From: Planctomycetota bacterium
GTDB lineage: Bacteria; Planctomycetota; UBA1135; UBA2386
Length of the DNA: 64,000 bases
Direction: 5' to 3'
Assembly: GCA_965223545.1 (NCBI GenBank)
Contig: OZ245006.1
Location: forward strand, 3,680,001-3,744,000
Shown here in pieces: positions 1-64,000 of the stretch. The notes under the pieces are model-generated. The model searched no databases and was not told the origin of the DNA. It was given only the letters and a program-made list of their open reading frames with translations. The number at the start of each line of letters is the position of its first letter. Position 1 is the stretch's first letter. The position numbers and the translations under genes are program-made.

Positions 1-1
1 G

Positions 2-85
2 CCGCGCCTATTCGTCGAGACGTATCCCCACGCGGAGACGGCGGTGGTGGTGCCGGAGACCGCGCCGGATTGGCTGTCGCCGTGA
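2..85 (+). CDS. C-terminal end of a gene entering from the left, probably an AAA_14/DUF4143-type ATP-binding protein
   Basis: Frame 2 reads PRLFVETYPHAETAVVVPETAPDWLSP*, with TGA at 83-85; resembles the F..YP....V.PE...L tail of that family. Confidence 0.4.
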   Translation, partial: PRLFVETYPHAETAVVVPETAPDWLSP

Positions 86-149
86 GGGGGTCGGAAGTCT
101 GTCAGCTCGATCATCCTGGTGTGTTCGCGGCTATGCTGTTTGGCCCCCA

Positions 150-270
150 GTCGAGCACGCCCCGGCGAGCGCCACCATCGTGACCCTCGACGAGCGCGAC
201 AGCGTTACGCTCGGCGGTGTGGAGGTCGACATCTTGCCCGCGTGGGAGTGGTGTTGCGCGGTCGGTAGGT
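150..270 (+). pseudogene. Orphan C-terminal fragment of an AAA_14/DUF4143-type ATPase
   Basis: Reads TIVTLDERDSVTLGGVEVDILPAWEW, like the family's IVT.DE.....G..I...PAW.W tail; no N-terminus; limits approximate. Confidence 0.45.
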
Positions 271-327
271 GTCGCGCGCAGCGCAACGGCGTGTGCGAGG
301 CCCTGAGATCGCCGCGCCATGAACGTT

Positions 328-570
328 GCCCGGACCCCGACGGCAACGACGCCCGTCCACGACCACGTCGTGGACGACGGAGGTACTCGAGGCCCGAGCT
401 CATGCAGCGGGTCTTCAACGTGGACGTCCTGGTGTGCTTGGCAACTGCGGCGCACCGATGCCAAGGTGCTCGACCTGCTTACCGACCCCGCGATCCTCGA
501 TCGCATCTTGGCAGCCATCTCGAGCTGCCCGCGGAGCCGCCGCTCATCGCGGCGGCTCGCGGCCCGCCCG
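328..570 (+). mobile_element. IS91-like (Y2/HUH) transposase C-terminal remnant, copy 1
   Basis: ELMQRVFNVDVLVC / GNCGAPM / KVLDLLTDPAILDRIL / SHLELPAEPPLIAAARGPP spread over three frames; near-identical to 2595-2790 and 8268-8510; lacks the downstream ori segment. Confidence 0.8.
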
Positions 571-775
571 TTCGCAGAATCGCAGCGAACTCCCGGGCCC
601 TCCGCGCACGGTCGAGCGAGTGGTTGAGGGAATGGGGCCACGCAGCGTCTCCATCGACTCTCTGTGCAAGGAGGCTCGGAGCCATTCAGCTAGACTCAGA
701 GGCCCTGAACGAGCTGCCACGGCGAGTGTGACGCGGACGGCACCTTTCGAGCCAGCGACGAGGAGAAGCCAGCGA

Positions 776-2071
776 ATGCATCGGACACTCATGATCGCCG
801 CGGTGGCGATCGCTGCTATGGGATGTGTGGGAGCGCCAGATCCGAACTGGACCCCGAGCTATCAACCGACGAGCGCGGCCCTGGAACGTCGCGATCGGCC
901 CGTCACCGCCGAGGACCTGCTGATTCTCCAGCGGGCAGCGGAGATCCTGAGCGACGAGTCCGTATGGAACCGCCGCGACAACCGTGTCTGTGAGGAAGAC
1001 GCCACGACCTGGAGCCTGTTCTGCGCCCTGCACAAGGCCTCTATCGAGACCATCGGCGAGTACCAGCACCGGCGCGTTGCTCTTCAAGAGGTCCGCTTCG
1101 CCATCGAGGACGTGACCGGAGGCGAGGAGTTCGAGAATCGCCTGGGGGACTTCAACAACACGCGGTCACATGCCGAGATCCTCGAGGTTCTCACCATGGC
1201 CACCGAGCGCGTCGAGTCGCGTTTGCATAGCCAGTCGACCTCGGCTTCCGGGCCGAAGATCGAAACCGGCTTTGCGGAGGTCAACGGCACGCGGCTGTAC
1301 TACGAGGTCGCCGGCACGGGCGACCCGATCGTGTTGATCCATGGGAACTTCGGTGATCGACGGTACTACGACGGCCAGTTCGAGGCCCTCGCCAGGCATC
1401 ACCGCGTGCTGCGCTACGACCTCCGGGGCTTCGGCCAGTCGATGCGGCCGGAAGAAGGGGTTCCCTACAGCGACTTCGAGGATCTCGAGGCCTTGATGAC
1501 GGATCTCGACATCGAGCGCGCGCACCTCGCCGGGTTCTCGCTGGGCAGCGCCATCGTGGTTGACTTCTGCCTGGCGTTTCCCGACCGGTGCCGCTCGCTG
1601 ATCGTCCTCGGGCCCTGGTTCTTCGGCTACGACTCGCCGGCTGCCCGGGCGATGTTCGAGGACTTCGGCACGATTGGTGCTGCCGCGGTCAGCGGCGGGC
1701 AGGACGCCGCGCTCGAGCAACTCCTCGCCGCGACCTGGTGGTACCCGGAGAAGGTCCCGCCGCGAGCCCTCGAGCGCGTGAAGGCGATCTGGAGCGACTT
1801 CGACTTCTGGCACTTCAGGAACCCCGACCCCCGGCGTTTCCTCACTCCAATGGCGGCCGAGCAGCTCGAGCGGATCACCTTACCCGCCCTGATCATCACG
1901 GCCGAGTACGACCTCGACGCCTGCCGAGCGGCTGCCGAACAGATGGATGCCAGGATTCCGGACAGCACGATGCTCGACCTGGCCGGCCTGACGCACTTCA
2001 TGTTCATCGAGCAGCCGGAGGACGTGAACGCAGCCATGCTCGAGTTCCTCGTCGACGCGGATGGTCGTTGA
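776..2071 (+). CDS. Lipoprotein: N-terminal DUF6197-like domain fused to an alpha/beta hydrolase
   Basis: AGGAG at 761-765, ATG 776; lipobox AAMGC; hydrolase motifs VLIHG, YDLRGFG, GFSLG nucleophile and late His (LTHF). Confidence 0.8.
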   Translation: MHRTLMIAAVAIAAMGCVGAPDPNWTPSYQPTSAALERRDRPVTAEDLLILQRAAEILSDESVWNRRDNRVCEEDATTWSLFCALHKASIETIGEYQHRRVALQEVRFAIEDVTGGEEFENRLGDFNNTRSHAEILEVLTMATERVESRLHSQSTSASGPKIETGFAEVNGTRLYYEVAGTGDPIVLIHGNFGDRRYYDGQFEALARHHRVLRYDLRGFGQSMRPEEGVPYSDFEDLEALMTDLDIERAHLAGFSLGSAIVVDFCLAFPDRCRSLIVLGPWFFGYDSPAARAMFEDFGTIGAAAVSGGQDAALEQLLAATWWYPEKVPPRALERVKAIWSDFDFWHFRNPDPRRFLTPMAAEQLERITLPALIITAEYDLDACRAAAEQMDARIPDSTMLDLAGLTHFMFIEQPEDVNAAMLEFLVDADGR

Positions 2072-2274
2072 CGCTCAACAGGCCATCGTCGCGCCTGGAG
2101 TGGTGACCTGGTACCTGGCGCGCGTCTACCGCCCTCCGGCTGATCAGGCGCGCTGACGAGCCTGCGCCCGTCGGTCATTGAGCCTTCCGACGCCATCGGC
2201 TTGAGTGCCACTTGGTGCCACGTTCCTGGTCCGCTCCAGTCCACTCGAGTCCGGGTCCAGTCGAACGGCACTTC

Positions 2275-3001
2275 TCGGCGGTCCGCCGCGTCGTCGTGCG
2301 CGCGATCTCTTCCTGGTACCGCGCGCGGGCGAAACGCCGCGGCATCGCCGAGCCGCGCACCGGCTGCGTGACCTTCATCCAGCGCTTCGACTCGGCGCTG
2401 CGATTGAACGCCCACTTCCACATGCTCTGGCCGGACGGCGTCTTCTCGATCGACTTCCGCGACGACGAACCACGCGACCGCGCCGAGTTCTAGGACACCA
2501 CCCCCACCACCGACGACGACATCCAGCGCCTGGTGAAGACGCTGCGGGATCGCGTGCTGCGGGTGCTGCGCAAACGGGGCAAGCTGCCACCCGAGGACGA
2601 CGGAGGTACTCGTGTGCCGAGCTCATGCAGCGGGTCTTCAAGGTGGACGTCCTGGTGTGCTTGGCAACTGCGGCGCACCGATGCCAAGGTGGTCGACCTG
2701 CTTACCGACCCCGCGGTCCTCGATCGCATCTTGGCAGCCATCTCGAGCTGCCCGCGGAGCCGCCGCTCATCGCGGCAGCTCGCGGCCCGCCCGAGGCGGC
2801 GCTGCCATTCGAGTGAAGAGCTTGCGTGCCGTTGACAAGAGGTCCCCACGCGCACGGGGTCTGCGCGCACCCCGGAGATTCGGGCGTCTCGCCTCGACGG
2901 GGACGCCTCAACCGCAGCCGCCGAGCGGTTCGGATACCATGGCAGGGTTCGCCCACCGCCTCCTGCGAAGGGCCGGAGGCACTTTGAAGCGCTTATCCCG
3001 C
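2275..3001 (+). mobile_element. IS91-like element remnant, copy 2 (HUH region, internal deletion, C-terminus and ori-like end)
   Basis: FIQRFDSALRLNAHFHMLWPDGVF (HUH motif); TAG at 2491-2493; jumps to the C-terminal part near 2595; ~185-nt tail ending in hairpin GCCTCC..GGAGGC then ACTTTGAAGCGCTTATCCCGC, shared with copy 3. Confidence 0.85.
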
Positions 3002-3002
3002 G

Positions 3003-3185
3003 GTGGCCCTGCCAATCGTGTCATCGGCGGCCGGCACGCTGACTCTGAGCCTGCCCGTGCCGAGCACGCCGAGCGTGGTCGGCGCCGAGCTGTCGTTCCA
3101 GCTGCTCGATCCGGACTGGAGCTTGTCGCAGTATTCGCTGCCACTCGGGCACTCGGGGGGCTTGACCGTCGAGATCGCGCCGTAG
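3003..3185 (+). pseudogene. Orphan C-terminal domain of a secreted protein, truncated by the IS91-like end
   Basis: SAAGTLTLSLPVPSTPSVVGAELSFQ...SGGLTVEIAP* matches the recurrent C-terminal domain in this window and starts right at the element end. Confidence 0.6.
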
Positions 3186-3436
3186 CTCACGGCAGTGAGC
3201 GCGAGCGCGAGTGTGCCCACGCTCTGGAGTGCAGTTGTGCCGTGAATTCGCCGCCGCCGTAGTTCGATGCGCGACTGCGGGTGGCGACCGCGGCTGGCTG
3301 AATGCGCACTACAGCCTGAGTCTGCCGATCCCCAACGCGATCGTTCCTTGGTTGTTGGCCCGGCGGGCCGGGCGCTAGCTTCGCCGGTCGGGAACGGGCA
3401 GCGGGGTGGCGGGCACTATTCTGTGAAGCCCCGCCG

Positions 3437-5899
3437 ATGACGCCCCAGTCGATCACCCAAGCCCTGGCCGAACACGATCGCTGGCTGAAGAGCCTGCTGC
3501 AGACCCTGGTGCGGCCGGACGAGGTCGAGGACCTCGCCCAGGAGACCTGGGTGGCGGCGCTGGTCGACCCGCCGCGAGCGCGCCGGCCATGGCGCGCGTG
3601 GCTGGCGACGGTGGCCCGGCGCAAGGCGCACCGGCGGCGGCGCGAGGTGGAGCGGCGCGTGCGGCGAGAGCAGCGCGCGGCGGCGCCCGAGGCGCTGCCC
3701 GGGGCCGATGAGCTGGTCGAGCAGGTCGAGTTCCGGCAACGGCTGACCGCGATCGTACTGGCGCTGGACGAGCCGTTCCGCAGCACGCTCTTGCAGCGGT
3801 TCTACGAGCGGCGCCGGCCGCAGGAGATCGCCCGCGCCTGCGGCGTGCCGCCGGCTACCGTGCGCAGTCGGCTGCACCGCGGCGTGGCGCAGGTGCGCTC
3901 GGCGCTCGACGCCGGTCCTGACCGCCGCCTGTGGCGAGCGGCGGCGCTGTTGGTCGGCGTGCGGCCGGATCGGGCTGCGGTCGCGCCCTGGATTCCCGGA
4001 GTGTTTGCCATGAGCACCAAGACCGTTGTGTGGCTCGGCGCGTTCGCCGCAGCATGTCTGCTCGCCTTGCCACTGCTGTGGCCGGAGCCCGCCGTCCCGG
4101 TGCGCGGCGGGGGAGGTGCTGTCGACGGCGCGGAACCGATGCGCGCCACCGCTGCGGCGGCGCGCGCGGCGGACACAACCCCTGAGCGCAGTGCGCTGCA
4201 GGCAAGACCGGCGGCGGCTCCCGATCCAGCGGCGGCGGTGCCGCTGGTGCGCGGCCGAGTGCTCGATCCGCACGGCCAGCCGATTGCGGGGGCGCGCGTG
4301 TTCACCAGGGCCAATCTGCAACCGTCCTTCGACGGCGATGGCGACGATCACACGCCGTTCGACGTCGTCGGCCGCGAATGGACGCCGATCGGCGAGACCG
4401 ATGCCCAGGGTGCGTTCGCGGCGGCGGCGACCGGTTGGCTCGTGGTCGGGCCGCCGCACATCGCGCTGCGGCCGACGATGGCACGGCCGGACTTGGAATG
4501 CGTGGTGGTCGCGGTGCGCGCCGTCGGTGTCGGTGGCGTGGTGACCGACGAGGATGGAGTGCCGCTGGCAGGCGTTCAGATCACCGGCTTCTGCGAACGC
4601 GTGCCGACTTTCCCCAGTTCGCTCGAGCAGAGCGCGCGGCCGGATTTTCTCGGTGGTCGCAGCGACGCGCAGGGCCGTTTTCGGCTGTCGCGAGTGGCCG
4701 GCACCGACGCGATGGAGCTGCGCTTCCGAGCTGCGGAGCACGAGCCGACCGTGGTGCGTGCGCCGGCCAACGACCGCTTCGACCTGTCCGTGGCGCTGCG
4801 CAAGCACGCCCGCGCTGGCGCGATTGCGGTGCGCGGTCACGTCTACGCGCCCGACGGTGCTGTGGTGGCGCAGGCCTTGGTCGGCTACGGCGATCGCTCG
4901 ACGCGCACCGATGCCGGCGGTGGCTTCGCGCTGCACGTCGCCGAGGTCGATCCGCGCGAAGTGCTGTTCGCAGTCGCCGACGGCTTTGCGGCGGCGTCGG
5001 TGACCCTGAGTGCGCCGCCCGACCAACCGCTGGCACTGCGGCTCGGCCGGCTCGACGGCGTGCTGCGCGGCCGGATTGTGGATGCCGACGACCGGCCGCG
5101 GCCGAACTTACAGGTATACCTGCATGATCTGCGCCACCTCGGCTCGACCGCGCACACCGAGATCGGTTTCGAGGTCGGGGCCGGCGACGACTGGATCGGG
5201 CCGCACGATGTCAGCGGCGCCGACGGGCACTTCGAGATCGCCGGGGTGCGCCGCCGGCCGTGGCGGCTGCAGCTGCTGGATCGGCGGCGTGGATTCGTGC
5301 ACACAACGGAACCGGTACCGACCGACCGCGAGGTGACGATCCGCATCCCGGCCGACGCGGTTTTTCCGGTGGTGCGCGGGCGGGTGGTCGATCGCCGCGG
5401 TCACGGTGTTGCCGGAGTCTCGGTCACCTATCGGGTGCCGATCCGCATGCGCGACGGTCAGGGGGTCAGCACCACCGGCGTGCGCTGTGTCAGTGCCGCC
5501 GACGGCGCGTTCGAGCTGGTCGATGTGCCCGTGACCACCGGTCGGCTGTTGGTCTCCGGCGATGAGATCGTGCCGACCGAGCACCGGCTTCGCTCGCCAC
5601 CGGCCGCCGAGGAGACGGTGCGGGTCGCGGCCCGCCGCCGGTTCCGGGTGTTTGCGCCCGCGGCCGGCGAGGACGCCGAGATCGTGGTGCTCGCCGAGGA
5701 CGGCGAGCCGATGGCGATCCGCTGCTTCGACGAGCACGGCCACGTCTGGGGTTCGTCGTGGCGACTCACCGGCGGACGCACCGAAGTGCTGGTGGTCGGC
5801 GACGCGGCCGCCGAGATCGTGCTGCGGTCCGGCGCGCGCGAGCTCGGTCGGCAGCCCCTGGCACTGCGCGGCGGCGTCACGGCGGAAATTCGCTTCTAG
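3437..5899 (+). CDS. ECF sigma-70 factor fused via a TM segment to carboxypeptidase-regulatory-like repeats
   Basis: EDLAQETW (region 2) and EIARACGVPPATVRSRLHRG (region 4); hydrophobic segment; repeated GRV.D..G.P..GA / TDA.G.F motifs. Confidence 0.9.
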   Translation: MTPQSITQALAEHDRWLKSLLQTLVRPDEVEDLAQETWVAALVDPPRARRPWRAWLATVARRKAHRRRREVERRVRREQRAAAPEALPGADELVEQVEFRQRLTAIVLALDEPFRSTLLQRFYERRRPQEIARACGVPPATVRSRLHRGVAQVRSALDAGPDRRLWRAAALLVGVRPDRAAVAPWIPGVFAMSTKTVVWLGAFAAACLLALPLLWPEPAVPVRGGGGAVDGAEPMRATAAAARAADTTPERSALQARPAAAPDPAAAVPLVRGRVLDPHGQPIAGARVFTRANLQPSFDGDGDDHTPFDVVGREWTPIGETDAQGAFAAAATGWLVVGPPHIALRPTMARPDLECVVVAVRAVGVGGVVTDEDGVPLAGVQITGFCERVPTFPSSLEQSARPDFLGGRSDAQGRFRLSRVAGTDAMELRFRAAEHEPTVVRAPANDRFDLSVALRKHARAGAIAVRGHVYAPDGAVVAQALVGYGDRSTRTDAGGGFALHVAEVDPREVLFAVADGFAAASVTLSAPPDQPLALRLGRLDGVLRGRIVDADDRPRPNLQVYLHDLRHLGSTAHTEIGFEVGAGDDWIGPHDVSGADGHFEIAGVRRRPWRLQLLDRRRGFVHTTEPVPTDREVTIRIPADAVFPVVRGRVVDRRGHGVAGVSVTYRVPIRMRDGQGVSTTGVRCVSAADGAFELVDVPVTTGRLLVSGDEIVPTEHRLRSPPAAEETVRVAARRRFRVFAPAAGEDAEIVVLAEDGEPMAIRCFDEHGHVWGSSWRLTGGRTEVLVVGDAAAEIVLRSGARELGRQPLALRGGVTAEIRF

Positions 5900-5917
5900 C
5901 GCGACCGTACCAGTGGT

Positions 5918-7384
5918 GTGGACACGTCGCCTCAGATGATCGAGGGTGGGTCCCTGCCCGCCCGGTGTGCCGACTGCCAACAGACGTTCCGGGTCGCCGC
6001 GGCGGACCGCGCCTACACGTGCCGGGCCTGCGGCGGCACGGTGCGCGCGGTCACGGCCGTGCACCACCTCGAGGGCACGGTGACCTGCGCGCAGTGCTCG
6101 GCGATCAACGTGCACAACGCGCAGTTCTGCGCCGGGTGCCACGCGCTGCTGGGCGAGTCGCCGGCGGTGCGGGTTACCGGTGAGGAGATGCGCCTGCGGC
6201 GCGAGGCGTCGAGCGAGCTGCGCCGCGGCTACCGCTGGATCACCGCGGTTTCGTGGCTGTTCCGGCTGGGTGCCGTCGGCTACGCCGCGGTGACGGTGGT
6301 GGCGGTGATGGCGCTGCGCAGCACCGAGGTCCCGGTGGGGCCGGGCGTGCTGGTCGTGGCGTTGGCGACGCTGCTGACCGTGACCATGTTGATGGGCGCG
6401 ATCCAGATCCTGTTCCAGCCGCTGCTGTGGACGGTAGTGGTCGCGGCGCTGGCGACTGCCGTGACCGTCGCCCATCTGATCGGACCGAACCCGCTCGGTC
6501 TGGCGTCGGTGTGGAGCGGCGCTTGGGCCATCGGGTTCTGGGCTGCCGTGTTGCCGATGTGGCGCTTCCGCCGGCTGATGGCAGCGCACACCGATCTGTA
6601 CATCGCGCACCACGCCAGCCATCAGACCAAGCGCTCGCTCGAGGGGCGATCGCCCGCTGAGCGGCACGAACGTTTGGTGCGGGCGATGCGCCGCGCGTCC
6701 CAGCGCGCGTGGTCGATCTCGGCGGTGTCGGCGGTCGGTCTTTGCCTGGTCAGTGGACTCGGCGCCTACCTGGTCTGGGCCAACCTGCGGCCGCACGGCC
6801 TGCAGCCGGCACTGGCGCGCTTCGAAGCGGCGTGGAACGACAACAACCTCGCCGCGGTGGACCGGCAGCTGTCACCGGTGGTGCGCGGCACGGTTTCGGC
6901 ACGCGTCGCCGCGATCGTCGAGGGCCACGGTTGGCGCTATGCCATGCCGAAGCTGGCGAACGGTCGGTCGCGCAGCGACGGCGACAGCGTCTGGATCGAC
7001 TACCAGACCGAGGCCGGGGTGGTGCAGACACGCTGGGTGCTGCGCAGCCAGGATTGGTACGCGACCGCGCTGGAGTTGCCACAGCCGCCGCTGGAGCCGG
7101 TGCTGCAGCGGTTCTACTCGGCGTGGCGCGACTCGGACGTGGCTGCCATCGCGGCGCTGGTGCCGCCGACCTACCAGCAACGCATGCACGAGTCGATCGA
7201 GCGCGCGCTCGAGCGTCGCGATTGGCAGCGGCTGCCGGAGATCCTGACCACTCAACGCGGCACGGCGCCCGACGGCGAGGTCGCGATCGCACTGTCGGTC
7301 GCCGGCGGCACGATCGACACAAAGTGGCGCTATCGCGTCGATGGTCGCTGGGGTCTGCAGTCGATACAGTTTCCCAAGCGTTGA
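5918..7384 (+). CDS. Zinc-ribbon membrane protein
   Basis: Four CxxC pairs at the N-terminus, 4-5 TM helices, C-terminal soluble domains; follows the sigma gene by 18 nt. Confidence 0.75.
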   Translation: MDTSPQMIEGGSLPARCADCQQTFRVAAADRAYTCRACGGTVRAVTAVHHLEGTVTCAQCSAINVHNAQFCAGCHALLGESPAVRVTGEEMRLRREASSELRRGYRWITAVSWLFRLGAVGYAAVTVVAVMALRSTEVPVGPGVLVVALATLLTVTMLMGAIQILFQPLLWTVVVAALATAVTVAHLIGPNPLGLASVWSGAWAIGFWAAVLPMWRFRRLMAAHTDLYIAHHASHQTKRSLEGRSPAERHERLVRAMRRASQRAWSISAVSAVGLCLVSGLGAYLVWANLRPHGLQPALARFEAAWNDNNLAAVDRQLSPVVRGTVSARVAAIVEGHGWRYAMPKLANGRSRSDGDSVWIDYQTEAGVVQTRWVLRSQDWYATALELPQPPLEPVLQRFYSAWRDSDVAAIAALVPPTYQQRMHESIERALERRDWQRLPEILTTQRGTAPDGEVAIALSVAGGTIDTKWRYRVDGRWGLQSIQFPKR

Positions 7385-7411
7385 CCCGCGGCTGGCGTGG
7401 TTGCTCGGGCC

Positions 7412-7663
7412 TCAGAGCTGCTTGGGCAATCGGATCACCTCGCGCAGCCCCGCCGTCAGAGTCGGGTGCTCCGACTCGAGCCGCTGGCAGGTCTCGGTCA
7501 CACAGTCGACCAGGGGCGAGTGCGGCGTCGACTCGTCCAGCGCCACTTGGATCTCGTTCAAGACCTCGCTGAGATGCCGCCGGTCGGCATCGTCGAGTAC
7601 GGCGCCGCTGGCCAGTTGTTCGTGCAGTGCGTCGAGCGCCTGGTTGAGTTTCTCGCGCGGCAT
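7412..7663 (-). CDS. DUF4404-like small protein
   Basis: MPREKLNQALDALHEQL...LESEHPTLT pattern; GAAGG upstream. Confidence 0.65.
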   Translation of the reverse strand: MPREKLNQALDALHEQLASGAVLDDADRRHLSEVLNEIQVALDESTPHSPLVDCVTETCQRLESEHPTLTAGLREVIRLPKQL

Positions 7664-7799
7664 GCCTTCGTCCTACTGATGTCGGGTGCCACTCCAGTCC
7701 ACGCCGAGCTCGGCGGTGGCATTCGAACCGTGTGTCAGTAGCCGAGACTGCGCAGGCGTCGCGCCTCCTCCGGGCTGGGGCGCGCCGGTCCGGCGTCCT

Positions 7800-7935
7800 C
7801 ACCGGTTCGACGATCGGGTTGTGCAGCGTGCAGAGCTCGCCAGCGCTCCTGCCAATCGGAGAGTAGGGCGGGTCGCCACGCGTTGTCGCGCTCGGCTGGG
7901 TCGGCCCGCAGGTCGTAGAGCTCGATGCCGTCGCT
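7800..7935 (-). pseudogene. Decayed sulfatase-like C-terminal fragment
   Basis: Minus strand reads DGIELYDLRADPAERDN, a typical sulfatase tail motif; no intact ORF; limits approximate. Confidence 0.35.
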
Positions 7936-8059
7936 GCGGCGCCGGTGCTGCCGGCGTGCGCGGACAGGTCGACGCGCACGGCGATGGGCTCGGTGGTATC
8001 CGTCGGTTGCAGGAAGCGCTCGCAGCCGCGGCGGTCCGCGTGCCGGAGTTCAGCCCCGA

Positions 8060-8719
8060 ACGGCTGGAGAAGCTGAAGAAGCGATACCGCGACGGCTCGA
8101 CCCACGTAGTCCTCAGCCCGCTCGACTTCATCGCGCGCCTCGCCGCGCTGGTTCCGCGGCCGCGCGTGCACCTCGTCACCTACCACGGGGTGTTCGCGCC
8201 GGCCGCGGCATACCGCGACCTCCTCGTCCCGGACCCGCCGGAGGAGGAGCAGCCCGCGTGCGCACATCGCCCGGACCCCGACGGCAACGACGACCGTCCA
8301 CGACCACGTCGTGGACGACGGAGGTACTCGTGTGCCGAGCTCATGCAGCGGGTCTTCAAGGTGGACGTCCTGGTGTGCTTCGCAACTGCGGCGCACCGAT
8401 GCCAAGGTGCTCGACCTGCTTTCCGACCCCGCGGTCCTCGATCGCATCTTGGCAGCCATCTCGAGCTGCCCGCGGAGCCGCCGCTCATCGCGGCGGCTCG
8501 CGGCCCGCCCGAGGCGGCGCTGCCGTTCGAGTGAGAGGCTTGCGTGCCGTTGACAAGAGGTCCCCGCGCGCACGGGGTCTGCGCGCACCCCGGAGATTCG
8601 AGCGTTTCGCCTCGACGGGGACGCCTCAACCGCAGCCGCCGAGCGGTTCGGATACCATGGCAAAGTTCGCCCACCGCCTCCTGCGAAGGGCCGGAGGCAC
8701 TTTGAAACGCTTGTCCCGC
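8060..8719 (+). mobile_element. IS91-like element remnant, copy 3 (C-terminal half and ori-like end)
   Basis: LKKRYRDGSTHVVLSPLDFIARLAALVPRPRVHLVTYHGVFAP; stop at 8534; tail near-identical to 2817-3001, ending ACTTTGAAACGCTTGTCCCGC. Confidence 0.85.
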
Positions 8720-8796
8720 TCTTTGACAGTTGGGTCGAGCGGCTTCGCCTCCCCGGCGGCTCGACCTCGATGATGCGGGGAGGCGGTGAGCTCGAG

Positions 8797-8904
8797 GTGG
8801 GTCAGTTTTGGTTTGCCGGCCCAGTGGACGAGCTGCGGGTCGGGGCGACCGTGGTGGGTCAGCTCCCGCTTGCCGACTGGGTCAGTTCTGGCTTGCCGCT
8901 TACA
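8797..8904. mobile_element. Isolated IS21-family-type terminus
   Basis: Three copies of TGGGTCAGYT-N5-TTGCCG (8797-8818, 8854-8875, 8878-8898) ending in CTTACA, i.e. 5'-TGTAAG on the minus strand; no istA/istB seen. Confidence 0.65.
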
Positions 8905-9030
8905 TGACGCCGCCTGGCGCCGCGCTGGTACCGAGTGTGAGCCGTGAAGCTTCGGCGGCGACTGAGAGCGGATGCCACCGCGGTGGCGATCGCTGCCGCG
9001 GGACATGCGCACCCCCTGGTTCGGGGCGCG

Positions 9031-10201
9031 TCACCGCCTTCGCTTCGCCAAGAGGGACCGAACGTCGCGCAGCGCGAGCGCGCGGATTTGCTTGTCGATC
9101 TTGAACGAGTCCGGGCCAGGATACACGACATCGAGCCGATCGAGCCGAAGGTCGTCGAGCGCGACGCGCATCGATCGAGTCACGCTCGGTGCGTCGCTGC
9201 GTTTGAACTCGAATCCGATGCGCTGGCTGCCGGCGATGACCAGCAGGTCGAGCTCGGCTCCACCGTGCGTTGCCCAGAAGTAGCATTGCTCGGGACGTGC
9301 CCTGAGTGTTCGGATGACGACACCGAGAGCGAACCCCTCCCAGCTCGCGCCGAGCTTCGGGTGATGCTCCACTTGCGACCTCGTCTCCAGGTCGAGCAGT
9401 GTGTGGAGGAGTCCGCTGTCCTCGATGTAGACCTTGGCGGCCTTGACCGTCCGCTTGCCGACGTTCTCGAACCACGGTGGTAGTTTCCGAACGACGAACG
9501 TGTCCGCCAGCAAGTCGAGGTAGCGGCGCACGGTCGGCGGGGACACGCCGAGCGATCCAGCGATCTCCGCGGCATTCCACGTCTGGCCGTGGTAGTGCGC
9601 GAGCATCGACCAAAACTGGCGCAGCCTCGCAGCCGGAACCGTGACACCCAGTTGTGGCAGATCACGCTCGAGGAACGACTGGACGAAGTCACGGCGCCAC
9701 TCCGAGCTCTTTGCGTCGCTCCGCGCGAAGAAAGAACGCGGAAAGCCACCGCGTAGCCACAGCCGGTCGAGGCGCTGGACGCCGACCTCTTCGAGATCGA
9801 AACCCGGTAGCCGGTAGTAGGCGATCCGTCCCGCCAGAGTCTCGGATCCCTGGCGAAGCAGCTCTGGCGACGCGCTGCCGAGCACGAGGAAGCGAGTCGC
9901 TGGTCGCTTGCGGTCGATCAGGACACCGCAGCACCGGGAACAGCTCCGGCCGGTGCTGGATCTCGTCAAGGACGACGAGACCCGTCAGCCCCTCCAAGGC
10001 CAACATCGGGTTCGCCAGACGGTGGACATCTCGCGGGTCTTCGAGGTCGAATCGGGTCACCTTCCCCGCTCGTCGTTGGGCGACCTGCTTGGCCAGGGTG
10101 GTCTTGCCCGTCTGCCGAGCACCGTGCAGCAACACGGCGCGCCGATCTCGGAGCAGCCGTTCCAGCGCGGTGACGTGAGCGTCTCGCAAGAGGTCGGCCA
10201 T
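9031..10201 (-). pseudogene. AAA_14/DUF4143 ATP-binding protein with a +1 frameshift
   Basis: GARQTGKT Walker A and VVLDEIQ Walker B in one frame; LGSAS...ETLAGR, RGGFP, ELDLL, FEFK in another; one extra base near 9925 joins ELFPVLR to VLIDR. Confidence 0.85.
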
Positions 10202-10586
10202 CCACGCAATTCGAACGTTCACCGTTCGATTTTCATGGCTATGGAGAATCCGGTGACCGACCTCGGCGACAGCAGTGCTGGCGCAGCGCCGCACCGAGCT
10301 ACTCGGATTCGTTCGGGCGCGGTGTGTGCGCACGGCGCATGGTGTCTCTGGCCCCTCCCCCAAGGCGCCTGCTCAGGATTCAGGCTTAACACGCGCACAC
10401 GCCCAGGCCTCTGAGTTCGTGCTCTACGACTTCGAGAAGGTGGGCCATGTGATCCCGCTCCTGTGAGGACCTCAGGCGAACGGGCCAGCCTGGGGATCCT
10501 TGTCAAGGCGGCTCAAGGGCATGCTCGAGGTCGACCGAATTACCATTCTGTAGTAATATGTAGTACGTAGCGAAAGGAGCGACACC

Positions 10587-10844
10587 ATGAGCAAGACGAC
10601 CAGCTTCAACCTCGGCGACCACTTCGAAGGCTTCATCGCCGACCAGGTCGCGAGCGGCCAGTTCGGCAACAAGAGCGAAGTGATCCGCGCGGCGCTCCGC
10701 GACATGGAAGAAAGGCAACGCCGGGTAGCTACGCTGCAGATGATGCAGCGCAGCTTGGAAGACATCGACGCTGGCCGGACGAAGCCGGCCAAGCAAGCCA
10801 TCCGAGAGGCCGCCGAGGAACTCGGCCTCAAGCTGGACAGATGA
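10587..10844 (+). CDS. parD: Type II antitoxin, ParD (CC2985-like ribbon-helix-helix)
   Basis: TSFNLGDHFEGFIADQVASGQFGNKSEVIRAALR; AAGGAG RBS; ATGA overlap with the toxin gene. Confidence 0.85.
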   Translation: MSKTTSFNLGDHFEGFIADQVASGQFGNKSEVIRAALRDMEERQRRVATLQMMQRSLEDIDAGRTKPAKQAIREAAEELGLKLDR

Positions 10845-11170
10845 AGCGCTACGCGGTCGAGGTGACCAACACCACCGCGGCCGCGATCGTGGATCACGCA
10901 CGCTACATCGCGATCGAACGTCAGAACCTCAGAACGCGCAGGGCTGGCTCGAGTCCGCCTGGGACAAGGTCGACTCGCACCAGACCATGCCCAAGCGGTG
11001 CGCGATCGCGCCCGAAGACGAAGACGTGCCGTACGAGGTGCGCGCCATCCTCGTTGGAAGTGTCTCGCTCCTCTTCACTGTCGACGACGAACGATCAACC
11101 GTCTAGGTGATCGCAGTGCCCGGTGAGGGGCAGCTTCCACGACCAGAGAGCCTGCCGCCGTCACTGAGCA
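10841..11170 (+). pseudogene. parE: ParE/RelE-family toxin, inactivated
   Basis: MKRYAVEVT...YIAIERQ, frameshift near 10926, then PQNAQGWL...MPKRCAIAPED...LLFTVDDERSTV, TAG at 11104-11106, VIAV continues; end approximate. Confidence 0.75.
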
Positions 11171-11356
11171 ATCTGCAGGACGCCGACGGAGAGTACGGGC
11201 CGCTTCGAAAGGCGACCCGCTGGCAGGAAACACGAGACCATGCGACTGTCGGTTGCCCGCTCCTGTTTGACGCAGCGGCGTGGTCCGAGCGAGAGCGTCA
11301 AGGGTTTGATGCGAATCAGAGAACAGATCACCAGAATGGTGGCCGTTGGCCGAGTT

Positions 11357-13849
11357 TCAGAGCCCCGGACGCACCCACAGACACTGAGTCGTCGCGAAGC
11401 CACCGGCACTTGGGTCGTGCACGAATGCCTGCACGAAGACGTCATCGGCCCACGTCATCGTCGCCGGCAGTTGCAGCGTCAGCTGAAAGTTGCCACCGGC
11501 ATCTGCGTTCTGGAGCAGCGCTCCCTCGATCGACGGCATCACGACTACACCGCTGAGCGGCACGCACGCGAGGCGCTGACCGAAGACCAGCAGCACCTGC
11601 GCACCGGGCGCGGTCCCCGAGACATCGAGGGCCACGCGCCCTCCCGGCACGACCGCGCCTTGGCCGGTCAGGCTCGGCGACATCGCCGTCGCCCCGCCGT
11701 TGGCCCCGCCAAGGTCGACGAACACACCGGCCACCGCCGGCCGCGCACGCACCGAGAGATAGAGACTGCTGCCATCGGCCGCAGCCGCCTGCATCGCCGC
11801 GCCGGTCGCCGGCGCCGGGTCGAGGTAACGCAGGCCGCCGGCGGTGCGCAGCGGTCCGTCGATCGATGGGCCGACCATCGGCGTCGCCCGCAACGACGAC
11901 ACCTGCGCCACCAGCCGATAGCTCCGTCCCTGTCCGAGCAGCCAGTCCACGGGTACGCGTTGGCGGTGGTTGCGCACACCGGCAGGCAGCTGCAGCTCGG
12001 CGACGACGCGGGGCTGGGGATCGGTGACATCCCAGAGCACCGCATGCGCGGCCCCACCGGGCATGGCGAAGCCCGCGCCAGGCTGGCCATCCACCGCGAC
12101 CTCGGTAATGCGCACAGGCCCGCTCGCCGGCGTGGTGTCGAACGCCAGTCCGACGAACGCCTGCGGCGAGCCGCTCGGCTGCAACGCCGCGAGCGGCGCG
12201 CCCGGGCCCGGGACCGCCAGTCCACCACCCGCCGCGTCGGTGGCCGGTGCCTCCGCCGGCTGCGGCACGACGTCGCAGCCGCCGCGGCGGACGCGACCAC
12301 TGCGGAACACCTCGACCTCGCCACCCGCCAGGTCGGCGAAGGCGACGCGCAGGAGCGGATTGACGTTGTGATCGACCCGGTGCCGGCCCACGGTCCCGGC
12401 GAACTCGACGGCAATGTCGACGTCGTCCTCACCGAGCGCCAGGGCGAACGGCAACGCGTACTCATCCTGGTTGAGGTATCCCGCCGCGCTCGAGGTGAAC
12501 CGAAGCTGGGACACACCGGTGCTGCGCGCGCGCACGGTGACGCGGGCGCCGAACTCGTTGGCCAGCCCACCCGGCACTGCCAGCGAATCCCGCAGCGGAC
12601 GCACGCGCACCGTGCGGCGCGCCGTCGCCGGCGTCTGCCGATCGTAGGTCGTGTTCTCGTACAGTCGGCCCCGGTCGCCCCAGTTGGCGATCAGACAGTC
12701 GACGTCGCCATCGCGATCCCAGTCCGCCCAGCACGGTGCGGCCGTGGTGATGTGCGCCGCCGGAATGCTGTGCGGCGCGACGCGCAGGCTGCGCTGGCCG
12801 GTCTCGCGCCACAGGTTCTGCCGGAACACCTCGCGCGTGGTCAGGTCCAGATCGCCATCTTGATCCCAGTCCGCAACCGAGATGCCGAGCTGGATTCCGG
12901 CCGACGGAGTCTCGACGACGCCGTCCTCGCGCGCGAATGTCCCGTCGCCGCGGTTCTCCCACAGCACGATGCCGCTGGCCCAGTAGGACACGAACAGGTC
13001 GAGGTCGCCGTCGAGGTCGTAGTCGGCGAACACGGTTCCTTCGTCGAGCTCGCGGCGCTGTCCGATCCCCGAGGTCGTCTCGGCCAGCGGCACGAACCGC
13101 GGCGCGCCCGGCGCGGACGCGTTCTGGTAGAGCGTCCCGTTGGAGTAGAGGTCGAGGTCGCCGTCGCCGTCGAGGTCGACGAACTGCGCGCCCTCGGGCC
13201 GCGCCGAACCCGGCGTGTTGATCAGTCCCGCGGCCGCCGTCGCGGTCACGAAGCGGTACGCGCCGCCCGGCCCGGTCGGACCCTGATTGTGGAAGAACAC
13301 GTTGGAGCTGGACCCACCGGGCGGCGTCCCCGGCGGATAGGCCGGCACGAAGAGATCGAGGTTGCCGTCCCCATCGACGTCACCCCAGCAGATCGTCTCG
13401 GCATTCATGTCCGCGACTGCCGCGATGATCGTCCCCTGTGGGTCGGCGACCTGCCGGAACCGGCCGCCGCCGAGGTTCTGCAGCAACCGGAACTCCGCCG
13501 GCAGCGTTTGCCAGACCCGCGGCTCGATGGCCAGATCGGGCAAACCGTCGTTGTCGTAGTCGCCGGCGGAAGAGCCGTACTTGATGCCCGCACCGATCAC
13601 GCCCGAGAGGTTTGCGGTCAGCCGCCAGGAAACCCCGCCCAGGTTGCGCCAGAGCTCTCCCCCCAGCGCGTTGAACACGTCGACCCACCCGTCGCCGTCG
13701 TAGTCGACCACGGCAAGTCCTCGTGTGCTGCCGAAGTCGATTCCGGCGGGGAACTCGGCGCTGGTCCAGCGGCGCAGCGGAACGGAGACCACTTGGGCAG
13801 CGGCTCCCACTGCCAGGAGAGCGATCGCGATCGTCGGGCGGGCGAACAT
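11357..13849 (-). CDS. Secreted FG-GAP/CRTAC1-like (ASPIC-UnbV-type) beta-propeller protein with C-terminal beta-domain
   Basis: Signal peptide MFARPTIAIALLAVGAAAQ; about seven DxDxDGxxDL repeats; FGARVTV...GYLNQ segment. Confidence 0.85.
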   Translation of the reverse strand: MFARPTIAIALLAVGAAAQVVSVPLRRWTSAEFPAGIDFGSTRGLAVVDYDGDGWVDVFNALGGELWRNLGGVSWRLTANLSGVIGAGIKYGSSAGDYDNDGLPDLAIEPRVWQTLPAEFRLLQNLGGGRFRQVADPQGTIIAAVADMNAETICWGDVDGDGNLDLFVPAYPPGTPPGGSSSNVFFHNQGPTGPGGAYRFVTATAAAGLINTPGSARPEGAQFVDLDGDGDLDLYSNGTLYQNASAPGAPRFVPLAETTSGIGQRRELDEGTVFADYDLDGDLDLFVSYWASGIVLWENRGDGTFAREDGVVETPSAGIQLGISVADWDQDGDLDLTTREVFRQNLWRETGQRSLRVAPHSIPAAHITTAAPCWADWDRDGDVDCLIANWGDRGRLYENTTYDRQTPATARRTVRVRPLRDSLAVPGGLANEFGARVTVRARSTGVSQLRFTSSAAGYLNQDEYALPFALALGEDDVDIAVEFAGTVGRHRVDHNVNPLLRVAFADLAGGEVEVFRSGRVRRGGCDVVPQPAEAPATDAAGGGLAVPGPGAPLAALQPSGSPQAFVGLAFDTTPASGPVRITEVAVDGQPGAGFAMPGGAAHAVLWDVTDPQPRVVAELQLPAGVRNHRQRVPVDWLLGQGRSYRLVAQVSSLRATPMVGPSIDGPLRTAGGLRYLDPAPATGAAMQAAAADGSSLYLSVRARPAVAGVFVDLGGANGGATAMSPSLTGQGAVVPGGRVALDVSGTAPGAQVLLVFGQRLACVPLSGVVVMPSIEGALLQNADAGGNFQLTLQLPATMTWADDVFVQAFVHDPSAGGFATTQCLWVRPGL

Positions 13850-14011
13850 CTGCAAGAGCTTGCCGGGGCGCGGCGCGGCTGCTGCGCGCTTTTCCGGGTT
13901 GCGCGGATTCCCGCAGGGCCCAGGCCGGGCGGTAACGCTCCCGCAAGTGCTGGCGACCCTCGAGAGGGAGTCCGTCGCTGGACTCCCCTTCACCACGAAC
14001 GGAGACCCACG

Positions 14012-16180
14012 ATGACTGCGCCGGTTCGCTCGCTCCTCCTCCTGACCATCGCATTCTGGATTCCCCGGTCGGCGCCAGCTCAGCAGACCATCCACGTTCC
14101 CCCTCCACACGTCGGAGGAGACGACACCGCGGAGATCCTGAATGCGATGGGCCAGCTCACCGACGGTGACACGCTTCAGTTCAGCAGCGGGACGTACGAT
14201 GTCGCGTTATCCGGCTACCCGAACGGCATCGCCCTCACCTTCTCGAGCATCAGCGATCTGACCGTTGCGGGCGATCCCGGAGGGACGACGCTCGCCTTCC
14301 ACGGATTCGACCCCACGGTTCACGGTGACAACCTGACGCTCTGGTATGCGGGGCTCGTGTTTCAGAACTGCGACCGCGTGACGGTCGAGGACTTGGACGT
14401 TGAGGTTGTGCGTCCCCTCGCCACCGAAGGCGAGATCGTCTCCGTGCATTTCCCCGCCGCGGACCAAGCCGTCGTACACGTCCGGACCACCGACCCCCAG
14501 ATGGTCATCGCACCCGGAACATGGACGCTGCTGCAGCTCTCTCCGGTCTACAACGCCGCGCACGCAAATGCAGGGCAGCTCGTCGAACGCGCCCTCATCG
14601 GATCAGCAACAAGCGCGACTGCCAAGCTGAACGCCGCCCCTCCCGCCGGGTCGCAGCAAGACATCCTGATCAACTTCACGGGACTCGCGACCTGGGAGGT
14701 CGCGCGCTTCACCCATATGGATTCGATCAAGAGCGATCTCACCGCCGTGATCATGCATCAGAAGCGCTCCTTCCCCTGCACGGGAGGGCTATTCCAGGAC
14801 TGCGAGGACGTGACCGTGGTCCGTTCCGCCTTTCGCTCGTTCGTGAAGGGCACCTCCCTCGAACGCTGTTGAAACGCCGAGTTCGAGGACGTCACGATCG
14901 AGCCGCGCCTTCCTACGTGGAACGTCGGGTCGACGCGAGGTGGCTTCGGCGGCACCTACGGGATCGCTGGCAGCCTCGAGTACACGCGCTGTCAGGTCTC
15001 GGGTGCGTTCGATGAGGGCCTGGACGTCACCGGCCACATCTGGGCCAAGGTCAACACCTGGGAGCCGATGACCAACAAGCTACGCGTTTCTTCGTCGAAG
15101 CCCACCAAGGTCGACGCAGGCCTAGACCCTGCCAACTGGGGGGCCGGGAGCCTCGCTGCGGGCGACCAGGTTTGGGTCTACGAGCCGGATCTCGGCGAAC
15201 CCAAGGCAGTGTTCGAGATCGTCTCCGCGATCTCGACCAACCCGACTCCGCCCAAGGCTCCGTGGATCTTGACCCTCAACCCCATCATCTACGACCCGTC
15301 CAATCCCCCCTCCGACGACGATCCGGTCTCGTTGCGCGGGAACATCTACGACAGCGTCGTGGTCGAGCAGTGTCAGTTCACCGGTGGCAGGGGCGTCGGG
15401 GTCATGCTGTCCGGCCCGAACGTCGTGGTCCGCGACTGCATCTTCACGAACCTGGCGCGCTCCGCGATCCGAGTGCAGACAGTGTTCGACGTCACGCTCG
15501 ATCTGAACTCGGCGGGCCCACCACCGCACAACGTCACGATCGAGAACAACGTCGTGAACCAGTGCAACGCCTGGAGCAACAAGGACTGGCCCTGGGACTC
15601 CATGGTTCACTGGGGACAAGCGATCGGGGCCATCGACGTCTCGGTGATGTACGAGCAAAACACCAACCTCATCCGCGCCCCCCGGTCGGCGGTGCACAAC
15701 GTGCTCATCACCGGAAACGCCGTGCAAGCGACCGAACGCGCCGGCATCTGCGTGGCATCCACGACGAATGCGACCATCGAGGGCAACGTGTTCGGGCCGG
15801 CCGTCGCCTCCCACTTCTTGGGTACCCCGGCGGTCGAGAACTCGCTCGTCTACCTCGAGAACTGCCTGACTGTCTCGGTGGTTGGCAACTCAACGCGGCC
15901 AGGGCCGCAACCAAACACGGAGCGTTCCGCGACCCGAGCGTCGGTCGCGGGTCCCGCGGTCGCCGGCGGCCGCGCTGAGCCCAGAGGCCAGTGTTGTCTT
16001 CGAGCCTCCGGGAGCTGCGTTGTCGAAGTTCCAGCGGCATCGAGCCTTCCGAGAGGTTGTCGCAGCGCGAAGATTTGCGGACCCTGAGGCTCAACGGTCC
16101 CCGGGCAACCGGCGGGCGTGGTCTCGCTTCGCATCGGGCCCGATGTGACGAACGTGCACGACTCGGGAAACACCTGGTGA
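14012..16180 (+). pseudogene. Secreted right-handed beta-helix protein (GH110/pectin-lyase-like), interrupted by an in-frame TGA and a 201-bp element
   Basis: GGAG + ATG 14012, signal peptide, DDTAEI..A...GDTLQF..GTY; TGA at 14870-14872 with the same frame continuing; removing 15893-16093 gives VVGNS-TVPGQPAGVVSLRIGPDVTNVHDSGNTW*. Confidence 0.8.
15893..16093 (+). mobile_element. ~200-bp structured non-coding element, copy A (diverged)
   Basis: Starts (A)CGCGGC-N4-GCCGCAACCAAAC, contains GCCGCGCTGAGCC and GAGCCTCCG, ends GAGGCTCA; CTCAACG occurs at both junctions. Confidence 0.85.
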
Positions 16181-16209
16181 GCACCGCCCGCCCGCTGAAT
16201 CTCGGTTGT

Positions 16210-19200
16210 TCAGCGCGGCGCCACGCGCGCGTGCTGGCCCGCGATGATCTCGAAGGCGGCAACGGGCTCCCAGTTCTGCACGGAGGTCCGGTCGTCCTCG
16301 CGCCGCCGCAACTCCACCGACCCCGCGGGCAGAGCGTCGATGCGGTGCGTGCCGTCGCCGCCCGGGTCGAACCGGTACGTGAACTTCGGGGCGTCGTCGG
16401 GAGTGCTCATCCACACCAGCGCGTACCCTTCGTGCCGATCTTGTTCGGGCGGAGAACTCGACGCGGGAAGGTCCACGAGCTCGACGCCACCGGTGGGCAC
16501 TTGGAGGTAGAACGAGTTGGGGCCCTCGCCGACCGTCACGCTCTGCCGCACTTCGAGCTGGCCACCCGCGGGCAACCGCCCGAAGAAGGAGAGCGACGCC
16601 ATGCCAGTGGCTCCGCGCTGCGAGAACGATCCGTCGGCCGCCGTCTTCGTGAACACACGCGGGCCCTGACTCCACAAGCTGACACGCCAACCGCCGCAAT
16701 CAATCCCGTCGAGCACCAGACGACCCCGCAGCTCGGCGCCATAGCGGCCGGTCAGGTCCACGTCGAACACGGAGGTCCGTCCCGGCAACAGTTGCACGTC
16801 GACCGGCAGCGCGTCGAGTTCGCGATCCGGCCAAGTGCGCGCCATGCGCAGCCATTTCTGATCGTCGGTTTCGCACGCCCGCACCTGCCAGCCGCCGGGC
16901 GCGAGCCCGTCGAACCGAAACCGACCGTCCGCGTCCGTCACGCACACTTCGGCGTGGCCGTCGCCACGCGTGGCCGCGATGACCCGCCCCTCGACGCTGG
17001 CGTATCCGCCGGTCAACACGCGGCCCTCGACCGCGGCCGGCTCGGCCAGCGTGATCTCGACGCCCGGGAGAGACATCTCGGGCGAAAGGTCGAGCTCGGC
17101 GGACTCTCCGCGCGCCCAGGCGTCGGCTTCGGCGTGCAAGACGTAGCGCCCGGCCCGATGCACGGACAGCTCGAACCGCCCGTCGGGATCGGTCTTCGCC
17201 GTAGGGCCGCGCGCCCCTTGCAACCGCGTGTAGACGTCGCGCGCGAAGCGGTGGTACTTCCGGCGCGGGTCGAGCCAGTGCACATGGACCGTCGCGCCCT
17301 CCAGCGGCTGGCCGGCCGCGAGCACGCGACCGGTGACGACGCCGGCTTCGCGCAGCTGGACCTCGACGCGCGCGGGCACTTCGTCCGGCTCGAAGGGCCC
17401 GAGCCGCGCCGGCAGGTAACCGTTCGCCTGCACCGTCAGCGAGAACTCCTGTTCGGGCACCACCGCCAGGCGCCGGCCGTCCTGACCTTCTTCCCAACCG
17501 AGGTGGAGGTGGCCACCCCGTTCGTCGTAGGCCCAAGCTCCGGTCGGCTCGATCGGGCGGCCACGCGCATCGGCCACGACGAGCTCGAACAGCCGCTTCG
17601 CGCGGAACTGCAGCACGACATCGTGGGTTCCCGCCGCGATGTCGTGTAGCAGGAGCTGACGTCGCCCGCGGCCGTGCTGCTCGACTTCAAGGGTGTAGCG
17701 TGCGCCGGACAAGACGACGGCGGAGAAAGAGCCGTCGCTGCCCGAGGACGCATAGGTCTTGGCGTTGATGTTGCGCGGTCCGCGGTCGTCGAACACCGCG
17801 ATTCGCGCGTCCGCGATCGGCCCGCCGGACTCGTCACGCACGTGGCCCGCGATGAGGTTGTCCGAAGGAACGCTTCCGAGCGTGAGAACCGGCGCCTCGG
17901 CTTCTCCACCGGCCGGCACCGCGATCGGCGCGGTGTAGGTGCACAGCCGGCCAGCGCGGCGCGCGACCACAGAAACTCGACCGGCCGGTACGCCCTCGAA
18001 CCGATAACGTCCCAGATCGTCGGTCTCGGCCGAAGCCCGGAGCCCGTCCCCGAGGCCGGTGAAACCCTCACCGTAGACACGGCGGTGTTCTTCGGTAGGG
18101 CCCGACGATGCCGTAGCCCCCTGCACGACCCAGACGCGCGCACGCGCGGCCGGTTCGCCGTCGACGTCGCGCACGCTTCCCGACAGCGCTCCGCCTGGCG
18201 ACAAGACCAGCTCGCCCAAAGAAATCTCGAGAACGCCGGTGTCCTGCACGGGCTCTCTTCGCGTCAGGGTCGTCAGGCTCTCGCCGGCCGCCTCGACCAC
18301 GATCCAATGGTGGTTGCCGTCGGTGAGCTCCGCGGGCCAGGCGACTTCGAGCGTCGCGCGCCCGTCTCGATCCGTAACGACGCTCGGGCGCCCCACGACG
18401 TGGGCCGCGGTGAGGTGGGCACCTTCGATGGGCTGGCCGGCCGGGTCCACACACCGGGCGACCACGACGAGTCGCGTGTCGGTTCGCGGGCTCGGGACGG
18501 CGGGTCGCTTGGCAACGACCTCGCGCTCGGGTTCACCGCCGCTTGCGATCGACGCGTCGTTCTCGTCTCGCGTCGCACCGGAGGTCTCGTTTCGGAGGGA
18601 ACCAATCGCGCCCGTGGAGGCAGTGTCGAATCTTGCCGTGGGGTGTGCGGCGTCGGTACCGCGATCCCACAGCAACCAGCTCGTGGCCGCGCCGCCGAGG
18701 ATGGCGATGGCGAGCAACGCTTTGGTGGTGGTCTTCATGAGCCAGACTCCTCCTGGCGTGAACGTCGCCGTGGTCGCGGTGGCCGTGGACCGACGGTCGA
18801 GCAGTGGCAGCAGTGCGAGTGCGAGGGTGCGGGGGTCGCGTTGGTCCCGTGCGAGGCGTGCGCGCAGCACCGCGAGCGTGCGCGAGAGTCGACTGCGCAC
18901 CGCGACGCTCGTGCAACCGAGCTGCCTGGCGATGGTGCGCGGGGGCAGGCCTTCGAAGTATCGCTTCACGACGACTTCGCGGTCGGCGTCCGGCAACGAG
19001 AGGACCGCGTCCAGAAGTCTCCCGTGCGCGAGAATCGACTCGTCAGGATGGACGGCGGGGACATGCTCGGCGCGGGCGGCGGCGCGTTCGCGCGCGGCGC
19101 GGCGGGCGTCGCCGCGCCGCCGCATGCGGGCGGAGTTCTCGGCGACCCGCCCGAGCCAACGGCGCAAGCGGCCCTCGCTGTGCGCTCGATGGGGCGGATG

Positions 19201-19329
19201 CGACAACGCGGCGACCCATGTGTCCTGCACGACGTCGTCCGCCAGGTGCGGATCGCGCACCAGCTGCCGCGCGAGGCAACGAAGCCACGCCGTCTGGGCC
19301 AGCAGCAACTGTGGGTCGACTTCGGTCAC
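16210..19329 (-). CDS. ECF sigma-70 factor fused to TM and carboxypeptidase-regulatory-like repeats
   Basis: ADDVVQDTW, IARQLGCTSVAVRSRLSR, TM segment, many GRV/TD.DGRF repeats. Confidence 0.9.
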   Translation of the reverse strand: MTEVDPQLLLAQTAWLRCLARQLVRDPHLADDVVQDTWVAALSHPPHRAHSEGRLRRWLGRVAENSARMRRRGDARRAARERAAARAEHVPAVHPDESILAHGRLLDAVLSLPDADREVVVKRYFEGLPPRTIARQLGCTSVAVRSRLSRTLAVLRARLARDQRDPRTLALALLPLLDRRSTATATTATFTPGGVWLMKTTTKALLAIAILGGAATSWLLWDRGTDAAHPTARFDTASTGAIGSLRNETSGATRDENDASIASGGEPEREVVAKRPAVPSPRTDTRLVVVARCVDPAGQPIEGAHLTAAHVVGRPSVVTDRDGRATLEVAWPAELTDGNHHWIVVEAAGESLTTLTRREPVQDTGVLEISLGELVLSPGGALSGSVRDVDGEPAARARVWVVQGATASSGPTEEHRRVYGEGFTGLGDGLRASAETDDLGRYRFEGVPAGRVSVVARRAGRLCTYTAPIAVPAGGEAEAPVLTLGSVPSDNLIAGHVRDESGGPIADARIAVFDDRGPRNINAKTYASSGSDGSFSAVVLSGARYTLEVEQHGRGRRQLLLHDIAAGTHDVVLQFRAKRLFELVVADARGRPIEPTGAWAYDERGGHLHLGWEEGQDGRRLAVVPEQEFSLTVQANGYLPARLGPFEPDEVPARVEVQLREAGVVTGRVLAAGQPLEGATVHVHWLDPRRKYHRFARDVYTRLQGARGPTAKTDPDGRFELSVHRAGRYVLHAEADAWARGESAELDLSPEMSLPGVEITLAEPAAVEGRVLTGGYASVEGRVIAATRGDGHAEVCVTDADGRFRFDGLAPGGWQVRACETDDQKWLRMARTWPDRELDALPVDVQLLPGRTSVFDVDLTGRYGAELRGRLVLDGIDCGGWRVSLWSQGPRVFTKTAADGSFSQRGATGMASLSFFGRLPAGGQLEVRQSVTVGEGPNSFYLQVPTGGVELVDLPASSSPPEQDRHEGYALVWMSTPDDAPKFTYRFDPGGDGTHRIDALPAGSVELRRREDDRTSVQNWEPVAAFEIIAGQHARVAPR

Positions 19330-19516
19330 GCCCCTTCAGGATGCCACCGACCCCGAACCGTGGCAGGAAACGTGGGGTGCCCCAATGCGCGCGGGACCCG
19401 TTCACGACCTGCGGGCCGCTCACGCAATCGGCCGCGCCGGCTCTGGCCCGACGAGCGGAAGGTGCACGATGCCCGAGGGCGACTCGGTGAAACCGGCGCA
19501 GCCGGGACCGGGCCTT

Positions 19517-19640
19517 TCGGTCCAATTTGTCCTTCCTGGCGCGCATCTACCACAGAGGTTGTCCCTTGGCGCATCTTGCCCGATTCTCCGCTCCGACCAA
19601 ATTGGCCCGATTGACACCATCGCCCACTCCCAGCCATGCT
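19517..19640 (+). promoter_or_regulatory. Probable pdxR promoter and operator
   Basis: Inverted repeat TCGGTCCAATTTG (19517-19529) / CAAATTGGCCCGA (19598-19610, one mismatch) abutting TTGACA (19611-19616)-N18-CATGCT (19635-19640). Confidence 0.55.
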
Positions 19641-19650
19641 GCGCGTTCTC

Positions 19651-21132
19651 ATGCGCGCCGATCTCCCCACCCTCCGCCGCGGCGATGCCGAGCCACTGGT
19701 CGACCAGCTCGTCGACCAGCTGCGGCGGCAGATCCAAAGCGGCCGCCGTCGACCGGGCGAACGGCTGCCGACGATCCGCGCGGCGGCGTCCGGGATGGGG
19801 GTCACGCGGGCGACTGTGCAGGAGGCCTACCGGCGGCTCGCGGAGGCGGGCCTCGTTCTCGCGACGGTGGGCCGCGGCACAGTCGTGCGCGATGGCGTGC
19901 CCGCGTCGGGGGACGCAGTCTTCAGCCCCGGCGCGCAAGCGGCCTTCGAGCAAGAGCGCTGCGCACCACCGGCGCCGGCACCACCGCCTGGCGTGCAGGT
20001 CGAGGTCAGCTTTGCCGAGCTGCTGCCCGACATCGAGCTGCTGCCGGTCGACGAATTCCGCGGGTGCATCGAACGCGAGCTGCGCCAGCACGGCGCCGAC
20101 CTATTGGTTTACGGCCACCCGCTCGGTGATCCCGCGCTGCGCGCGCTGTTGGCGCAGCGATCGCACGACGACGAAGACGGCACGGCCGATCCCGACGAGA
20201 TCCTCATCACCAGTGGCGCACAGCAGGGCATCGACCTGGTGCTGCGCACGTTCACGTCGCCCGGCGACGCGGTGGCGGTGCCGGTGCCGACCTATTCGCT
20301 GCTGTTCGGCCTCCTGCGCGCGCACGGACTGACCCTGGTGCCGCTGCAGTACGGCGCGGACGGACTCGATCCGGACGAGCTGCGGCGCGTGTTGGCGCAG
20401 CCCGGAATGCGTCTGCTCTACGTGATGCCGTCGTTCCAAAACCCCACTGGACGCTCGATGGATCTCGACCAGCGGCAGGCGCTGATGGACGTCGCGCACG
20501 ACAGCCGGGTGCCGGTGCTCGAGGACGAGTTCCAGCACGAGCTGCGCTTCCGCGGCGCGGCACCGCCCTCGCTGCGCGCACTCGACGACCGCCAGCTGAC
20601 CGTCACCGTGCGCACGTTCAGCAAGGGACTGTTTCCGGGGGTCCGCACCGGCTGGGTGCGCGCCTCGCGCGAAGTGCTGGCGCGGATGGCCGCGCTGAAG
20701 CGCGCCACCGATCTCGACACCAGCCCGCTGCTGCAGGCGGCGATGGTCGAGTTCACGCGGTGCGGCGCGCTCGACCGACACCTCACCGCAGTGCGCAAGG
20801 AGCTCGAAGCGCGGCACGCCACCGCGCAGCGCGCCCTGCGCGACCACATGCCACCGCAGACCCGCAGCAGCGCGCCGGACGGCGGCTTCGCGCTGTGGGT
20901 CGAGGTTCTCGGAGTCGACGGCACGCGGCTCGCCGAGCTCGCGGCCGCGCGCGGTGTCTTGGTCGCGCCGGGACGCACCTTTTTCCCAGACGGCGCCGCT
21001 TCGTCCGGCATTCGACTGTCTTTGTCGCGCAGCCCGACCACTGACGTCGAGCACGGCATCCGCGTGCTCGGCGAATGCGCGCACGAGCTGCAGCGCGACA
21101 CCCGCCATCCCCAACACCGCATCTTCCTCTGA
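19651..21132 (+). CDS. pdxR: GntR/MocR-family PLP-dependent regulator (PdxR-like)
   Basis: w[12 protein letters not shown]...[36 protein letters not shown]; directly upstream of pdxST; start could be 19636. Confidence 0.85.
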
Positions 21133-21181
21133 GCCGCACTCCCTCCGAGCCGCATCTTCTTCCGAGTCAAAGAGAACACAC

Positions 21182-22099
21182 ATGACAACGCATGACGTGA
21201 CCCCCGAGATCCCGGGCTTCACCGCGGACGAGGTCCGCACCAAGATCGGCTTCTGCGAGCAGCTCAAGGGCGGCGTGATCATGGACGTCGTCACGCCCGA
21301 CCAAGCGCGCATCGCCGAAGAGGCCGGCGCCGCCGCGGTGATGGCACTCGAGCGCGTTCCCGCCGACATCCGCCGCGACGGCGGCGTCGCCCGCGCCTCC
21401 GATCCGGAGATGATCAAGGGCATCCAGGCGGCGGTCTCGATTCCGGTGATGGCCAAGGTGCGCATCGGCCACTTCGTCGAGGCGCAGGTGCTCGAAGCGC
21501 TCGAGGTCGACTGCATCGACGAGAGCGAAGTGCTCACGCCTGCGGACGAGGAGTTCCACGTCGACAAGCGCGGCTTCAAGACACCGTTCGTCTGCGGCTG
21601 CCGCAACTTGGGCGAGGCGCTGCGCCGCATCCACGAGGGCGCCGCCATGATCCGCACCAAGGGCGAGGCGGGCACTGGTGACGTGGTCGAGGCGGTGCGC
21701 CACCTGCGCGCCGTCAGCAGTGCGATGACCGCGCTGCGCGGCCTCGACGAGCGCGGCCTCGAGCAGAAGGCCAACGAGTACCGCGTGCCGGTCGAGCTGG
21801 TCGCCTGGGTCGCCGAGTGCCAGCGCCTGCCGGTGCCCAACTTCTCTGCGGGCGGCGTCGCGACGCCGGCCGACGCCGGCCTGATGATGCAGCTCGGTGC
21901 GCAGGCCGTTTTCGTCGGCAGCGGCATCTTCAAGTCCGACGACCCGGCCAAGCGCGCGCGCGCCATCGTGCGCGCGGTCACGCACTACCAGGACGGCGCC
22001 GTGCTGGCCGAGGTGTCGACCGGTCTGGGCGCGCCGATGCGCGGCCGCCAGGCCTCCGAGCTCGGCGAGGACGAGCAGCTCGCGCGGCGCGGTTGGTGA
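21182..22099 (+). CDS. pdxS: Pyridoxal 5'-phosphate synthase lyase subunit
   Basis: [40 protein letters not shown]. Confidence 0.97.
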
Positions 22100-22737
22100 T
22101 CGCGAGAAGCACGGTCGTGAGCACCAGCGAGAGCAGCGCACCGGACGCGACGCCGACGGTCGGTGTCCTCGCTCTGCAGGGCGACTTCGCCGACCACATC
22201 GCCGCCCTGCGCCGGTGCGGGCTGGCCGCCCGCCCGGTGCGCCGCGCGGCCGAGCTCACCGCCCTCGACGCCATCGTCCTGCCCGGCGGCGAGAGCACGA
22301 CGATGCTGCGGCTGCTCGACGTCGAGGAGCTGTTCGCGCCACTCGCGACGTGCTTGCGCTCCGGCATCCCGGTGCTCGGCACCTGCGCCGGCCTGATCCT
22401 GCTCGCCGCGGCCGTCGAAAGCCCGGCCCAGCGCAGCTTCGGCCTGCTCGACATCGACGTGCAGCGCAACGGCTACGGCCGCCAGCTGCACTCGGGCACG
22501 TTCGCGCTCGAAGGCGACGCGCTGCCGGCGGAAACGACCGGGGTCTTCATCCGCGCGCCGCGGATCCTCCGCGTCGGCGCCGGCGTCGAGGTGCTGGCGC
22601 GGCGTGGCGATGACCCGGTGCTGGTGCGGCAGGGTGCGATCGTCGGCGCGTGCTTTCACCCCGAGCTGGAAGTGGACCACCCGGTGACCGCGATGTTTGC
22701 CGCGGCCGTGCGTTCCGCGACTCAACGCCGGCCGTAA
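22096..22737 (+). CDS. pdxT: PLP synthase glutaminase subunit
   Basis: [40 protein letters not shown] overlap with pdxS. Confidence 0.95.
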
Positions 22738-22785
22738 CGCGTCGCCCACGCAGGATGCTCGGCGAGTCAATCGCGCACGGCCGAA

Positions 22786-23140
22786 TCAACCGGGCAGGCG
22801 CGCGCGCAACTCGGCATCGAGGTCCTTGCCACGATGGAAACCCCTCGACGTGATGAGCTCGATAGCAGTCCGCACGTCGGCAATCTCCGTCGCGGTCGCA
22901 GACTCGCTCGATCCCCGACGACGCGAACAAAACGTCGCATTCTGGCTGGGTCGAATGCGAGCCGGGCAGGGCCAACCGGACCGTGCCCAAGCGACCAGTC
23001 GGTTCGTGCTCCAGCAGCCGGAGGACACGGTAGCCATGCCGGTGCAGGTCTCGCACCAGCACTTCCGCCTGCTCGTCTCGTAGAGCCCTTCCCACTTCAC
23101 ATGCCGTCGACGGGGTTCGCTGCTCACGCTGAAGAAGAGC
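22786..23140 (-). pseudogene. Decayed nucleotidyltransferase (AbiEii-like toxin) remnant
   Basis: DEQAEVLVRDL..HGYRV..LLEHE.TGRLGTVRL...DVLFASSGIE in one frame and RTAIELITSRGFHRGKDL in another; middle appears deleted. Confidence 0.5.
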
Positions 23141-23262
23141 ATATCGGAGACTCCGTGATGGTGTCCGAGGCAAACAGCCCAGCTCGTCGCTCGGGCTCGC
23201 TGCGGATCAAGCCGGCCGCGTCAGCTGTCCCACGCTCGGAGCATTGGCGGTAAGGTGCGCGC

Positions 23263-25635
23263 ATGGTGAGTTCGAATGTCCGCGGCCGACGGCGCGCCGT
23301 CGCCGCCCTGCTGCCCCTGGCCACTGCACTGTCGATGGCGCGCGCACAGGACGCTCCGCCGACGATCATCGAAGGCCTCGTCGTCGACGAAGAGGGCGCA
23401 CCGATCGCGGACGCGGGCGTCGGCATGTTCACGGGGCGGCAGCTGATCGAGACCGCGCGGCTGCTGGCGGATCCCACCTGCCGCACGGACGAAGCCGGGC
23501 AGTTCCGGATCGCTCACCGGACGGGGTTCGACCTGCTCGCCATCACCGCGCCCAAGCGCCAGACCTTCGTCAAGAACATGCGGGGCCTCGAGCCCGGCAC
23601 CAACGCCATCGGCGCGATCGTGCTGCCGCCCGGGGGGCTGCTCGCCGGCCGCATCCGCGGCCGCGACGGCGAGCCGCTGGCCGGCGCGCGGGTGCGCGTC
23701 ACGAGCCCCTTGGTGAGCTACTTCGTCCTGACCAAGGACGGCGGCTTTCTGGCCGACGCAGTGACCGAAGCGAATGGCAACTTCGTCGTGCGGAGCGTGC
23801 CGCGCACCGGTCTCTCGGTCACGGTGACCGCGCCCGGCTACCGGTCGCGCTCGTTCTTTGCCGCTCACTACACGCCACTCGATCTCACGCTGGAGTCGCT
23901 CGGGTTCGCGCGGGGGCGGGTCGTCGACACCGACGGTGCACCAGTGGAAGGCGCGGTCTTGTTCGCTCGAAGCGCGGAGCCACAGCGCCTTCTGCCTGCT
24001 GACCTGTTGCGCAGCGGCGAGGATGGTCGGTTCGAGATCTCGGTGCCGTGCCCGGGCGACTACGTCGTTTCCGCGCGCGCGGAAACACCGGTACTGCAGG
24101 TGGCAAGCTCAGGGGGGCGCGGTCCGGTCAACGACCTCGTGCTCCAGCTCGCGCCCGCGGAAGCCCACGCGCCGCGCGCGATCCCCCTGCGGCTCGTCGA
24201 CGCAGCGACGGGCGCCGAGATCCCTCGGTTTCGCGCGACCGCGCTACGATCGCAGCAGATCCCCCAGCTCGCGATGCTGACCCACCTCGCTCGAGCCAGG
24301 GAATACGAGAGCGGCGACGCGGTGCCGGTCCACAGTGCGCGGTCGGTGTTCATCGAGGCCGCGGGCCACGCGTGGACGGTTGCGCCCGTCCCCGATGACG
24401 ACGAAGAGGAGTGGACCGTCGCGCTGGACGCCGAAGCGATCGTGACCGGGCGGGTCGTGCGGACCGACACCGGGGCGCCGATCCCCGGTGCGGCGGTGCG
24501 CGCGCTCCCCGCCGGCAAGTCTATGGGCACCGGTCAAGACCCGCGCCACTCCGGCGTCATCACCGACGCCGACGGGCGTTACCGAGTGGCGGGACTGAAA
24601 CCCGGTGCTTACCACGTGCAAGTTCTCCCCCCGGGCGAGGCCGTGTCTCCGCCGCACTCCGTCGAAGTCACGGTCGACCAGGCCGCCGTTTGCGACATCG
24701 AGGTCGGCGCGCCGCGCTTCTTGGAGTTTTCGTTCCGCGGTGAGCTAGCGGCGAGCGTGCCGTGCTCGGTGCGCTGGAAGTATGGCAGCAGCAACAGCAA
24801 GCCCGGCCACTTCGACTACGCACCAAAGCCGTGGACCTCGCAGCGGCTCCGCACGGGGCAGGACTACCGCCTGGGACCACTGAGTTCCGCCCAGTACTTG
24901 CTCGAGATCTGGAAGCCGAGCCGCGTCCGCATCGGAATGGGGACGGCGATCAGCCTGCCGTTGGTGGATCCAGACGATGGGCCCGTGGTGTTCGACGTGC
25001 CCGACCTGGGCGGCGAGATCGTGCGCGGCCGCGTCGACTTGCCCGCGGACGCGCCCGGCGAGCGCATCGCGGTCGCCGCATGGCCGATCATCGAAGGCAA
25101 AGTGCAACGCGGCTACCCGGCACCAGCACAGAGCGCCATGCTTGGCGTTGATGGCACGTTCGAGATCGACCTGCCGCACGGGCGCTACTCCCTGCACCTC
25201 GCCGACCTGGAGACGCACATTCTGTTCCACACCGAGCCGACCGATGTCGTCATCGAGAGCGGCATGGAGCCGCTGCGCATCCAGCCGTCGATCCAGTGGC
25301 TCGAGATCGACGTGCAGCCAGAGCGCGCGCTCGAGGACTACCGGATCGCCGGGATCGAGATCGAGGTAGCCCTACCGCGCGCCGATCGTCCCGCGCTGCT
25401 CGAGGCGACCGGGTTCAGCCCACGGACAGAGAGTCGGTGGATCGAGTTCCACGCCGACAGCGCCCGGCGGTGGTTGGTGCCCCGCGCGGAGGTGGAGCTC
25501 ACCGCTCGCCTGCGCAGTCGGCGGCTGGGTGAGGGCGGGACCGAGCCGATCGAGCTCGCGCCAGTCACGGTCCTGATCGACGAAGCACGGCACCAGGTGA
25601 CACTGCAGGTGCCGGGAGACGGGAGCGAACGATAG
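23263..25635 (+). CDS. Secreted carboxypeptidase-regulatory-like repeat protein
   Basis: Signal peptide ending ARAQ; repeated G.V.D..G.P..GA / TD..G.F motifs. Confidence 0.8.
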   Translation: MVSSNVRGRRRAVAALLPLATALSMARAQDAPPTIIEGLVVDEEGAPIADAGVGMFTGRQLIETARLLADPTCRTDEAGQFRIAHRTGFDLLAITAPKRQTFVKNMRGLEPGTNAIGAIVLPPGGLLAGRIRGRDGEPLAGARVRVTSPLVSYFVLTKDGGFLADAVTEANGNFVVRSVPRTGLSVTVTAPGYRSRSFFAAHYTPLDLTLESLGFARGRVVDTDGAPVEGAVLFARSAEPQRLLPADLLRSGEDGRFEISVPCPGDYVVSARAETPVLQVASSGGRGPVNDLVLQLAPAEAHAPRAIPLRLVDAATGAEIPRFRATALRSQQIPQLAMLTHLARAREYESGDAVPVHSARSVFIEAAGHAWTVAPVPDDDEEEWTVALDAEAIVTGRVVRTDTGAPIPGAAVRALPAGKSMGTGQDPRHSGVITDADGRYRVAGLKPGAYHVQVLPPGEAVSPPHSVEVTVDQAAVCDIEVGAPRFLEFSFRGELAASVPCSVRWKYGSSNSKPGHFDYAPKPWTSQRLRTGQDYRLGPLSSAQYLLEIWKPSRVRIGMGTAISLPLVDPDDGPVVFDVPDLGGEIVRGRVDLPADAPGERIAVAAWPIIEGKVQRGYPAPAQSAMLGVDGTFEIDLPHGRYSLHLADLETHILFHTEPTDVVIESGMEPLRIQPSIQWLEIDVQPERALEDYRIAGIEIEVALPRADRPALLEATGFSPRTESRWIEFHADSARRWLVPRAEVELTARLRSRRLGEGGTEPIELAPVTVLIDEARHQVTLQVPGDGSER

Positions 25636-25654
25636 CCGGCGAGTGGGTGATCCG

Positions 25655-26158
25655 ATGACCATCTCAGCCACTGAACGATTGGCCGAGCGGTTCTTCGCCG
25701 GCGAGCTGCCGCTCTCGCAATGGTCTCACAAGGCACACCTGCGCGTCGCGGTCTGGTGTCTGTGCCGCGAGGGACCCGAACGGGCGATGCACCAGCTGCG
25801 CACCGGAATCCGGCGTCACAACGAGGCGACGGGTGTGCACAACGGCCCGGACACCGGCTACCACGAGACCCTGACGCGTTTCTGGGTGCTCGTGCTGTGG
25901 GAGTTCTTGCTGCGCTGCGGCCCGGTCACCGATCTCGACGAAGTTGCGGCGCGCGTCGAAGCGGAGTTCGCTGATCCCAAGTTGCCGTTGCGCTTCTACA
26001 GCAGCGCACGGCTGTGGTCGCGGACAGCCCGGCAGCAGTGGGTCGCGCCGGATGTGGCCCCGCTGCCGCACTTCGACCCCGACCAGCCACTCGCAACGGT
26101 CGATTGCGGCGCGGACGCGCTATGGTGCCGGCGTGGAACTGACGATTCGACGGCCTGA
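25655..26158 (+). CDS. Conserved hypothetical helical protein
   Basis: [10 protein letters not shown]...[10 protein letters not shown]...FYSSARL.S..AR..WVAPD motif set; 3' end overlaps pyrC. Confidence 0.7.
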
Positions 26159-27164
26159 CGACTGGCACATCCACCTGCGCGACGGTGCCGCGCTCGCGCA
26201 CACGGTGCGCGACTGCGCGCGCAACTTCCGCCGCGCCATCGTGATGCCCAACCTGCAGCCGCCGGTCGTGACGACTGCGGATGCCGCGGCCTATCGCGCG
26301 CGCATTCTTGCCGCGCGCCCGCCCGGCGCGGACTTCGAGCCGCTGATGACGCTCTACCTGACCGACAACACCGGGGTGGACGAGATCGCGCGCGCCGCCG
26401 CCAGCGGCTTCGTCCCCGCCGTCAAGCTCTACCCAGCCGGCGCGACGACCAACAGCGACTCCGGCGTCACCGATCTGGACCGGGTGTGGGGCGCACTCGA
26501 GGCGATGGCCGAGCACGGCCTCGTGCTCTGCGTGCACGGCGAGGTCACGGATGCCAGCATCGACATCTTCGATCGCGAGCGCGCGTTCATCGACCAGCAG
26601 CTCGGCTGCATCGTCGAGCGGCTGCCCGATCTGCGCGTCGTGTTCGAGCACATCACGACGCGGGACGCCGTGCAGTTCGTGACCACCGCGCCGGCACGCG
26701 TGGGCGCGACCATCACCGCCCATCATCTGCTCCTCGAGCGCAACGACATGCTCGTCGGCGGCATTCGCCCGCACTACTTCTGCCTGCCGGTGCTGAAGCG
26801 CCGCGAGCACCGCGACGCGCTGCTGTCGGCAGCGACCGGTGACGACCCCCGGTTCTTCCTCGGCACCGACAGCGCACCGCACGCCCGCCACACCAAAGAA
26901 GCGCCCTGCGGATGCGCCGGCATCTACACCGCGCGCGACGCGCTCGGCCTCTACGCCGAGGCGTTCGAGGCCGCCGGCCGGCTCGACCGGCTCGAGGCGT
27001 TCGCCAGCGAACGGGGCCCCGACTTCTACGGTCTGCCGCGCAACGAGGGAACGGTCGTGCTCCGTCGCGCGCCGGTCGAGGTTCCGGCCGAGCTCGCCTT
27101 TGGCGACGAGACCGTCGTGCCGCTGCGTGCTGGGGCTTCGGTTCGCTGGTCGCTGCCCGAGTGA
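26133..27164 (+). CDS. pyrC: Dihydroorotase (homodimeric, E. coli type)
   Basis: [43 protein letters not shown]. Confidence 0.97.
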
Positions 27165-27252
27165 GGGTCGGCCGCGGCGTTCCACGCCGACGGGCTTGCA
27201 CGCCGGCGAAGCCGCGCGAAGATGCGCGGCGTCCTATCCCCCCCGCCGTCCC

Positions 27253-28257
27253 ATGTCCAAGCTCCGCCTCGTCTCCTTCGGTCTCGGTCCGATCGGCCTC
27301 GCCGTCGCCGACCTCGCCCTGCGAAAGAAGAACTTCGAACTCGTCGGCGCCATCGACACCGATCCGGAGAAGGTCGGCAAGTCACTGGCGAGCTTGATCG
27401 AAGACGCAGCGCCGGCGGCCGGTGCAGTGACGGTCGAGGCCGACGCCGAGGCCGCGTATGCGCGATTGCGACCCGATGCGATCTTTCATTGCACGTCGTC
27501 GTTCTTGCCCGTGATCTCGGATCAGCTTTGCACGGCGGCGCGGGCGGGCGTCAACGTGGTCTCGTCCGCGGAGGAGCTGTTGGTGCCCGACTTGCAACAC
27601 CCCGAGCTGGCCGCGACGGTGGACGCCGCGGCGCGCGAGGGCGGTGCTACCGTGGTCGGCACCGGCGTCAACCCGGGCTACGTGCTCGACTATCTCGCGA
27701 TCGTCGGCTCGGCGGTCTGTCATGACGTGCAGCGCGTGCGCGGCGTGCGCGTCGTCGACGCGGGCACGCGGCGGCTGCCGCTGCAGCGCAAGGTCGGCGC
27801 GTCGCTGACGGCGGAGCAGTTTGCCGAACAGGAACGCACCGGCCGTTTCGGCCACATCGGCATGCGCGAGTCGGTCGCGCTGGTGGCGCGTGCTCTGGGC
27901 ATCGGGGTGGACGCGATCGAGCAGACGCTGGCGCCGTTGATCGCCGAGCGCCGCCACCAAACACCGTTCTTGACCGTCGAGGCGGGCCAGGTCGCCGGCA
28001 TCCACAACGTCGGTCTCGGCAAGCGCGGCGGAGAGACGGTGATCGAGCTCGATCTCAAGATGTACGTCGGCGCCGAGGACCCGCGCGACGAGGTGTTCTT
28101 GGACGGCTCTCCCGATCTGCACCTGCGCTTCGAGGGCGGGATCCCGGGCGATCAGGCGACCGCGGCGATGCTGGTCAACACGGTCCGCCAGGTGGTCGAG
28201 GCACCCGCGGGGCTGCGCACCATCGCGGATCTGCCGCCGCCGCGCATCGCGCGGTGA
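27253..28257 (+). CDS. DapB-like / 2,4-diaminopentanoate dehydrogenase-family NAD(P) oxidoreductase
   Basis: FGLGPIG Rossmann motif, NVVSSAEEL, GTGVNPG, RRLPLQRKVGA, GIPGD.ATAA..VN. Confidence 0.85.
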   Translation: MSKLRLVSFGLGPIGLAVADLALRKKNFELVGAIDTDPEKVGKSLASLIEDAAPAAGAVTVEADAEAAYARLRPDAIFHCTSSFLPVISDQLCTAARAGVNVVSSAEELLVPDLQHPELAATVDAAAREGGATVVGTGVNPGYVLDYLAIVGSAVCHDVQRVRGVRVVDAGTRRLPLQRKVGASLTAEQFAEQERTGRFGHIGMRESVALVARALGIGVDAIEQTLAPLIAERRHQTPFLTVEAGQVAGIHNVGLGKRGGETVIELDLKMYVGAEDPRDEVFLDGSPDLHLRFEGGIPGDQATAAMLVNTVRQVVEAPAGLRTIADLPPPRIAR

Positions 28258-28340
28258 CCGGCGCGCCGCGCCTTGGATCGGGCCGTCGGGCGCGCTAGAG
28301 TCCCGCCGAATCCAAATCCGCAACTCTCGAGGAAAGACAA

Positions 28341-28940
28341 ATGGCTGTTCTGGTCGGCAAGGAAGCTCCCGATTTCAACGCACAGGCCGTCATGCCCGAC
28401 GGCAGCTTCGCCGAGCTGTCGCTGTCCGGTATGCGCGGCAAGTACGTCGTGCTGTTCTTCTATCCGCTCGACTTCACCTTCGTGTGCCCGTCGGAGATCA
28501 TCGCTTTCGACAACAAGATCAGCGAGTTCAAGGAGCGCAACTGCGAGGTCGTCGGCGTGTCGGTCGACTCGCACTTCACGCACCACGCGTGGCGCAACAC
28601 CGCCGTGGAGAACGGCGGCATCGGCGCGATCCAGTATCCGCTGGTGGCGGATCTCACCAAGAGCATCGCGCGCGACTACGACGTGCTGACCGGTGACGGC
28701 GCGGTGTCGTATCGCGGCCTGTTCTTGATCGACAAGGAGGGCAACGTGCGCCACCAGATCGTCAATGACCTGCCGCTCGGCCGCAACGTCGACGAGGCGC
28801 TGCGCATGGTGGACGCGCTGCAGTTCCACGAGCAGCACGGCGAGGTGTGCCCCGCCAACTGGGCCAAGGGCAAGTCGGGCATGAAGCCGACCGCCGATGG
28901 CGTCGCCAGCTACCTGGCGGAGAACGCCAAGCAGCTCTGA
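28341..28940 (+). CDS. ahpC: Typical 2-Cys peroxiredoxin (AhpC/TSA)
   Basis: [11 protein letters not shown] and GEVCPANW. Confidence 0.95.
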
Positions 28941-29668
28941 CGACCGCCGCGCCGCCGCACGGCGGTGCGCGCGATCATCCGCAGATGGCCGAGGCCGACG
29001 CGGACGACGCGCATCTTGCTCTGGCCGACGCGGCGGCGCGATAGCACTGCCGGCACCTCGCGGACAACGCAGCCGGCGTGCAGCGCGCGCAGCAGCGTGT
29101 CGGTGACGCCGAGGAACCCGTGCTCGGGAGAAGCGCATTGCCGTGCGACGTCGCACCGGTAGACCCGCACCATGCAAGTGAAGGTGTGCAGATCGGCGCG
29201 GGTCACGACGCGGTAGATGCGCGACGCGGCACTCGACAGGGCGAGCCGCCAGCGCGGCACGCCCTCGACGGCACCGTTGGGGTGGTAGCACGAGGCCAAC
29301 GCCACGTCGGCGCCGGCGTCGACCTCCTCGGCGAGCGCGCCGAGGACCGCGGGGTCGTAGGTCAGGTCGCTGTCGAGCCACGCGATCGACTCTCCGCGCG
29401 CGGCGGACAAGCCGGTCGCCAGCGCGGCGGTCAGGCCTCGGTTGTGGTCGTGGCGGAGAAGCTGCACCGGCAGGTCGGCACAATGTCGCTGTAGCAGCGG
29501 CCAGGTGTCGTCCTGCGAACCATCGTCGACCAACACCAGGTCGACGGCCCGCGGTTCCACCTCGTCGGCGAGCCAGCGGCGCAGCCGCGCGGCGAGGGCC
29601 GGCACCCCGGGGGCTTCGTCGTGCAGCGGCACGATGACGGTCAGCGAGCGGCGGCGAGCGGGCGACAA
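28910..29668 (-). CDS. Glycosyltransferase family 2 (DPM1-like)
   Basis: [29 protein letters not shown]. Confidence 0.88.
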
Positions 29669-29732
29669 GGGCCGCTCATGCTATTCTCTGCGCCGTCTAG
29701 CGGCGACGATTGGTTATGCTAGACCGCAAGTT

Positions 29733-30917
29733 ATGCGACGACCCTCGCATTGGATCCTGCTGTTCACGGCGATCGCCGGGGCCGGCTATGCGCTGACGGG
29801 CCACGCGGCCGCGCCGTCTTCCCCGGCGCCCGCCGGGGACGCGGCGCCGGCGCCCGGGCCCGTGGTGATACGGCGCACCGACGCGCCGGCGCCGGCCGAC
29901 CGGCTTGCGCCGGTGACCGGCTGGCTGCTGGACGCCGCCGGCTGGCCGGTGCGCGACGCGGTGGTCGCGACCACGGACGTGTCGGCCAGCGCACACAGCG
30001 ACGGCGCGGGGGCGTTCGAGCTGTGGGTGCCAGCTCAGCGACGCGCGCTGGTGACGATCCAAACCCCGGGCTTCGAAACGGTCCAGTCCTGGATGCACCC
30101 GGGCGCGCCCCTCGTGGTCACGCTCCGGCCGGCGCTGCCGTGGCACGTGGACCCACCACCGGCATCTCCGTCTCTGGACGGACTGCAGGGTGAGGGCTTC
30201 TTGAAGCGGCCCGATGGACAGCCCGCGGCGCACGCGGTGGTCACCGTCAGCGAGACGGGTGCGCGCGTCGTCGCCGACGAGAGCGGGCGCTACCGCGCGC
30301 CGTTGACCGATGGACCCGTGACGCTGATCGCGCACGACGACGAGGGCTTGGTCGCGCGCAGCGAGCCGGTCTACAGCGCGCGCCAGCGCGGGCTGGTGCC
30401 GGTTCCGGACCTCACGCTCTTTCCCGGCCGCAGCGTGCGCGGTTACGTGCGCGACGCCGACGGCCGGCCGTGCCGCGGCGCCGCGCTCGCCTTGCGCGGC
30501 GAGGGCGACTGGCGCTGGGTGCGCACCGCGGACGACGGCGGCTTCGCCTTCACCGGCCTCCTGGACGGCGACTACACGGTGGAAGCCGCGCCGCATCACG
30601 GTCTGCTCGGCACCGAGCGCCGGCTCACGCCCGGCGACTTCGTCGATCTCGAACTGCAGCTGCAGGAGAGCAAGCCGCTGCGGGTCGCGGTCGTCCACTC
30701 CAAGCGGAAGCAGCCGGTGGCGGGCGTTCACGTCGTCGCCGCCGAACACCCGCGGCGGCGGGCGCACGCGCTCACCGACGATCAGGGGCAGGCGACGCTC
30801 GACGGACTCGGCGATGGTCCGTTCGAGTTCGAGGTGCGCTCCGCGACAACCTACGATCAGTGGCAGGTCGTCGACTACGACGAGCAGCTCCAGCAGATCG
30901 CGGTCCGCGCGCCGTAG
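29733..30917 (+). CDS. Membrane-anchored carboxypeptidase-regulatory-like repeat protein
   Basis: N-terminal hydrophobic segment; GYVRDADGRP, TADDGGF, TDDQG repeats; TATGCT at 29715-29720. Confidence 0.75.
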   Translation: MRRPSHWILLFTAIAGAGYALTGHAAAPSSPAPAGDAAPAPGPVVIRRTDAPAPADRLAPVTGWLLDAAGWPVRDAVVATTDVSASAHSDGAGAFELWVPAQRRALVTIQTPGFETVQSWMHPGAPLVVTLRPALPWHVDPPPASPSLDGLQGEGFLKRPDGQPAAHAVVTVSETGARVVADESGRYRAPLTDGPVTLIAHDDEGLVARSEPVYSARQRGLVPVPDLTLFPGRSVRGYVRDADGRPCRGAALALRGEGDWRWVRTADDGGFAFTGLLDGDYTVEAAPHHGLLGTERRLTPGDFVDLELQLQESKPLRVAVVHSKRKQPVAGVHVVAAEHPRRRAHALTDDQGQATLDGLGDGPFEFEVRSATTYDQWQVVDYDEQLQQIAVRAP

Positions 30918-30951
30918 GTCATCGCGCGGCGCTGTTTCGGCGTGCGGGCGA

Positions 30952-30986
30952 AGTGATGGAACGGAGCCTGGCTCCGTACGATCACT
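30952..30986. repeat. REP-like palindrome, copy 1
   Basis: AGTGAT-GGAAC-GGAGCC-T-GGCTCC-GTACG-ATCACT hairpin between convergent genes. Confidence 0.7.
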
Positions 30987-31947
30987 AGAGACGGACGACG
31001 GCGGGGTTGGAGATCAGCACTGGTCCACCCGACGGATCGAGCGCGATCGCCTGGGCGATACCGAGGCCGTCCGCCGTGGTGGGGAGCGGCAGGCGGAGCG
31101 CGGCGGTGCCGCTGCCGTCGACGGAGAAGCCCAGGGCAGCGAGCAGTGGTAGGCCGACACGCAGGGTGCCGATCGAAGTGTTCAGGGGGCCGGGGCTGGC
31201 GGACAGCAGCACGTAGCCCGTCGAAGCCGGCGGCGCGTCGACGTCGAGGGAGAGGCTGGTTCCGGCGCGTTCGCCGACGCGAAGCGCGGCGTAGCGGCCA
31301 ACTCCGTGGGGGCAGGAGGATGGAGTGTAGGCGAGGTCGTCGATGACGAGCCAAGTGGCGGAGGTGTCGACGACGATGCGCGAAATGCAGCTGCCGCTCA
31401 CCGTCAGTGGCTGCATCGCCGTGCCGAGCGTGACCGAAGCGGTATCGACGACCTGTCCGCCCACCGCATAGGCGACGGCAGTGACCGGCTGTCCGATGCC
31501 GGATCCGGTGCCGACCAAGAACTGCACCGAATCCACCGCGGGTCGAAACCAGATCTCCTCGGGGGGCCTGGGGATCGCACCCGACGCGTAGCGCGCGGTG
31601 ACGTTGAACGCGAGGAAGTTGGGCGAGCTGTGGCCAGTGACGCCGAAGTTCCCCGCCTCGTCCAAGGCAGCCCCACCGTCGGTCAGGGTCGGACCCAAGA
31701 AGGTCACGCCCAGACTCTGGTAGAAGTTCTGCAACGGCAGCGCCGAGGCGAACACCGGCGGCTGCACGTGGTCGTCGAAGTCGATGAACCCGGCTCCGCG
31801 CAACTGTGTGGTGTAGTGCGCGGGTCGCCATTCACTGTTCGGCGTGGCGGCCGCGCCGTTCGCCACTCCACCGGCGATCGCGGGCTGCTGGGCACCGAGG
31901 CAAGGAGCGACGGAAAGGACGAGGGCCATCGTGCTGAGTCGTTGCAT
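30985..31947 (-). CDS. Secreted protein, tandem paralog 1 (320 aa) with C-terminal beta-domain
   Basis: AGGAG RBS, signal MQRLSTMALVLSVAPCLGAQ, FIDFDD...LGVTF...IDDL beta-sandwich pattern. Confidence 0.85.
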   Translation of the reverse strand: MQRLSTMALVLSVAPCLGAQQPAIAGGVANGAAATPNSEWRPAHYTTQLRGAGFIDFDDHVQPPVFASALPLQNFYQSLGVTFLGPTLTDGGAALDEAGNFGVTGHSSPNFLAFNVTARYASGAIPRPPEEIWFRPAVDSVQFLVGTGSGIGQPVTAVAYAVGGQVVDTASVTLGTAMQPLTVSGSCISRIVVDTSATWLVIDDLAYTPSSCPHGVGRYAALRVGERAGTSLSLDVDAPPASTGYVLLSASPGPLNTSIGTLRVGLPLLAALGFSVDGSGTAALRLPLPTTADGLGIAQAIALDPSGGPVLISNPAVVRL

Positions 31948-32012
31948 CAGTTCTCCTAGGGGTTGAGCGAGCGGCGGTGATGCGCACACACCGCGGACGA
32001 AGCGAGAAAATC

Positions 32013-32036
32013 GAGTCAGACTCCGTACTTCCGTTA
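32013..32036. repeat. REP-like palindrome, variant copy 2
   Basis: GAGTC-A-GACTC-CGTAC-N5-TTA; same spacing to the stop codon as copies 1 and 3. Confidence 0.55.
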
Positions 32037-32996
32037 GAGCCGGACGACGGCAGGGTTTGAGATCAGCACTGGTCCACCCGACGGATCGAGCGCGATCGCC
32101 TGGGCGATACCGAGGCCGTCCGCCGTGGTGGGGAGCGGCAGGCGGAGCGCGGCGGTGCCGCTGCCGTCGACCGAGAAGCCCAGGGCAGCGAGCAGGGGTA
32201 GGCCGACACGCAGGGTGCCGATCGAAGTGTTCAGGGGGCCGGGGCTGGCGGACAGCAGCACGTAGCCCGTCGAAGCCGGCGGCGCGTCGACGTCGAGGGA
32301 GAGGCTGGTTCCGGCGCGTTCGCCGACGCGAAGCGCGGCGTAGCGGCCGACTCCGTGGGGGCAGGAGGATGGAGTGTAGGCGAGGTCGTCGATGACGAGC
32401 CAAGTGGCGGAGGTGTCGACGACGATGCGCGAAATGCAGCTGCCGCTGACCGTCAGTGGCTGCATCGCCGTGCCGAGCGTGACCGAAGCGGTATCGACGA
32501 CCTGTCCGCCCACCGCATAGGCGACGGCAGTGACCGGCTGTCCGATGCCGGATCCGGTGCCGACCAAGAACTGCACCGAATCCACCGCGGGTCGAAACCA
32601 GATCTCCTCGGGGGGCCGGGGGATCGCCCCGGACGAGAGATTGGCGGTGATGTTGAAGGCGAAGAAGTTGGGCGGGCTGTAGCCCGACACACCGAAGCCC
32701 CCCGCTTCGTTGAGCACCGCGCCACCTTCAGCCAAGGTGGGCCCCAAGAAGGTCACGCCGAGGTTCTGATAGAAGTTCTGCAGCGGTCGGGTCAGGAGAA
32801 ACAACGACGGCTGCGAGTGATCGTCGAAATCGATGAACCCAGTTCCACGCGCCTGCGACGCGTGATGCGTGGGTCGCCACTCACTGTTCGGCGCGGCGGC
32901 CGCGCCGTTCGCCACTCCACCGGCGACCGCTGGCTGCTGCGCCCCGAGGCAAGGAGTGAGGGAAAGGACGAGCGCCATCGTGCTGAGTCGTTGCAT
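32034..32996 (-). CDS. Secreted protein, tandem paralog 2 (320 aa)
   Basis: Same length as paralog 1 at an offset of 1049 nt; protein identical from GAIPRPPEE to the end. Confidence 0.85.
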   Translation of the reverse strand: MQRLSTMALVLSLTPCLGAQQPAVAGGVANGAAAAPNSEWRPTHHASQARGTGFIDFDDHSQPSLFLLTRPLQNFYQNLGVTFLGPTLAEGGAVLNEAGGFGVSGYSPPNFFAFNITANLSSGAIPRPPEEIWFRPAVDSVQFLVGTGSGIGQPVTAVAYAVGGQVVDTASVTLGTAMQPLTVSGSCISRIVVDTSATWLVIDDLAYTPSSCPHGVGRYAALRVGERAGTSLSLDVDAPPASTGYVLLSASPGPLNTSIGTLRVGLPLLAALGFSVDGSGTAALRLPLPTTADGLGIAQAIALDPSGGPVLISNPAVVRL

Positions 32997-33094
32997 CAGT
33001 TCTCCTGGAGGTTGCGCTGAAGCAGCCGCGATGCGAACACACCGCCGCCGCTGGGGTCGAGTCGATTGTGGCACAAGCGGGCGAGCGCTGCTCT

Positions 33095-33619
33095 TCACCG
33101 ACCGACGACGCCGTGGCCCGAGGCGCTCAGCGCGTATGCGTTGAACGGCGGACCGAATGCGGAAAACTCCGCCGACAGCACCTGCTGGTAGAACGACACG
33201 CCGAGCATCGAAGCACTGCTCGGCACGCGGAACACGATGCGCACGGGCGTCTGGTAGTAGCCCAACGGCACCGGGAGGCGGACCTCCATCGAAGTGCGCA
33301 GCAGACCACACATCGGCACCTGAGCGCTCCCCAGCGTGCCGATATCGAAGGGCAGCGGCACTCCGCCCACGCTCGTGTTGGACGAACCCGTGAACAGCAC
33401 CACGTTGCGGCGGTTGCCCCACGGGTAGGTCGTGCTCGATTCGGTCTCGACCGTAAACGTGGCGCCGAGCTGCGGCGTGCCCAGCACGTTGAACGGGACC
33501 GGGCCGATCGGGGATATCCTCCCGGTCGTGCACGAGCTGCCGACGATGGTGTAGCTGGCGGTCTGCGCGGGCAGCGCGACCGAGAACAGGAGAGCGCAAC
33601 CGGCCAGGAGGGTGCGCAT
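33095..33619 (-). CDS. Small secreted protein made mostly of the recurrent C-terminal beta-domain
   Basis: Signal MRTLLAGCALLFSVALPAQ; GTPQLGATF..., LPFDIGTLG...C, VPSSASMLGVSFYQQ. Confidence 0.75.
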   Translation of the reverse strand: MRTLLAGCALLFSVALPAQTASYTIVGSSCTTGRISPIGPVPFNVLGTPQLGATFTVETESSTTYPWGNRRNVVLFTGSSNTSVGGVPLPFDIGTLGSAQVPMCGLLRTSMEVRLPVPLGYYQTPVRIVFRVPSSASMLGVSFYQQVLSAEFSAFGPPFNAYALSASGHGVVGR

Positions 33620-33797
33620 GGCAGACGGATTCGGGTAGGTCATGGCGAGCGGAAGCCGCGAGGGAGGCGCGGGAGTGAGGCGTGGGGTTTCGGGGCGCAC
33701 GAGGACAGCAAGCCCGGTACCAAGACGCCTGAGCGGCCCGTGATGGCGACAGTGTCCCTCGCGTTTCGCGCGCGGAACAACAGGGCGGCCCGAACGC

Positions 33798-34295
33798 TCA
33801 GCCGTCCGCGCGCGTGTACCGATACGTGAACATCTTGTGCTCGTCGGCCCCGGGCGGCGTGACGAACATCTCGAACCGGTGCTCCCCGTCCGCCAGCCAC
33901 TCGATCGTCGATCGGAACGGACAAACCCCGCCGTAGAGCGCCATGAATCCCTCGCCGCGCATGTCGAGGACCTTGGTGTCGGCGCTGTAGGCGCCGCGGT
34001 AGGAGAACATCACGGTACTCATGCAATCGATCCACGTCCCCACCCACTGCTTCGCGTGGGTGTCGTAGCCGAGAGTGGCGCGGCCGACGAAGGGCGTGCC
34101 CGTGAACTCGCTCTCGAACTTGCTGACCGTCCAGAACTGCCCGACCGCTTCGATGGTCTCGACCGCGGTGGCCTCCATCGGCGGCTGCGACGGGTCCATG
34201 TAGTACGTGCACTGCACGTTCCACTTGCCGACCTGCTCCAGCAGCAGACGGTGCTCGTCGGTCGGCGTGGGAAGGGTGAATTCTTGCTCGCTCAT
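33798..34295 (-). CDS. DUF1579 family protein
   Basis: P.PTDEH.LL...VGKW, F.G..TLGYD....WVGTWID.MST. Confidence 0.8.
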   Translation of the reverse strand: MSEQEFTLPTPTDEHRLLLEQVGKWNVQCTYYMDPSQPPMEATAVETIEAVGQFWTVSKFESEFTGTPFVGRATLGYDTHAKQWVGTWIDCMSTVMFSYRGAYSADTKVLDMRGEGFMALYGGVCPFRSTIEWLADGEHRFEMFVTPPGADEHKMFTYRYTRADG

Positions 34296-34434
34296 CGGTT
34301 TGCTCCACCGTCGACCATAGCGCGGGGGCGGTGCAACGGGGCAGCGGCAACTCAGGCGAGTCTCCCCGAAGAATGCGCGACGAATCCGCGACCGCATTCC
34401 GCTCCGGATTCCCGATCCCCCTCGGAGAAACCGC

Positions 34435-35355
34435 ATGAACCCGACGCTCGCTTCCGCCAGCCCCTGGCTGGCGATCGGTGCCCTGGTCGCGACGACCGGG
34501 CTGGCCACCTGCACTCTGGACCTGCACCGTCAGCTGCGCGCGCAGTCGAGCCAGCTGACGGTCATGCATCGAGACGATGCCGCGGCAGGCGACGGCGCCG
34601 CGACGCTCGCGGTCACCGATCTGCGCCGCTCGACCGACGCCCTCGCGGAACGCCTGGCAGAGGTGGAGGACGCGCTCGCGCGCTACGCGGCACGCCCCGC
34701 CCCGTCCCCGCCGACGGCCGTGGCACCGTCCGACCCGGCGGCGGACCCGGTTGTGGCAGCACCCGGCGCCGCGGACACCGAGGCCAAACAACGGCTCTTG
34801 TCCCAGCTCGCCGTGGTCACCGCGCCCGACTTCGATTGGCAGGCCGGGGCGGGCGCGCTGCAGGAGTTCTTCGCTCTGGCCCGCGGTTCGACCGTGCTCG
34901 ACGATCACCTGCGGGCCCTCGAGGACACCGTCGAGACGTCGCCCGAGGACAACGACGCGCGCATGGAGCTCGCCACCGCCTACTTGGGCAAGCTCTTCAC
35001 CGTGCAGGGGCCCGAGCAGGGACTGTGGGGCAGTCGCGCCGAACAGCAGTGGAACGCCGTGCGTGCGCAGGCGCCGGAACACTGGGAGTCGCGGTTTCGG
35101 CTCGGCACGAACTACGCGTTCTATCCCGATGCGATGGGCAAGACCGGCGACGCCATCGCCCTGCTCACCGAGGCCCGCGAGATCCAGGAGCGGGCTCCGG
35201 CGGCGCGGCCCGAGCACGCCCAGACCTACGCCACGCTCGCACGTCTGCACCAACGCGAAGGACACCACGAGCAGGCCCGCCAGACGCTGCGCGAAGGCCT
35301 GCGCTTTTTTCCGGATGACGACACCCTGCGCGCGGCGCTCGACCGACTGCGGTGA
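34435..35355 (+). CDS. Membrane-anchored TPR protein
   Basis: N-terminal TM, coiled coil, TPR-like helices ending GLRFFPDD; GGAG RBS. Confidence 0.75.
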   Translation: MNPTLASASPWLAIGALVATTGLATCTLDLHRQLRAQSSQLTVMHRDDAAAGDGAATLAVTDLRRSTDALAERLAEVEDALARYAARPAPSPPTAVAPSDPAADPVVAAPGAADTEAKQRLLSQLAVVTAPDFDWQAGAGALQEFFALARGSTVLDDHLRALEDTVETSPEDNDARMELATAYLGKLFTVQGPEQGLWGSRAEQQWNAVRAQAPEHWESRFRLGTNYAFYPDAMGKTGDAIALLTEAREIQERAPAARPEHAQTYATLARLHQREGHHEQARQTLREGLRFFPDDDTLRAALDRLR

Positions 35356-35417
35356 GTTCGCCCAGGAGATCGGAGGCAGCGGTGCGCGGGAGCAGCCCAT
35401 AGAGTGGGAATTCCTCG

Positions 35418-36668
35418 ATGACGAGACACCGCCTGCACTCTGCCGTCGCCCGCGCGGGCGCGATCGCGTTCACGGGTAGCACGGCTGTGCTGGCCGCGGT
35501 CTCGCCGCAGGAAGCGAGAGAATCGAGCCGGACACCGTACTTTCGCGGGGCGCTGGAGGCGCTGGCCGAGTTTCCTTCGCCCGAGCGCTTTCGGGTGTCG
35601 AGCAAAGTCGCGCAGGGGTTCGTCGATGGCGACTCGCTGTGGCGTGTCGTCTACGATCCCGTCCGCCAGCGCCCCGCCGCGTTCGGCATCGACGGCGTCA
35701 AGCGGTTGCTCGAGCCGGTGTTGGCGGCGGTGGACCGGCGGACGATCCGGCTGACGCGACGCCGGGTCGCCGACACCGCGGCGGCATACGCCGAGCTCGA
35801 CGTCGACGGAGAGTCGCCGATCCGACTGGTGACCCGGCATTTCGATCTGCAGCTCGACCCGAGTGGGGCCACGCCGCCTCGCTGGCTGCACCCCGGCGCG
35901 ATGCAACGGTGGTCGTTCGCCGACGCACTCGGGCTTCCGCTGCTGCGGGGCAGGCCGCGCGCGCTGTTCGAAGGGACCCGCTGGCAAACGCTGGACACGC
36001 CAGCGGAGCCGGGGATGGCCGCCCGCGCAACGGCCGACGGCGCGGTGTTCTTTCTCGGCTGGCGCGCCCCGTCCCCGCGGGCACATCGCGCGAGCCAAGT
36101 GTTGCCGAGCTTGTACGGCCGATGCGACGCCACGGGTGGAGTGCTCTCGTACATCGGAGTGGACCCGGCCGGCGATCGCTTCGAGGCCGTACGGATCGCT
36201 TTCGTCGGTGGTGAGTACCGAGTCCATTGGGTGACGATCGAGGTCGAGCGGCAGCCGGTGCGCCCCCACCACCTGCGGCCACGGGTCACGCTGCCCGTTT
36301 GGGTCACGCTCACCGGCGACCATGGCGCCACGATCCGCGCCGCCGTCGACGACCCGTCCCGATTGCCGCCCCACGTCCGTCCGTGGCTGGTCGTCGGCGA
36401 GGGTCGCGACTGGACCGAGGCCCCGAGCCCCGACCGCGCGCGCCAGCTGCTCGAGCTGGCGCAACGCCGCGATCCGGGCGCGTTCGCGCAGCTGGCGCTG
36501 TCCGCCTACGACGAGGATCGGGCAGTGGCACGCATGGCACTCAACGGCCTGGGCCTGTTGGGTGGCGAAGCGGCGCTCGCGGTCTTGCGCGCTTTCTCGA
36601 GGGGGGTCGATCCGGAGCTGGCGGCCACCGCCAGAGCGGCGAGCCGGAGTCGGCCTCCCGGCCGGTAG
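35418..36668 (+). CDS. Hypothetical exported protein with C-terminal HEAT-like helices
   Basis: 416-aa ORF with signal-like N-terminus, co-oriented with its neighbours; AVARMALNGLGLLGG. Confidence 0.55.
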   Translation: MTRHRLHSAVARAGAIAFTGSTAVLAAVSPQEARESSRTPYFRGALEALAEFPSPERFRVSSKVAQGFVDGDSLWRVVYDPVRQRPAAFGIDGVKRLLEPVLAAVDRRTIRLTRRRVADTAAAYAELDVDGESPIRLVTRHFDLQLDPSGATPPRWLHPGAMQRWSFADALGLPLLRGRPRALFEGTRWQTLDTPAEPGMAARATADGAVFFLGWRAPSPRAHRASQVLPSLYGRCDATGGVLSYIGVDPAGDRFEAVRIAFVGGEYRVHWVTIEVERQPVRPHHLRPRVTLPVWVTLTGDHGATIRAAVDDPSRLPPHVRPWLVVGEGRDWTEAPSPDRARQLLELAQRRDPGAFAQLALSAYDEDRAVARMALNGLGLLGGEAALAVLRAFSRGVDPELAATARAASRSRPPGR

Positions 36669-36720
36669 CACCGTGTCGAGGCGAGTTGGACCGGCCCCGC
36701 CGAACGGCCTTGCGCCAAAA

Positions 36721-36746
36721 TTCGAATCCGGTTCTAATTCTAAAAT
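36721..36746 (+). promoter_or_regulatory. Probable TetR operator and -10 box
   Basis: Imperfect palindrome TTCGAATCCGGTTCTAA (36721-36737) followed by TAAAAT. Confidence 0.5.
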
Positions 36747-37434
36747 GCGCAGCGACACCACCTGCCCGAGCACCCCCTGGCGCCGCGCGACCTCCCAGCC
36801 ACGCTCCACGGATACGGCGCAACGGATTTTGGACGAGGCCTTGCGGCGCTTCGCGGCCGGCACCCTCGAGACGTCGCCGGTCGCTGAGATCGCGCGCGCG
36901 GCCGGGGTCTCGGTCGGCGGCTTCTACGGCCGCTACCGGACCAAATCCGACCTCCAGCGCGCGGTGGTGCAGACGCTGATGGATGAACACCTGGCCCCAT
37001 TTCGCGAGTTGCTCGATCCGGAGGCACTGCGCGGCACTGGCGCGGGCGAGCGCGTCCGCCGCTACGCCCGCGCGCTGGTGAACACCTTCGGGGGAGAGCG
37101 CGACGTGCTCCGGCGCCTGGTACTGCTGGTGCGCAGCGACCCGAGCCTGCCGTACTCGGCACCGATCCGCGCTCTCAACCGGGACGTCCAGGAACGCTGG
37201 ACGAGGGCGCTGTTGGACTGCCGAGACGAGATCGGCCATCCCGATCCGGAAGCCGCCCTGCAGCTGGTCGAGCTCACCATCAGCGCCGCCGCGCGCGAGG
37301 CGCTGCTGCACGCCGGCACCGGGGTCGCTTTGACCGACGAGCAGCGGGCCACCTTGGTCGACGAGCTTTGCGATCTCGCCTGCCGCTATCTCAGAATCCC
37401 AGCCCCCGACACACGAGAGCCAACTTGCCGATGA
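36745..37434 (+). CDS. TetR/AcrR-family regulator
   Basis: RILDEA...F...VAEIARAAGVSVGGFY.RY.TK.DL. Confidence 0.9.
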   Translation: MRSDTTCPSTPWRRATSQPRSTDTAQRILDEALRRFAAGTLETSPVAEIARAAGVSVGGFYGRYRTKSDLQRAVVQTLMDEHLAPFRELLDPEALRGTGAGERVRRYARALVNTFGGERDVLRRLVLLVRSDPSLPYSAPIRALNRDVQERWTRALLDCRDEIGHPDPEAALQLVELTISAAAREALLHAGTGVALTDEQRATLVDELCDLACRYLRIPAPDTREPTCR

Positions 37435-38936
37435 ACACACTCCTCCATCCCGCGCGGCTCGCACTCGCCGCGCTCGCGGCCGCGGCCCCGGCGCCAGGCC
37501 AGTCCCCCACACCCGATCCGCTGCTCGGATCCTGGCAGGGCACGCTCTCGGTGGCCAACACCGAGCTCGAAGTCGCCATGCACATCACGGTGGAAGGCGA
37601 TGGCTACGCGGCGACGTTCGATTCGATCACGCAGGGAGCCGAGGGGATCCCGGTGACCACGCTGACCGTTGACGGGACCCACCTGGTCGCCGAGCTCCGC
37701 TCGATCGGTGGGCGCTACGAAGCGGAACTCGAACAAGACGGCGACGACCGGCAACTGGTCGGGCAGTGGAGCCAGGGCGGCGCGACGTTCGACCTGGACC
37801 TGGTGGCCGTCGCCGAAGTGGTCAAGCCGGTGCGCAACCGCCCGCAGACACCGCAGCCGCCGTTTCCGTACCGCGTCGAGGAGGTCGTCTTCAGCCACCG
37901 ACCCGCAGAGAGCCTCGACGACGGCTTCGCGCCACGGGCCTCCGACGCCGAAGACGCCATCAACCTGGCCGGCACTCTGACTCTGCCCGAGGGCGAAGGA
38001 CCGTTTCCCGCCGCGGTCATGATCACCGGCTCCGGCCGCCAGGACCGGGACGAGACGGTGTTCGAGCACAAGCCGTTTTGGGTGATCGCCGATCACCTCA
38101 CGCGCGAAGGCCTCGCAGTGCTGCGCTGTGACGACCGCGGTGCCGGCCAATCCACCGGCGACTTCGCCGCCGCGAACAGCGCCGACTTCGCTACTGACGC
38201 GCGCGCCGCAGTGCGCTGGCTGCGGACGCGCACCGACATCGATCCGCAACGCATCGGGTTGATCGGCCACAGCGAAGGTGGCGTGATCGCCCCGATGGTC
38301 GCCGCCGGCGACGACAAGGACTGGATTCACTTCAGCGTGTTGCTGGCGCCGCCGGCAGTCAACATTGCCGATGTCATCCGCCATCAGTCCGCGCTGATCG
38401 CGAAGGCAGAGGGGGCGGACAGCGCCGACGTCGAGGCCAACGACCGTTTGCTCGCCGCAGTGTTCGGTGCGCTCACCGACCCCGATGCGGCGGAGGCCCG
38501 CGACGCGGTGATCGATCGCGCGATCAACGAGGCGTGGGACACGCTCAGCGAGGCTGCCAAAGCCGAGGTCGGCGGCAACCGCGGACAGCTCCAACAACAG
38601 ATCGCGCGAATGGATCGGCCGTGGATGCGCTATCTGCTGCAGTACGACCCGCTGCCGGCGCTGCGCGAGATGCGCGGGCACGTGCTGGCGGTTCTCGGCG
38701 GCAAGGACTTGCAGGTCGACCCGGAGCAGAATCTCGAACCCTTGCGGAGCGCGCTCTTGACCCGCGACGCCGGCGACCACGACACGACGATCCGCGTGCT
38801 CGACAACCACAACCACTTGCTCCAGCGCTGCGAGACGGGCTCGCCCACGGAGTACATCGACATCGAAGAGACCGTCTCTCCCGAGGCGCTAGCTCTGCTG
38901 GCCGATTGGCTGCGCCGACACGTGTTGCAGCCCTGA
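37431..38936 (+). CDS. Secreted alpha/beta hydrolase (serine aminopeptidase-like)
   Basis: ITGSGRQDRDE, DDRG.G.STG, GHSEG, GGKDLQV, NHLLQ; ATGA overlap with tetR. Confidence 0.9.
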   Translation: MNTLLHPARLALAALAAAAPAPGQSPTPDPLLGSWQGTLSVANTELEVAMHITVEGDGYAATFDSITQGAEGIPVTTLTVDGTHLVAELRSIGGRYEAELEQDGDDRQLVGQWSQGGATFDLDLVAVAEVVKPVRNRPQTPQPPFPYRVEEVVFSHRPAESLDDGFAPRASDAEDAINLAGTLTLPEGEGPFPAAVMITGSGRQDRDETVFEHKPFWVIADHLTREGLAVLRCDDRGAGQSTGDFAAANSADFATDARAAVRWLRTRTDIDPQRIGLIGHSEGGVIAPMVAAGDDKDWIHFSVLLAPPAVNIADVIRHQSALIAKAEGADSADVEANDRLLAAVFGALTDPDAAEARDAVIDRAINEAWDTLSEAAKAEVGGNRGQLQQQIARMDRPWMRYLLQYDPLPALREMRGHVLAVLGGKDLQVDPEQNLEPLRSALLTRDAGDHDTTIRVLDNHNHLLQRCETGSPTEYIDIEETVSPEALALLADWLRRHVLQP

Positions 38937-38961
38937 TCGAAGCCCGTCTCGGGGCCCGGAA

Positions 38962-39156
38962 GCGCGGCCGAGGCCGCAACCAAACTCGGATGCCGCTTTT
39001 CCCGGAGCGCTTTGGAAGGTCCGACCCATCCGCCGCCGCGCTGAGCCAGGAGGCACTGTCTCTCCGAGCCTCCGACGCGGCGGCGACGTTGCCATGTCAG
39101 CGGCGTCGCCTCGAAAATGTTGTCGAAGCTCGAAGATTCGAGGCGCCGGAGGCTCA
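38962..39156 (+). mobile_element. ~200-bp structured non-coding element, copy B
   Basis: 195 nt, closely similar to 42495-42690; its last TCA is the stop codon of the minus-strand gene. Confidence 0.9.
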
Positions 39157-39972
39157 CCGGCCCCCGCGCGGGGTCGCACGCCGCGGCGCGGTCGCACGAT
39201 CCAGTGCATCACTGCGGATGTCGTCGTCGGTGCCGTCGTCACCGTCGGGGCCGAAAGAGCGGACCACCGCCTTGGCCGGAACGTTCGGGTCCTCGCCAAT
39301 GACGTACTCGTTGCCCCACGGGTCGCGCAGTGGTTCGGTCGCATCGAAGTAGCAGTGCCCGCGCTCATCCGGCGTGATCAGCCACTGCCAGAGCGGGATC
39401 TCACGCCGGTTGTTGAGCTGGAACAAGCGCACCGCGTTGAGCACGTCGCGGATCTCGCGGCGCGCCCGTCCGACCTCCGCGCTCATGGGTGGAGCTGGCC
39501 TTGCACTACCGTCATCGGCGACGGGGGTGACCGGGAGCTCGAGCGCGTGGTCGCCGAACGCGACGCGCAGCAGACCGTGTCCCGCATCGGCCCCCGAGGT
39601 CAACGTGCACTCCAGCCATGGCGCGTGCTCGGGCGATGCCTCGAACTCGAGGTCCCAGGACTCGTCGTTGCCCACGTCGCGGCAGAGCAGCAGCCACGTT
39701 TCGCCGCGGCGAAGCATGAGGAGGCGGTAGCCCCCCGCCTCCAGAGTCCGACCCGCCACGCGGACCGAGCCGCGGACATCCAGCGCGGCGAGCCGAGTTG
39801 CGGCCGCACTGGCGGTCCACGGCCGCGCAAGGTAGTCCAGATTCAACGCGGAGCCGCCCGCGAAGCGGATCGACTGACGGAGGAGCGGCGCGGCGTCCAG
39901 CTGTTGGGCCAAGCCTTGCTGGCTGGTGAGTTGCCAGAGCAGGACGGCAACTACGAGATGAATGCGATTCAT
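39154..39972 (-). CDS. Secreted protein: DUF2911-like N-terminus plus GspG-type (T2SS pseudopilin C-terminal) domain
   Basis: AGGAG RBS, signal peptide, LDY..RP...VAGRTLEAGGY.L; DPWGNEY...VRSFGPDGDDGTDDDI. Confidence 0.7.
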   Translation of the reverse strand: MNRIHLVVAVLLWQLTSQQGLAQQLDAAPLLRQSIRFAGGSALNLDYLARPWTASAAATRLAALDVRGSVRVAGRTLEAGGYRLLMLRRGETWLLLCRDVGNDESWDLEFEASPEHAPWLECTLTSGADAGHGLLRVAFGDHALELPVTPVADDGSARPAPPMSAEVGRARREIRDVLNAVRLFQLNNRREIPLWQWLITPDERGHCYFDATEPLRDPWGNEYVIGEDPNVPAKAVVRSFGPDGDDGTDDDIRSDALDRATAPRRATPRGGR

Positions 39973-40211
39973 GATGGACTCCTGCCGGTGCCGAGACCGA
40001 ACACCGACGCCGACTCTACCGGCGCACCGCGGGTGTCTTCAGCCGCTTTCGATGTGGTGATCGACCGAGTGGTGGTCTGCTCGAAGGGCTCCGATTTGCG
40101 GATTCTTGACGAATCGGGAGCGTCCTTCCCGCTGTTGGATCCATAGGTCTCCGGTCGGGTGACTGCGTGAGGCCGACCGTGTTCCAACCGCAATCCGACT
40201 CAAGAGGCAAC

Positions 40212-41114
40212 ATGCACGACTCCACATACCGCCCTCTCGCTATCGCCTGTTTGTCAGCGATGGCTCTTGGCCTCGCCGCGACGCTCGACGCACAAACACC
40301 GCCAGGCGCGTGTACGCAGGAGAGCACCGCGTTTGCCACCGCCGAGGGTGGTTGCAAGGATCTCGGCTCCGGATTGGTCTGGAGCGCCAGCACCTACAAC
40401 GCCGCAGGGCGCATCCACACGTGGCCAGAAGCCGACTCCTATTGCGCAAACCTGGTCGAGGGCGGATTCGACGATTGGCGGCTGCCGACGATCGACGAGC
40501 ACCTCGAGTCGCTTACGAACGGCATCAAGAGCCACGTCGCCTGGGCGCCCTACGACCGCCCCTGGGCTGCCAAGACCCAGGGGAACTGGGCGTTCTACGT
40601 CGATTGGGGCACGGAGGAGGCCGTGCGGACTCTACAGCGCAGCACGTTCGTCCACTTCTGCGTCCGCGGAGCCTCGGGCGGGGGCAAAGGCGGGGGGAAG
40701 GGCGGCGGAAAGCCCAAGTCCACACAACGGCTGCAGGCCGGCACGTGGTCCTTCGACGTCGCCGCCCCGGAACATGCCGGCCGCGAGTTCTTGCTGCTGG
40801 TAGGGCTGCCGACGCAATCCCCGAACACCGCCGCCGCGCCGCCGATTGGCCAAATGCCCATCGCGCAGGGGAATGTGGTCCGGCGCCTCGACGGCGCCGG
40901 CCGCGCGCGCATCGATCTCGGCCTGGCGGGTCTGCCGGCAGACCGCGCGCCGGAGCAGACGTGGGTGGGGTTGGTGGTTCTTGCTCCCGACCTTCCCGGG
41001 GGCGTCGCCGAAGTCTTGACTCTGGCCCGACCCCGCGACGGGCGGGCGGAGAGTTCGGACGGGGAACGCAGCCAACTCGAAGCCGATCGGAGCCAATCGA
41101 TCCAGAGTCGTTGA
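40212..41114 (+). CDS. Secreted DUF1566 (Lcl-type) domain protein
   Basis: Signal peptide; D..SGLVW, TWPEADSYCANL..GGFDDWRLPTIDE, ..CVRG; GGGK linker. Confidence 0.8.
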   Translation: MHDSTYRPLAIACLSAMALGLAATLDAQTPPGACTQESTAFATAEGGCKDLGSGLVWSASTYNAAGRIHTWPEADSYCANLVEGGFDDWRLPTIDEHLESLTNGIKSHVAWAPYDRPWAAKTQGNWAFYVDWGTEEAVRTLQRSTFVHFCVRGASGGGKGGGKGGGKPKSTQRLQAGTWSFDVAAPEHAGREFLLLVGLPTQSPNTAAAPPIGQMPIAQGNVVRRLDGAGRARIDLGLAGLPADRAPEQTWVGLVVLAPDLPGGVAEVLTLARPRDGRAESSDGERSQLEADRSQSIQSR

Positions 41115-41216
41115 CCCTGCAGCGGACCACCGCGTGAGATCCTCGCGCCGCGCGCCGAGTGTCCACTTGCACGCGCCTTGCACGCCCCGGGGTCCACCGA
41201 TAGCATCGGCGGAGAG

Positions 41217-41672
41217 GTGTCAGGTGGATTCTCAAGCCAGCGTGAGACGCAGGCCCAAGCGCTGCGTGAACGCGAGCGCGTCGCCCGACGCCGCATGCTG
41301 CTCACTGCGGCCGGGACCCTGGTGGCCGGCAGCGGCTTGGGCTTCCTCGGCGGCCGCTCTTGGGCCCCGGCGGCACCAGACGTTCAGCGCAAGCGAGTCA
41401 CGACCCCGACTGCGCTCGCCGGTCTCGCGGTCGGGCCCCTAGCCGAACTCTTGCGCGCCTCGCCGACGTATCTGAGTCTGCTCGTGCAGCACGAGCAGGT
41501 CGCGGACGCGGAGTGGTTCGGTGTCGCCCGACTCACGACCGCCGCTCTCGAAGACCACCCCGACGCCCCGGCCTCGCTGGCGCGCGGCCTACTGCGCTTC
41601 GCGCGGGCACGCGACGGAATCCCGGGCCCCATTCGCCAAGGCCTCGACCTCTTGGCCCAGCGCACGCGATGA
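41217..41672 (+). CDS. Hypothetical protein with twin-arginine-like segment and TM
   Basis: TTGCAC-N17-TAGCAT (41178-41206) upstream; ARRRMLLTAAGTLVAGSGLGFLGG. Confidence 0.6.
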   Translation: MSGGFSSQRETQAQALRERERVARRRMLLTAAGTLVAGSGLGFLGGRSWAPAAPDVQRKRVTTPTALAGLAVGPLAELLRASPTYLSLLVQHEQVADAEWFGVARLTTAALEDHPDAPASLARGLLRFARARDGIPGPIRQGLDLLAQRTR

Positions 41673-41929
41673 GCAGCACACTGCAGTCTTCGCTGTCGGC
41701 CGAACCGGATCCAGCGGTCCAGGGCGAAGATCTGTGTGTGACCTATACGGGCAACGACTCACTCTACTACTCGGTGGACGACGGCCCCTTCCAGGAGCTG
41801 CCGCTCGACGGCGACGGCAACGGCACGATCCAGGTGCCGGCGGGCGCCGAGTCCATCGTGCTCTCCAACTTGAAGCTCCCGGACCCCACCAACCTCGACG
41901 TCGAGGTCATCAGCACCCGCGGTCCGTGA
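41669..41929 (+). CDS. Small acidic beta-rich hypothetical protein
   Basis: ATGA overlap with the previous gene; MSSTLQSSLSAEPDPAVQG..., codon usage fits the window. Confidence 0.65.
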   Translation: MSSTLQSSLSAEPDPAVQGEDLCVTYTGNDSLYYSVDDGPFQELPLDGDGNGTIQVPAGAESIVLSNLKLPDPTNLDVEVISTRGP

Positions 41930-41956
41930 GCACCGGGTGAAAGGACCGACCACGCC

Positions 41957-43232
41957 ATGCCACGCTGCCTCGTTCCCGTCTTGCTGCTCTTGCCCGCGCT
42001 CGCGTCGGGGCAGTCGGTGGTGGTACCCGCGGCCTACGCCAACGCAGAGGCGCGCTCGCTCGGTGAAGTTCCGGGCTTCACCGGCCGCTTCCGCATGCAG
42101 GTCGTGGTCGATGGATCGACGCTTTCGAGCCTGGCGGGGCGAAGCCTGGACGGCATCTGGTTGCGCCGCGACCGCCAGTTCGACCGCGCCTACCCGGCTT
42201 CTTGGGCACAGCTGCGCGTCGGCGTGTCCCACGCGCGCACGACACCCTCGACCGCGTCGCCCGCGTTCATCGCAAACCATGCAGCAGTGCCCAGTATCGT
42301 CTTCGACGGCAACTTGACGCTGCCCAGCTCGCTGCCGACGCCGCCACCCTATCCCTGGCAGAGTCCGTTCGCGGTGCGCATCCCCTTCACACCGACGTTC
42401 GCTTACGCGGGCGGCCCGCTGTGCCTGGAGTTCGAGGGCGAGGTCGGCGCCCCGCAAGGAACCTTGTGGCCTGTCGACTTCTTCCAAGAGCTCAGCGCGG
42501 CCACGGCCGCAACCAAACTCGGATGCCGCTTGTTGGCGGAACAGCTCGGAAGGCCTGACACATCCGCCGCCGCGCTGAGCCAGGAGGCACTGTCTCTCCG
42601 AGCCTCCGGCGCGGCCGCGTCGCTGCCAGGGCAGCGGCGTCGCCTCGAAAGTGTTGTCGAAGCTCGAAGATTCGAGGCGCCGGAGGCTCATTGGCAGCAC
42701 GGTGCAGAAAGTCGGCGTGCCGTGTGGTGACACCACCTCCCGCATCGGTGTGACCGCGAACACGCGCGCACGAAACCTCGCGCCGGGGAGCTCGCTTCTG
42801 GTCTCCACGTTCGGCGAACCCGGGACTTCGGGGTTGTTGGCGCTCGGCTCGACGGCGACTCAAGTGCCTCTAGCCGCATTCGGGGCGCCGGGCTGCACGC
42901 TGTACCTACAGCCCGTCGCGACGCTGCCGTTCGCCTTCCCGCTCACTGGCACCCTCGACGCCGAACACACGATCGCGCTGGCGTTGCCTGGCAGCACGGG
43001 CCTACTCAATGCGGTCTTCTTCGCACAGGCGATCAACCTCGAGACACCCGGCCGCAGCAATCCCGCCGGCCTCACGACGACGAACGCGCTGCGGCTGCAA
43101 GTGGGGTCGGTGCCGCCACCCGCCACAATGACCGTCGTCGCCACACGAGCCGTCGCCGCTGGTGCGCCTTGGCCGGCGACTGGCGACGTGTTCGTTTCCC
43201 GTGGCCCGGTGCTGCGCTTCGACGCGCGTTGA
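41957..43232 (+). pseudogene. Secreted protein (359 aa when restored) split by a 196-bp element
   Basis: Signal MPRCLVPVLLLLPALASGQ; deleting 42495-42690 gives in-frame VDFFQEL-IGSTVQKVGVPCG and leads into the recurrent C-terminal domain. Confidence 0.9.
42495..42690 (+). mobile_element. ~200-bp structured non-coding element, copy C
   Basis: GCTCA at 42490-42494 and 42686-42690; stem GAGCCTCCGGCGC (42600-42612) / GCGCCGGAGGCTC (42677-42689). Confidence 0.92.
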
Positions 43233-43248
43233 CCGGTAACGCGATCGG

Positions 43249-43283
43249 GTGATGAACAGGAGCCTGGCTCCGTACTATCGCTA
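43249..43283. repeat. REP-like palindrome, copy 3
   Basis: GTGATGAACA-GGAGCC-T-GGCTCC-GTAC-TATCG-CTA between convergent genes. Confidence 0.7.
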
Positions 43284-44573
43284 GTCGTATTGCTCGAGGA
43301 AGCGCGCAAGGAGGTGGAAGTCGCTGCTTGGCTCGATCAAGCGCACGCGGGCGCGCAAAGTGTCTTGATCGATCAGCTGATCGAACGGGACGTAGCAGAG
43401 TTCGAGCTGGCCTCGCGTCGACACCATGACGCGATCCAGGCCTTGCTCGGCGAGGGCCCGGTAGGCGCCGACGCCGAGCTGGGAACCGAGGACAACATCG
43501 AAGGCGTGCGGTCGGGCGCAGCGCGCCTCGTAGCCGAGCTGCACGCCGCGCACCTTGCGCTTCTTGCCGGTGCGCGCAGCGTACGCGGCGGTCACGCGGC
43601 GCTCGAACAGCTGCGCGGTGTTGAGTGAGCCGATGCGGATGTGGCCGTGGTCGTCGCGCGGCACGTCGCGCAACGCCTCGTCGGGCAGCATGCCGGCCAG
43701 CCCCTCGGCGATGACTACGACTCCGAAGGGCTTGCCCTCACGGTCACGCGCCACCATCTTGTCGACGATGCGCTCGACCACTCGGTCGATCACCATGACG
43801 GCGTGCTCGCGTGGCTCGCCGTGCTCGTCGGTGACGGTCTCGGTGCCGCGCAGCTCGCCGACGATGTCTTCCACGCCGATCACCAAGCTGGCCTCGCCGG
43901 CAATGGCGGCGCCGTACGCCAGCCAACCGGCGCTGCGCCCCATCGTCTCGGCGATGAAGTAGGCCCGCGTCGCCTCGGCGTCGTAGAGGAGATTGCGCAG
44001 CTCGGTGGCGAGCGTCTCGACGGCGGTGAAGTAGCCGAACGTGAAGTCGATGCCGTTGTAGTCGTTGTCGATCGTCTTGGGCACGTGGACCACGCGCACC
44101 CGCGGCTTCTCCTTCGGCAACCGCGTCTGATACGCCGCGAACAGACTCGCCGTCTTCAGCGTGTCGTCCCCGCCGATCGACACCAGCGCCTCCACTTGCA
44201 GCGAGCGCAGCGCTTCATACACGATGCGCAGGGGTTGGCAGCGCTCGGCGTCATCGAGATCCTCGGCGCAACGGATCGCCTTGCCCGGGTTGGCGCGGGC
44301 CGTGCCGAGCAGGATGCCTTGCCGGCTGCGCGAACGACGCAGCGTCGCGTGACCGAGCAAGAGATAGTCGTCGCCTTCGGCGAGCGGTCGCTGTGGACCG
44401 TACTCGAGCAATCGCGCATAGCCATGGCGGCAGCCGATCACGCCGATGCCGTTGCGAAGGAACGACACGGCAGCTGCGGAGATCACGGCGTTGGCAGCCG
44501 GCGCGGGCCCGCCGCTGAAGAGGATCGCGACGCGGGTGAAGAGCGTGGTGGGGTGCGGGGGACGGTCGACCAA
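43281..44573 (-). CDS. Phosphofructokinase, PfkA family, probably PPi-dependent
   Basis: SGGPAPAAN, LGTAR, GGDDT and PKTIDND (the Asp/Lys pair typical of PPi use), ETMGR, LGYEAR; start uncertain. Confidence 0.9.
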   Translation of the reverse strand: MVDRPPHPTTLFTRVAILFSGGPAPAANAVISAAAVSFLRNGIGVIGCRHGYARLLEYGPQRPLAEGDDYLLLGHATLRRSRSRQGILLGTARANPGKAIRCAEDLDDAERCQPLRIVYEALRSLQVEALVSIGGDDTLKTASLFAAYQTRLPKEKPRVRVVHVPKTIDNDYNGIDFTFGYFTAVETLATELRNLLYDAEATRAYFIAETMGRSAGWLAYGAAIAGEASLVIGVEDIVGELRGTETVTDEHGEPREHAVMVIDRVVERIVDKMVARDREGKPFGVVVIAEGLAGMLPDEALRDVPRDDHGHIRIGSLNTAQLFERRVTAAYAARTGKKRKVRGVQLGYEARCARPHAFDVVLGSQLGVGAYRALAEQGLDRVMVSTRGQLELCYVPFDQLIDQDTLRARVRLIEPSSDFHLLARFLEQYD

Positions 44574-44752
44574 AGGACGTATCCGGGATGGGAGCCAGCG
44601 AGTTCGGCGAAGGACGCGTTTTAAGCGGATCGTGACCCCGACGGCAATCGGGCGGAAGGTACCGAACGGTAGTGTCAAGCGATATCAGCAATACTAGCAC
44701 GGCAGAGCAAGCTTCCATAGAGGCCGGGCGCCTTTGTTCTGACACTAGTCAT

Positions 44753-45100
44753 TCACTCTAGATGCAGCCGACCAGCCCTCCACTCTTGCAATACCATCTT
44801 GGCAGAGAAACCCGTGAGGTCCGGCCGTTCCGCGACTCTCTCCAACACCGTTTCCGCCTCCTTTGCCTGTGAGGCCTCTGCCAACAAGTATGTTGCGGCT
44901 AGGTACTTGACATGGTCGTCGTCATTTTCCAAGAACGGTGTGAGGGCTTCTGCCGTAACCTGCATCTCGCGCGCTCGCCTAACGAGCAGCACTAGTTTGT
45001 GGTATTCCCCGTTCGCCGCCTCACTGTTGCCGACCTCGAGAGCTTCCCCCTGTCGGCGAGCCGACCGAACAAAACTCTCTCGCAATTCATGCATATTCAT
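44753..45100 (-). CDS. DUF2019-like putative immunity protein
   Basis: F...A..QG.A...G.S..AN.....L...V...AA.YLL...A.MVL.EW..G.L pattern; lower GC; overlaps the toxin-fragment stop. Confidence 0.7.
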   Translation of the reverse strand: MNMHELRESFVRSARRQGEALEVGNSEAANGEYHKLVLLVRRAREMQVTAEALTPFLENDDDHVKYLAATYLLAEASQAKEAETVLERVAERPDLTGFSAKMVLQEWRAGRLHLE

Positions 45101-45330
45101 TGGGTTACTCCGAACTGTCGCAGCGCAAACGCGTGTTGCTGGGTGAGCGGCTCCCTTTTCATCCAGCTCTCCACATTGGGCCCATTGGGAGACGGCTGTA
45201 TGCTGCTATAAGATCCAGAAACTTGTCTGTCCACGGGCAAGGGTTCCGCAACAATGTTGTTTGTGTTCAGTATCGCGTTCGCGCCGAACTGGCCAATCTT
45301 ACTCTGCACGGCCATCCATCCCACCATCGC
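45097..45330 (-). pseudogene. Orphan polymorphic-toxin C-terminal tip (HNH-like), degenerate
   Basis: QSKIGQFGANAILNTNNIV...RQVSGSYSSIQP...V.SW.....QQHAF; no delivery domain upstream; limits approximate. Confidence 0.5.
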
Positions 45331-45503
45331 TTGCCCGACTCGGACACGTGTTTCCAGCGATCGGCTAAGCGGACGCAACTCGAGCGCCGACCGGGGGGCC
45401 AAGGGCGAAGAGCGGGCGAGTGGCAGCCGCTCGCTCATTTCTCAACTCTGACCCGCCCAGAAATCGGTCGACACGAGCGGCGCCCGGTCGCGACGATGGG
45501 CCC

Positions 45504-47036
45504 GTGACTCGATCCAACGGCAACTGCGCGAGCGCGTCGGCTCTTCTCACCACCGTGCTGCTGTCCTGCGCGCCGCATACGGTCGCGGATGGAACGCAGA
45601 GCCAGCGTCCGAACATCGTCGTCATCCTGGCAGACGACATGGGCTACGGCGACGTCGGCGCGCTGAACTCGGCGTCGTCGATCCCGACCCCGAACCTCGA
45701 CCGGCTGGCCCGAGAGGGGATGACCTTTACCGACGGCCACTCGCCCTCCGCGGTGTGCACGCCGACCCGCTACGCGATGCTGACCGGGCGCTACTGCTGG
45801 CGCACCCGGCTGAAGAGCGGCGTCCTCGGTGGCTACAGCCCGCCGTTGCTGGAGCCCGGCAGACGCACCTTTGCCGACCTTCTCGCCGGGAACGGCTACG
45901 CGACCGCGGCGATCGGCAAGTGGCACCTCGGCATGCGGATGCCGGTGCTGGCCGATGACGCCAACCGCAACCAGTGGCAGGGTGACCCGGGCATCGACTG
46001 GGACGGCAGGATCGAAGCCGGCCCGACCACCCACGGCTTCGGCTACTACTTCGGAATCAGCGCGTCGCTGGACATGGCGCCCTATGTCTACATCCGCGAC
46101 GACCGCTTCACGATGGCGCCAACGGAGCAGCAGCCCGCGGTTGCGTTTCCGCATTTCGTCCGCCAGGGGCCACGCGCAGCGGACTTCACGCCCGACACCG
46201 TTCTCGACCGCCTCACCGAAGAGGCCGTCGCGTTCGTGCAAAGGGCAGCGGCCCAGTCCGCACCGTTCCTGCTCTATTTGCCGCTGAGCGCACCACACAA
46301 GCCGACGCAGCCGCACGAGCGGTTCCGCGGCAATACCGGTCTCGGCGAGTACGGAGACTTCGTCGCGCAGGTCGACTGGAGCGTCGGCGCCGTGATGGAC
46401 AGCCTCGAGGCAGCAGGAGTGCTGGATGACACTCTGTTGATCTACACCTCCGACAACGGATCGTACATGCGCCGGCTCGCCGGCACCGAGAAAGACCACG
46501 TCGACGACCCGAAGGTGCAGGCCTATCGCACCGACCGGCACCGACCCAACGGGAACCTGCGCGGCACCAAGGCGGACATTTGGGAAGCCGGTCATCGTGT
46601 GCCCCTGCTGGTGCGGTGGCCCGGCGTCGTGGCGAAGGGAAGCCGGTGCGCGACGACCGTGTGCACCGTCGATCTGTTCGCCACGTTCGCCGAGATCGTC
46701 GGTGCGGAAGTCGGCGCGGACGAGGCCGAAGACAGCCTCTCCATGCTGTCCCTGCTGCGCGGAGGCGACACTCCACGGGCAGCGCCCGTCGTCCATCACT
46801 CGGCGTCCGGCATGTTCGCGGTGCGCGAAGGCCGCTGGAAGCTCGTGCTCGGCAACGGCTCGGGTGGTCGCGAGGCCCCCAAGGGAAAACCGTTCGAGCC
46901 GCCGTTCTCGCTGTTCGACCTGGAGGCCGATCCGGGCGAGACCCAGGATCTCGCGGCCGAACGCCCCGAAATCGTCGAGCACCTGACCGCGGTGTTGGAC
47001 CAACTGCGCAAGCGCGGCCGCAGCGTGGCACGATAG
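45504..47036 (+). CDS. Arylsulfatase (formylglycine-dependent, Cys-type)
   Basis: RPNIVVILADDMGYGD, CTPTR..MLTGR, GKWHLG, YTSDNG, LFDLEADPGE; start uncertain. Confidence 0.93.
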   Translation: MTRSNGNCASASALLTTVLLSCAPHTVADGTQSQRPNIVVILADDMGYGDVGALNSASSIPTPNLDRLAREGMTFTDGHSPSAVCTPTRYAMLTGRYCWRTRLKSGVLGGYSPPLLEPGRRTFADLLAGNGYATAAIGKWHLGMRMPVLADDANRNQWQGDPGIDWDGRIEAGPTTHGFGYYFGISASLDMAPYVYIRDDRFTMAPTEQQPAVAFPHFVRQGPRAADFTPDTVLDRLTEEAVAFVQRAAAQSAPFLLYLPLSAPHKPTQPHERFRGNTGLGEYGDFVAQVDWSVGAVMDSLEAAGVLDDTLLIYTSDNGSYMRRLAGTEKDHVDDPKVQAYRTDRHRPNGNLRGTKADIWEAGHRVPLLVRWPGVVAKGSRCATTVCTVDLFATFAEIVGAEVGADEAEDSLSMLSLLRGGDTPRAAPVVHHSASGMFAVREGRWKLVLGNGSGGREAPKGKPFEPPFSLFDLEADPGETQDLAAERPEIVEHLTAVLDQLRKRGRSVAR

Positions 47037-47057
47037 CGGCACCCGCTCCGCCATCGC

Positions 47058-47918
47058 ATGCGCAATCATCCAGACACGCCTCTGCCTCGATTGCACCGGC
47101 CGACGGCGGCCGCGTTCCGCCGCTTCGAATCCGCCGGCCAGCCCTGCGTGATCACCGGTGTCGCCACCGAGTGGCCAGCGATGCAGCGCTGGGACGTGCC
47201 GTATCTCGTTGACGCCGCTGGCGACGCCTGGCTCGATGCCCACTTCCGAGAAGACGGTGATTTCCGGCTGTACTACACGCCCCTCGGTCGCGACGATCGG
47301 CGCATTCGGTTGCGCGATCTGCTGACGATTCTCACAGCCGAACCGCCCGATCGACGCTACTTCGTCACCGAGACCGACCTCGACTTGTTGTCGGATGCGT
47401 TGGTACACGACGTCGACGCCCATCCCTACACCGATGGGTCGCCGCGGCTGTTCCTCGGGCGCGACACGTGCATGCCACTTCACTTCCATGCCACGACCGA
47501 GGCGCTGCTGTGCCAGCTGCGGGGCGAGAAGGAGGTCGTGCTCTACTCACCGGCTCAGTACGGCAACCTGTACCCGAACTCGTGGCGGTCGCCGTCGTGG
47601 CTGTTCAGCAGGATCGAGACGGCGCGGCAGGTGCAGGCCTTCGACGGCCCGACCGCGCATCTCCGCTTGGCAGACAGGCCCGATGCCGCCTATCCACGGT
47701 TCGACCGAGCGCAGCCGCTCAGGGTGCGGCTGCGACCCGGAGAGATGCTGTACCTGCCGGTGCAATGGTGGCACCTGACGACCTGCGCCGGTTTTCAGTA
47801 CAACGTGACCTTCTTCTGGCGCTCGCAACGCCGGCGCTACTGCTACCCACAGCCCGGCTTCCAAGTGCTGCTGCGCGAAGTCTGGGCCAGGACACGAGGG
47901 CGACGGCCGCGGACGTGA
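47058..47918 (+). CDS. JmjC/cupin-like (Cupin_8) protein
   Basis: PCVITG..WPAM.RW, PLHFH...LLCQLRGEK.V.L.SP, LRPGEMLYLPVQWWH. Confidence 0.85.
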   Translation: MRNHPDTPLPRLHRPTAAAFRRFESAGQPCVITGVATEWPAMQRWDVPYLVDAAGDAWLDAHFREDGDFRLYYTPLGRDDRRIRLRDLLTILTAEPPDRRYFVTETDLDLLSDALVHDVDAHPYTDGSPRLFLGRDTCMPLHFHATTEALLCQLRGEKEVVLYSPAQYGNLYPNSWRSPSWLFSRIETARQVQAFDGPTAHLRLADRPDAAYPRFDRAQPLRVRLRPGEMLYLPVQWWHLTTCAGFQYNVTFFWRSQRRRYCYPQPGFQVLLREVWARTRGRRPRT

Positions 47919-47942
47919 CCCGCCGGCCCGGCGGTCGACACC

Positions 47943-49445
47943 TCACTCCCCTTTCCAGCGAGCGACATAGGCATCCACGACGGCCTTGGCGATCGCCTCG
48001 CCCTCGAAGCCCACGTTGGTCATCACCACGACTGCCCGGTTGGCGTCGGGGTGCAGCTCGACATGCGCGTAGAACGTGCCACCCGATCCCGCGTGCCAGT
48101 GCACGCGCTCCCCCTCCTGCTGGGCGAGGATCCAACCGGCCGCGTAGGTCGACCCGTCGAACCCCGGGGCGTGCAGCGTGCGCACGACATCGGCAGCCAA
48201 CGGCCCCTCCTCGCCACGCAGCGCGGCAAGGTGTGCGGAGGCATACCGCGCGAGGTCGCGTGCCGAGCAACAGACGTCACCTGCCGGCGCGAAGAAGGGA
48301 CCGACTTGATACTCGCCGAACCCCAGAGCTCGACGCGACCCCGGCGACCCGTCATGACCGCGCGGCTGGCCGCGGCGCGCCGCGGTCGCCGGCCAGCCAA
48401 TGTCAGCCGTCGCCATGCCCAAGGGTGCGAACAAACGCTTTCGCAACAGCTCCGCCCACGGGGTCTCGGTCGCAACCTCGGCGACATGGCCGGCGATGGT
48501 GTAGCCCGCGTTGGAGTAGGCGTAGTGCTCGCCCGGTGTGCCCAACGGCTCCTCGCCGAGCACCCGCGCGACGAAGAACGCCCGCTGCGCGACCTCGCCC
48601 TCGGCCCGAGCCATCAACTCGGCCTCCAACGAATCGTCCATCGTGAGGTACTGCCGCACGCCGGCGCGGTGACGCACGAGGTGCGCGAGGGTCACCTCGC
48701 GATACGCGTCGAGCATGTCGATGCCCGGCAGAAGCTCGGCCAAGGGCGCATCCCAGCGGAGCACCCCCTCGGCAACGAGACCGCCGATCACGGTCGCCGT
48801 CATCGATTTGGTGATCGAGCCGAGATGGAAGCGATCATCGATCTCACAGGGAGCCTCCTCCCCTGCGACGCGGTGGCCTGCGACCCCGGCGTCGACGATC
48901 GCTCCCCCTTCGACGACTGCGGCGGCAACCGCCGGGACGCGGGCGTCGGCAACCACCCGTTCGAGCAGGTCCGACAGAGATTCGAAGTCGCGATACGGAC
49001 CGAGCGGGGTCTGGTTTTCGACGAACGGCCGGATGCTCAAGCCGCGCAGGCGGGAGGGACTGTCGTCGGTCAGATCGAGCTGCACCCGCAACGGCACCGG
49101 GACGACATCGGAGCGCGCCAGCACGGCGATCGATGCCGGCTCGGTGGCGAGGACGCGCACCGGTGTCAGGTTGCCGATCTGCCGGCGCATGCCCTGCCAG
49201 TTCTCGACCCTGTCGGCCGCCGACTTTTCGGCGAGCTTCTCGGCGGAACGCCACCGCGCTTCGAAGGCGACGATGGCGTCATCGCCGCCGTCCGCGATGG
49301 TGTCGAACCATGCCTTGGCGATCGTTCCAGCCGTCGTGCCGGGCCAAGTCAGAGGTGGCGCAGGAGTTTCCTGGCCGATAGCGGGCGACCCTAGCGCAGC
49401 CAAGACAGCAGCGGCGAGGAGAGAAAGTGATGGGCGACGATCCAT
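47943..49445 (-). CDS. Secreted serine hydrolase, beta-lactamase class C-like
   Basis: Signal peptide; FHLGSITK (SxxK), YAYSNAGY, WHAGS. Confidence 0.9.
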   Translation of the reverse strand: MDRRPSLSLLAAAVLAALGSPAIGQETPAPPLTWPGTTAGTIAKAWFDTIADGGDDAIVAFEARWRSAEKLAEKSAADRVENWQGMRRQIGNLTPVRVLATEPASIAVLARSDVVPVPLRVQLDLTDDSPSRLRGLSIRPFVENQTPLGPYRDFESLSDLLERVVADARVPAVAAAVVEGGAIVDAGVAGHRVAGEEAPCEIDDRFHLGSITKSMTATVIGGLVAEGVLRWDAPLAELLPGIDMLDAYREVTLAHLVRHRAGVRQYLTMDDSLEAELMARAEGEVAQRAFFVARVLGEEPLGTPGEHYAYSNAGYTIAGHVAEVATETPWAELLRKRLFAPLGMATADIGWPATAARRGQPRGHDGSPGSRRALGFGEYQVGPFFAPAGDVCCSARDLARYASAHLAALRGEEGPLAADVVRTLHAPGFDGSTYAAGWILAQQEGERVHWHAGSGGTFYAHVELHPDANRAVVVMTNVGFEGEAIAKAVVDAYVARWKGE

Positions 49446-49476
49446 GCGATCCAGTCCGACTCGGGTGCCGCACTAT

Positions 49477-49502
49477 ACTAAAATTCTCGCGTATTTTTTA
49501 GT
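49477..49502. promoter_or_regulatory. Inverted-repeat operator in the divergent promoter
   Basis: ACTAAAA-N12-TTTTAGT in an AT-rich 80-nt gap between the hydrolase and the HTH regulator. Confidence 0.5.
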
Positions 49503-49525
49503 TATCGCCAACGTATTCTGTCGCG

Positions 49526-50092
49526 ATGCCGCGCCGGGACGTGCACTACATCCGCGACACCGAACAGCTCGCGGCGATCGTGTCCCCGCCGCGCCAACGC
49601 GTCATCGCGGCGCTGCGTGAGCGCGGCGAGGCGACCGTCGCCGAGCTCGCCGACGACCTCGGTGAGAAGGCCGAGGCGCTCTACTACCACGTGCACAAGC
49701 TGGTCGACGCCGGCCTGGTCATCGAGCTCGATCCGCGTCCAGGCCTGCGCCGGCCGCAGTCCGTCTACCGCCTGATACGCCCCGGGCTGATGGTCGACCC
49801 CAAGTGTCGCGACGAGGGGTTTCTCGACACGCTAGGCCAGCTCTACGCGAGCGCGGTGCGCGAAGCACAGCGCAACCTCGAGCGCGCGCTCGAACGCGAA
49901 CGCGAGCGCTCCCCTCGGCGGGACCGCGACACCGGAGTCCTGGTGCTGCAGGCGCGGCTCGCGCCAGCGCACGTGGCGCAGCTGCGCGAGCTTCTGCTGC
50001 AAGCCTGCGACTTCATGGTCGCCCACGACGATCCAACCCAGCAGCGCTACTCGATGACGGCGATCGCCTCTCCCGTGGTCCGCCGCCGTTGA
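49526..50092 (+). CDS. ArsR-like winged-helix regulator
   Basis: SPPRQRVI..L...ATVAELA.......LYYHV.KL.DAGLV. Confidence 0.85.
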   Translation: MPRRDVHYIRDTEQLAAIVSPPRQRVIAALRERGEATVAELADDLGEKAEALYYHVHKLVDAGLVIELDPRPGLRRPQSVYRLIRPGLMVDPKCRDEGFLDTLGQLYASAVREAQRNLERALERERERSPRRDRDTGVLVLQARLAPAHVAQLRELLLQACDFMVAHDDPTQQRYSMTAIASPVVRRR

Positions 50093-50103
50093 CGTTCTGG
50101 CTG

Positions 50104-51024
50104 TCAGAACCGCTGGATCTCGATCTTCTGGCCGCCGTTCCAGCGCTGGTGCATCTCGAGGCTCTCGGCCAAGGTCTGCATGCCGAGTTCGGCACGGCGC
50201 TGATCGACGGTCTCGGCATCCTCGAGTGGGAACACCAACGTGCGTCCCTTTGCGTCTTGCACGATCTGCGTGCCATAGCGCTGGCGACGCCCATCGAACA
50301 TCAACACGCGGTCGAGCAGGTTGGCGTAGTCCTCGCCGTTGGGGAGTCGCTTCGCGTCGACGTCGGCCTTGATCGCCGGCAAGGCCGCGCGCATCAACGA
50401 GAGATCCGTGCTGTGCACCACCAACTCCCAGGCGGCGCGGGCGGACTCGATCCCGAACCGCTCGACGTCGACCCAGCCGAAACGCCCGACCAATCCCGCG
50501 AGATACGCAGTGTTCTCGGCATCGATCTTCTGCATCTTCTTCTCGTTCACGGTGCCGGTCCGCACCGCGCGGTCTTTGGCCACTCGCTTGGCGAGCTCGT
50601 TGTTGGCGCGTCGGACATCCCTGCGATCCGGCGGGTCAGCCCCCAATTCGAACGGGGTGTGTTCGAACTCGGGGAGCGGCTCGGCGGCGCGCCGGTAGCG
50701 CCGCGGCTTCCGCTCGCCCGGAATCGTGACCGCCAGCTCTTCGCCGACCAATTCGAACTGGAGAGGTAGCACGGTGCCGTGAACGTTGAGCTCGAGACCC
50801 TGCCCCTGCGTGCGGGCGAGAAACGCGCGGAGCTCGCCGCCGCGGGCGGTCCACACGCATCGGTCGGCCTCGAGCCGCAAGACCTGTCGCTTCTTGCCCT
50901 CGCCGGCCTCCCAATCGCCAACCCATGCCTGTTGGTCGCCATCACTCTGGCCACTCACACTCGCCGACAGAACCAGCCATGCGCTGGCGACGAGGAGGAT
51001 CCTTGCCAATCTTCGAGTTCGCAT
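50104..51024 (-). CDS. Secreted DUF6624-like protein
   Basis: Signal peptide; D.AVR, IDAENT.YL...V..FGW, AW..V.H, YA.L.DR......QRYGTQ, VDQRRAELGM. Confidence 0.8.
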   Translation of the reverse strand: MRTRRLARILLVASAWLVLSASVSGQSDGDQQAWVGDWEAGEGKKRQVLRLEADRCVWTARGGELRAFLARTQGQGLELNVHGTVLPLQFELVGEELAVTIPGERKPRRYRRAAEPLPEFEHTPFELGADPPDRRDVRRANNELAKRVAKDRAVRTGTVNEKKMQKIDAENTAYLAGLVGRFGWVDVERFGIESARAAWELVVHSTDLSLMRAALPAIKADVDAKRLPNGEDYANLLDRVLMFDGRRQRYGTQIVQDAKGRTLVFPLEDAETVDQRRAELGMQTLAESLEMHQRWNGGQKIEIQRF

Positions 51025-51112
51025 CGGTGTTGCTCTTCTGGTTGAAGGCAGAGGGGCCGCCGCATGCTATCCGACCGCGTCTACGCTCTCTTGACGACGA
51101 CCGCCCACCGCC

Positions 51113-52231
51113 ATGACCGACCCGACCCCCACCGTGACCCCTCCGCAGCGCGTGTCGCTCCTGTTGCTCGCCGCGTTCGCCACCGCGTGCTCGCTGGCAA
51201 CCCGCCCGGCGCAGCGACCGACAGCGGTTGACGATGCGGCGATCCGGGAATTCTGGCGCATCCAGGACGCTCTTGCCGAGGGCGTGGAGTTGGCGGACGA
51301 CGCCTGGCAACCCATGTTCGACACCACTGCCTACCGGTGGCTCGCCGCTCGCGCGGACCAACAACAGCGAATCCGGCAACGCATGCGCATCGCGTTTCAG
51401 CCCGATCGATCCCAAGTGCTCGACTGGGTCGCTGCCGCCGATGGCTACGAGGCGGTGTTGCGCGGGCACTACCTGCGCATGCGCGACGAGCGACGGGAGC
51501 TCGAGGCGTGGGTGTCGGCGATGGCGCAGCGTTCTACGATGACCGAGGCCATGGCGCTGGCGCGACAACACCTGCCCGCGGAAGTGCCGCCCGAGGGCAC
51601 GCCGCCGCCGCCGGTGTACCTGGCGCTTTGGGGCCCGGACGCGTTCGGGGACGACGCCGTTTACGTGGATGCTCTCAAGGCGCGCGATCTCGGCGAGCAC
51701 TTGCCACTGCTGGTCGCCCACGAGTTCCATCACGTCTTCTACACAGGAGCGAGTCCGCTACCCGAGCTGCCACAGGAGCACGAGTCCTATTGGTTGCTGC
51801 ACACTCTGCGCCAGCTGCACTTGGAGGGGTTGGCGGATCGCATCGACAAGAAGAGCTATCCGATCGCGAGCTCACCCGGCGACACGGCGGGCTACGCCGC
51901 CAACTTCAATCGCTACTACGACACGGCGCCGCGCACGCTGCGCAGCTTCGACGCCGCGTTGCGCACGATGGCCCGGGAGCCGGAACGAGTCGCCGACCTC
52001 GCGCGCAAGGCGTGGGGGTTGTTTCACTACGGCGCGCATCCGGAGGGCTTCTTCATGGCAAATACGGTTGCTGCGGCCTTGGGACCACGCGCCCTGCTCG
52101 CCGACGTTGGCGATCCGTTCGCGTTCGTGCGTCGCTTTCACTCCGTCACCGCCTCGGATCCTGTGTTCTCGGACGAGGCGATGGAGTTCTTGGCGCGAAT
52201 CGAGGCATCGCTGCGGGACGCGCAGGACTGA
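51113..52231 (+). CDS. Lipoprotein, putative Zn-dependent protease (DUF5700-like)
   Basis: Lipobox FATAC; AHEFHH...EGLAD; HPEGFFMA. Confidence 0.8.
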   Translation: MTDPTPTVTPPQRVSLLLLAAFATACSLATRPAQRPTAVDDAAIREFWRIQDALAEGVELADDAWQPMFDTTAYRWLAARADQQQRIRQRMRIAFQPDRSQVLDWVAAADGYEAVLRGHYLRMRDERRELEAWVSAMAQRSTMTEAMALARQHLPAEVPPEGTPPPPVYLALWGPDAFGDDAVYVDALKARDLGEHLPLLVAHEFHHVFYTGASPLPELPQEHESYWLLHTLRQLHLEGLADRIDKKSYPIASSPGDTAGYAANFNRYYDTAPRTLRSFDAALRTMAREPERVADLARKAWGLFHYGAHPEGFFMANTVAAALGPRALLADVGDPFAFVRRFHSVTASDPVFSDEAMEFLARIEASLRDAQD

Positions 52232-52348
52232 CGGCCGACTCGCCGCGCAGCGACCTCGGGCTCGCCCGAGCCGTAACGCTCTCCCACTCGCGCACGACCC
52301 TTTTGGTGAGCCACGCCGTGGCGTCTACCAGGAATCCGAAAGGAGATC

Positions 52349-52906
52349 GTGATGAGAGTTCGAGTTCTCGCGGCCGCCGCGACGGCTTTGGCCGCGCATG
52401 CCGCTACTTACCTGAGCGTGCCGACCGCGGTCGGCGGCCCGGTGACCAGCGTGGTGCATGCGCAGTTGTCACCCCAACCCTTCGACCGCTACGCCAGCGA
52501 CGCCGTTGATGTCGTCCTCGGCCGCGTAATCCACACGCGCGCCATGGACACTGCGCGCGGCATCGTCACCTCCGAGCACACGATCCAAGTGCTGCACTCG
52601 GTGCGCGGTCGGGCCACCGGCTCGATCGCGGTACGGATGATCGGCGGCAGGACTGCGACGCAACGCACGATCATGCGTGGGGCGCCCACGCTGCGCGCAG
52701 GCGAGGACGTCGTGCTCTTTCTGTGCCAAGCGCCCGGCACCGACCACTTCGGAATCCTCGGGCTCGAGTCGGGCACCTACCGCGTCACTGACCTGGCCGG
52801 CCGCCCCCGCGTCGACGGGAGGTACTCGCAGGCCGAGGATCTCGGCGTCTTCTTGGACCGCGTTGCGCGCACGGACTGGCTGTTCGCCGGGGAGGAAGGG
52901 CGATGA
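52349..52906 (+). CDS. Secreted partner/propeptide-like protein of the downstream metalloprotease
   Basis: AAGGAG RBS; VVLGRV...IVT...GG...GAP.L..GEDVVLFL pattern; ATGA overlap with the protease. Confidence 0.7.
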   Translation: MMRVRVLAAAATALAAHAATYLSVPTAVGGPVTSVVHAQLSPQPFDRYASDAVDVVLGRVIHTRAMDTARGIVTSEHTIQVLHSVRGRATGSIAVRMIGGRTATQRTIMRGAPTLRAGEDVVLFLCQAPGTDHFGILGLESGTYRVTDLAGRPRVDGRYSQAEDLGVFLDRVARTDWLFAGEEGR

Positions 52907-54702
52907 AGGGGCACCGCTTCGGAACTCACACCGTCACGCTCGCGCTGGCAGCAGCCACCGGTCTCTCGCTGCCCCGCTTCGGCGGAGGTGAGGTCTACTG
53001 CAATGGCGGGACGCCGCCAGAGGTCGTCGAACGGTGGCCGAGCATTCCGCCGACCGGAGTGCCGTGGTCCGTCGCCACCGGATGGGCGACGCCGCGAGCC
53101 ATGCCGGGCTACCCATCGACCTCGTGCTACTCGGGTCCCGCGGAGCAGCTGCCGGGAGTGCAGAGCGTGGCGGCGGCGGCAGCGGCCTGGACCGACGTGC
53201 GGGCGCCGTTGCCTGGCGCCAATCCACCGATCGTCTCGGCGTTCCGTTTCAGCCCGACGATGGCGGGGTGGGGGTCGTCGTCGGCAACCCAGTCCCGAGT
53301 GGTGCAGGACGGCGTCAACTTGGTCAGCGGCTGGGAGATCCCCGCGACCTTCCAGAATGGCGGGGGCCAATTCACGCTGGGGATTGCCGCCGTCTTCATC
53401 GACGCGGCCACCGGCGACATCCTCGAGACCGACATCGCGCTCAACTCGCTGTGGGAAGTGACTCCGGGGTCCGGCCAGAACTGGTGGAGCTTCGTCGAGA
53501 AGAACACCGCCGATGGCCTTTTCTACGCGTCCTGGTGGGACTCCGCCGGCACGCCGACGTTCAACGAACCACAGTTGGGATACGTGGACCTGCAGTCCGT
53601 GCTCACCCATGAGTTCGGTCATTTCGCGGGCCTCGGACACTCGCTGCTCGACAGCGCTCACCGACACCCCTTCCAAGAGTCGGAGTTTCCGACGATGTTC
53701 CCGATCGCGCAGGCCGGCAACATGCCCAACGCCTGGCTGCCGCTCCACTACGTCACCGACACGTGCACGCCGACCGCGTACTACCCCGCCGGCGGCCGTG
53801 CCTACTGGGCGATCGAGGCCGACAGCCTCGAAGAAGACGACATCGCGGCGATCGCCGCGCTGTATCCGTTGCCGGCGTTCCAGACCGAGCTCGGAAAGAT
53901 CTCCGGCACGGTCTGGCGTGACTCCGAAGCCACCGTCGAGCTGGGCGCTCACGTCGTCGCCATCCGCGCCGACGATCCGGACACCGGCCGGGTGAGTACG
54001 CTCTGCCGGAGCGGCGGCTACACCATCGAGGGGTTGTCGGCGGGTTGGTACTACGTGTACGTCGAGCCCATCGACCAACCCGCCGTCGGTTCCGGCGCCG
54101 AGCAGTTCTACTTCCGCACCGGCGACCCGCCGAACTACGCCGATCTGTCGACGTCTTCTTGTGTGTCGGTGCCGACCTACTTCGTCACCGAGTTTTGGAA
54201 TCAGCACGAGGAGTTCGGCGAGAGCGAGCCGATGCGCTGCAGCCGCATCTACGTCTCCGCAGGCCACACGCGCAGCGGCATCAACTTCCGCGTCGACACC
54301 ACCGGCGCAACGGTCGCCGATCGCATGGGCGTGCGCGCGGATGGAACCAGCCAGCGGCTGTCACCGCGCGGCATCTTCATGTCGGGAATCGCAGGCACAC
54401 GCACCGACGTCGAAGTCGTCATCAGCCTGCCCCCGTCCCTGGCGGGAGCAACGGTCGAGCTGTGGTCCGACCGCTCCCGGCAAGCTTCGATGCTCGACCA
54501 CCAGATGTGGACGATCGACACGACCGTGGGCAGTGTGCTGACCCAGACCGTACCGGCCTCCGGCGTCGTGTCGTTCTCGTGCTCGATCGCGTGCGGCTTC
54601 GGTAGCGCCGGGTTCACGAACTACTTCTGCCAAGCTCGGGTGCCGGACGGGGCTGGGGGCTTCATCGTCACCAACCCACTGAACATCTGGATCGTCGACT
54701 GA
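52903..54702 (+). CDS. Matrixin-like (metzincin M10) metalloprotease with C-terminal beta-domains
   Basis: DLQSVLTHEFGHFAGLGHS, Met-turn TMFP, L..DDIAAI..LYP. Confidence 0.9.
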   Translation: MKGHRFGTHTVTLALAAATGLSLPRFGGGEVYCNGGTPPEVVERWPSIPPTGVPWSVATGWATPRAMPGYPSTSCYSGPAEQLPGVQSVAAAAAAWTDVRAPLPGANPPIVSAFRFSPTMAGWGSSSATQSRVVQDGVNLVSGWEIPATFQNGGGQFTLGIAAVFIDAATGDILETDIALNSLWEVTPGSGQNWWSFVEKNTADGLFYASWWDSAGTPTFNEPQLGYVDLQSVLTHEFGHFAGLGHSLLDSAHRHPFQESEFPTMFPIAQAGNMPNAWLPLHYVTDTCTPTAYYPAGGRAYWAIEADSLEEDDIAAIAALYPLPAFQTELGKISGTVWRDSEATVELGAHVVAIRADDPDTGRVSTLCRSGGYTIEGLSAGWYYVYVEPIDQPAVGSGAEQFYFRTGDPPNYADLSTSSCVSVPTYFVTEFWNQHEEFGESEPMRCSRIYVSAGHTRSGINFRVDTTGATVADRMGVRADGTSQRLSPRGIFMSGIAGTRTDVEVVISLPPSLAGATVELWSDRSRQASMLDHQMWTIDTTVGSVLTQTVPASGVVSFSCSIACGFGSAGFTNYFCQARVPDGAGGFIVTNPLNIWIVD

Positions 54703-54814
54703 CCGAGGGGCCGGGCACCAAAAAATGCTGGGGGTTCCGCCCCGTTGGCGGCGCACTGTAGTCGAGCGGGCGATCCGAAGCCCGCCGACACCCCCCAGTC
54801 AGCCCCGTCCGCCC

Positions 54815-55375
54815 ATGCCCACTCCCGACCAACAGACCCAGTCGATGATCGCCAACCTCGAGGCCAAGACCGGCAAGACCTTGCCACAGTGGGTCGCCAT
54901 CGCGCGGGCCTGCGGCCTCGACAAGCACGGCAAGATCGTCAGCCACCTCAAGAGCGAGCACGGCCTCACCCACGGCTACGCCAATCTCGTCGCCCACACT
55001 CTGCTGCGCTCGGACGCCGGATCGAGCGCCGACGACGACCTCCTCGCCGGCCAGTACGCGGGGGCGAAAACGGTGCTCCGGCCGATCTACGACGCGATCG
55101 TCGCCGCCTGTCGCGGCTTTGGCGACGATGTCGAGCTGTCGCCCAAGAAGGCCTATGTCAGCCTCCGGCGCAGCAAACAGTTCGCCCTGGTGCAGCCATC
55201 GACCAAGACGCGCGTCGACCTCGGTCTCAACCTCAAGGGTGTCGAGCCGGATGGTCGGCTGGAGGCCTCCGGATCGTTCAATGCGATGTGCTCCCACCGC
55301 GTGCGGTTGGCGGACGTCAGCGATGTCGACGCCGCGGTGGTCGGCTGGCTCGAGCAAGCGTACGAACGGGCGTGA
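54815..55375 (+). CDS. DUF4287 + DUF5655 domain protein
   Basis: NLEAKTGK.L..W, LKSEHGLTHGYAN; PKKAYVSLRR.KQFA, WLEQAY. Confidence 0.85.
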   Translation: MPTPDQQTQSMIANLEAKTGKTLPQWVAIARACGLDKHGKIVSHLKSEHGLTHGYANLVAHTLLRSDAGSSADDDLLAGQYAGAKTVLRPIYDAIVAACRGFGDDVELSPKKAYVSLRRSKQFALVQPSTKTRVDLGLNLKGVEPDGRLEASGSFNAMCSHRVRLADVSDVDAAVVGWLEQAYERA

Positions 55376-55529
55376 GCGGCCCTCGAGGAAGCGCGAGCAT
55401 CGAGTCGGGCTGCGCACGTTCGATTCGTGGTGCGAATCGATTGAGTAAGTTGTATTAGACCCAACGAATCATCAGTCGGCGCTAGGTTCGGTCGAGTCAA
55501 CGGTTGGGACCGAACCAGAGGAGCTGACG

Positions 55530-57323
55530 ATGATCGCTACGCAACGCACGACACACCGCACGACCGAGGTCGCCACGGGGCGCGTCGCCCTGTCGGACGG
55601 GGCCCGCCTGTTCTACCGCCACTGGCAGCCCGCGGTTCCAGCGCGCCACGCGCTGGTGCTGCTCCACCGCGGGCACGAGCACTCTGGCCGGCTCGAGGAC
55701 GTCGTGACCGCGCTCGGCTTGGCAGACGTAGCGGTGTTCGCGTGGGATGCGCGTGGCCATGGGCACTCCGACGGCGCGCGAGGGCAGACCCCGAGCTTCG
55801 CCCGCCTGGTGCGCGACCTGGAGGAGTTCACCCGACACATCCGCGATCGGCACGGGTTTCAGCACGATCAGCTCACCGTGCTCGGTCACAGCGTCGGCGC
55901 GGTGATCGCCACGACTTGGGTGCACGACTACGCGCCGCGCATCGCCGGGCTCGTGCTGGTGACGCCGGCGTTCGCGATCCGGCTGTACGTGCCGTTCGCG
56001 ATTCCCGGCCTGCGCGCGCTGACGCGCCTGCGCCGCGGCAGGCCGACGTTCATCAAGAGCTTCGTCAGCGGACGCTTGCTGACCCACGATCGCGCCCAAG
56101 CCGCGCGCTACGACACCGACCCGCTGATCAGTCGCGATATCCCGGCACATGTCTTGGTGCAGATGCGCGACGCGGCGCAGCGCGTGGTCGATGACGCGGC
56201 CGTGATCCGCGTCCCGACGCTCGTGCTGACTGGCGGCGCGGACTGGGTGGTGCGCCTCGATGCCCAACGGAGGTTCTTCGGCATGCTCGGTGCCAGCGAC
56301 AAGCACATGCGGGTGTTCGATGGGCTCTACCACGATCTGCTGCACGAGCGCGACCGCGCAGCGGTGCTGGGCGAGATTCGCAGCTTCGTCGACCGAGCCG
56401 GCGACCGCCAACGACCGGCTCCGCTGCTCGACGCCGACTGCGCCGGCCCGACGCACGACGAACACGCCGCTCTGTGCCTGCCGTTGCCGGTCTGGCAGCC
56501 GCGGCGCTGGGGTTTCGCGCTGCAATCGCTCGCGCTGCGGACGGTCGGCCGCCTCAGCACGGGAATCCGGCTGGGGCTGGAGACGGGCTTCGACTCGGGT
56601 CAAACCCTCGATTACGTCTACGCCGACCGACCGCGCGGAGCCCTCGGCATCGGCCGCTGGATCGACCGCGCCTACCTGAACTCGATCGGCTGGCGCGGGA
56701 TTCGCGAGCGCAAACGCAACATCGATACGCTGCTCGAGCAGACCATCGCCGCGATCCTCGGCCGCGGTGAGACCGTGCGCATTCTCGACATCGCCACCGG
56801 CGTCGGACGCGCCGTGCTCGACGCAATGCGGCACCACGACGGCGCGCCGATCGAAGCCGTGCTCCGCGACAACGTGGAGGCAAACCTGGCGCGCGGCCGC
56901 GCAATGGCGGCCGCGCGCAACCTGACGGGGGTTCGGTTCGATCGGGGCGACGCCTTCGACCCGCGCTCGTTGGCGGCAGTCGACCCGGCGCCCAATCTCG
57001 CGCTGGTCTCCGGCCTGTACGAGCTGTTCCCCGCAAACGAACCGGTGCGGCGATCTCTGCGCGGCGTCGCGGCCGCGTTGCGCCGCGGCACGACGGACCG
57101 CGGCCCGGCGTTCTTGGTCTACACCGGACAACCGTGGCACCCGCAACTCGAGACCATCGCCAGGGTCCTCGACAACCGGGATGGCGAGGCCTGGTGCATG
57201 CGCCGCCGCAGTCAGGAGGAGCTCGACGATCTGGTCGCCGACGCGGGCTTCGAGAAGATCGACACCCGCATCGACGACGACGGCATCTTCACGGTCTCCC
57301 TCGCGCGTTTGGTCCGGCCATGA
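55530..57323 (+). CDS. ynbC: Bifunctional alpha/beta hydrolase and SAM methyltransferase (YnbC-like)
   Basis: LHRGHEHSGR, GHSVG, GFDSG.TLDYVY, GW.GIR.RK, YTGQPWHPQLE, MRRRSQ.E.D. Confidence 0.92.
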   Translation: MIATQRTTHRTTEVATGRVALSDGARLFYRHWQPAVPARHALVLLHRGHEHSGRLEDVVTALGLADVAVFAWDARGHGHSDGARGQTPSFARLVRDLEEFTRHIRDRHGFQHDQLTVLGHSVGAVIATTWVHDYAPRIAGLVLVTPAFAIRLYVPFAIPGLRALTRLRRGRPTFIKSFVSGRLLTHDRAQAARYDTDPLISRDIPAHVLVQMRDAAQRVVDDAAVIRVPTLVLTGGADWVVRLDAQRRFFGMLGASDKHMRVFDGLYHDLLHERDRAAVLGEIRSFVDRAGDRQRPAPLLDADCAGPTHDEHAALCLPLPVWQPRRWGFALQSLALRTVGRLSTGIRLGLETGFDSGQTLDYVYADRPRGALGIGRWIDRAYLNSIGWRGIRERKRNIDTLLEQTIAAILGRGETVRILDIATGVGRAVLDAMRHHDGAPIEAVLRDNVEANLARGRAMAAARNLTGVRFDRGDAFDPRSLAAVDPAPNLALVSGLYELFPANEPVRRSLRGVAAALRRGTTDRGPAFLVYTGQPWHPQLETIARVLDNRDGEAWCMRRRSQEELDDLVADAGFEKIDTRIDDDGIFTVSLARLVRP

Positions 57324-58630
57324 GTGTCGTCGCTCACTCGTCGCAGACGCCGGGCTGGCGCGCGCGCGCGCTGGTGGCCGCGGCGTGCTCCGCGCTGTTC
57401 CTGGCGGTCTACACCGTCACCCAGACGCTGGCCTCCGCGCGATCGGTACCGCCGCCCATCATCGCCGCCGACTGGGAATACGCCATTCCGGTCGTGCCGT
57501 GGACGATCGTTCCGTACGTATCGATCGACGCGCTGTTCGTGTTGGCGCCGTTCGTGGTCTCCACTGCGCGTGAGCTACGGTGCTTCGCCCTGCGGGTCGT
57601 CACAGCGATCGGCATCGCCGCGGCCTGGTTCACCTGCTGGCCGCTGCAGCTCGGGTTCGCGCGCGCTCCCGTCGACGGCGTATTCGGACCGTGGTTCGAC
57701 GCGCTGCACGCCTTCGACGGCCCGCACAATCTGTTTCCCAGCCTGCACATCGCGTTCGCAGTCATCCTGCGCTGGACCTACCACCGCCACCTCCGCGGCA
57801 GCGCGCGTGGGCTGATGCATCTCTGGCTCGCGACAGTATCGATCTCGACGCTGACCACCCACCAGCACCACGCGATCGACGTCGCCGGGGGTGCCGTGCT
57901 CGGTATCGCGGTGGTGTACTTGCATCCGACCGGGGCGCTCGCCCGGCCGATGCAACGCGCAGGCCGCGCACCGCACCGAGGTCTGGCTGCACTGTATGCG
58001 ACTGCCGCCGGCGCCGCGTTGCTCGTCGCCACTCGTGGCTTGTCCACCGCAGGCACGATCGCGTGCCTGTGGATGGGCCTCGCGCTGGCCTTGGTCGGCG
58101 CCGGCTACGCCGGTGCCGGTCCGCGCGTCTTTCGGAAGTCTCGCGGCTATCTGTCGTACCCCGCTCGCTTCTTGCTGGCTCCATACCTGATCGGATTGCA
58201 CTGCACGCGGCGCTGGTATCGCCGGCGCGACGCCCAAGCGTTTGCCAGCATCGGCGACGGCGTCCACTTCGGCCAGCTGCCCGACGCGCACCTGACCGCA
58301 CGGCTCGAGGCCCTGGGCGTGCGCGGCCTCGTCGACCTCACCGCCGAACACTCCGCGCCGCGCGCTGTCCGCCACTGGTGCTACGCGAATCCGCAGCTGT
58401 TGGATCTCGCACCCCCGACCGAGGCCGAGCTCGACACAGTCGTTGCCGCCATCGAGTCGATGCGCAGGCGTGGCGAAGTCTACGTCTGCTGCGCGCTCGG
58501 CTTCGGCCGGGCGCGAGCCGCCGTGGCCCACTGGCTCTGGCGCACGGGACGTGCTGCGGATCGGCAAGCCGCGCGGGCGCGCGTCGCTGCGGCGCGCCCC
58601 CTCCCCGAGGCAAGGAGGATCGCCGCATGA
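57320..58630 (+). CDS. ynbD: PAP2-like / dual-specificity phosphatase membrane protein (YnbD-like)
   Basis: PWTIVPY.S, PSLHI, STLTT.QHH..DV, VCCALGFGR (CxxGxxR-type loop). Confidence 0.88.
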   Translation: MSVVAHSSQTPGWRARALVAAACSALFLAVYTVTQTLASARSVPPPIIAADWEYAIPVVPWTIVPYVSIDALFVLAPFVVSTARELRCFALRVVTAIGIAAAWFTCWPLQLGFARAPVDGVFGPWFDALHAFDGPHNLFPSLHIAFAVILRWTYHRHLRGSARGLMHLWLATVSISTLTTHQHHAIDVAGGAVLGIAVVYLHPTGALARPMQRAGRAPHRGLAALYATAAGAALLVATRGLSTAGTIACLWMGLALALVGAGYAGAGPRVFRKSRGYLSYPARFLLAPYLIGLHCTRRWYRRRDAQAFASIGDGVHFGQLPDAHLTARLEALGVRGLVDLTAEHSAPRAVRHWCYANPQLLDLAPPTEAELDTVVAAIESMRRRGEVYVCCALGFGRARAAVAHWLWRTGRAADRQAARARVAAARPLPEARRIAA

Positions 58631-59304
58631 CGACGCTACGCGCTCCGGCAGCCCGCCGGCCGATCGCGGCGCTCTTCCGCCGCACCGCCGACCGCAGCGT
58701 GGCGTTCTGCGTTCGCCACGGCGTGCATCCCGACGCCATCTCGATCGCCTCGGTCGTGGTCGCCGCTGCCGGCGCCGCGTGCTTCGCGCTGGCCGGCGAC
58801 CGCCCGGGTTTGCTACTGCCCGCTACCGGCCTGATCTACCTGCGCCTGTGGCTCAACATGCTCGACGGCATGGTCGCGCTCGCCGCCGGCAAGGCCACCC
58901 GCTGGGGAGAGGTGATGAACGACCTGCCCGATCGGGTCTCGGACGTCCTGTTGTTCACCGGCGTCGCGCTCAGCGGTCTGGCCGCACCCGCGCACGCCTA
59001 CGGCGCCGCCATTGCCGCCGTGCTGATCGCCTACGTCGGCGTTCTCGGCCAAGCAGTTGGCGGTGCACGCGGCTTTGCCGGGCCGATGTCGAAGCCCTGG
59101 CGCATGGTGGTGCTGCACGCCGGGGCTTGGATCACGCTGTACGACCTGCGCGACGGAACCCCCGAGTGCCTGATCGGGCAGGCCGGAATGACCTGGCTCG
59201 ACGCTGCGTGCTGCATCATCGTCACCGGCGGCATCTGGACCATCGCGCGGCGGCTGCGCATTCTCCACGCCTGGACGCGACGGGTTTCCGCCGATGTTGG
59301 CTGA
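58627..59304 (+). CDS. ynbA: CDP-alcohol phosphatidyltransferase (YnbA-like)
   Basis: NMLDGMVA........GEVMNDLPDRVSD; GPMSK. Confidence 0.88.
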   Translation: MTTLRAPAARRPIAALFRRTADRSVAFCVRHGVHPDAISIASVVVAAAGAACFALAGDRPGLLLPATGLIYLRLWLNMLDGMVALAAGKATRWGEVMNDLPDRVSDVLLFTGVALSGLAAPAHAYGAAIAAVLIAYVGVLGQAVGGARGFAGPMSKPWRMVVLHAGAWITLYDLRDGTPECLIGQAGMTWLDAACCIIVTGGIWTIARRLRILHAWTRRVSADVG

Positions 59305-60250
59305 GCTGACACCGGGCGAGATCCGCACGACGTTCACCGTGCTGATCGGCGCCGCGCTCGTGTTTGCCGGGGTCGTGCTCGCTGCCCTGCACCAGTGGTC
59401 GCGGCGCGACGTCGGCGCCGCGGTGCGCGCATACGGCGGATGGTGCTGGATGGTGCCTCCGTTCCTGGCCGCAGCCTGGGTCGGACGCACCGCGATGCTC
59501 CCGCTGCTGGGAGTGGTGAGCACGCTCGCGTTCAAGGAATTCGCCAAGGCCACCGGCCTCTACCGCGACTGGCAAATGACGCTGGTCGGCTATGCCGGGA
59601 TCGCCGCCCTGGTCATCACGGCCGCGGTCGCCGATCCGACGACCGGAGCTCCCGGTTGGTTCGGGCTGTACTGGGCACTGCCGGCATTCTTCGTCGCGGC
59701 CGTGCTCCTCGTGCCGATCCTCCGCGACCGGACCGAGCAGCAGCTGCAAGTGATGGCGCTCGCCACCATCGGGTTCGTCACGACCGGGTGGATGTTCGGC
59801 CACCTGCTGCTGTTCGCCACCACGCCGCATGGCATTGGCGCGCTGTTGTTCATCGTGGTCGCCGTCGAAGCCAACGACGTCGCCGCCTTCGTCAGTGGAC
59901 GGTGGTTCGGGCACCGCCCGCTGCGACCCAGGATCAGTGCCCGGAAGACGATCGGCGGCGCGTTGGGAGCGCTCGCGGTTTCGTTGATCATGCCTTTCGC
60001 CCTCCAGTTCGCGCTGCCGCGATTCGACACGGCACTGCTGCTGCTCACCGGAGCGCTGGTCGGCATCGGCGGCCAACTGGGCGACCTGGCGATCAGCGTG
60101 ATCAAGCGCGACCTCGGCATCAAGGACATGGGCGCGCTGATTCCGGGACACGGCGGTGTGCTCGACCGCATCGACAGCTTGATCTTCGTGGCCCCGCTCT
60201 TCTTCCACTTGGTGCACTTTGCACAACCCGCCCAGGTGCCGCTGCCATGA
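59294..60250 (+). CDS. ynbB: Phosphatidate cytidylyltransferase (YnbB/CdsA-like)
   Basis: GDLAISVIKRDLGIKDMGALIPGHGGVLDRIDS. Confidence 0.92.
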   Translation: MLAELTPGEIRTTFTVLIGAALVFAGVVLAALHQWSRRDVGAAVRAYGGWCWMVPPFLAAAWVGRTAMLPLLGVVSTLAFKEFAKATGLYRDWQMTLVGYAGIAALVITAAVADPTTGAPGWFGLYWALPAFFVAAVLLVPILRDRTEQQLQVMALATIGFVTTGWMFGHLLLFATTPHGIGALLFIVVAVEANDVAAFVSGRWFGHRPLRPRISARKTIGGALGALAVSLIMPFALQFALPRFDTALLLLTGALVGIGGQLGDLAISVIKRDLGIKDMGALIPGHGGVLDRIDSLIFVAPLFFHLVHFAQPAQVPLP

Positions 60251-61050
60251 ACCGAGAATCGCACGGACCACTGCCCTGGCATTACGCCACCATCCGCGGC
60301 CACGACCGACCACTGCTGCAGCAGCTGCGGCAGTTCCCGCGCCGCACGGACCTGTTGCAGACCGGGCTTCGCACGGCTGCGGCCATCGCACAACGCGCAT
60401 GGCTCCGGTCGTACCACGGCCTGCGCGTCGTTGGCCGCGCGCATCTGCCAGCCGGACCGTGCGTCATCATCGCCAACCATCAGAGCCACCTCGACGCCCC
60501 TGCCGTTCTCGCCGCGCTTCCCCTGCGCAGAGTGCACCGGGCCTACCCAGCAGCAGCAGAGGACCACTTCTTTCGCAGCTTGCCACGTGCCTTTGGAGCA
60601 GTGATCACGACCAACGCGATGCCAATGCACCGCAATGGCGGCGGCCGCACGTCGCTGCGGTCATGCCGCGCGGCTCTGCGCCAGCCAGCGGCAGTCGTGA
60701 TCTTGTTCCCGGAGGGCACGCGCTCGGTCGACGGCGAGATCGGTGCGTTCCGTAGGGGGATCGGCTGGTTGTTGGCGGGCACCGACATTCCCATCGTCCC
60801 GTGCCACATCGCCGGCGCCGGCGCAGCCTGGCCCAAGGGCACGCGTTGGCCGCGCCCCCGCCGCGTGCGCTTGCGATTCGGGCCACCGCGCACGCTGGCG
60901 GACGTGGCACGCGAACCCGCCGCCATCGCCCGCGCGGTCGACGGCCTGCGGCGCGCGGTGATCGCGCTCGGGAACGGCCCCCAAGGCGCTCAAAAGACCA
61001 GGAGGCACACCGTCTGGGGAGGCACTGGAAACGACATCCCCAAAGTGTGA
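60247..61050 (+). CDS. plsC: 1-acyl-sn-glycerol-3-phosphate (lysophospholipid) acyltransferase
   Basis: ANHQSHLD and LFPEGTRS. Confidence 0.9.
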   Translation: MNRESHGPLPWHYATIRGHDRPLLQQLRQFPRRTDLLQTGLRTAAAIAQRAWLRSYHGLRVVGRAHLPAGPCVIIANHQSHLDAPAVLAALPLRRVHRAYPAAAEDHFFRSLPRAFGAVITTNAMPMHRNGGGRTSLRSCRAALRQPAAVVILFPEGTRSVDGEIGAFRRGIGWLLAGTDIPIVPCHIAGAGAAWPKGTRWPRPRRVRLRFGPPRTLADVAREPAAIARAVDGLRRAVIALGNGPQGAQKTRRHTVWGGTGNDIPKV

Positions 61051-64000
61051 GCAGTGGCCACGGCGCCTCCGCCATCCGTGTGGAGATCGAAGCTGGTGTG
61101 GGTCGCGAGCGACTGGCCGCCCAGTGCGGTGGGGAGGATGACGTTCACCGTCGTGGTCAGATCGACGTTGGCCAGCAACAGCGCCACGGAGCCGGGCAGC
61201 TCGAAAGCAGCATGGTGCACCACCGGTTGGTCCACGAGAGCCAGTGTTTGAGCACCGGGCGGCCCCTCGACCAGCTTGACCTGCATCGAGCCGAGGCCCT
61301 GCAGCCCCGGAGCTTGGACCATCTTTCCGTGGTTGAGAAAGTCGCGACCCGGTCCCTGGTTCGTCCGCACGCACGCGGTGAGGAAGTTGAGCAGGGTCGG
61401 GTCCATCACGGACTGAGGCTGCATGTCGGCCCCGAGGATGCCGCACGTGTGAGTTGGGTTGTGCTGCTCGACCAACATCCAAAGGTTGATCCCCACGGTC
61501 ATGAACGACGCGGCGGTCAGGGTGCGTGCCATCTCCGTGAGGTGCCACCTGCGCACATCGTCCTTCGAGTAGCCAGCAGGCGACTGCGGCCAATTGGTGG
61601 AGTTCAAAAAGTGGTTTGTCGGCAGCAGCTGATCCCAGGTGGTGGTCGCCACGACTTCGTTGAAGATGTACGCGAAGATTGGGGCCGACTCGGCGTCACC
61701 GTACGCAGGAGCAGGTCGAACGCGGATGTTGTCCGGTCGAGTTCCTTGGACAGCCAAAATGTCGATCGCGATCTCGGTCGGGTCCTCGATGCAGACTTCA
61801 AACTGCATCGTCGCGCTCTGCGCCCGGCCCGCACCGAGAGTTGCTTCCATCAGGTTGCGCGCCGCATGAGCCTTCCATGATCCAGCACCGTAATCTTGGG
61901 GCGCAGCATCCGGGTCGAAGTTGTCTGGCACACTCGCCCCCAACCATTGATCAAACTGGTACAGTTGCACTCCGGCGGCAGCACCCTTGGCAGCCAGGCT
62001 CATGTGCGTTCCGACCGTGAACGGATGGCGTGGGTCCATCTCATAGTGGGAGAATTGCCACCCGCCGAGCCCGGCCGGAAACAGGCGAGGTGCCCCGTTG
62101 CGGTCCTCAACTACAATGCCATCCCATGGGGTTCCAGCGACCACATTGCTGACGTCATACGTGTAGTTCCAGAATGACACACTCCCGGGGAGCCCCGGGC
62201 TGAATCGGTCGCATGCTGGACGCTCACCAGTGCGCACAGAAGCCCATCGGTTTCCCGCTACCATCATCATGGGGAAGAAGCTCCTTCCATCGAGGTCTTG
62301 CCATTGCGAGAGGATCGCCACCTCCCCGTGCAGAGGTTGGTAGCGCTTGGTAGCCGGGTCGAAATCGGTCGACAGGACGGCCAAAGGCTCATAGAACGGT
62401 CCCATGTAGGTACCGTGCTGCTCGAAGGCGCGAAACAGAGGTTGAATGTTTCCACTGGCCATCCCGCTGGAGAAATGCGCGCGCCACCCTTCCAGAAGCG
62501 CTCCCCAGGTGCCCAGCGCAACTAGCTCGGCTCCGATGCCTAGCGGTCGCAGGTTGGCTTCGAATACACAAGGCCGCTCCTCGACCCAGGCAGACGTGGG
62601 TCGAGCAGACGCAGCAGCCCATAGCGATGTACCTCGAATCCATTCGCGGTAGCTCTCCGCCGCGCCACGCCACCCTCCAACGAATGGGGCAATGACTCGA
62701 GTGAAACTCTGTGTGTCTGGACCAATCGTGGCCCCATTGCTGGATGGCAGCCGGTGATCAATGCCGAGCATCACACCGAGCACCCCCGTTCTTCTCGAGT
62801 GCACGTCCACCCGGAGGCTCTTGTTTTGAAAGCTATCGTCGCGAGCCTGTAGGGCCACGCCGAACTGCTCCGGGTCCTGATCGGGATCCGTCCTGTACAA
62901 CGCCGTCATTTGGTAAGCGGCGGTGCCTGGATACTCCGCCGCCTGGAACGCGATCCCGGGGAACTGACTTCCCGCCGTCGCTGCATTCACGTCAGCGAAG
63001 TACTCGTCGTCGAGCGGATGGAGGACACCACCGGCAAACGGCGAGACGAGCATCATGTCGTCCGCAGTGCCATCGAGATCGTGGTCGGCTTTGAACAGGA
63101 GTTGCGGACACTCGAACCGCTCGAGCAAGAGGTTCGCCGGACGTTGAACATCGGGCTCGAGAAAGAGCTCGGGCTGCCCGGGTAGAGAATACAAATCGAC
63201 GCTGACGTCGAACAAACTCGACGGGTCACTCTGGATGTTCCATCCCGATGCGCCGGCCACAGTCGTAGGAGTCACTACGAGATTGAATGCGGGATCGGCT
63301 GAGTTTCTGTATTGCTCTTCCGCGCTCACGCTTGGACGATGGATCGTGCGGAAGAGGTGGTTGGATCCCTGGCCGGCAACAAGCCAATCAGCGCCGACGG
63401 CGACGATATCACCGTCGCCGTCGTCACCTATCCGACGCAGCTCACGGATCCGCTGGCTGTCCTCGTCATAGACGAGGCTCAGCATCGTGCTCATCACCTG
63501 CTTGGCGTTGCTCTCTTCGAACGTCCCGGCGGCCACCGACCCATACGCGGGTCCAGACCCGGAAAAATCGACCGAGTCGAGGATGTATGAGTCGCCGGAT
63601 CCGTTTCGGAGCACCAGCCAGAAGCGGACCAGCGTGTTGCCGTTATGGGGGAGCCTAGGCCGGTAGCTGAGCACGAACTCCTGCCAATGCGGAGACGCGA
63701 CGATCGCCGTGGTTTCAGACCCGCCGAGCGGGGGCCTGGGCCAACCCGTCAGCGCACCGTCGTATGCCTCGCAGAAGGCCTCCAGAGTTGCGCCGGTGGT
63801 CAAACTCTCGCACTTGATTCGAAACCGAACGGTCAGCGTGTCGGCCGGACCGTTGTTGAACCACCACTGCTTGCCAAACTCGGACCAGTTCGATCCCGCA
63901 GTGACGCTCGCCGCACCGCTGCCACAGTGGGCACTCGAGGTCTGCACCACCGACGTCGGGGTGTTGACCAACCCCCAGTGGTCCGGTGCGGGGCCCGCCC
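60990..64000 (-). CDS. Large carbohydrate-active-like protein (CBM-like module plus DUF6259-like putative glycoside hydrolase); 5' end probably outside the window
   Basis: 993+ aa ORF; YPG...QM.ALY, GGW..AAE.YREW, Y.FDQ, PIFAYIFNE patterns; lower GC than flanks. Confidence 0.6.
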   Translation of the reverse strand, partial: AGPAPDHWGLVNTPTSVVQTSSAHCGSGAASVTAGSNWSEFGKQWWFNNGPADTLTVRFRIKCESLTTGATLEAFCEAYDGALTGWPRPPLGGSETTAIVASPHWQEFVLSYRPRLPHNGNTLVRFWLVLRNGSGDSYILDSVDFSGSGPAYGSVAAGTFEESNAKQVMSTMLSLVYDEDSQRIRELRRIGDDGDGDIVAVGADWLVAGQGSNHLFRTIHRPSVSAEEQYRNSADPAFNLVVTPTTVAGASGWNIQSDPSSLFDVSVDLYSLPGQPELFLEPDVQRPANLLLERFECPQLLFKADHDLDGTADDMMLVSPFAGGVLHPLDDEYFADVNAATAGSQFPGIAFQAAEYPGTAAYQMTALYRTDPDQDPEQFGVALQARDDSFQNKSLRVDVHSRRTGVLGVMLGIDHRLPSSNGATIGPDTQSFTRVIAPFVGGWRGAAESYREWIRGTSLWAAASARPTSAWVEERPCVFEANLRPLGIGAELVALGTWGALLEGWRAHFSSGMASGNIQPLFRAFEQHGTYMGPFYEPLAVLSTDFDPATKRYQPLHGEVAILSQWQDLDGRSFFPMMMVAGNRWASVRTGERPACDRFSPGLPGSVSFWNYTYDVSNVVAGTPWDGIVVEDRNGAPRLFPAGLGGWQFSHYEMDPRHPFTVGTHMSLAAKGAAAGVQLYQFDQWLGASVPDNFDPDAAPQDYGAGSWKAHAARNLMEATLGAGRAQSATMQFEVCIEDPTEIAIDILAVQGTRPDNIRVRPAPAYGDAESAPIFAYIFNEVVATTTWDQLLPTNHFLNSTNWPQSPAGYSKDDVRRWHLTEMARTLTAASFMTVGINLWMLVEQHNPTHTCGILGADMQPQSVMDPTLLNFLTACVRTNQGPGRDFLNHGKMVQAPGLQGLGSMQVKLVEGPPGAQTLALVDQPVVHHAAFELPGSVALLLANVDLTTTVNVILPTALGGQSLATHTSFDLHTDGGGAVATAHTLGMSFPVPPQTVCLLVF

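What the first reader, a model, noticed from the sequence alone, without database searches (positions are those of the whole stretch)
42569..42581. The element carries an internal 13-mer complementary to its own end-to-end junction
Seen in sequence: GCCGCGCTGAGCC is invariant in all copies (15969-15981, 39035-39047, 42569-42581). Its reverse complement, GGCTCA|GCGCGGC, is exactly the right end joined to the left end for B and C (one mismatch for A). It also pairs over 12 nt with the integrated left junction of C (host GCTCA + GCGCGGC). A second segment, GAGCCTCCG, pairs with the right end. The integrated single strand can therefore fold into two adjacent arms, each presenting a CTCA boundary. 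Inference: a built-in guide that selects the target and aligns both cut sites, comparable to IS200/IS605 guide sequences, an intron internal guide or a bridge RNA, and predicting a circular ssDNA or RNA intermediate.
Basis: partly seen in the sequence, partly recalled or inferred. Interest (0 to 1): 0.85.

Follow-up and report, generated by a model that had tools for sequence, protein, structure and literature searches.

The report
Self-guided miniature transposon targeting CTCA
A roughly 195-base mobile DNA element without genes, present in well over a hundred copies in this bacterial genome, always lands right after the four letters CTCA and carries internal stretches that pair with its own two ends, which looks like a built-in guide for cutting and pasting.

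Summary
GCCGCGCTGAGCC is exact at 15969, 39035 and 42569, inside three copies of a gene-less repeat: A 15893-16093, B 38962-39156, C 42495-42690. The genome holds 229 matches, 126 of them full-length copies analysed. Of 72 left flanks not preceded by another copy, 94-99% read CTCA. Copies end in CTCA, make no duplication and form head-to-tail arrays.

The 13-mer is the best-conserved internal block. Its 5' half pairs with the left end, and a second segment (GAGCCTCC...) pairs with the right end. Both helices show compensatory changes in relatives from other genera and metagenomes: 5 pairs changed on both sides, covariation score 0.144 against 0.041 in shuffles, 0 of 500 reaching it. TGAG faces the invariant CTCA, so guide-target covariation cannot be tested. 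Pairing of the 13-mer's last bases with the right end shows no covariation.

Best reading: a non-autonomous single-strand-type transposon that works like IS200/IS605 guide elements, moved in trans by an unidentified enzyme. No circle, RNA or transposase was shown. There is no replication-strand bias. 33 of 76 right ends supply the TGA stop of a convergent gene. Copy C splits a real gene.

The parts
42495..42690 (+). Copy C of the element (196 nt), inserted in sense inside a coding gene
   Evidence: nhmmer and covariance-model matches. Removing 196 nt restores the frame. The two gene halves align collinearly to a 365-aa paralogue, residues 9-183 and 185-365.
38962..39156 (+). Copy B (195 nt). 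Its last three bases TCA are the stop codon (TGA) of the minus-strand ORF 39154-39972.
   Evidence: The ORF carries a T2SSG domain at 26.4 bits, cut-off 21.
15893..16093 (+). Copy A (201-nt subfamily; left end starts ACGCGG)
42569..42581 (+). 13-mer 'guide 1' of copy C. GCCGCGC pairs with the left end 42495-42501. TGAG pairs with the flank CTCA 42491-42494.
   Evidence: Helix covariation.
39035..39047 (+). 13-mer of copy B
15969..15981 (+). 13-mer of copy A
42600..42612 (+). 'Guide 2' of copy C (GAGCCTCCGGCGC). It pairs with the right end 42677-42689, or alternatively with the nearby GGAGGC to form a small central hairpin.
42491..42494 (+). Target tetranucleotide CTCA on the left flank of copy C
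   Evidence: flank statistics
42685..42690 (+). Right end GGCTCA of copy C, which recreates the target CTCA
41957..42494 (+). 5' half of the interrupted secreted-protein gene
42691..43232 (+). 3' half of the interrupted gene, in frame once the element is removed

Best explanation
SHOWN. The 13-mer belongs to a family of gene-less mobile elements of 188-213 nt. They insert immediately 3' of CTCA, make no target duplication, have no terminal inverted repeats and themselves end in CTCA. Each insertion therefore recreates the target. This explains the head-to-tail arrays, and why an insertion on the complement of a TGA-G stop codon leaves that gene's stop intact.

Taken as a single strand, the element folds into two arms. 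Arm 1 is closed by the left end (GCGCGGC) pairing with the 5' half of the 13-mer. The next four bases, TGAG, extend this helix onto the flanking CTCA, so the left cut site lies inside a continuous helix. Arm 2 is closed by a second internal segment (GAGCCTCC...) pairing with the right end up to ...CTC, so the right cut site lies at the foot of that helix.

INFERRED. These two segments act like the guide sequences of IS200/IS605 elements. They present both cleavage sites to a single-strand-specific enzyme supplied in trans, most plausibly an HUH/Y1 transposase. TGAG selects CTCA in the target. After excision the same 13-mer can splint the joined ends. The enzyme, the single-stranded or circular intermediate, and the choice of DNA rather than RNA are not shown.
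For: Mobility and target:
- 229 nhmmer matches, 126 full copies analysed.
- Among 72 left flanks not preceded by another copy, positions -4 to -1 are C 94%, T 96%, C 99%, A 97%. The background frequency of CTCA is 0.0018 per position.
- Right flanks are variable, so there is no duplication.
- Of 121 loci, 90 are solo, 20 double, 9 triple, 1 quadruple and 1 six-fold; the six-unit array has period 195.
- Mixed-subfamily arrays point to repeated insertion next to resident copies.
- Truncated and deleted derivatives that end in a CTCA-like site exist.

Structure:
- Ends, 13-mer and GAGCCTC are the most conserved columns.
- Unconstrained RNAalifold on 36 copies predicts left end:13-mer and segment 2:right end.
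- The DNA fold of copy C gives the same structure, z -3.89.
- Left end:13-mer is fully paired in 102 of 126 copies. Segment 2:right end (7 bp) is fully paired in 100 of 126.

Covariation:
- In another genus (G009, 5 copies) and in G017 (1 copy) the left end starts with T and the guide has A where G000 has G and C.
- On 13 sequences from 5 sources, 91.7% of cells are paired against 84.6% shuffled and 38-43% slid. Five pairs changed on both sides (5 of 500 shuffles reach this). The covariation score is 0.144 against 0.041 (0 of 500).
- One G009 copy has arm C>T with right end G>A.
- A tandem trio has left-end G3>T with guide C>G, a T.G wobble.
- Within G000 the four linked sites occur as C-G-C-G in 84 copies and as the fully switched G-C-G-C in 13.

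Target side and candidates:
- Flanks weakly resemble the end-to-end junction: G at -5 in 47%, G-C-G-C at +1 to +4 in 42-57%.
- 33 of 76 right ends give the TGA of a long, high-GC3 convergent ORF, against 2 and 2 in the other two frames. Copy B is an example in the window.
- The genome has 14 Pfam Y1_Tnp matches, including a 12-copy 232-aa gene with HUH and Y motifs.
- Literature: IS608 reads its cleavage sites by base pairing with guide sequences (abstract of PMC3201880). Engineered extension of that pairing to 12/17 nt works in vitro (abstract and section 15 of PMC5934647).
Against: - No enzyme is tied to the element. The 12-copy Y1 element has no significant similarity to it and no comparable internal complement of its own junction (-12.9 kcal/mol, weaker than the shuffled mean of -14.5).
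- Y1 homologues occur in 25 of 61 family genomes, while the element was found in 2 clearly and 1 weakly.
- There is no orientation bias relative to replication: 41+/45- on one replichore and 38+/31- on the other. IS608 and ISDra2 target the lagging-strand template (abstract of PMC6006769).
- The two ends do not carry a pair of similar subterminal hairpins, judged by eye.
- TGAG:CTCA never varies, so the guide-target claim rests on complementarity alone. Guide position 13 does not predict flank -6: G 14/44 with guide C, C 7/20 with guide G.
- Several propagated variants break pairs: GCCACGC guide in 6 copies, left-end first base A/T/C in 9 copies with an unchanged guide, and chimeric haplotypes in 22 copies.
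- G.T and A.C mismatches are about equally common (10 against 15 in the left helix). The bottom strand folds as well, z -4.62. Neither the active strand nor single-strandedness is demonstrated.
- On 36 mostly G000 copies only one pair covaries.
Confidence: 0.5

Rival explanations
1. IS110-type, RNA-guided recombination. The element would be a passenger made of ends plus a bridge-RNA-like gene, moved by one of the genome's many IS110-family recombinases through a double-stranded circle. The 13-mer and the second segment would be the donor guides.
For: - The genome has 38 DEDD_Tnp_IS110 matches of three types.
- IS110 elements make no duplication, join right end to left end, and encode a 150-250-nt RNA whose guides each include the core (passages of PMC11208160).
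- Here both internal segments include the complement of CTC(A).
- Two IS110 types are physically linked to the element.
Against: - In bridge RNAs the left guide pairs with the bottom strand and the right guide with the top strand, and they sit on the two sides of one internal loop. Here both segments are complementary to the same strand.
- The target is 4 nt with only weak flanks, not a programmable site read by two guides of 8-9 and 4-7 nt.
- No internal segment covaries with the flanks.
- The linked IS110 copies sit inside the element, at GCCGCAAC^CAAAC and at ..TTCGAG^CCTCC... That is what is expected if the element is their target, not their cargo.
Confidence: 0.1
2. RNA-level element: a structured RNA that cuts or joins itself, or is spliced (intron-like), or spreads through an RNA copy. 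In that case the pairing of the ends would serve RNA processing or circularisation.
For: - The fold brings the 5' and 3' ends together on one splint.
- Head-to-tail arrays are what rolling-circle copying of a circle would give.
- Copy C lies in sense inside an otherwise intact-looking gene, and precise removal restores the frame.
Against: - No Rfam family reached threshold on the window, on copy C or on a six-unit array.
- The size and the ends (GCGCGG...CTCA) do not fit the group I or II intron boundary rules as I recall them.
- A hand check against the hammerhead core, as I recall it, failed.
- About 43% of right ends abut a convergent gene, so read-through would give the antisense strand.
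- Flank calls show elements mostly outside genes, with few same-strand contexts: 3 same/same against 51 non-coding/opposite of 155 loci.
Confidence: 0.1
3. The complementary blocks are ordinary stems of a host-tolerated or host-useful structured repeat (REP-like 3'-end structure, terminator or mRNA stabiliser), or inverted copies of one protein-binding site. They would have no guide role; mobility would use only the extreme ends.
For: - Both strands fold equally well.
- There is no wobble bias.
- Many copies sit directly after stop codons, where REP-type repeats are said to act (abstract of PMC3733652).
- Propagated copies tolerate mismatches in the helices.
- One derivative (C1:6278103) keeps the ends but has lost the 13-mer.
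Against: - The helices involve the very first and last bases of the element and extend onto the flanking CTCA. Selection for a generic stem would not require this.
- The same two long-range helices are kept while the interior of both arms is replaced between subfamilies and genera.
- The T.G change in the trio does not fit identical inverted protein sites.
Confidence: 0.15
4. Rolling-circle (IS91/Helitron-like, Y2 HUH) transposition. This model also gives a target tetranucleotide repeated at one end, no duplication and tandem multimers.
For: - The same tetranucleotide at the target and at the right end, and tandem arrays.
- Y2_Tnp matches exist in the genome, three of four in or beside this window.
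Against: - The Y2 matches are partial (model 54-177, 135-177, 1-74, 1-29) and few.
- Their repeat ends differently and is not associated with the element.
- The features of IS91 ends used for this comparison are recalled, not taken from a call.
Confidence: 0.05

Closest known systems
IS200/IS605-family elements (IS608, ISDra2) and their gene-less derivatives (PATE-type elements)
   Same: No terminal inverted repeats and no target duplication. Insertion 3' of a fixed tetranucleotide. Cleavage sites complementary to short internal sequences, with TGAG lying 1-2 nt 5' of a hairpin foot. Strand-specific left and right ends. Mobilisation in trans is plausible.
   Different: - The guide is embedded in a 7-bp long-range helix with the extreme left end, giving 11-13 bp across the left or circle junction instead of 4.
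- The right end is held by a separate 7-13-bp helix.
- There is no pair of matching subterminal hairpins.
- Target and right-end tetranucleotides are identical, hence the arrays.
- There is no replication-strand bias.
- No TnpA with matching ends and no TnpB were found.
Engineered IS608 with extended transposon-target base pairing (PMC5934647)
   Same: Long (12/17-nt) base pairing between internal transposon DNA and the DNA at the insertion point.
   Different: That system is man-made and pairs with the target on both sides. Here most of the extra pairing is with the element's own left end, and the natural target stays 4 nt.
IS110-family bridge RNA (IS621)
   Same: Element-encoded segments complementary to the joined right-left ends, each covering the core. 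The size is about 150-250 nt. No duplication.
   Different: Both segments here read the same strand. They are not the two sides of one loop. There is no target-binding loop, the target is 4 nt, and the element carries no recombinase gene.
REP/REPIN repeats with RAYT (TnpA-REP)
   Same: High-copy, gene-less, mostly just after genes. The genome's Y1 proteins are nearest to the REP-associated tyrosine transposase model (35.7 and 63.5 bits, both under the cut-off of 80).
   Different: REPs are 20-40-bp palindromes (abstract of PMC3733652). This element is 195 nt, asymmetric, with precise CTCA junctions. A separate REP-like palindrome exists in this genome.

Membership tests
IS200/IS605 (as a non-autonomous member) | No terminal inverted repeats and no target-site duplication | tested here: met
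   The flanks of 126 copies are variable on the right, and the two ends are unlike each other.
IS200/IS605 (as a non-autonomous member) | Insertion 3' of a specific tetra- or pentanucleotide | tested here: met
   CTCA in 94-99% per position of 72 independent left flanks; background 0.0018 per position.
IS200/IS605 (as a non-autonomous member) | Guide sequences 5' of a hairpin foot that pair with the cleavage sites | tested here: inconclusive
   TGAG lies 1-2 nt 5' of the central hairpin and is complementary to CTCA. Both are invariant, so there is no covariation test, and positions -5/-6 show no guide-dependent preference.
IS200/IS605 (as a non-autonomous member) | Similar subterminal imperfect palindromes at both ends, bound by TnpA | tested here: inconclusive
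   A short hairpin sits at bases 3-16, and different hairpins lie near the right end. No matching pair was seen by eye, and binding cannot be tested.
IS200/IS605 (as a non-autonomous member) | A Y1 HUH transposase that recognises these ends | tested here: inconclusive
   Y1 genes are present (14 matches, one 12-copy gene), but they lack shared ends or sequence with the element and are not specific to element-bearing genomes.
IS200/IS605 (as a non-autonomous member) | Orientation bias tied to the lagging-strand template | tested here: not met
   41+/45- and 38+/31- on the two replichores defined by GC skew.
IS200/IS605 (as a non-autonomous member) | Single-stranded circular intermediate | not testable with these tools
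   Only assembled contigs of public runs were available. They break at the repeat and cannot tell a circle from an array.
IS110 / bridge-RNA system | Two-sided loops: left guide pairs the bottom strand, right guide the top strand, for both donor and target | tested here: not met
   Both internal segments are complementary to the top strand of the junction. No flank-covarying loop exists.
IS110 / bridge-RNA system | DEDD recombinase encoded by the element | tested here: not met
   The element has no gene. IS110 genes lie in separate insertion sequences, two of which insert into the element.
Self-cleaving ribozymes, group I and II introns | Match to a curated RNA family model | tested here: not met
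   No Rfam match at gathering score in the window. Nothing relevant at E<=10 on copy C or at E<=1 on a six-unit array.
REP/REPIN with RAYT | 20-40-bp palindromic unit, often in inverted pairs, flanking a single RAYT gene | tested here: not met
   The unit is 195 nt, asymmetric and tandem head-to-tail. No 13-mer lies near one of the two RAYT-like genes and no full or partial copy lies near either.

The most novel reading that the evidence does not exclude
This may be a new kind of guide-bearing mobile element, not an IS200/IS605 derivative. One continuous internal guide would hold the left junction (and, after excision, the joined ends), and a second would hold the right end. The nucleic acid itself would then define both cut sites and the 4-nt target for an enzyme that has no sequence specificity of its own, or the element would move through an RNA or self-processing intermediate. 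In that case the pair left end/13-mer would be freely reprogrammable, as the G:C to T:A switch between genera hints.
Probability: 0.25. Interest if true: 0.85.

Novelty: new variant of a known kind. Interest (0 to 1): 0.62.

Why it matters
If the two internal segments really present the cut sites, this is a natural case of long (11-13 bp) nucleic-acid-guided end recognition in a very small transposon. So far that extent of pairing has only been engineered into IS608. It would give a compact, easily reprogrammed substrate for studying or using single-strand transposition.

It also shows a simple way for a mobile element to be harmless: by ending in the complement of TGA it can sit on stop codons without changing the protein.

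The element matters for the genome's ecology as well. It is the landing pad of two different IS110-family insertion sequences, and it has split at least one gene.

Tried and rejected
- Rfam on the whole window, on copy C at E<=10 and on a six-unit array at E<=1: nothing relevant.
- TnpB (PF07282): no match in the genome.
- IS91-type Y2 transposase: only four partial matches, unrelated to the element.
- The 12-copy Y1 element as parent: no similarity beyond chance-level GC-rich 7-10-mers and no junction-complementary guide. A right-end:left-subterminal complement of -20.4 kcal/mol was seen and not pursued.
- A search for an autonomous version, pairing left-end-only and right-end-only partial matches: the pairs checked hold IS110 insertions of 1.97 kb and 1.475 kb, or are internal deletions. 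One pair about 420 nt apart (C1:4291983-4292639) and one 4.1-kb interval (C1:7063520-7067883) were not inspected.
- Exact 23-mer scan of genome contigs: one record, the G009-like MAG.
- Degenerate 29-mer scan of metagenome contigs: two records.
- BLAST of the element over 41 relatives: matches in G009 and G010 besides G000. The G010 match did not look like the element.
- Covariance-model search over 61 family genomes: G000, G009, one weak match in G017 (element-like) and one weak match in G075 (not element-like by eye).
- Public runs: no RNA holder was listed.
- Contigs of four runs laid on 38500-43500 break inside the copies. No contig joins 42494 to 42691. The listed joints are repeat artefacts. 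No statement on circles, empty sites or expression can be made.
- Wobble counts to find the active strand: uninformative.
- Earlier notes of this scan: nothing found by place or by sequence.
- Literature: three full-text searches were answered and a fourth was rejected for the format of one term. In the listings I read (12-15 of 34-120 papers per search), none describes a CTCA-targeting element with an internal junction complement. This is not proof that none is in print.
Full report
**1. What is there**

The 13-mer GCCGCGCTGAGCC is exact at 15969, 39035 and 42569 on the + strand. Its only one-mismatch relative in the window is the minus-strand reading of the left junction of copy C, at 42489-42501. 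The three sites lie in three copies of one repeat. I place its limits at A 15893-16093 (201 nt), B 38962-39156 (195 nt) and C 42495-42690 (196 nt).

The window is C1:3680001-3744000 of an 8.1-Mb genome with 70% G+C. A same-family MAG that carries the element is labelled Planctomycetota in its public record. An iterated nhmmer search gives 229 matches. I analysed 126 full-length copies, defined as model positions 3 or lower to 192 or higher. At least three subfamilies differ in the interior of the element and in the bases before the final GCTCA.

**2. It is a mobile element with a four-base target**

- In 72 copies whose left neighbour is not another copy, the four bases before the element are C 94%, T 96%, C 99% and A 97%. 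CTCA occurs at 0.0018 per position in the genome.
- Nearly all copies end in ...GCTCA: each of the last four bases is the majority base in 122-124 of 126 copies. Right flanks are unrelated to left flanks, so nothing is duplicated.
- Because the right end repeats the target, copies pile up head to tail. Of 121 loci, 90 are solo, 20 double, 9 triple, one quadruple and one six-fold. The six-fold array has period 195.
- Arrays mix subfamilies, which argues for repeated insertion rather than only local duplication.
- Deleted and 3'-truncated derivatives exist, and some end at an internal CTCA-like site.

**3. Where copies survive**

Flank coding calls for 155 loci are very lopsided. In 51 loci the left flank is non-coding and the right flank codes on the opposite strand; the three mirror classes hold 5-8 loci each.

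The reason is that the last three bases, TCA, read TGA on the other strand. In 33 of 76 right ends, a long ORF (80 codons or more, GC3 of 0.8 or more) on the opposite strand stops exactly at that TGA. The two other frames give 2 and 2. An insertion behind the complement of a TGA-G stop therefore replaces the stop with an identical one.

Copy B shows this in the window. The minus-strand ORF 39154-39972, which has a T2SSG domain, uses B's TCA as its stop.

Copy C is the exception, because it lies in sense inside a gene. The upstream part aligns to residues 9-183 of a 365-aa paralogue and the downstream part to residues 185-365. Removing 196 nt restores the frame. As it stands, translation would run into the element and stop at 42728-42730.

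**4. The internal complementarity**

In the 126-copy alignment the best-conserved columns are the first 8 bases, the 13-mer, CGAGCCTC, GTTGTCG and the last 8 bases. 81 of 126 copies have the exact 13-mer and 107 have the exact core CCGCGCTGAGC.

- Unconstrained consensus folding of 36 copies pairs bases 1-6 with the 5' half of the 13-mer, and pairs the segment GAGCCTC with the right end.
- Copy C with 10 nt of left and 6 nt of right flank, folded as DNA, gives a 12-bp helix between GCTCA+GCGCGGC and the 13-mer. A helix of more than 13 bp joins GAGCCTCCGGCGC... with ...GCGCCGGAGGCTC. z is -3.89, and 0 of 200 shuffles fold as well.
- The opposite strand folds equally well, z -4.62.

**5. Is the pairing selected?**

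Inside G000 most pairs never vary. On 36 copies only pair 1:85 changes on both sides, and those three rows are the G009 copies.

Across taxa the picture is clearer.
- G009, a different genus, has five copies of 188-189 nt (one cut by a contig end) with a rebuilt interior. Their left end is TCGCGG and their guide is CCGCGA-TGAGCC, the exact complement of their own junction.
- G017 has T with A as well.
- One G009 copy changes the second segment from C to T and the right end from G to A.
- Two metagenome relatives and G009 differ from G000 in the outer part of the second helix by G:C to C:G swaps.

On 13 sequences from five sources:

| Measure | Observed | Control |
|---|---|---|
| Cells paired | 91.7% | 84.6% shuffled; 38-43% when partners are slid |
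| Pairs changed on both sides | 5 | shuffled mean 2.5; 5 of 500 shuffles reach 5 |
| Covariation score | 0.144 | 0.041 shuffled; 0 of 500 reach it |

These sequences are related and few, so the shuffle counts are not probabilities.

Within G000, four linked sites were compared: 13-mer base 13, the two sides of the small central hairpin, and right end -6. They occur as C-G-C-G in 84 copies, as the fully switched G-C-G-C in 13, and as chimeras in 22. A tandem trio has left-end G3>T with guide C>G, a T.G wobble.

Evidence against strict pairing:
- Six copies carry GCCACGC.
- Nine copies have A, T or C as first base with an unchanged guide.
- Chimeric copies have spread.
- G.T and A.C mismatches are about equally frequent.
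- The helix between the 3' half of the 13-mer and the right end shows no covariation, and five of its cells are unpaired where one side varies.

My reading is as follows. The left end pairs with the 13-mer and the right end pairs with the second segment. The complementarity of the 13-mer to the joined ends follows from the right end repeating the target; it is not separately supported.

**6. Target guiding**

TGAG in the guide is complementary to CTCA, but neither ever varies, so the key prediction cannot be tested here. Beyond CTCA there are only weak preferences that resemble the junction: G at -5 in 47%, G at -8/-9 in 51-56%, and G, C, G, C at +1 to +4 in 42-57%. These may partly reflect decayed neighbouring copies or the codons of the adjacent gene. 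A copy's own guide base 13 does not predict flank -6.

**7. Which machinery?**

- The element has no gene, and no longer version with the same ends was found.
- Of the split copies, those I inspected hold IS110-family insertions.
- There is no TnpB.
- Y2/IS91 matches are four fragments unrelated to the element.
- The genome has 14 Y1_Tnp matches. Two are single RAYT-like genes. One is a 12-copy 232-aa gene with HUH and Y motifs, nearest to the REP-associated tyrosine transposase model but below its cut-off.
- That gene is preceded by short repeated modules that end in YTCA. This is suggestive, but its boundaries are unclear.
- The 12-copy Y1 element shares no sequence with the 195-nt element and lacks a junction guide. 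Its homologues are in 25 of 61 family genomes, whereas the element was clear only in G000 and G009, and weak in G017.
- Element orientation shows no link to replication direction: 41/45 and 38/31, with the GC-skew minimum near 4.0 Mb.

The anatomy (4-nt target, no duplication, asymmetric ends, guide next to a hairpin) fits the way IS200/IS605 elements work (abstracts of PMC3201880 and PMC6006769). Membership is not established, and one tested feature, strand bias, is not met.

The bridge-RNA comparison fails. Bridge RNA guides read opposite strands from the two sides of a loop and specify long targets (passages of PMC11208160). No ribozyme or intron model matches.

**8. Direct evidence for intermediates**

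None. The public runs found are kept as contigs, which break inside the copies. No RNA run was listed.

**9. Verdict**

Shown:
- mobility;
- the CTCA target;
- the two long-range helices, with compensatory changes across taxa.

Inferred or open:
- the guide function of TGAG;
- a single-stranded or circular intermediate;
- the enzyme.

I file the element as a new variant of the guide-bearing single-strand transposon kind. A quarter chance remains that it is something more distinct.

Noticed in passing
G000:C1, e.g. 6422176-6424150, 6847508-6849480, 8011740-8013718 (not in the window): A 1.97-kb IS110-family insertion sequence (11 near-identical copies, 515-aa open frame) sits inside the element at GCCGCAAC^CAAAC in 9 of 11 cases. 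The other two sites share GCCGCAAC on the left flank. Two uninterrupted element copies carry an extra GGTAT at that very point (C1:537464, 611325), possibly a footprint.
   Followed up: partly
G000:C1:614436-615911, 6849573-6851048 (not in the window): A second IS110-family insertion sequence of about 1475 bp (392-aa open frame; 3-4 copies) is inserted in the element's central hairpin..GTCTTCGAG^CCTCCGGG... The small element is thus the landing site of two different IS110 types.
   Followed up: partly
window 30953-30988 and 43249-43284: A REP-like palindrome (GTGATG..GGAGCCTGGCTCCGTAC..) is found here. A third IS110 type (23 identical copies) often lies beside copies of it, and where the flanks can be read it appears to have landed at GGAGCC^TGGCTCC. 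Two such IS copies flank the single RAYT-like gene at C1:3914343-3915530.
   Followed up: partly
G000:C1, 12 loci, e.g. 6129588-6130283, 7214121-7214816: A 12-copy 232-aa Y1/HUH gene (94-97% identical copies). It has a conserved leader built of short repeated modules ending in YTCA, and conservation stops exactly at its stop codon. A separate repeat of about 0.9 kb is often upstream. Homologues are multi-copy in many genomes of the family (up to 32 matches).
   Followed up: partly
window 2205-2891 and 7686-8720 (also 369-668): Fragments of an IS91-type (Y2_Tnp) transposase gene, with a shared 300-nt repeat (D1). A handful of partial matches occur at six other places in the genome.
   Followed up: partly
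window about 30944-33000: Several repeat families (D2, D7, D9, D11) share a spacing of 1049 nt, which suggests a tandem duplication of about 1 kb of coding sequence.
   Followed up: no
window 12698-13184: Direct repeats of 30-36 nt at 147-153-nt spacing (D6, D12), probably a repeated protein module.
   Followed up: no
window 41957-43232 and paralogues, e.g. G000:C1:6823050-6824144: The gene split by copy C belongs to a family of secreted proteins of about 365-450 aa with no Pfam match. Several paralogues are in this genome and homologues are in 22 of the other 30 relatives searched.
   Followed up: partly
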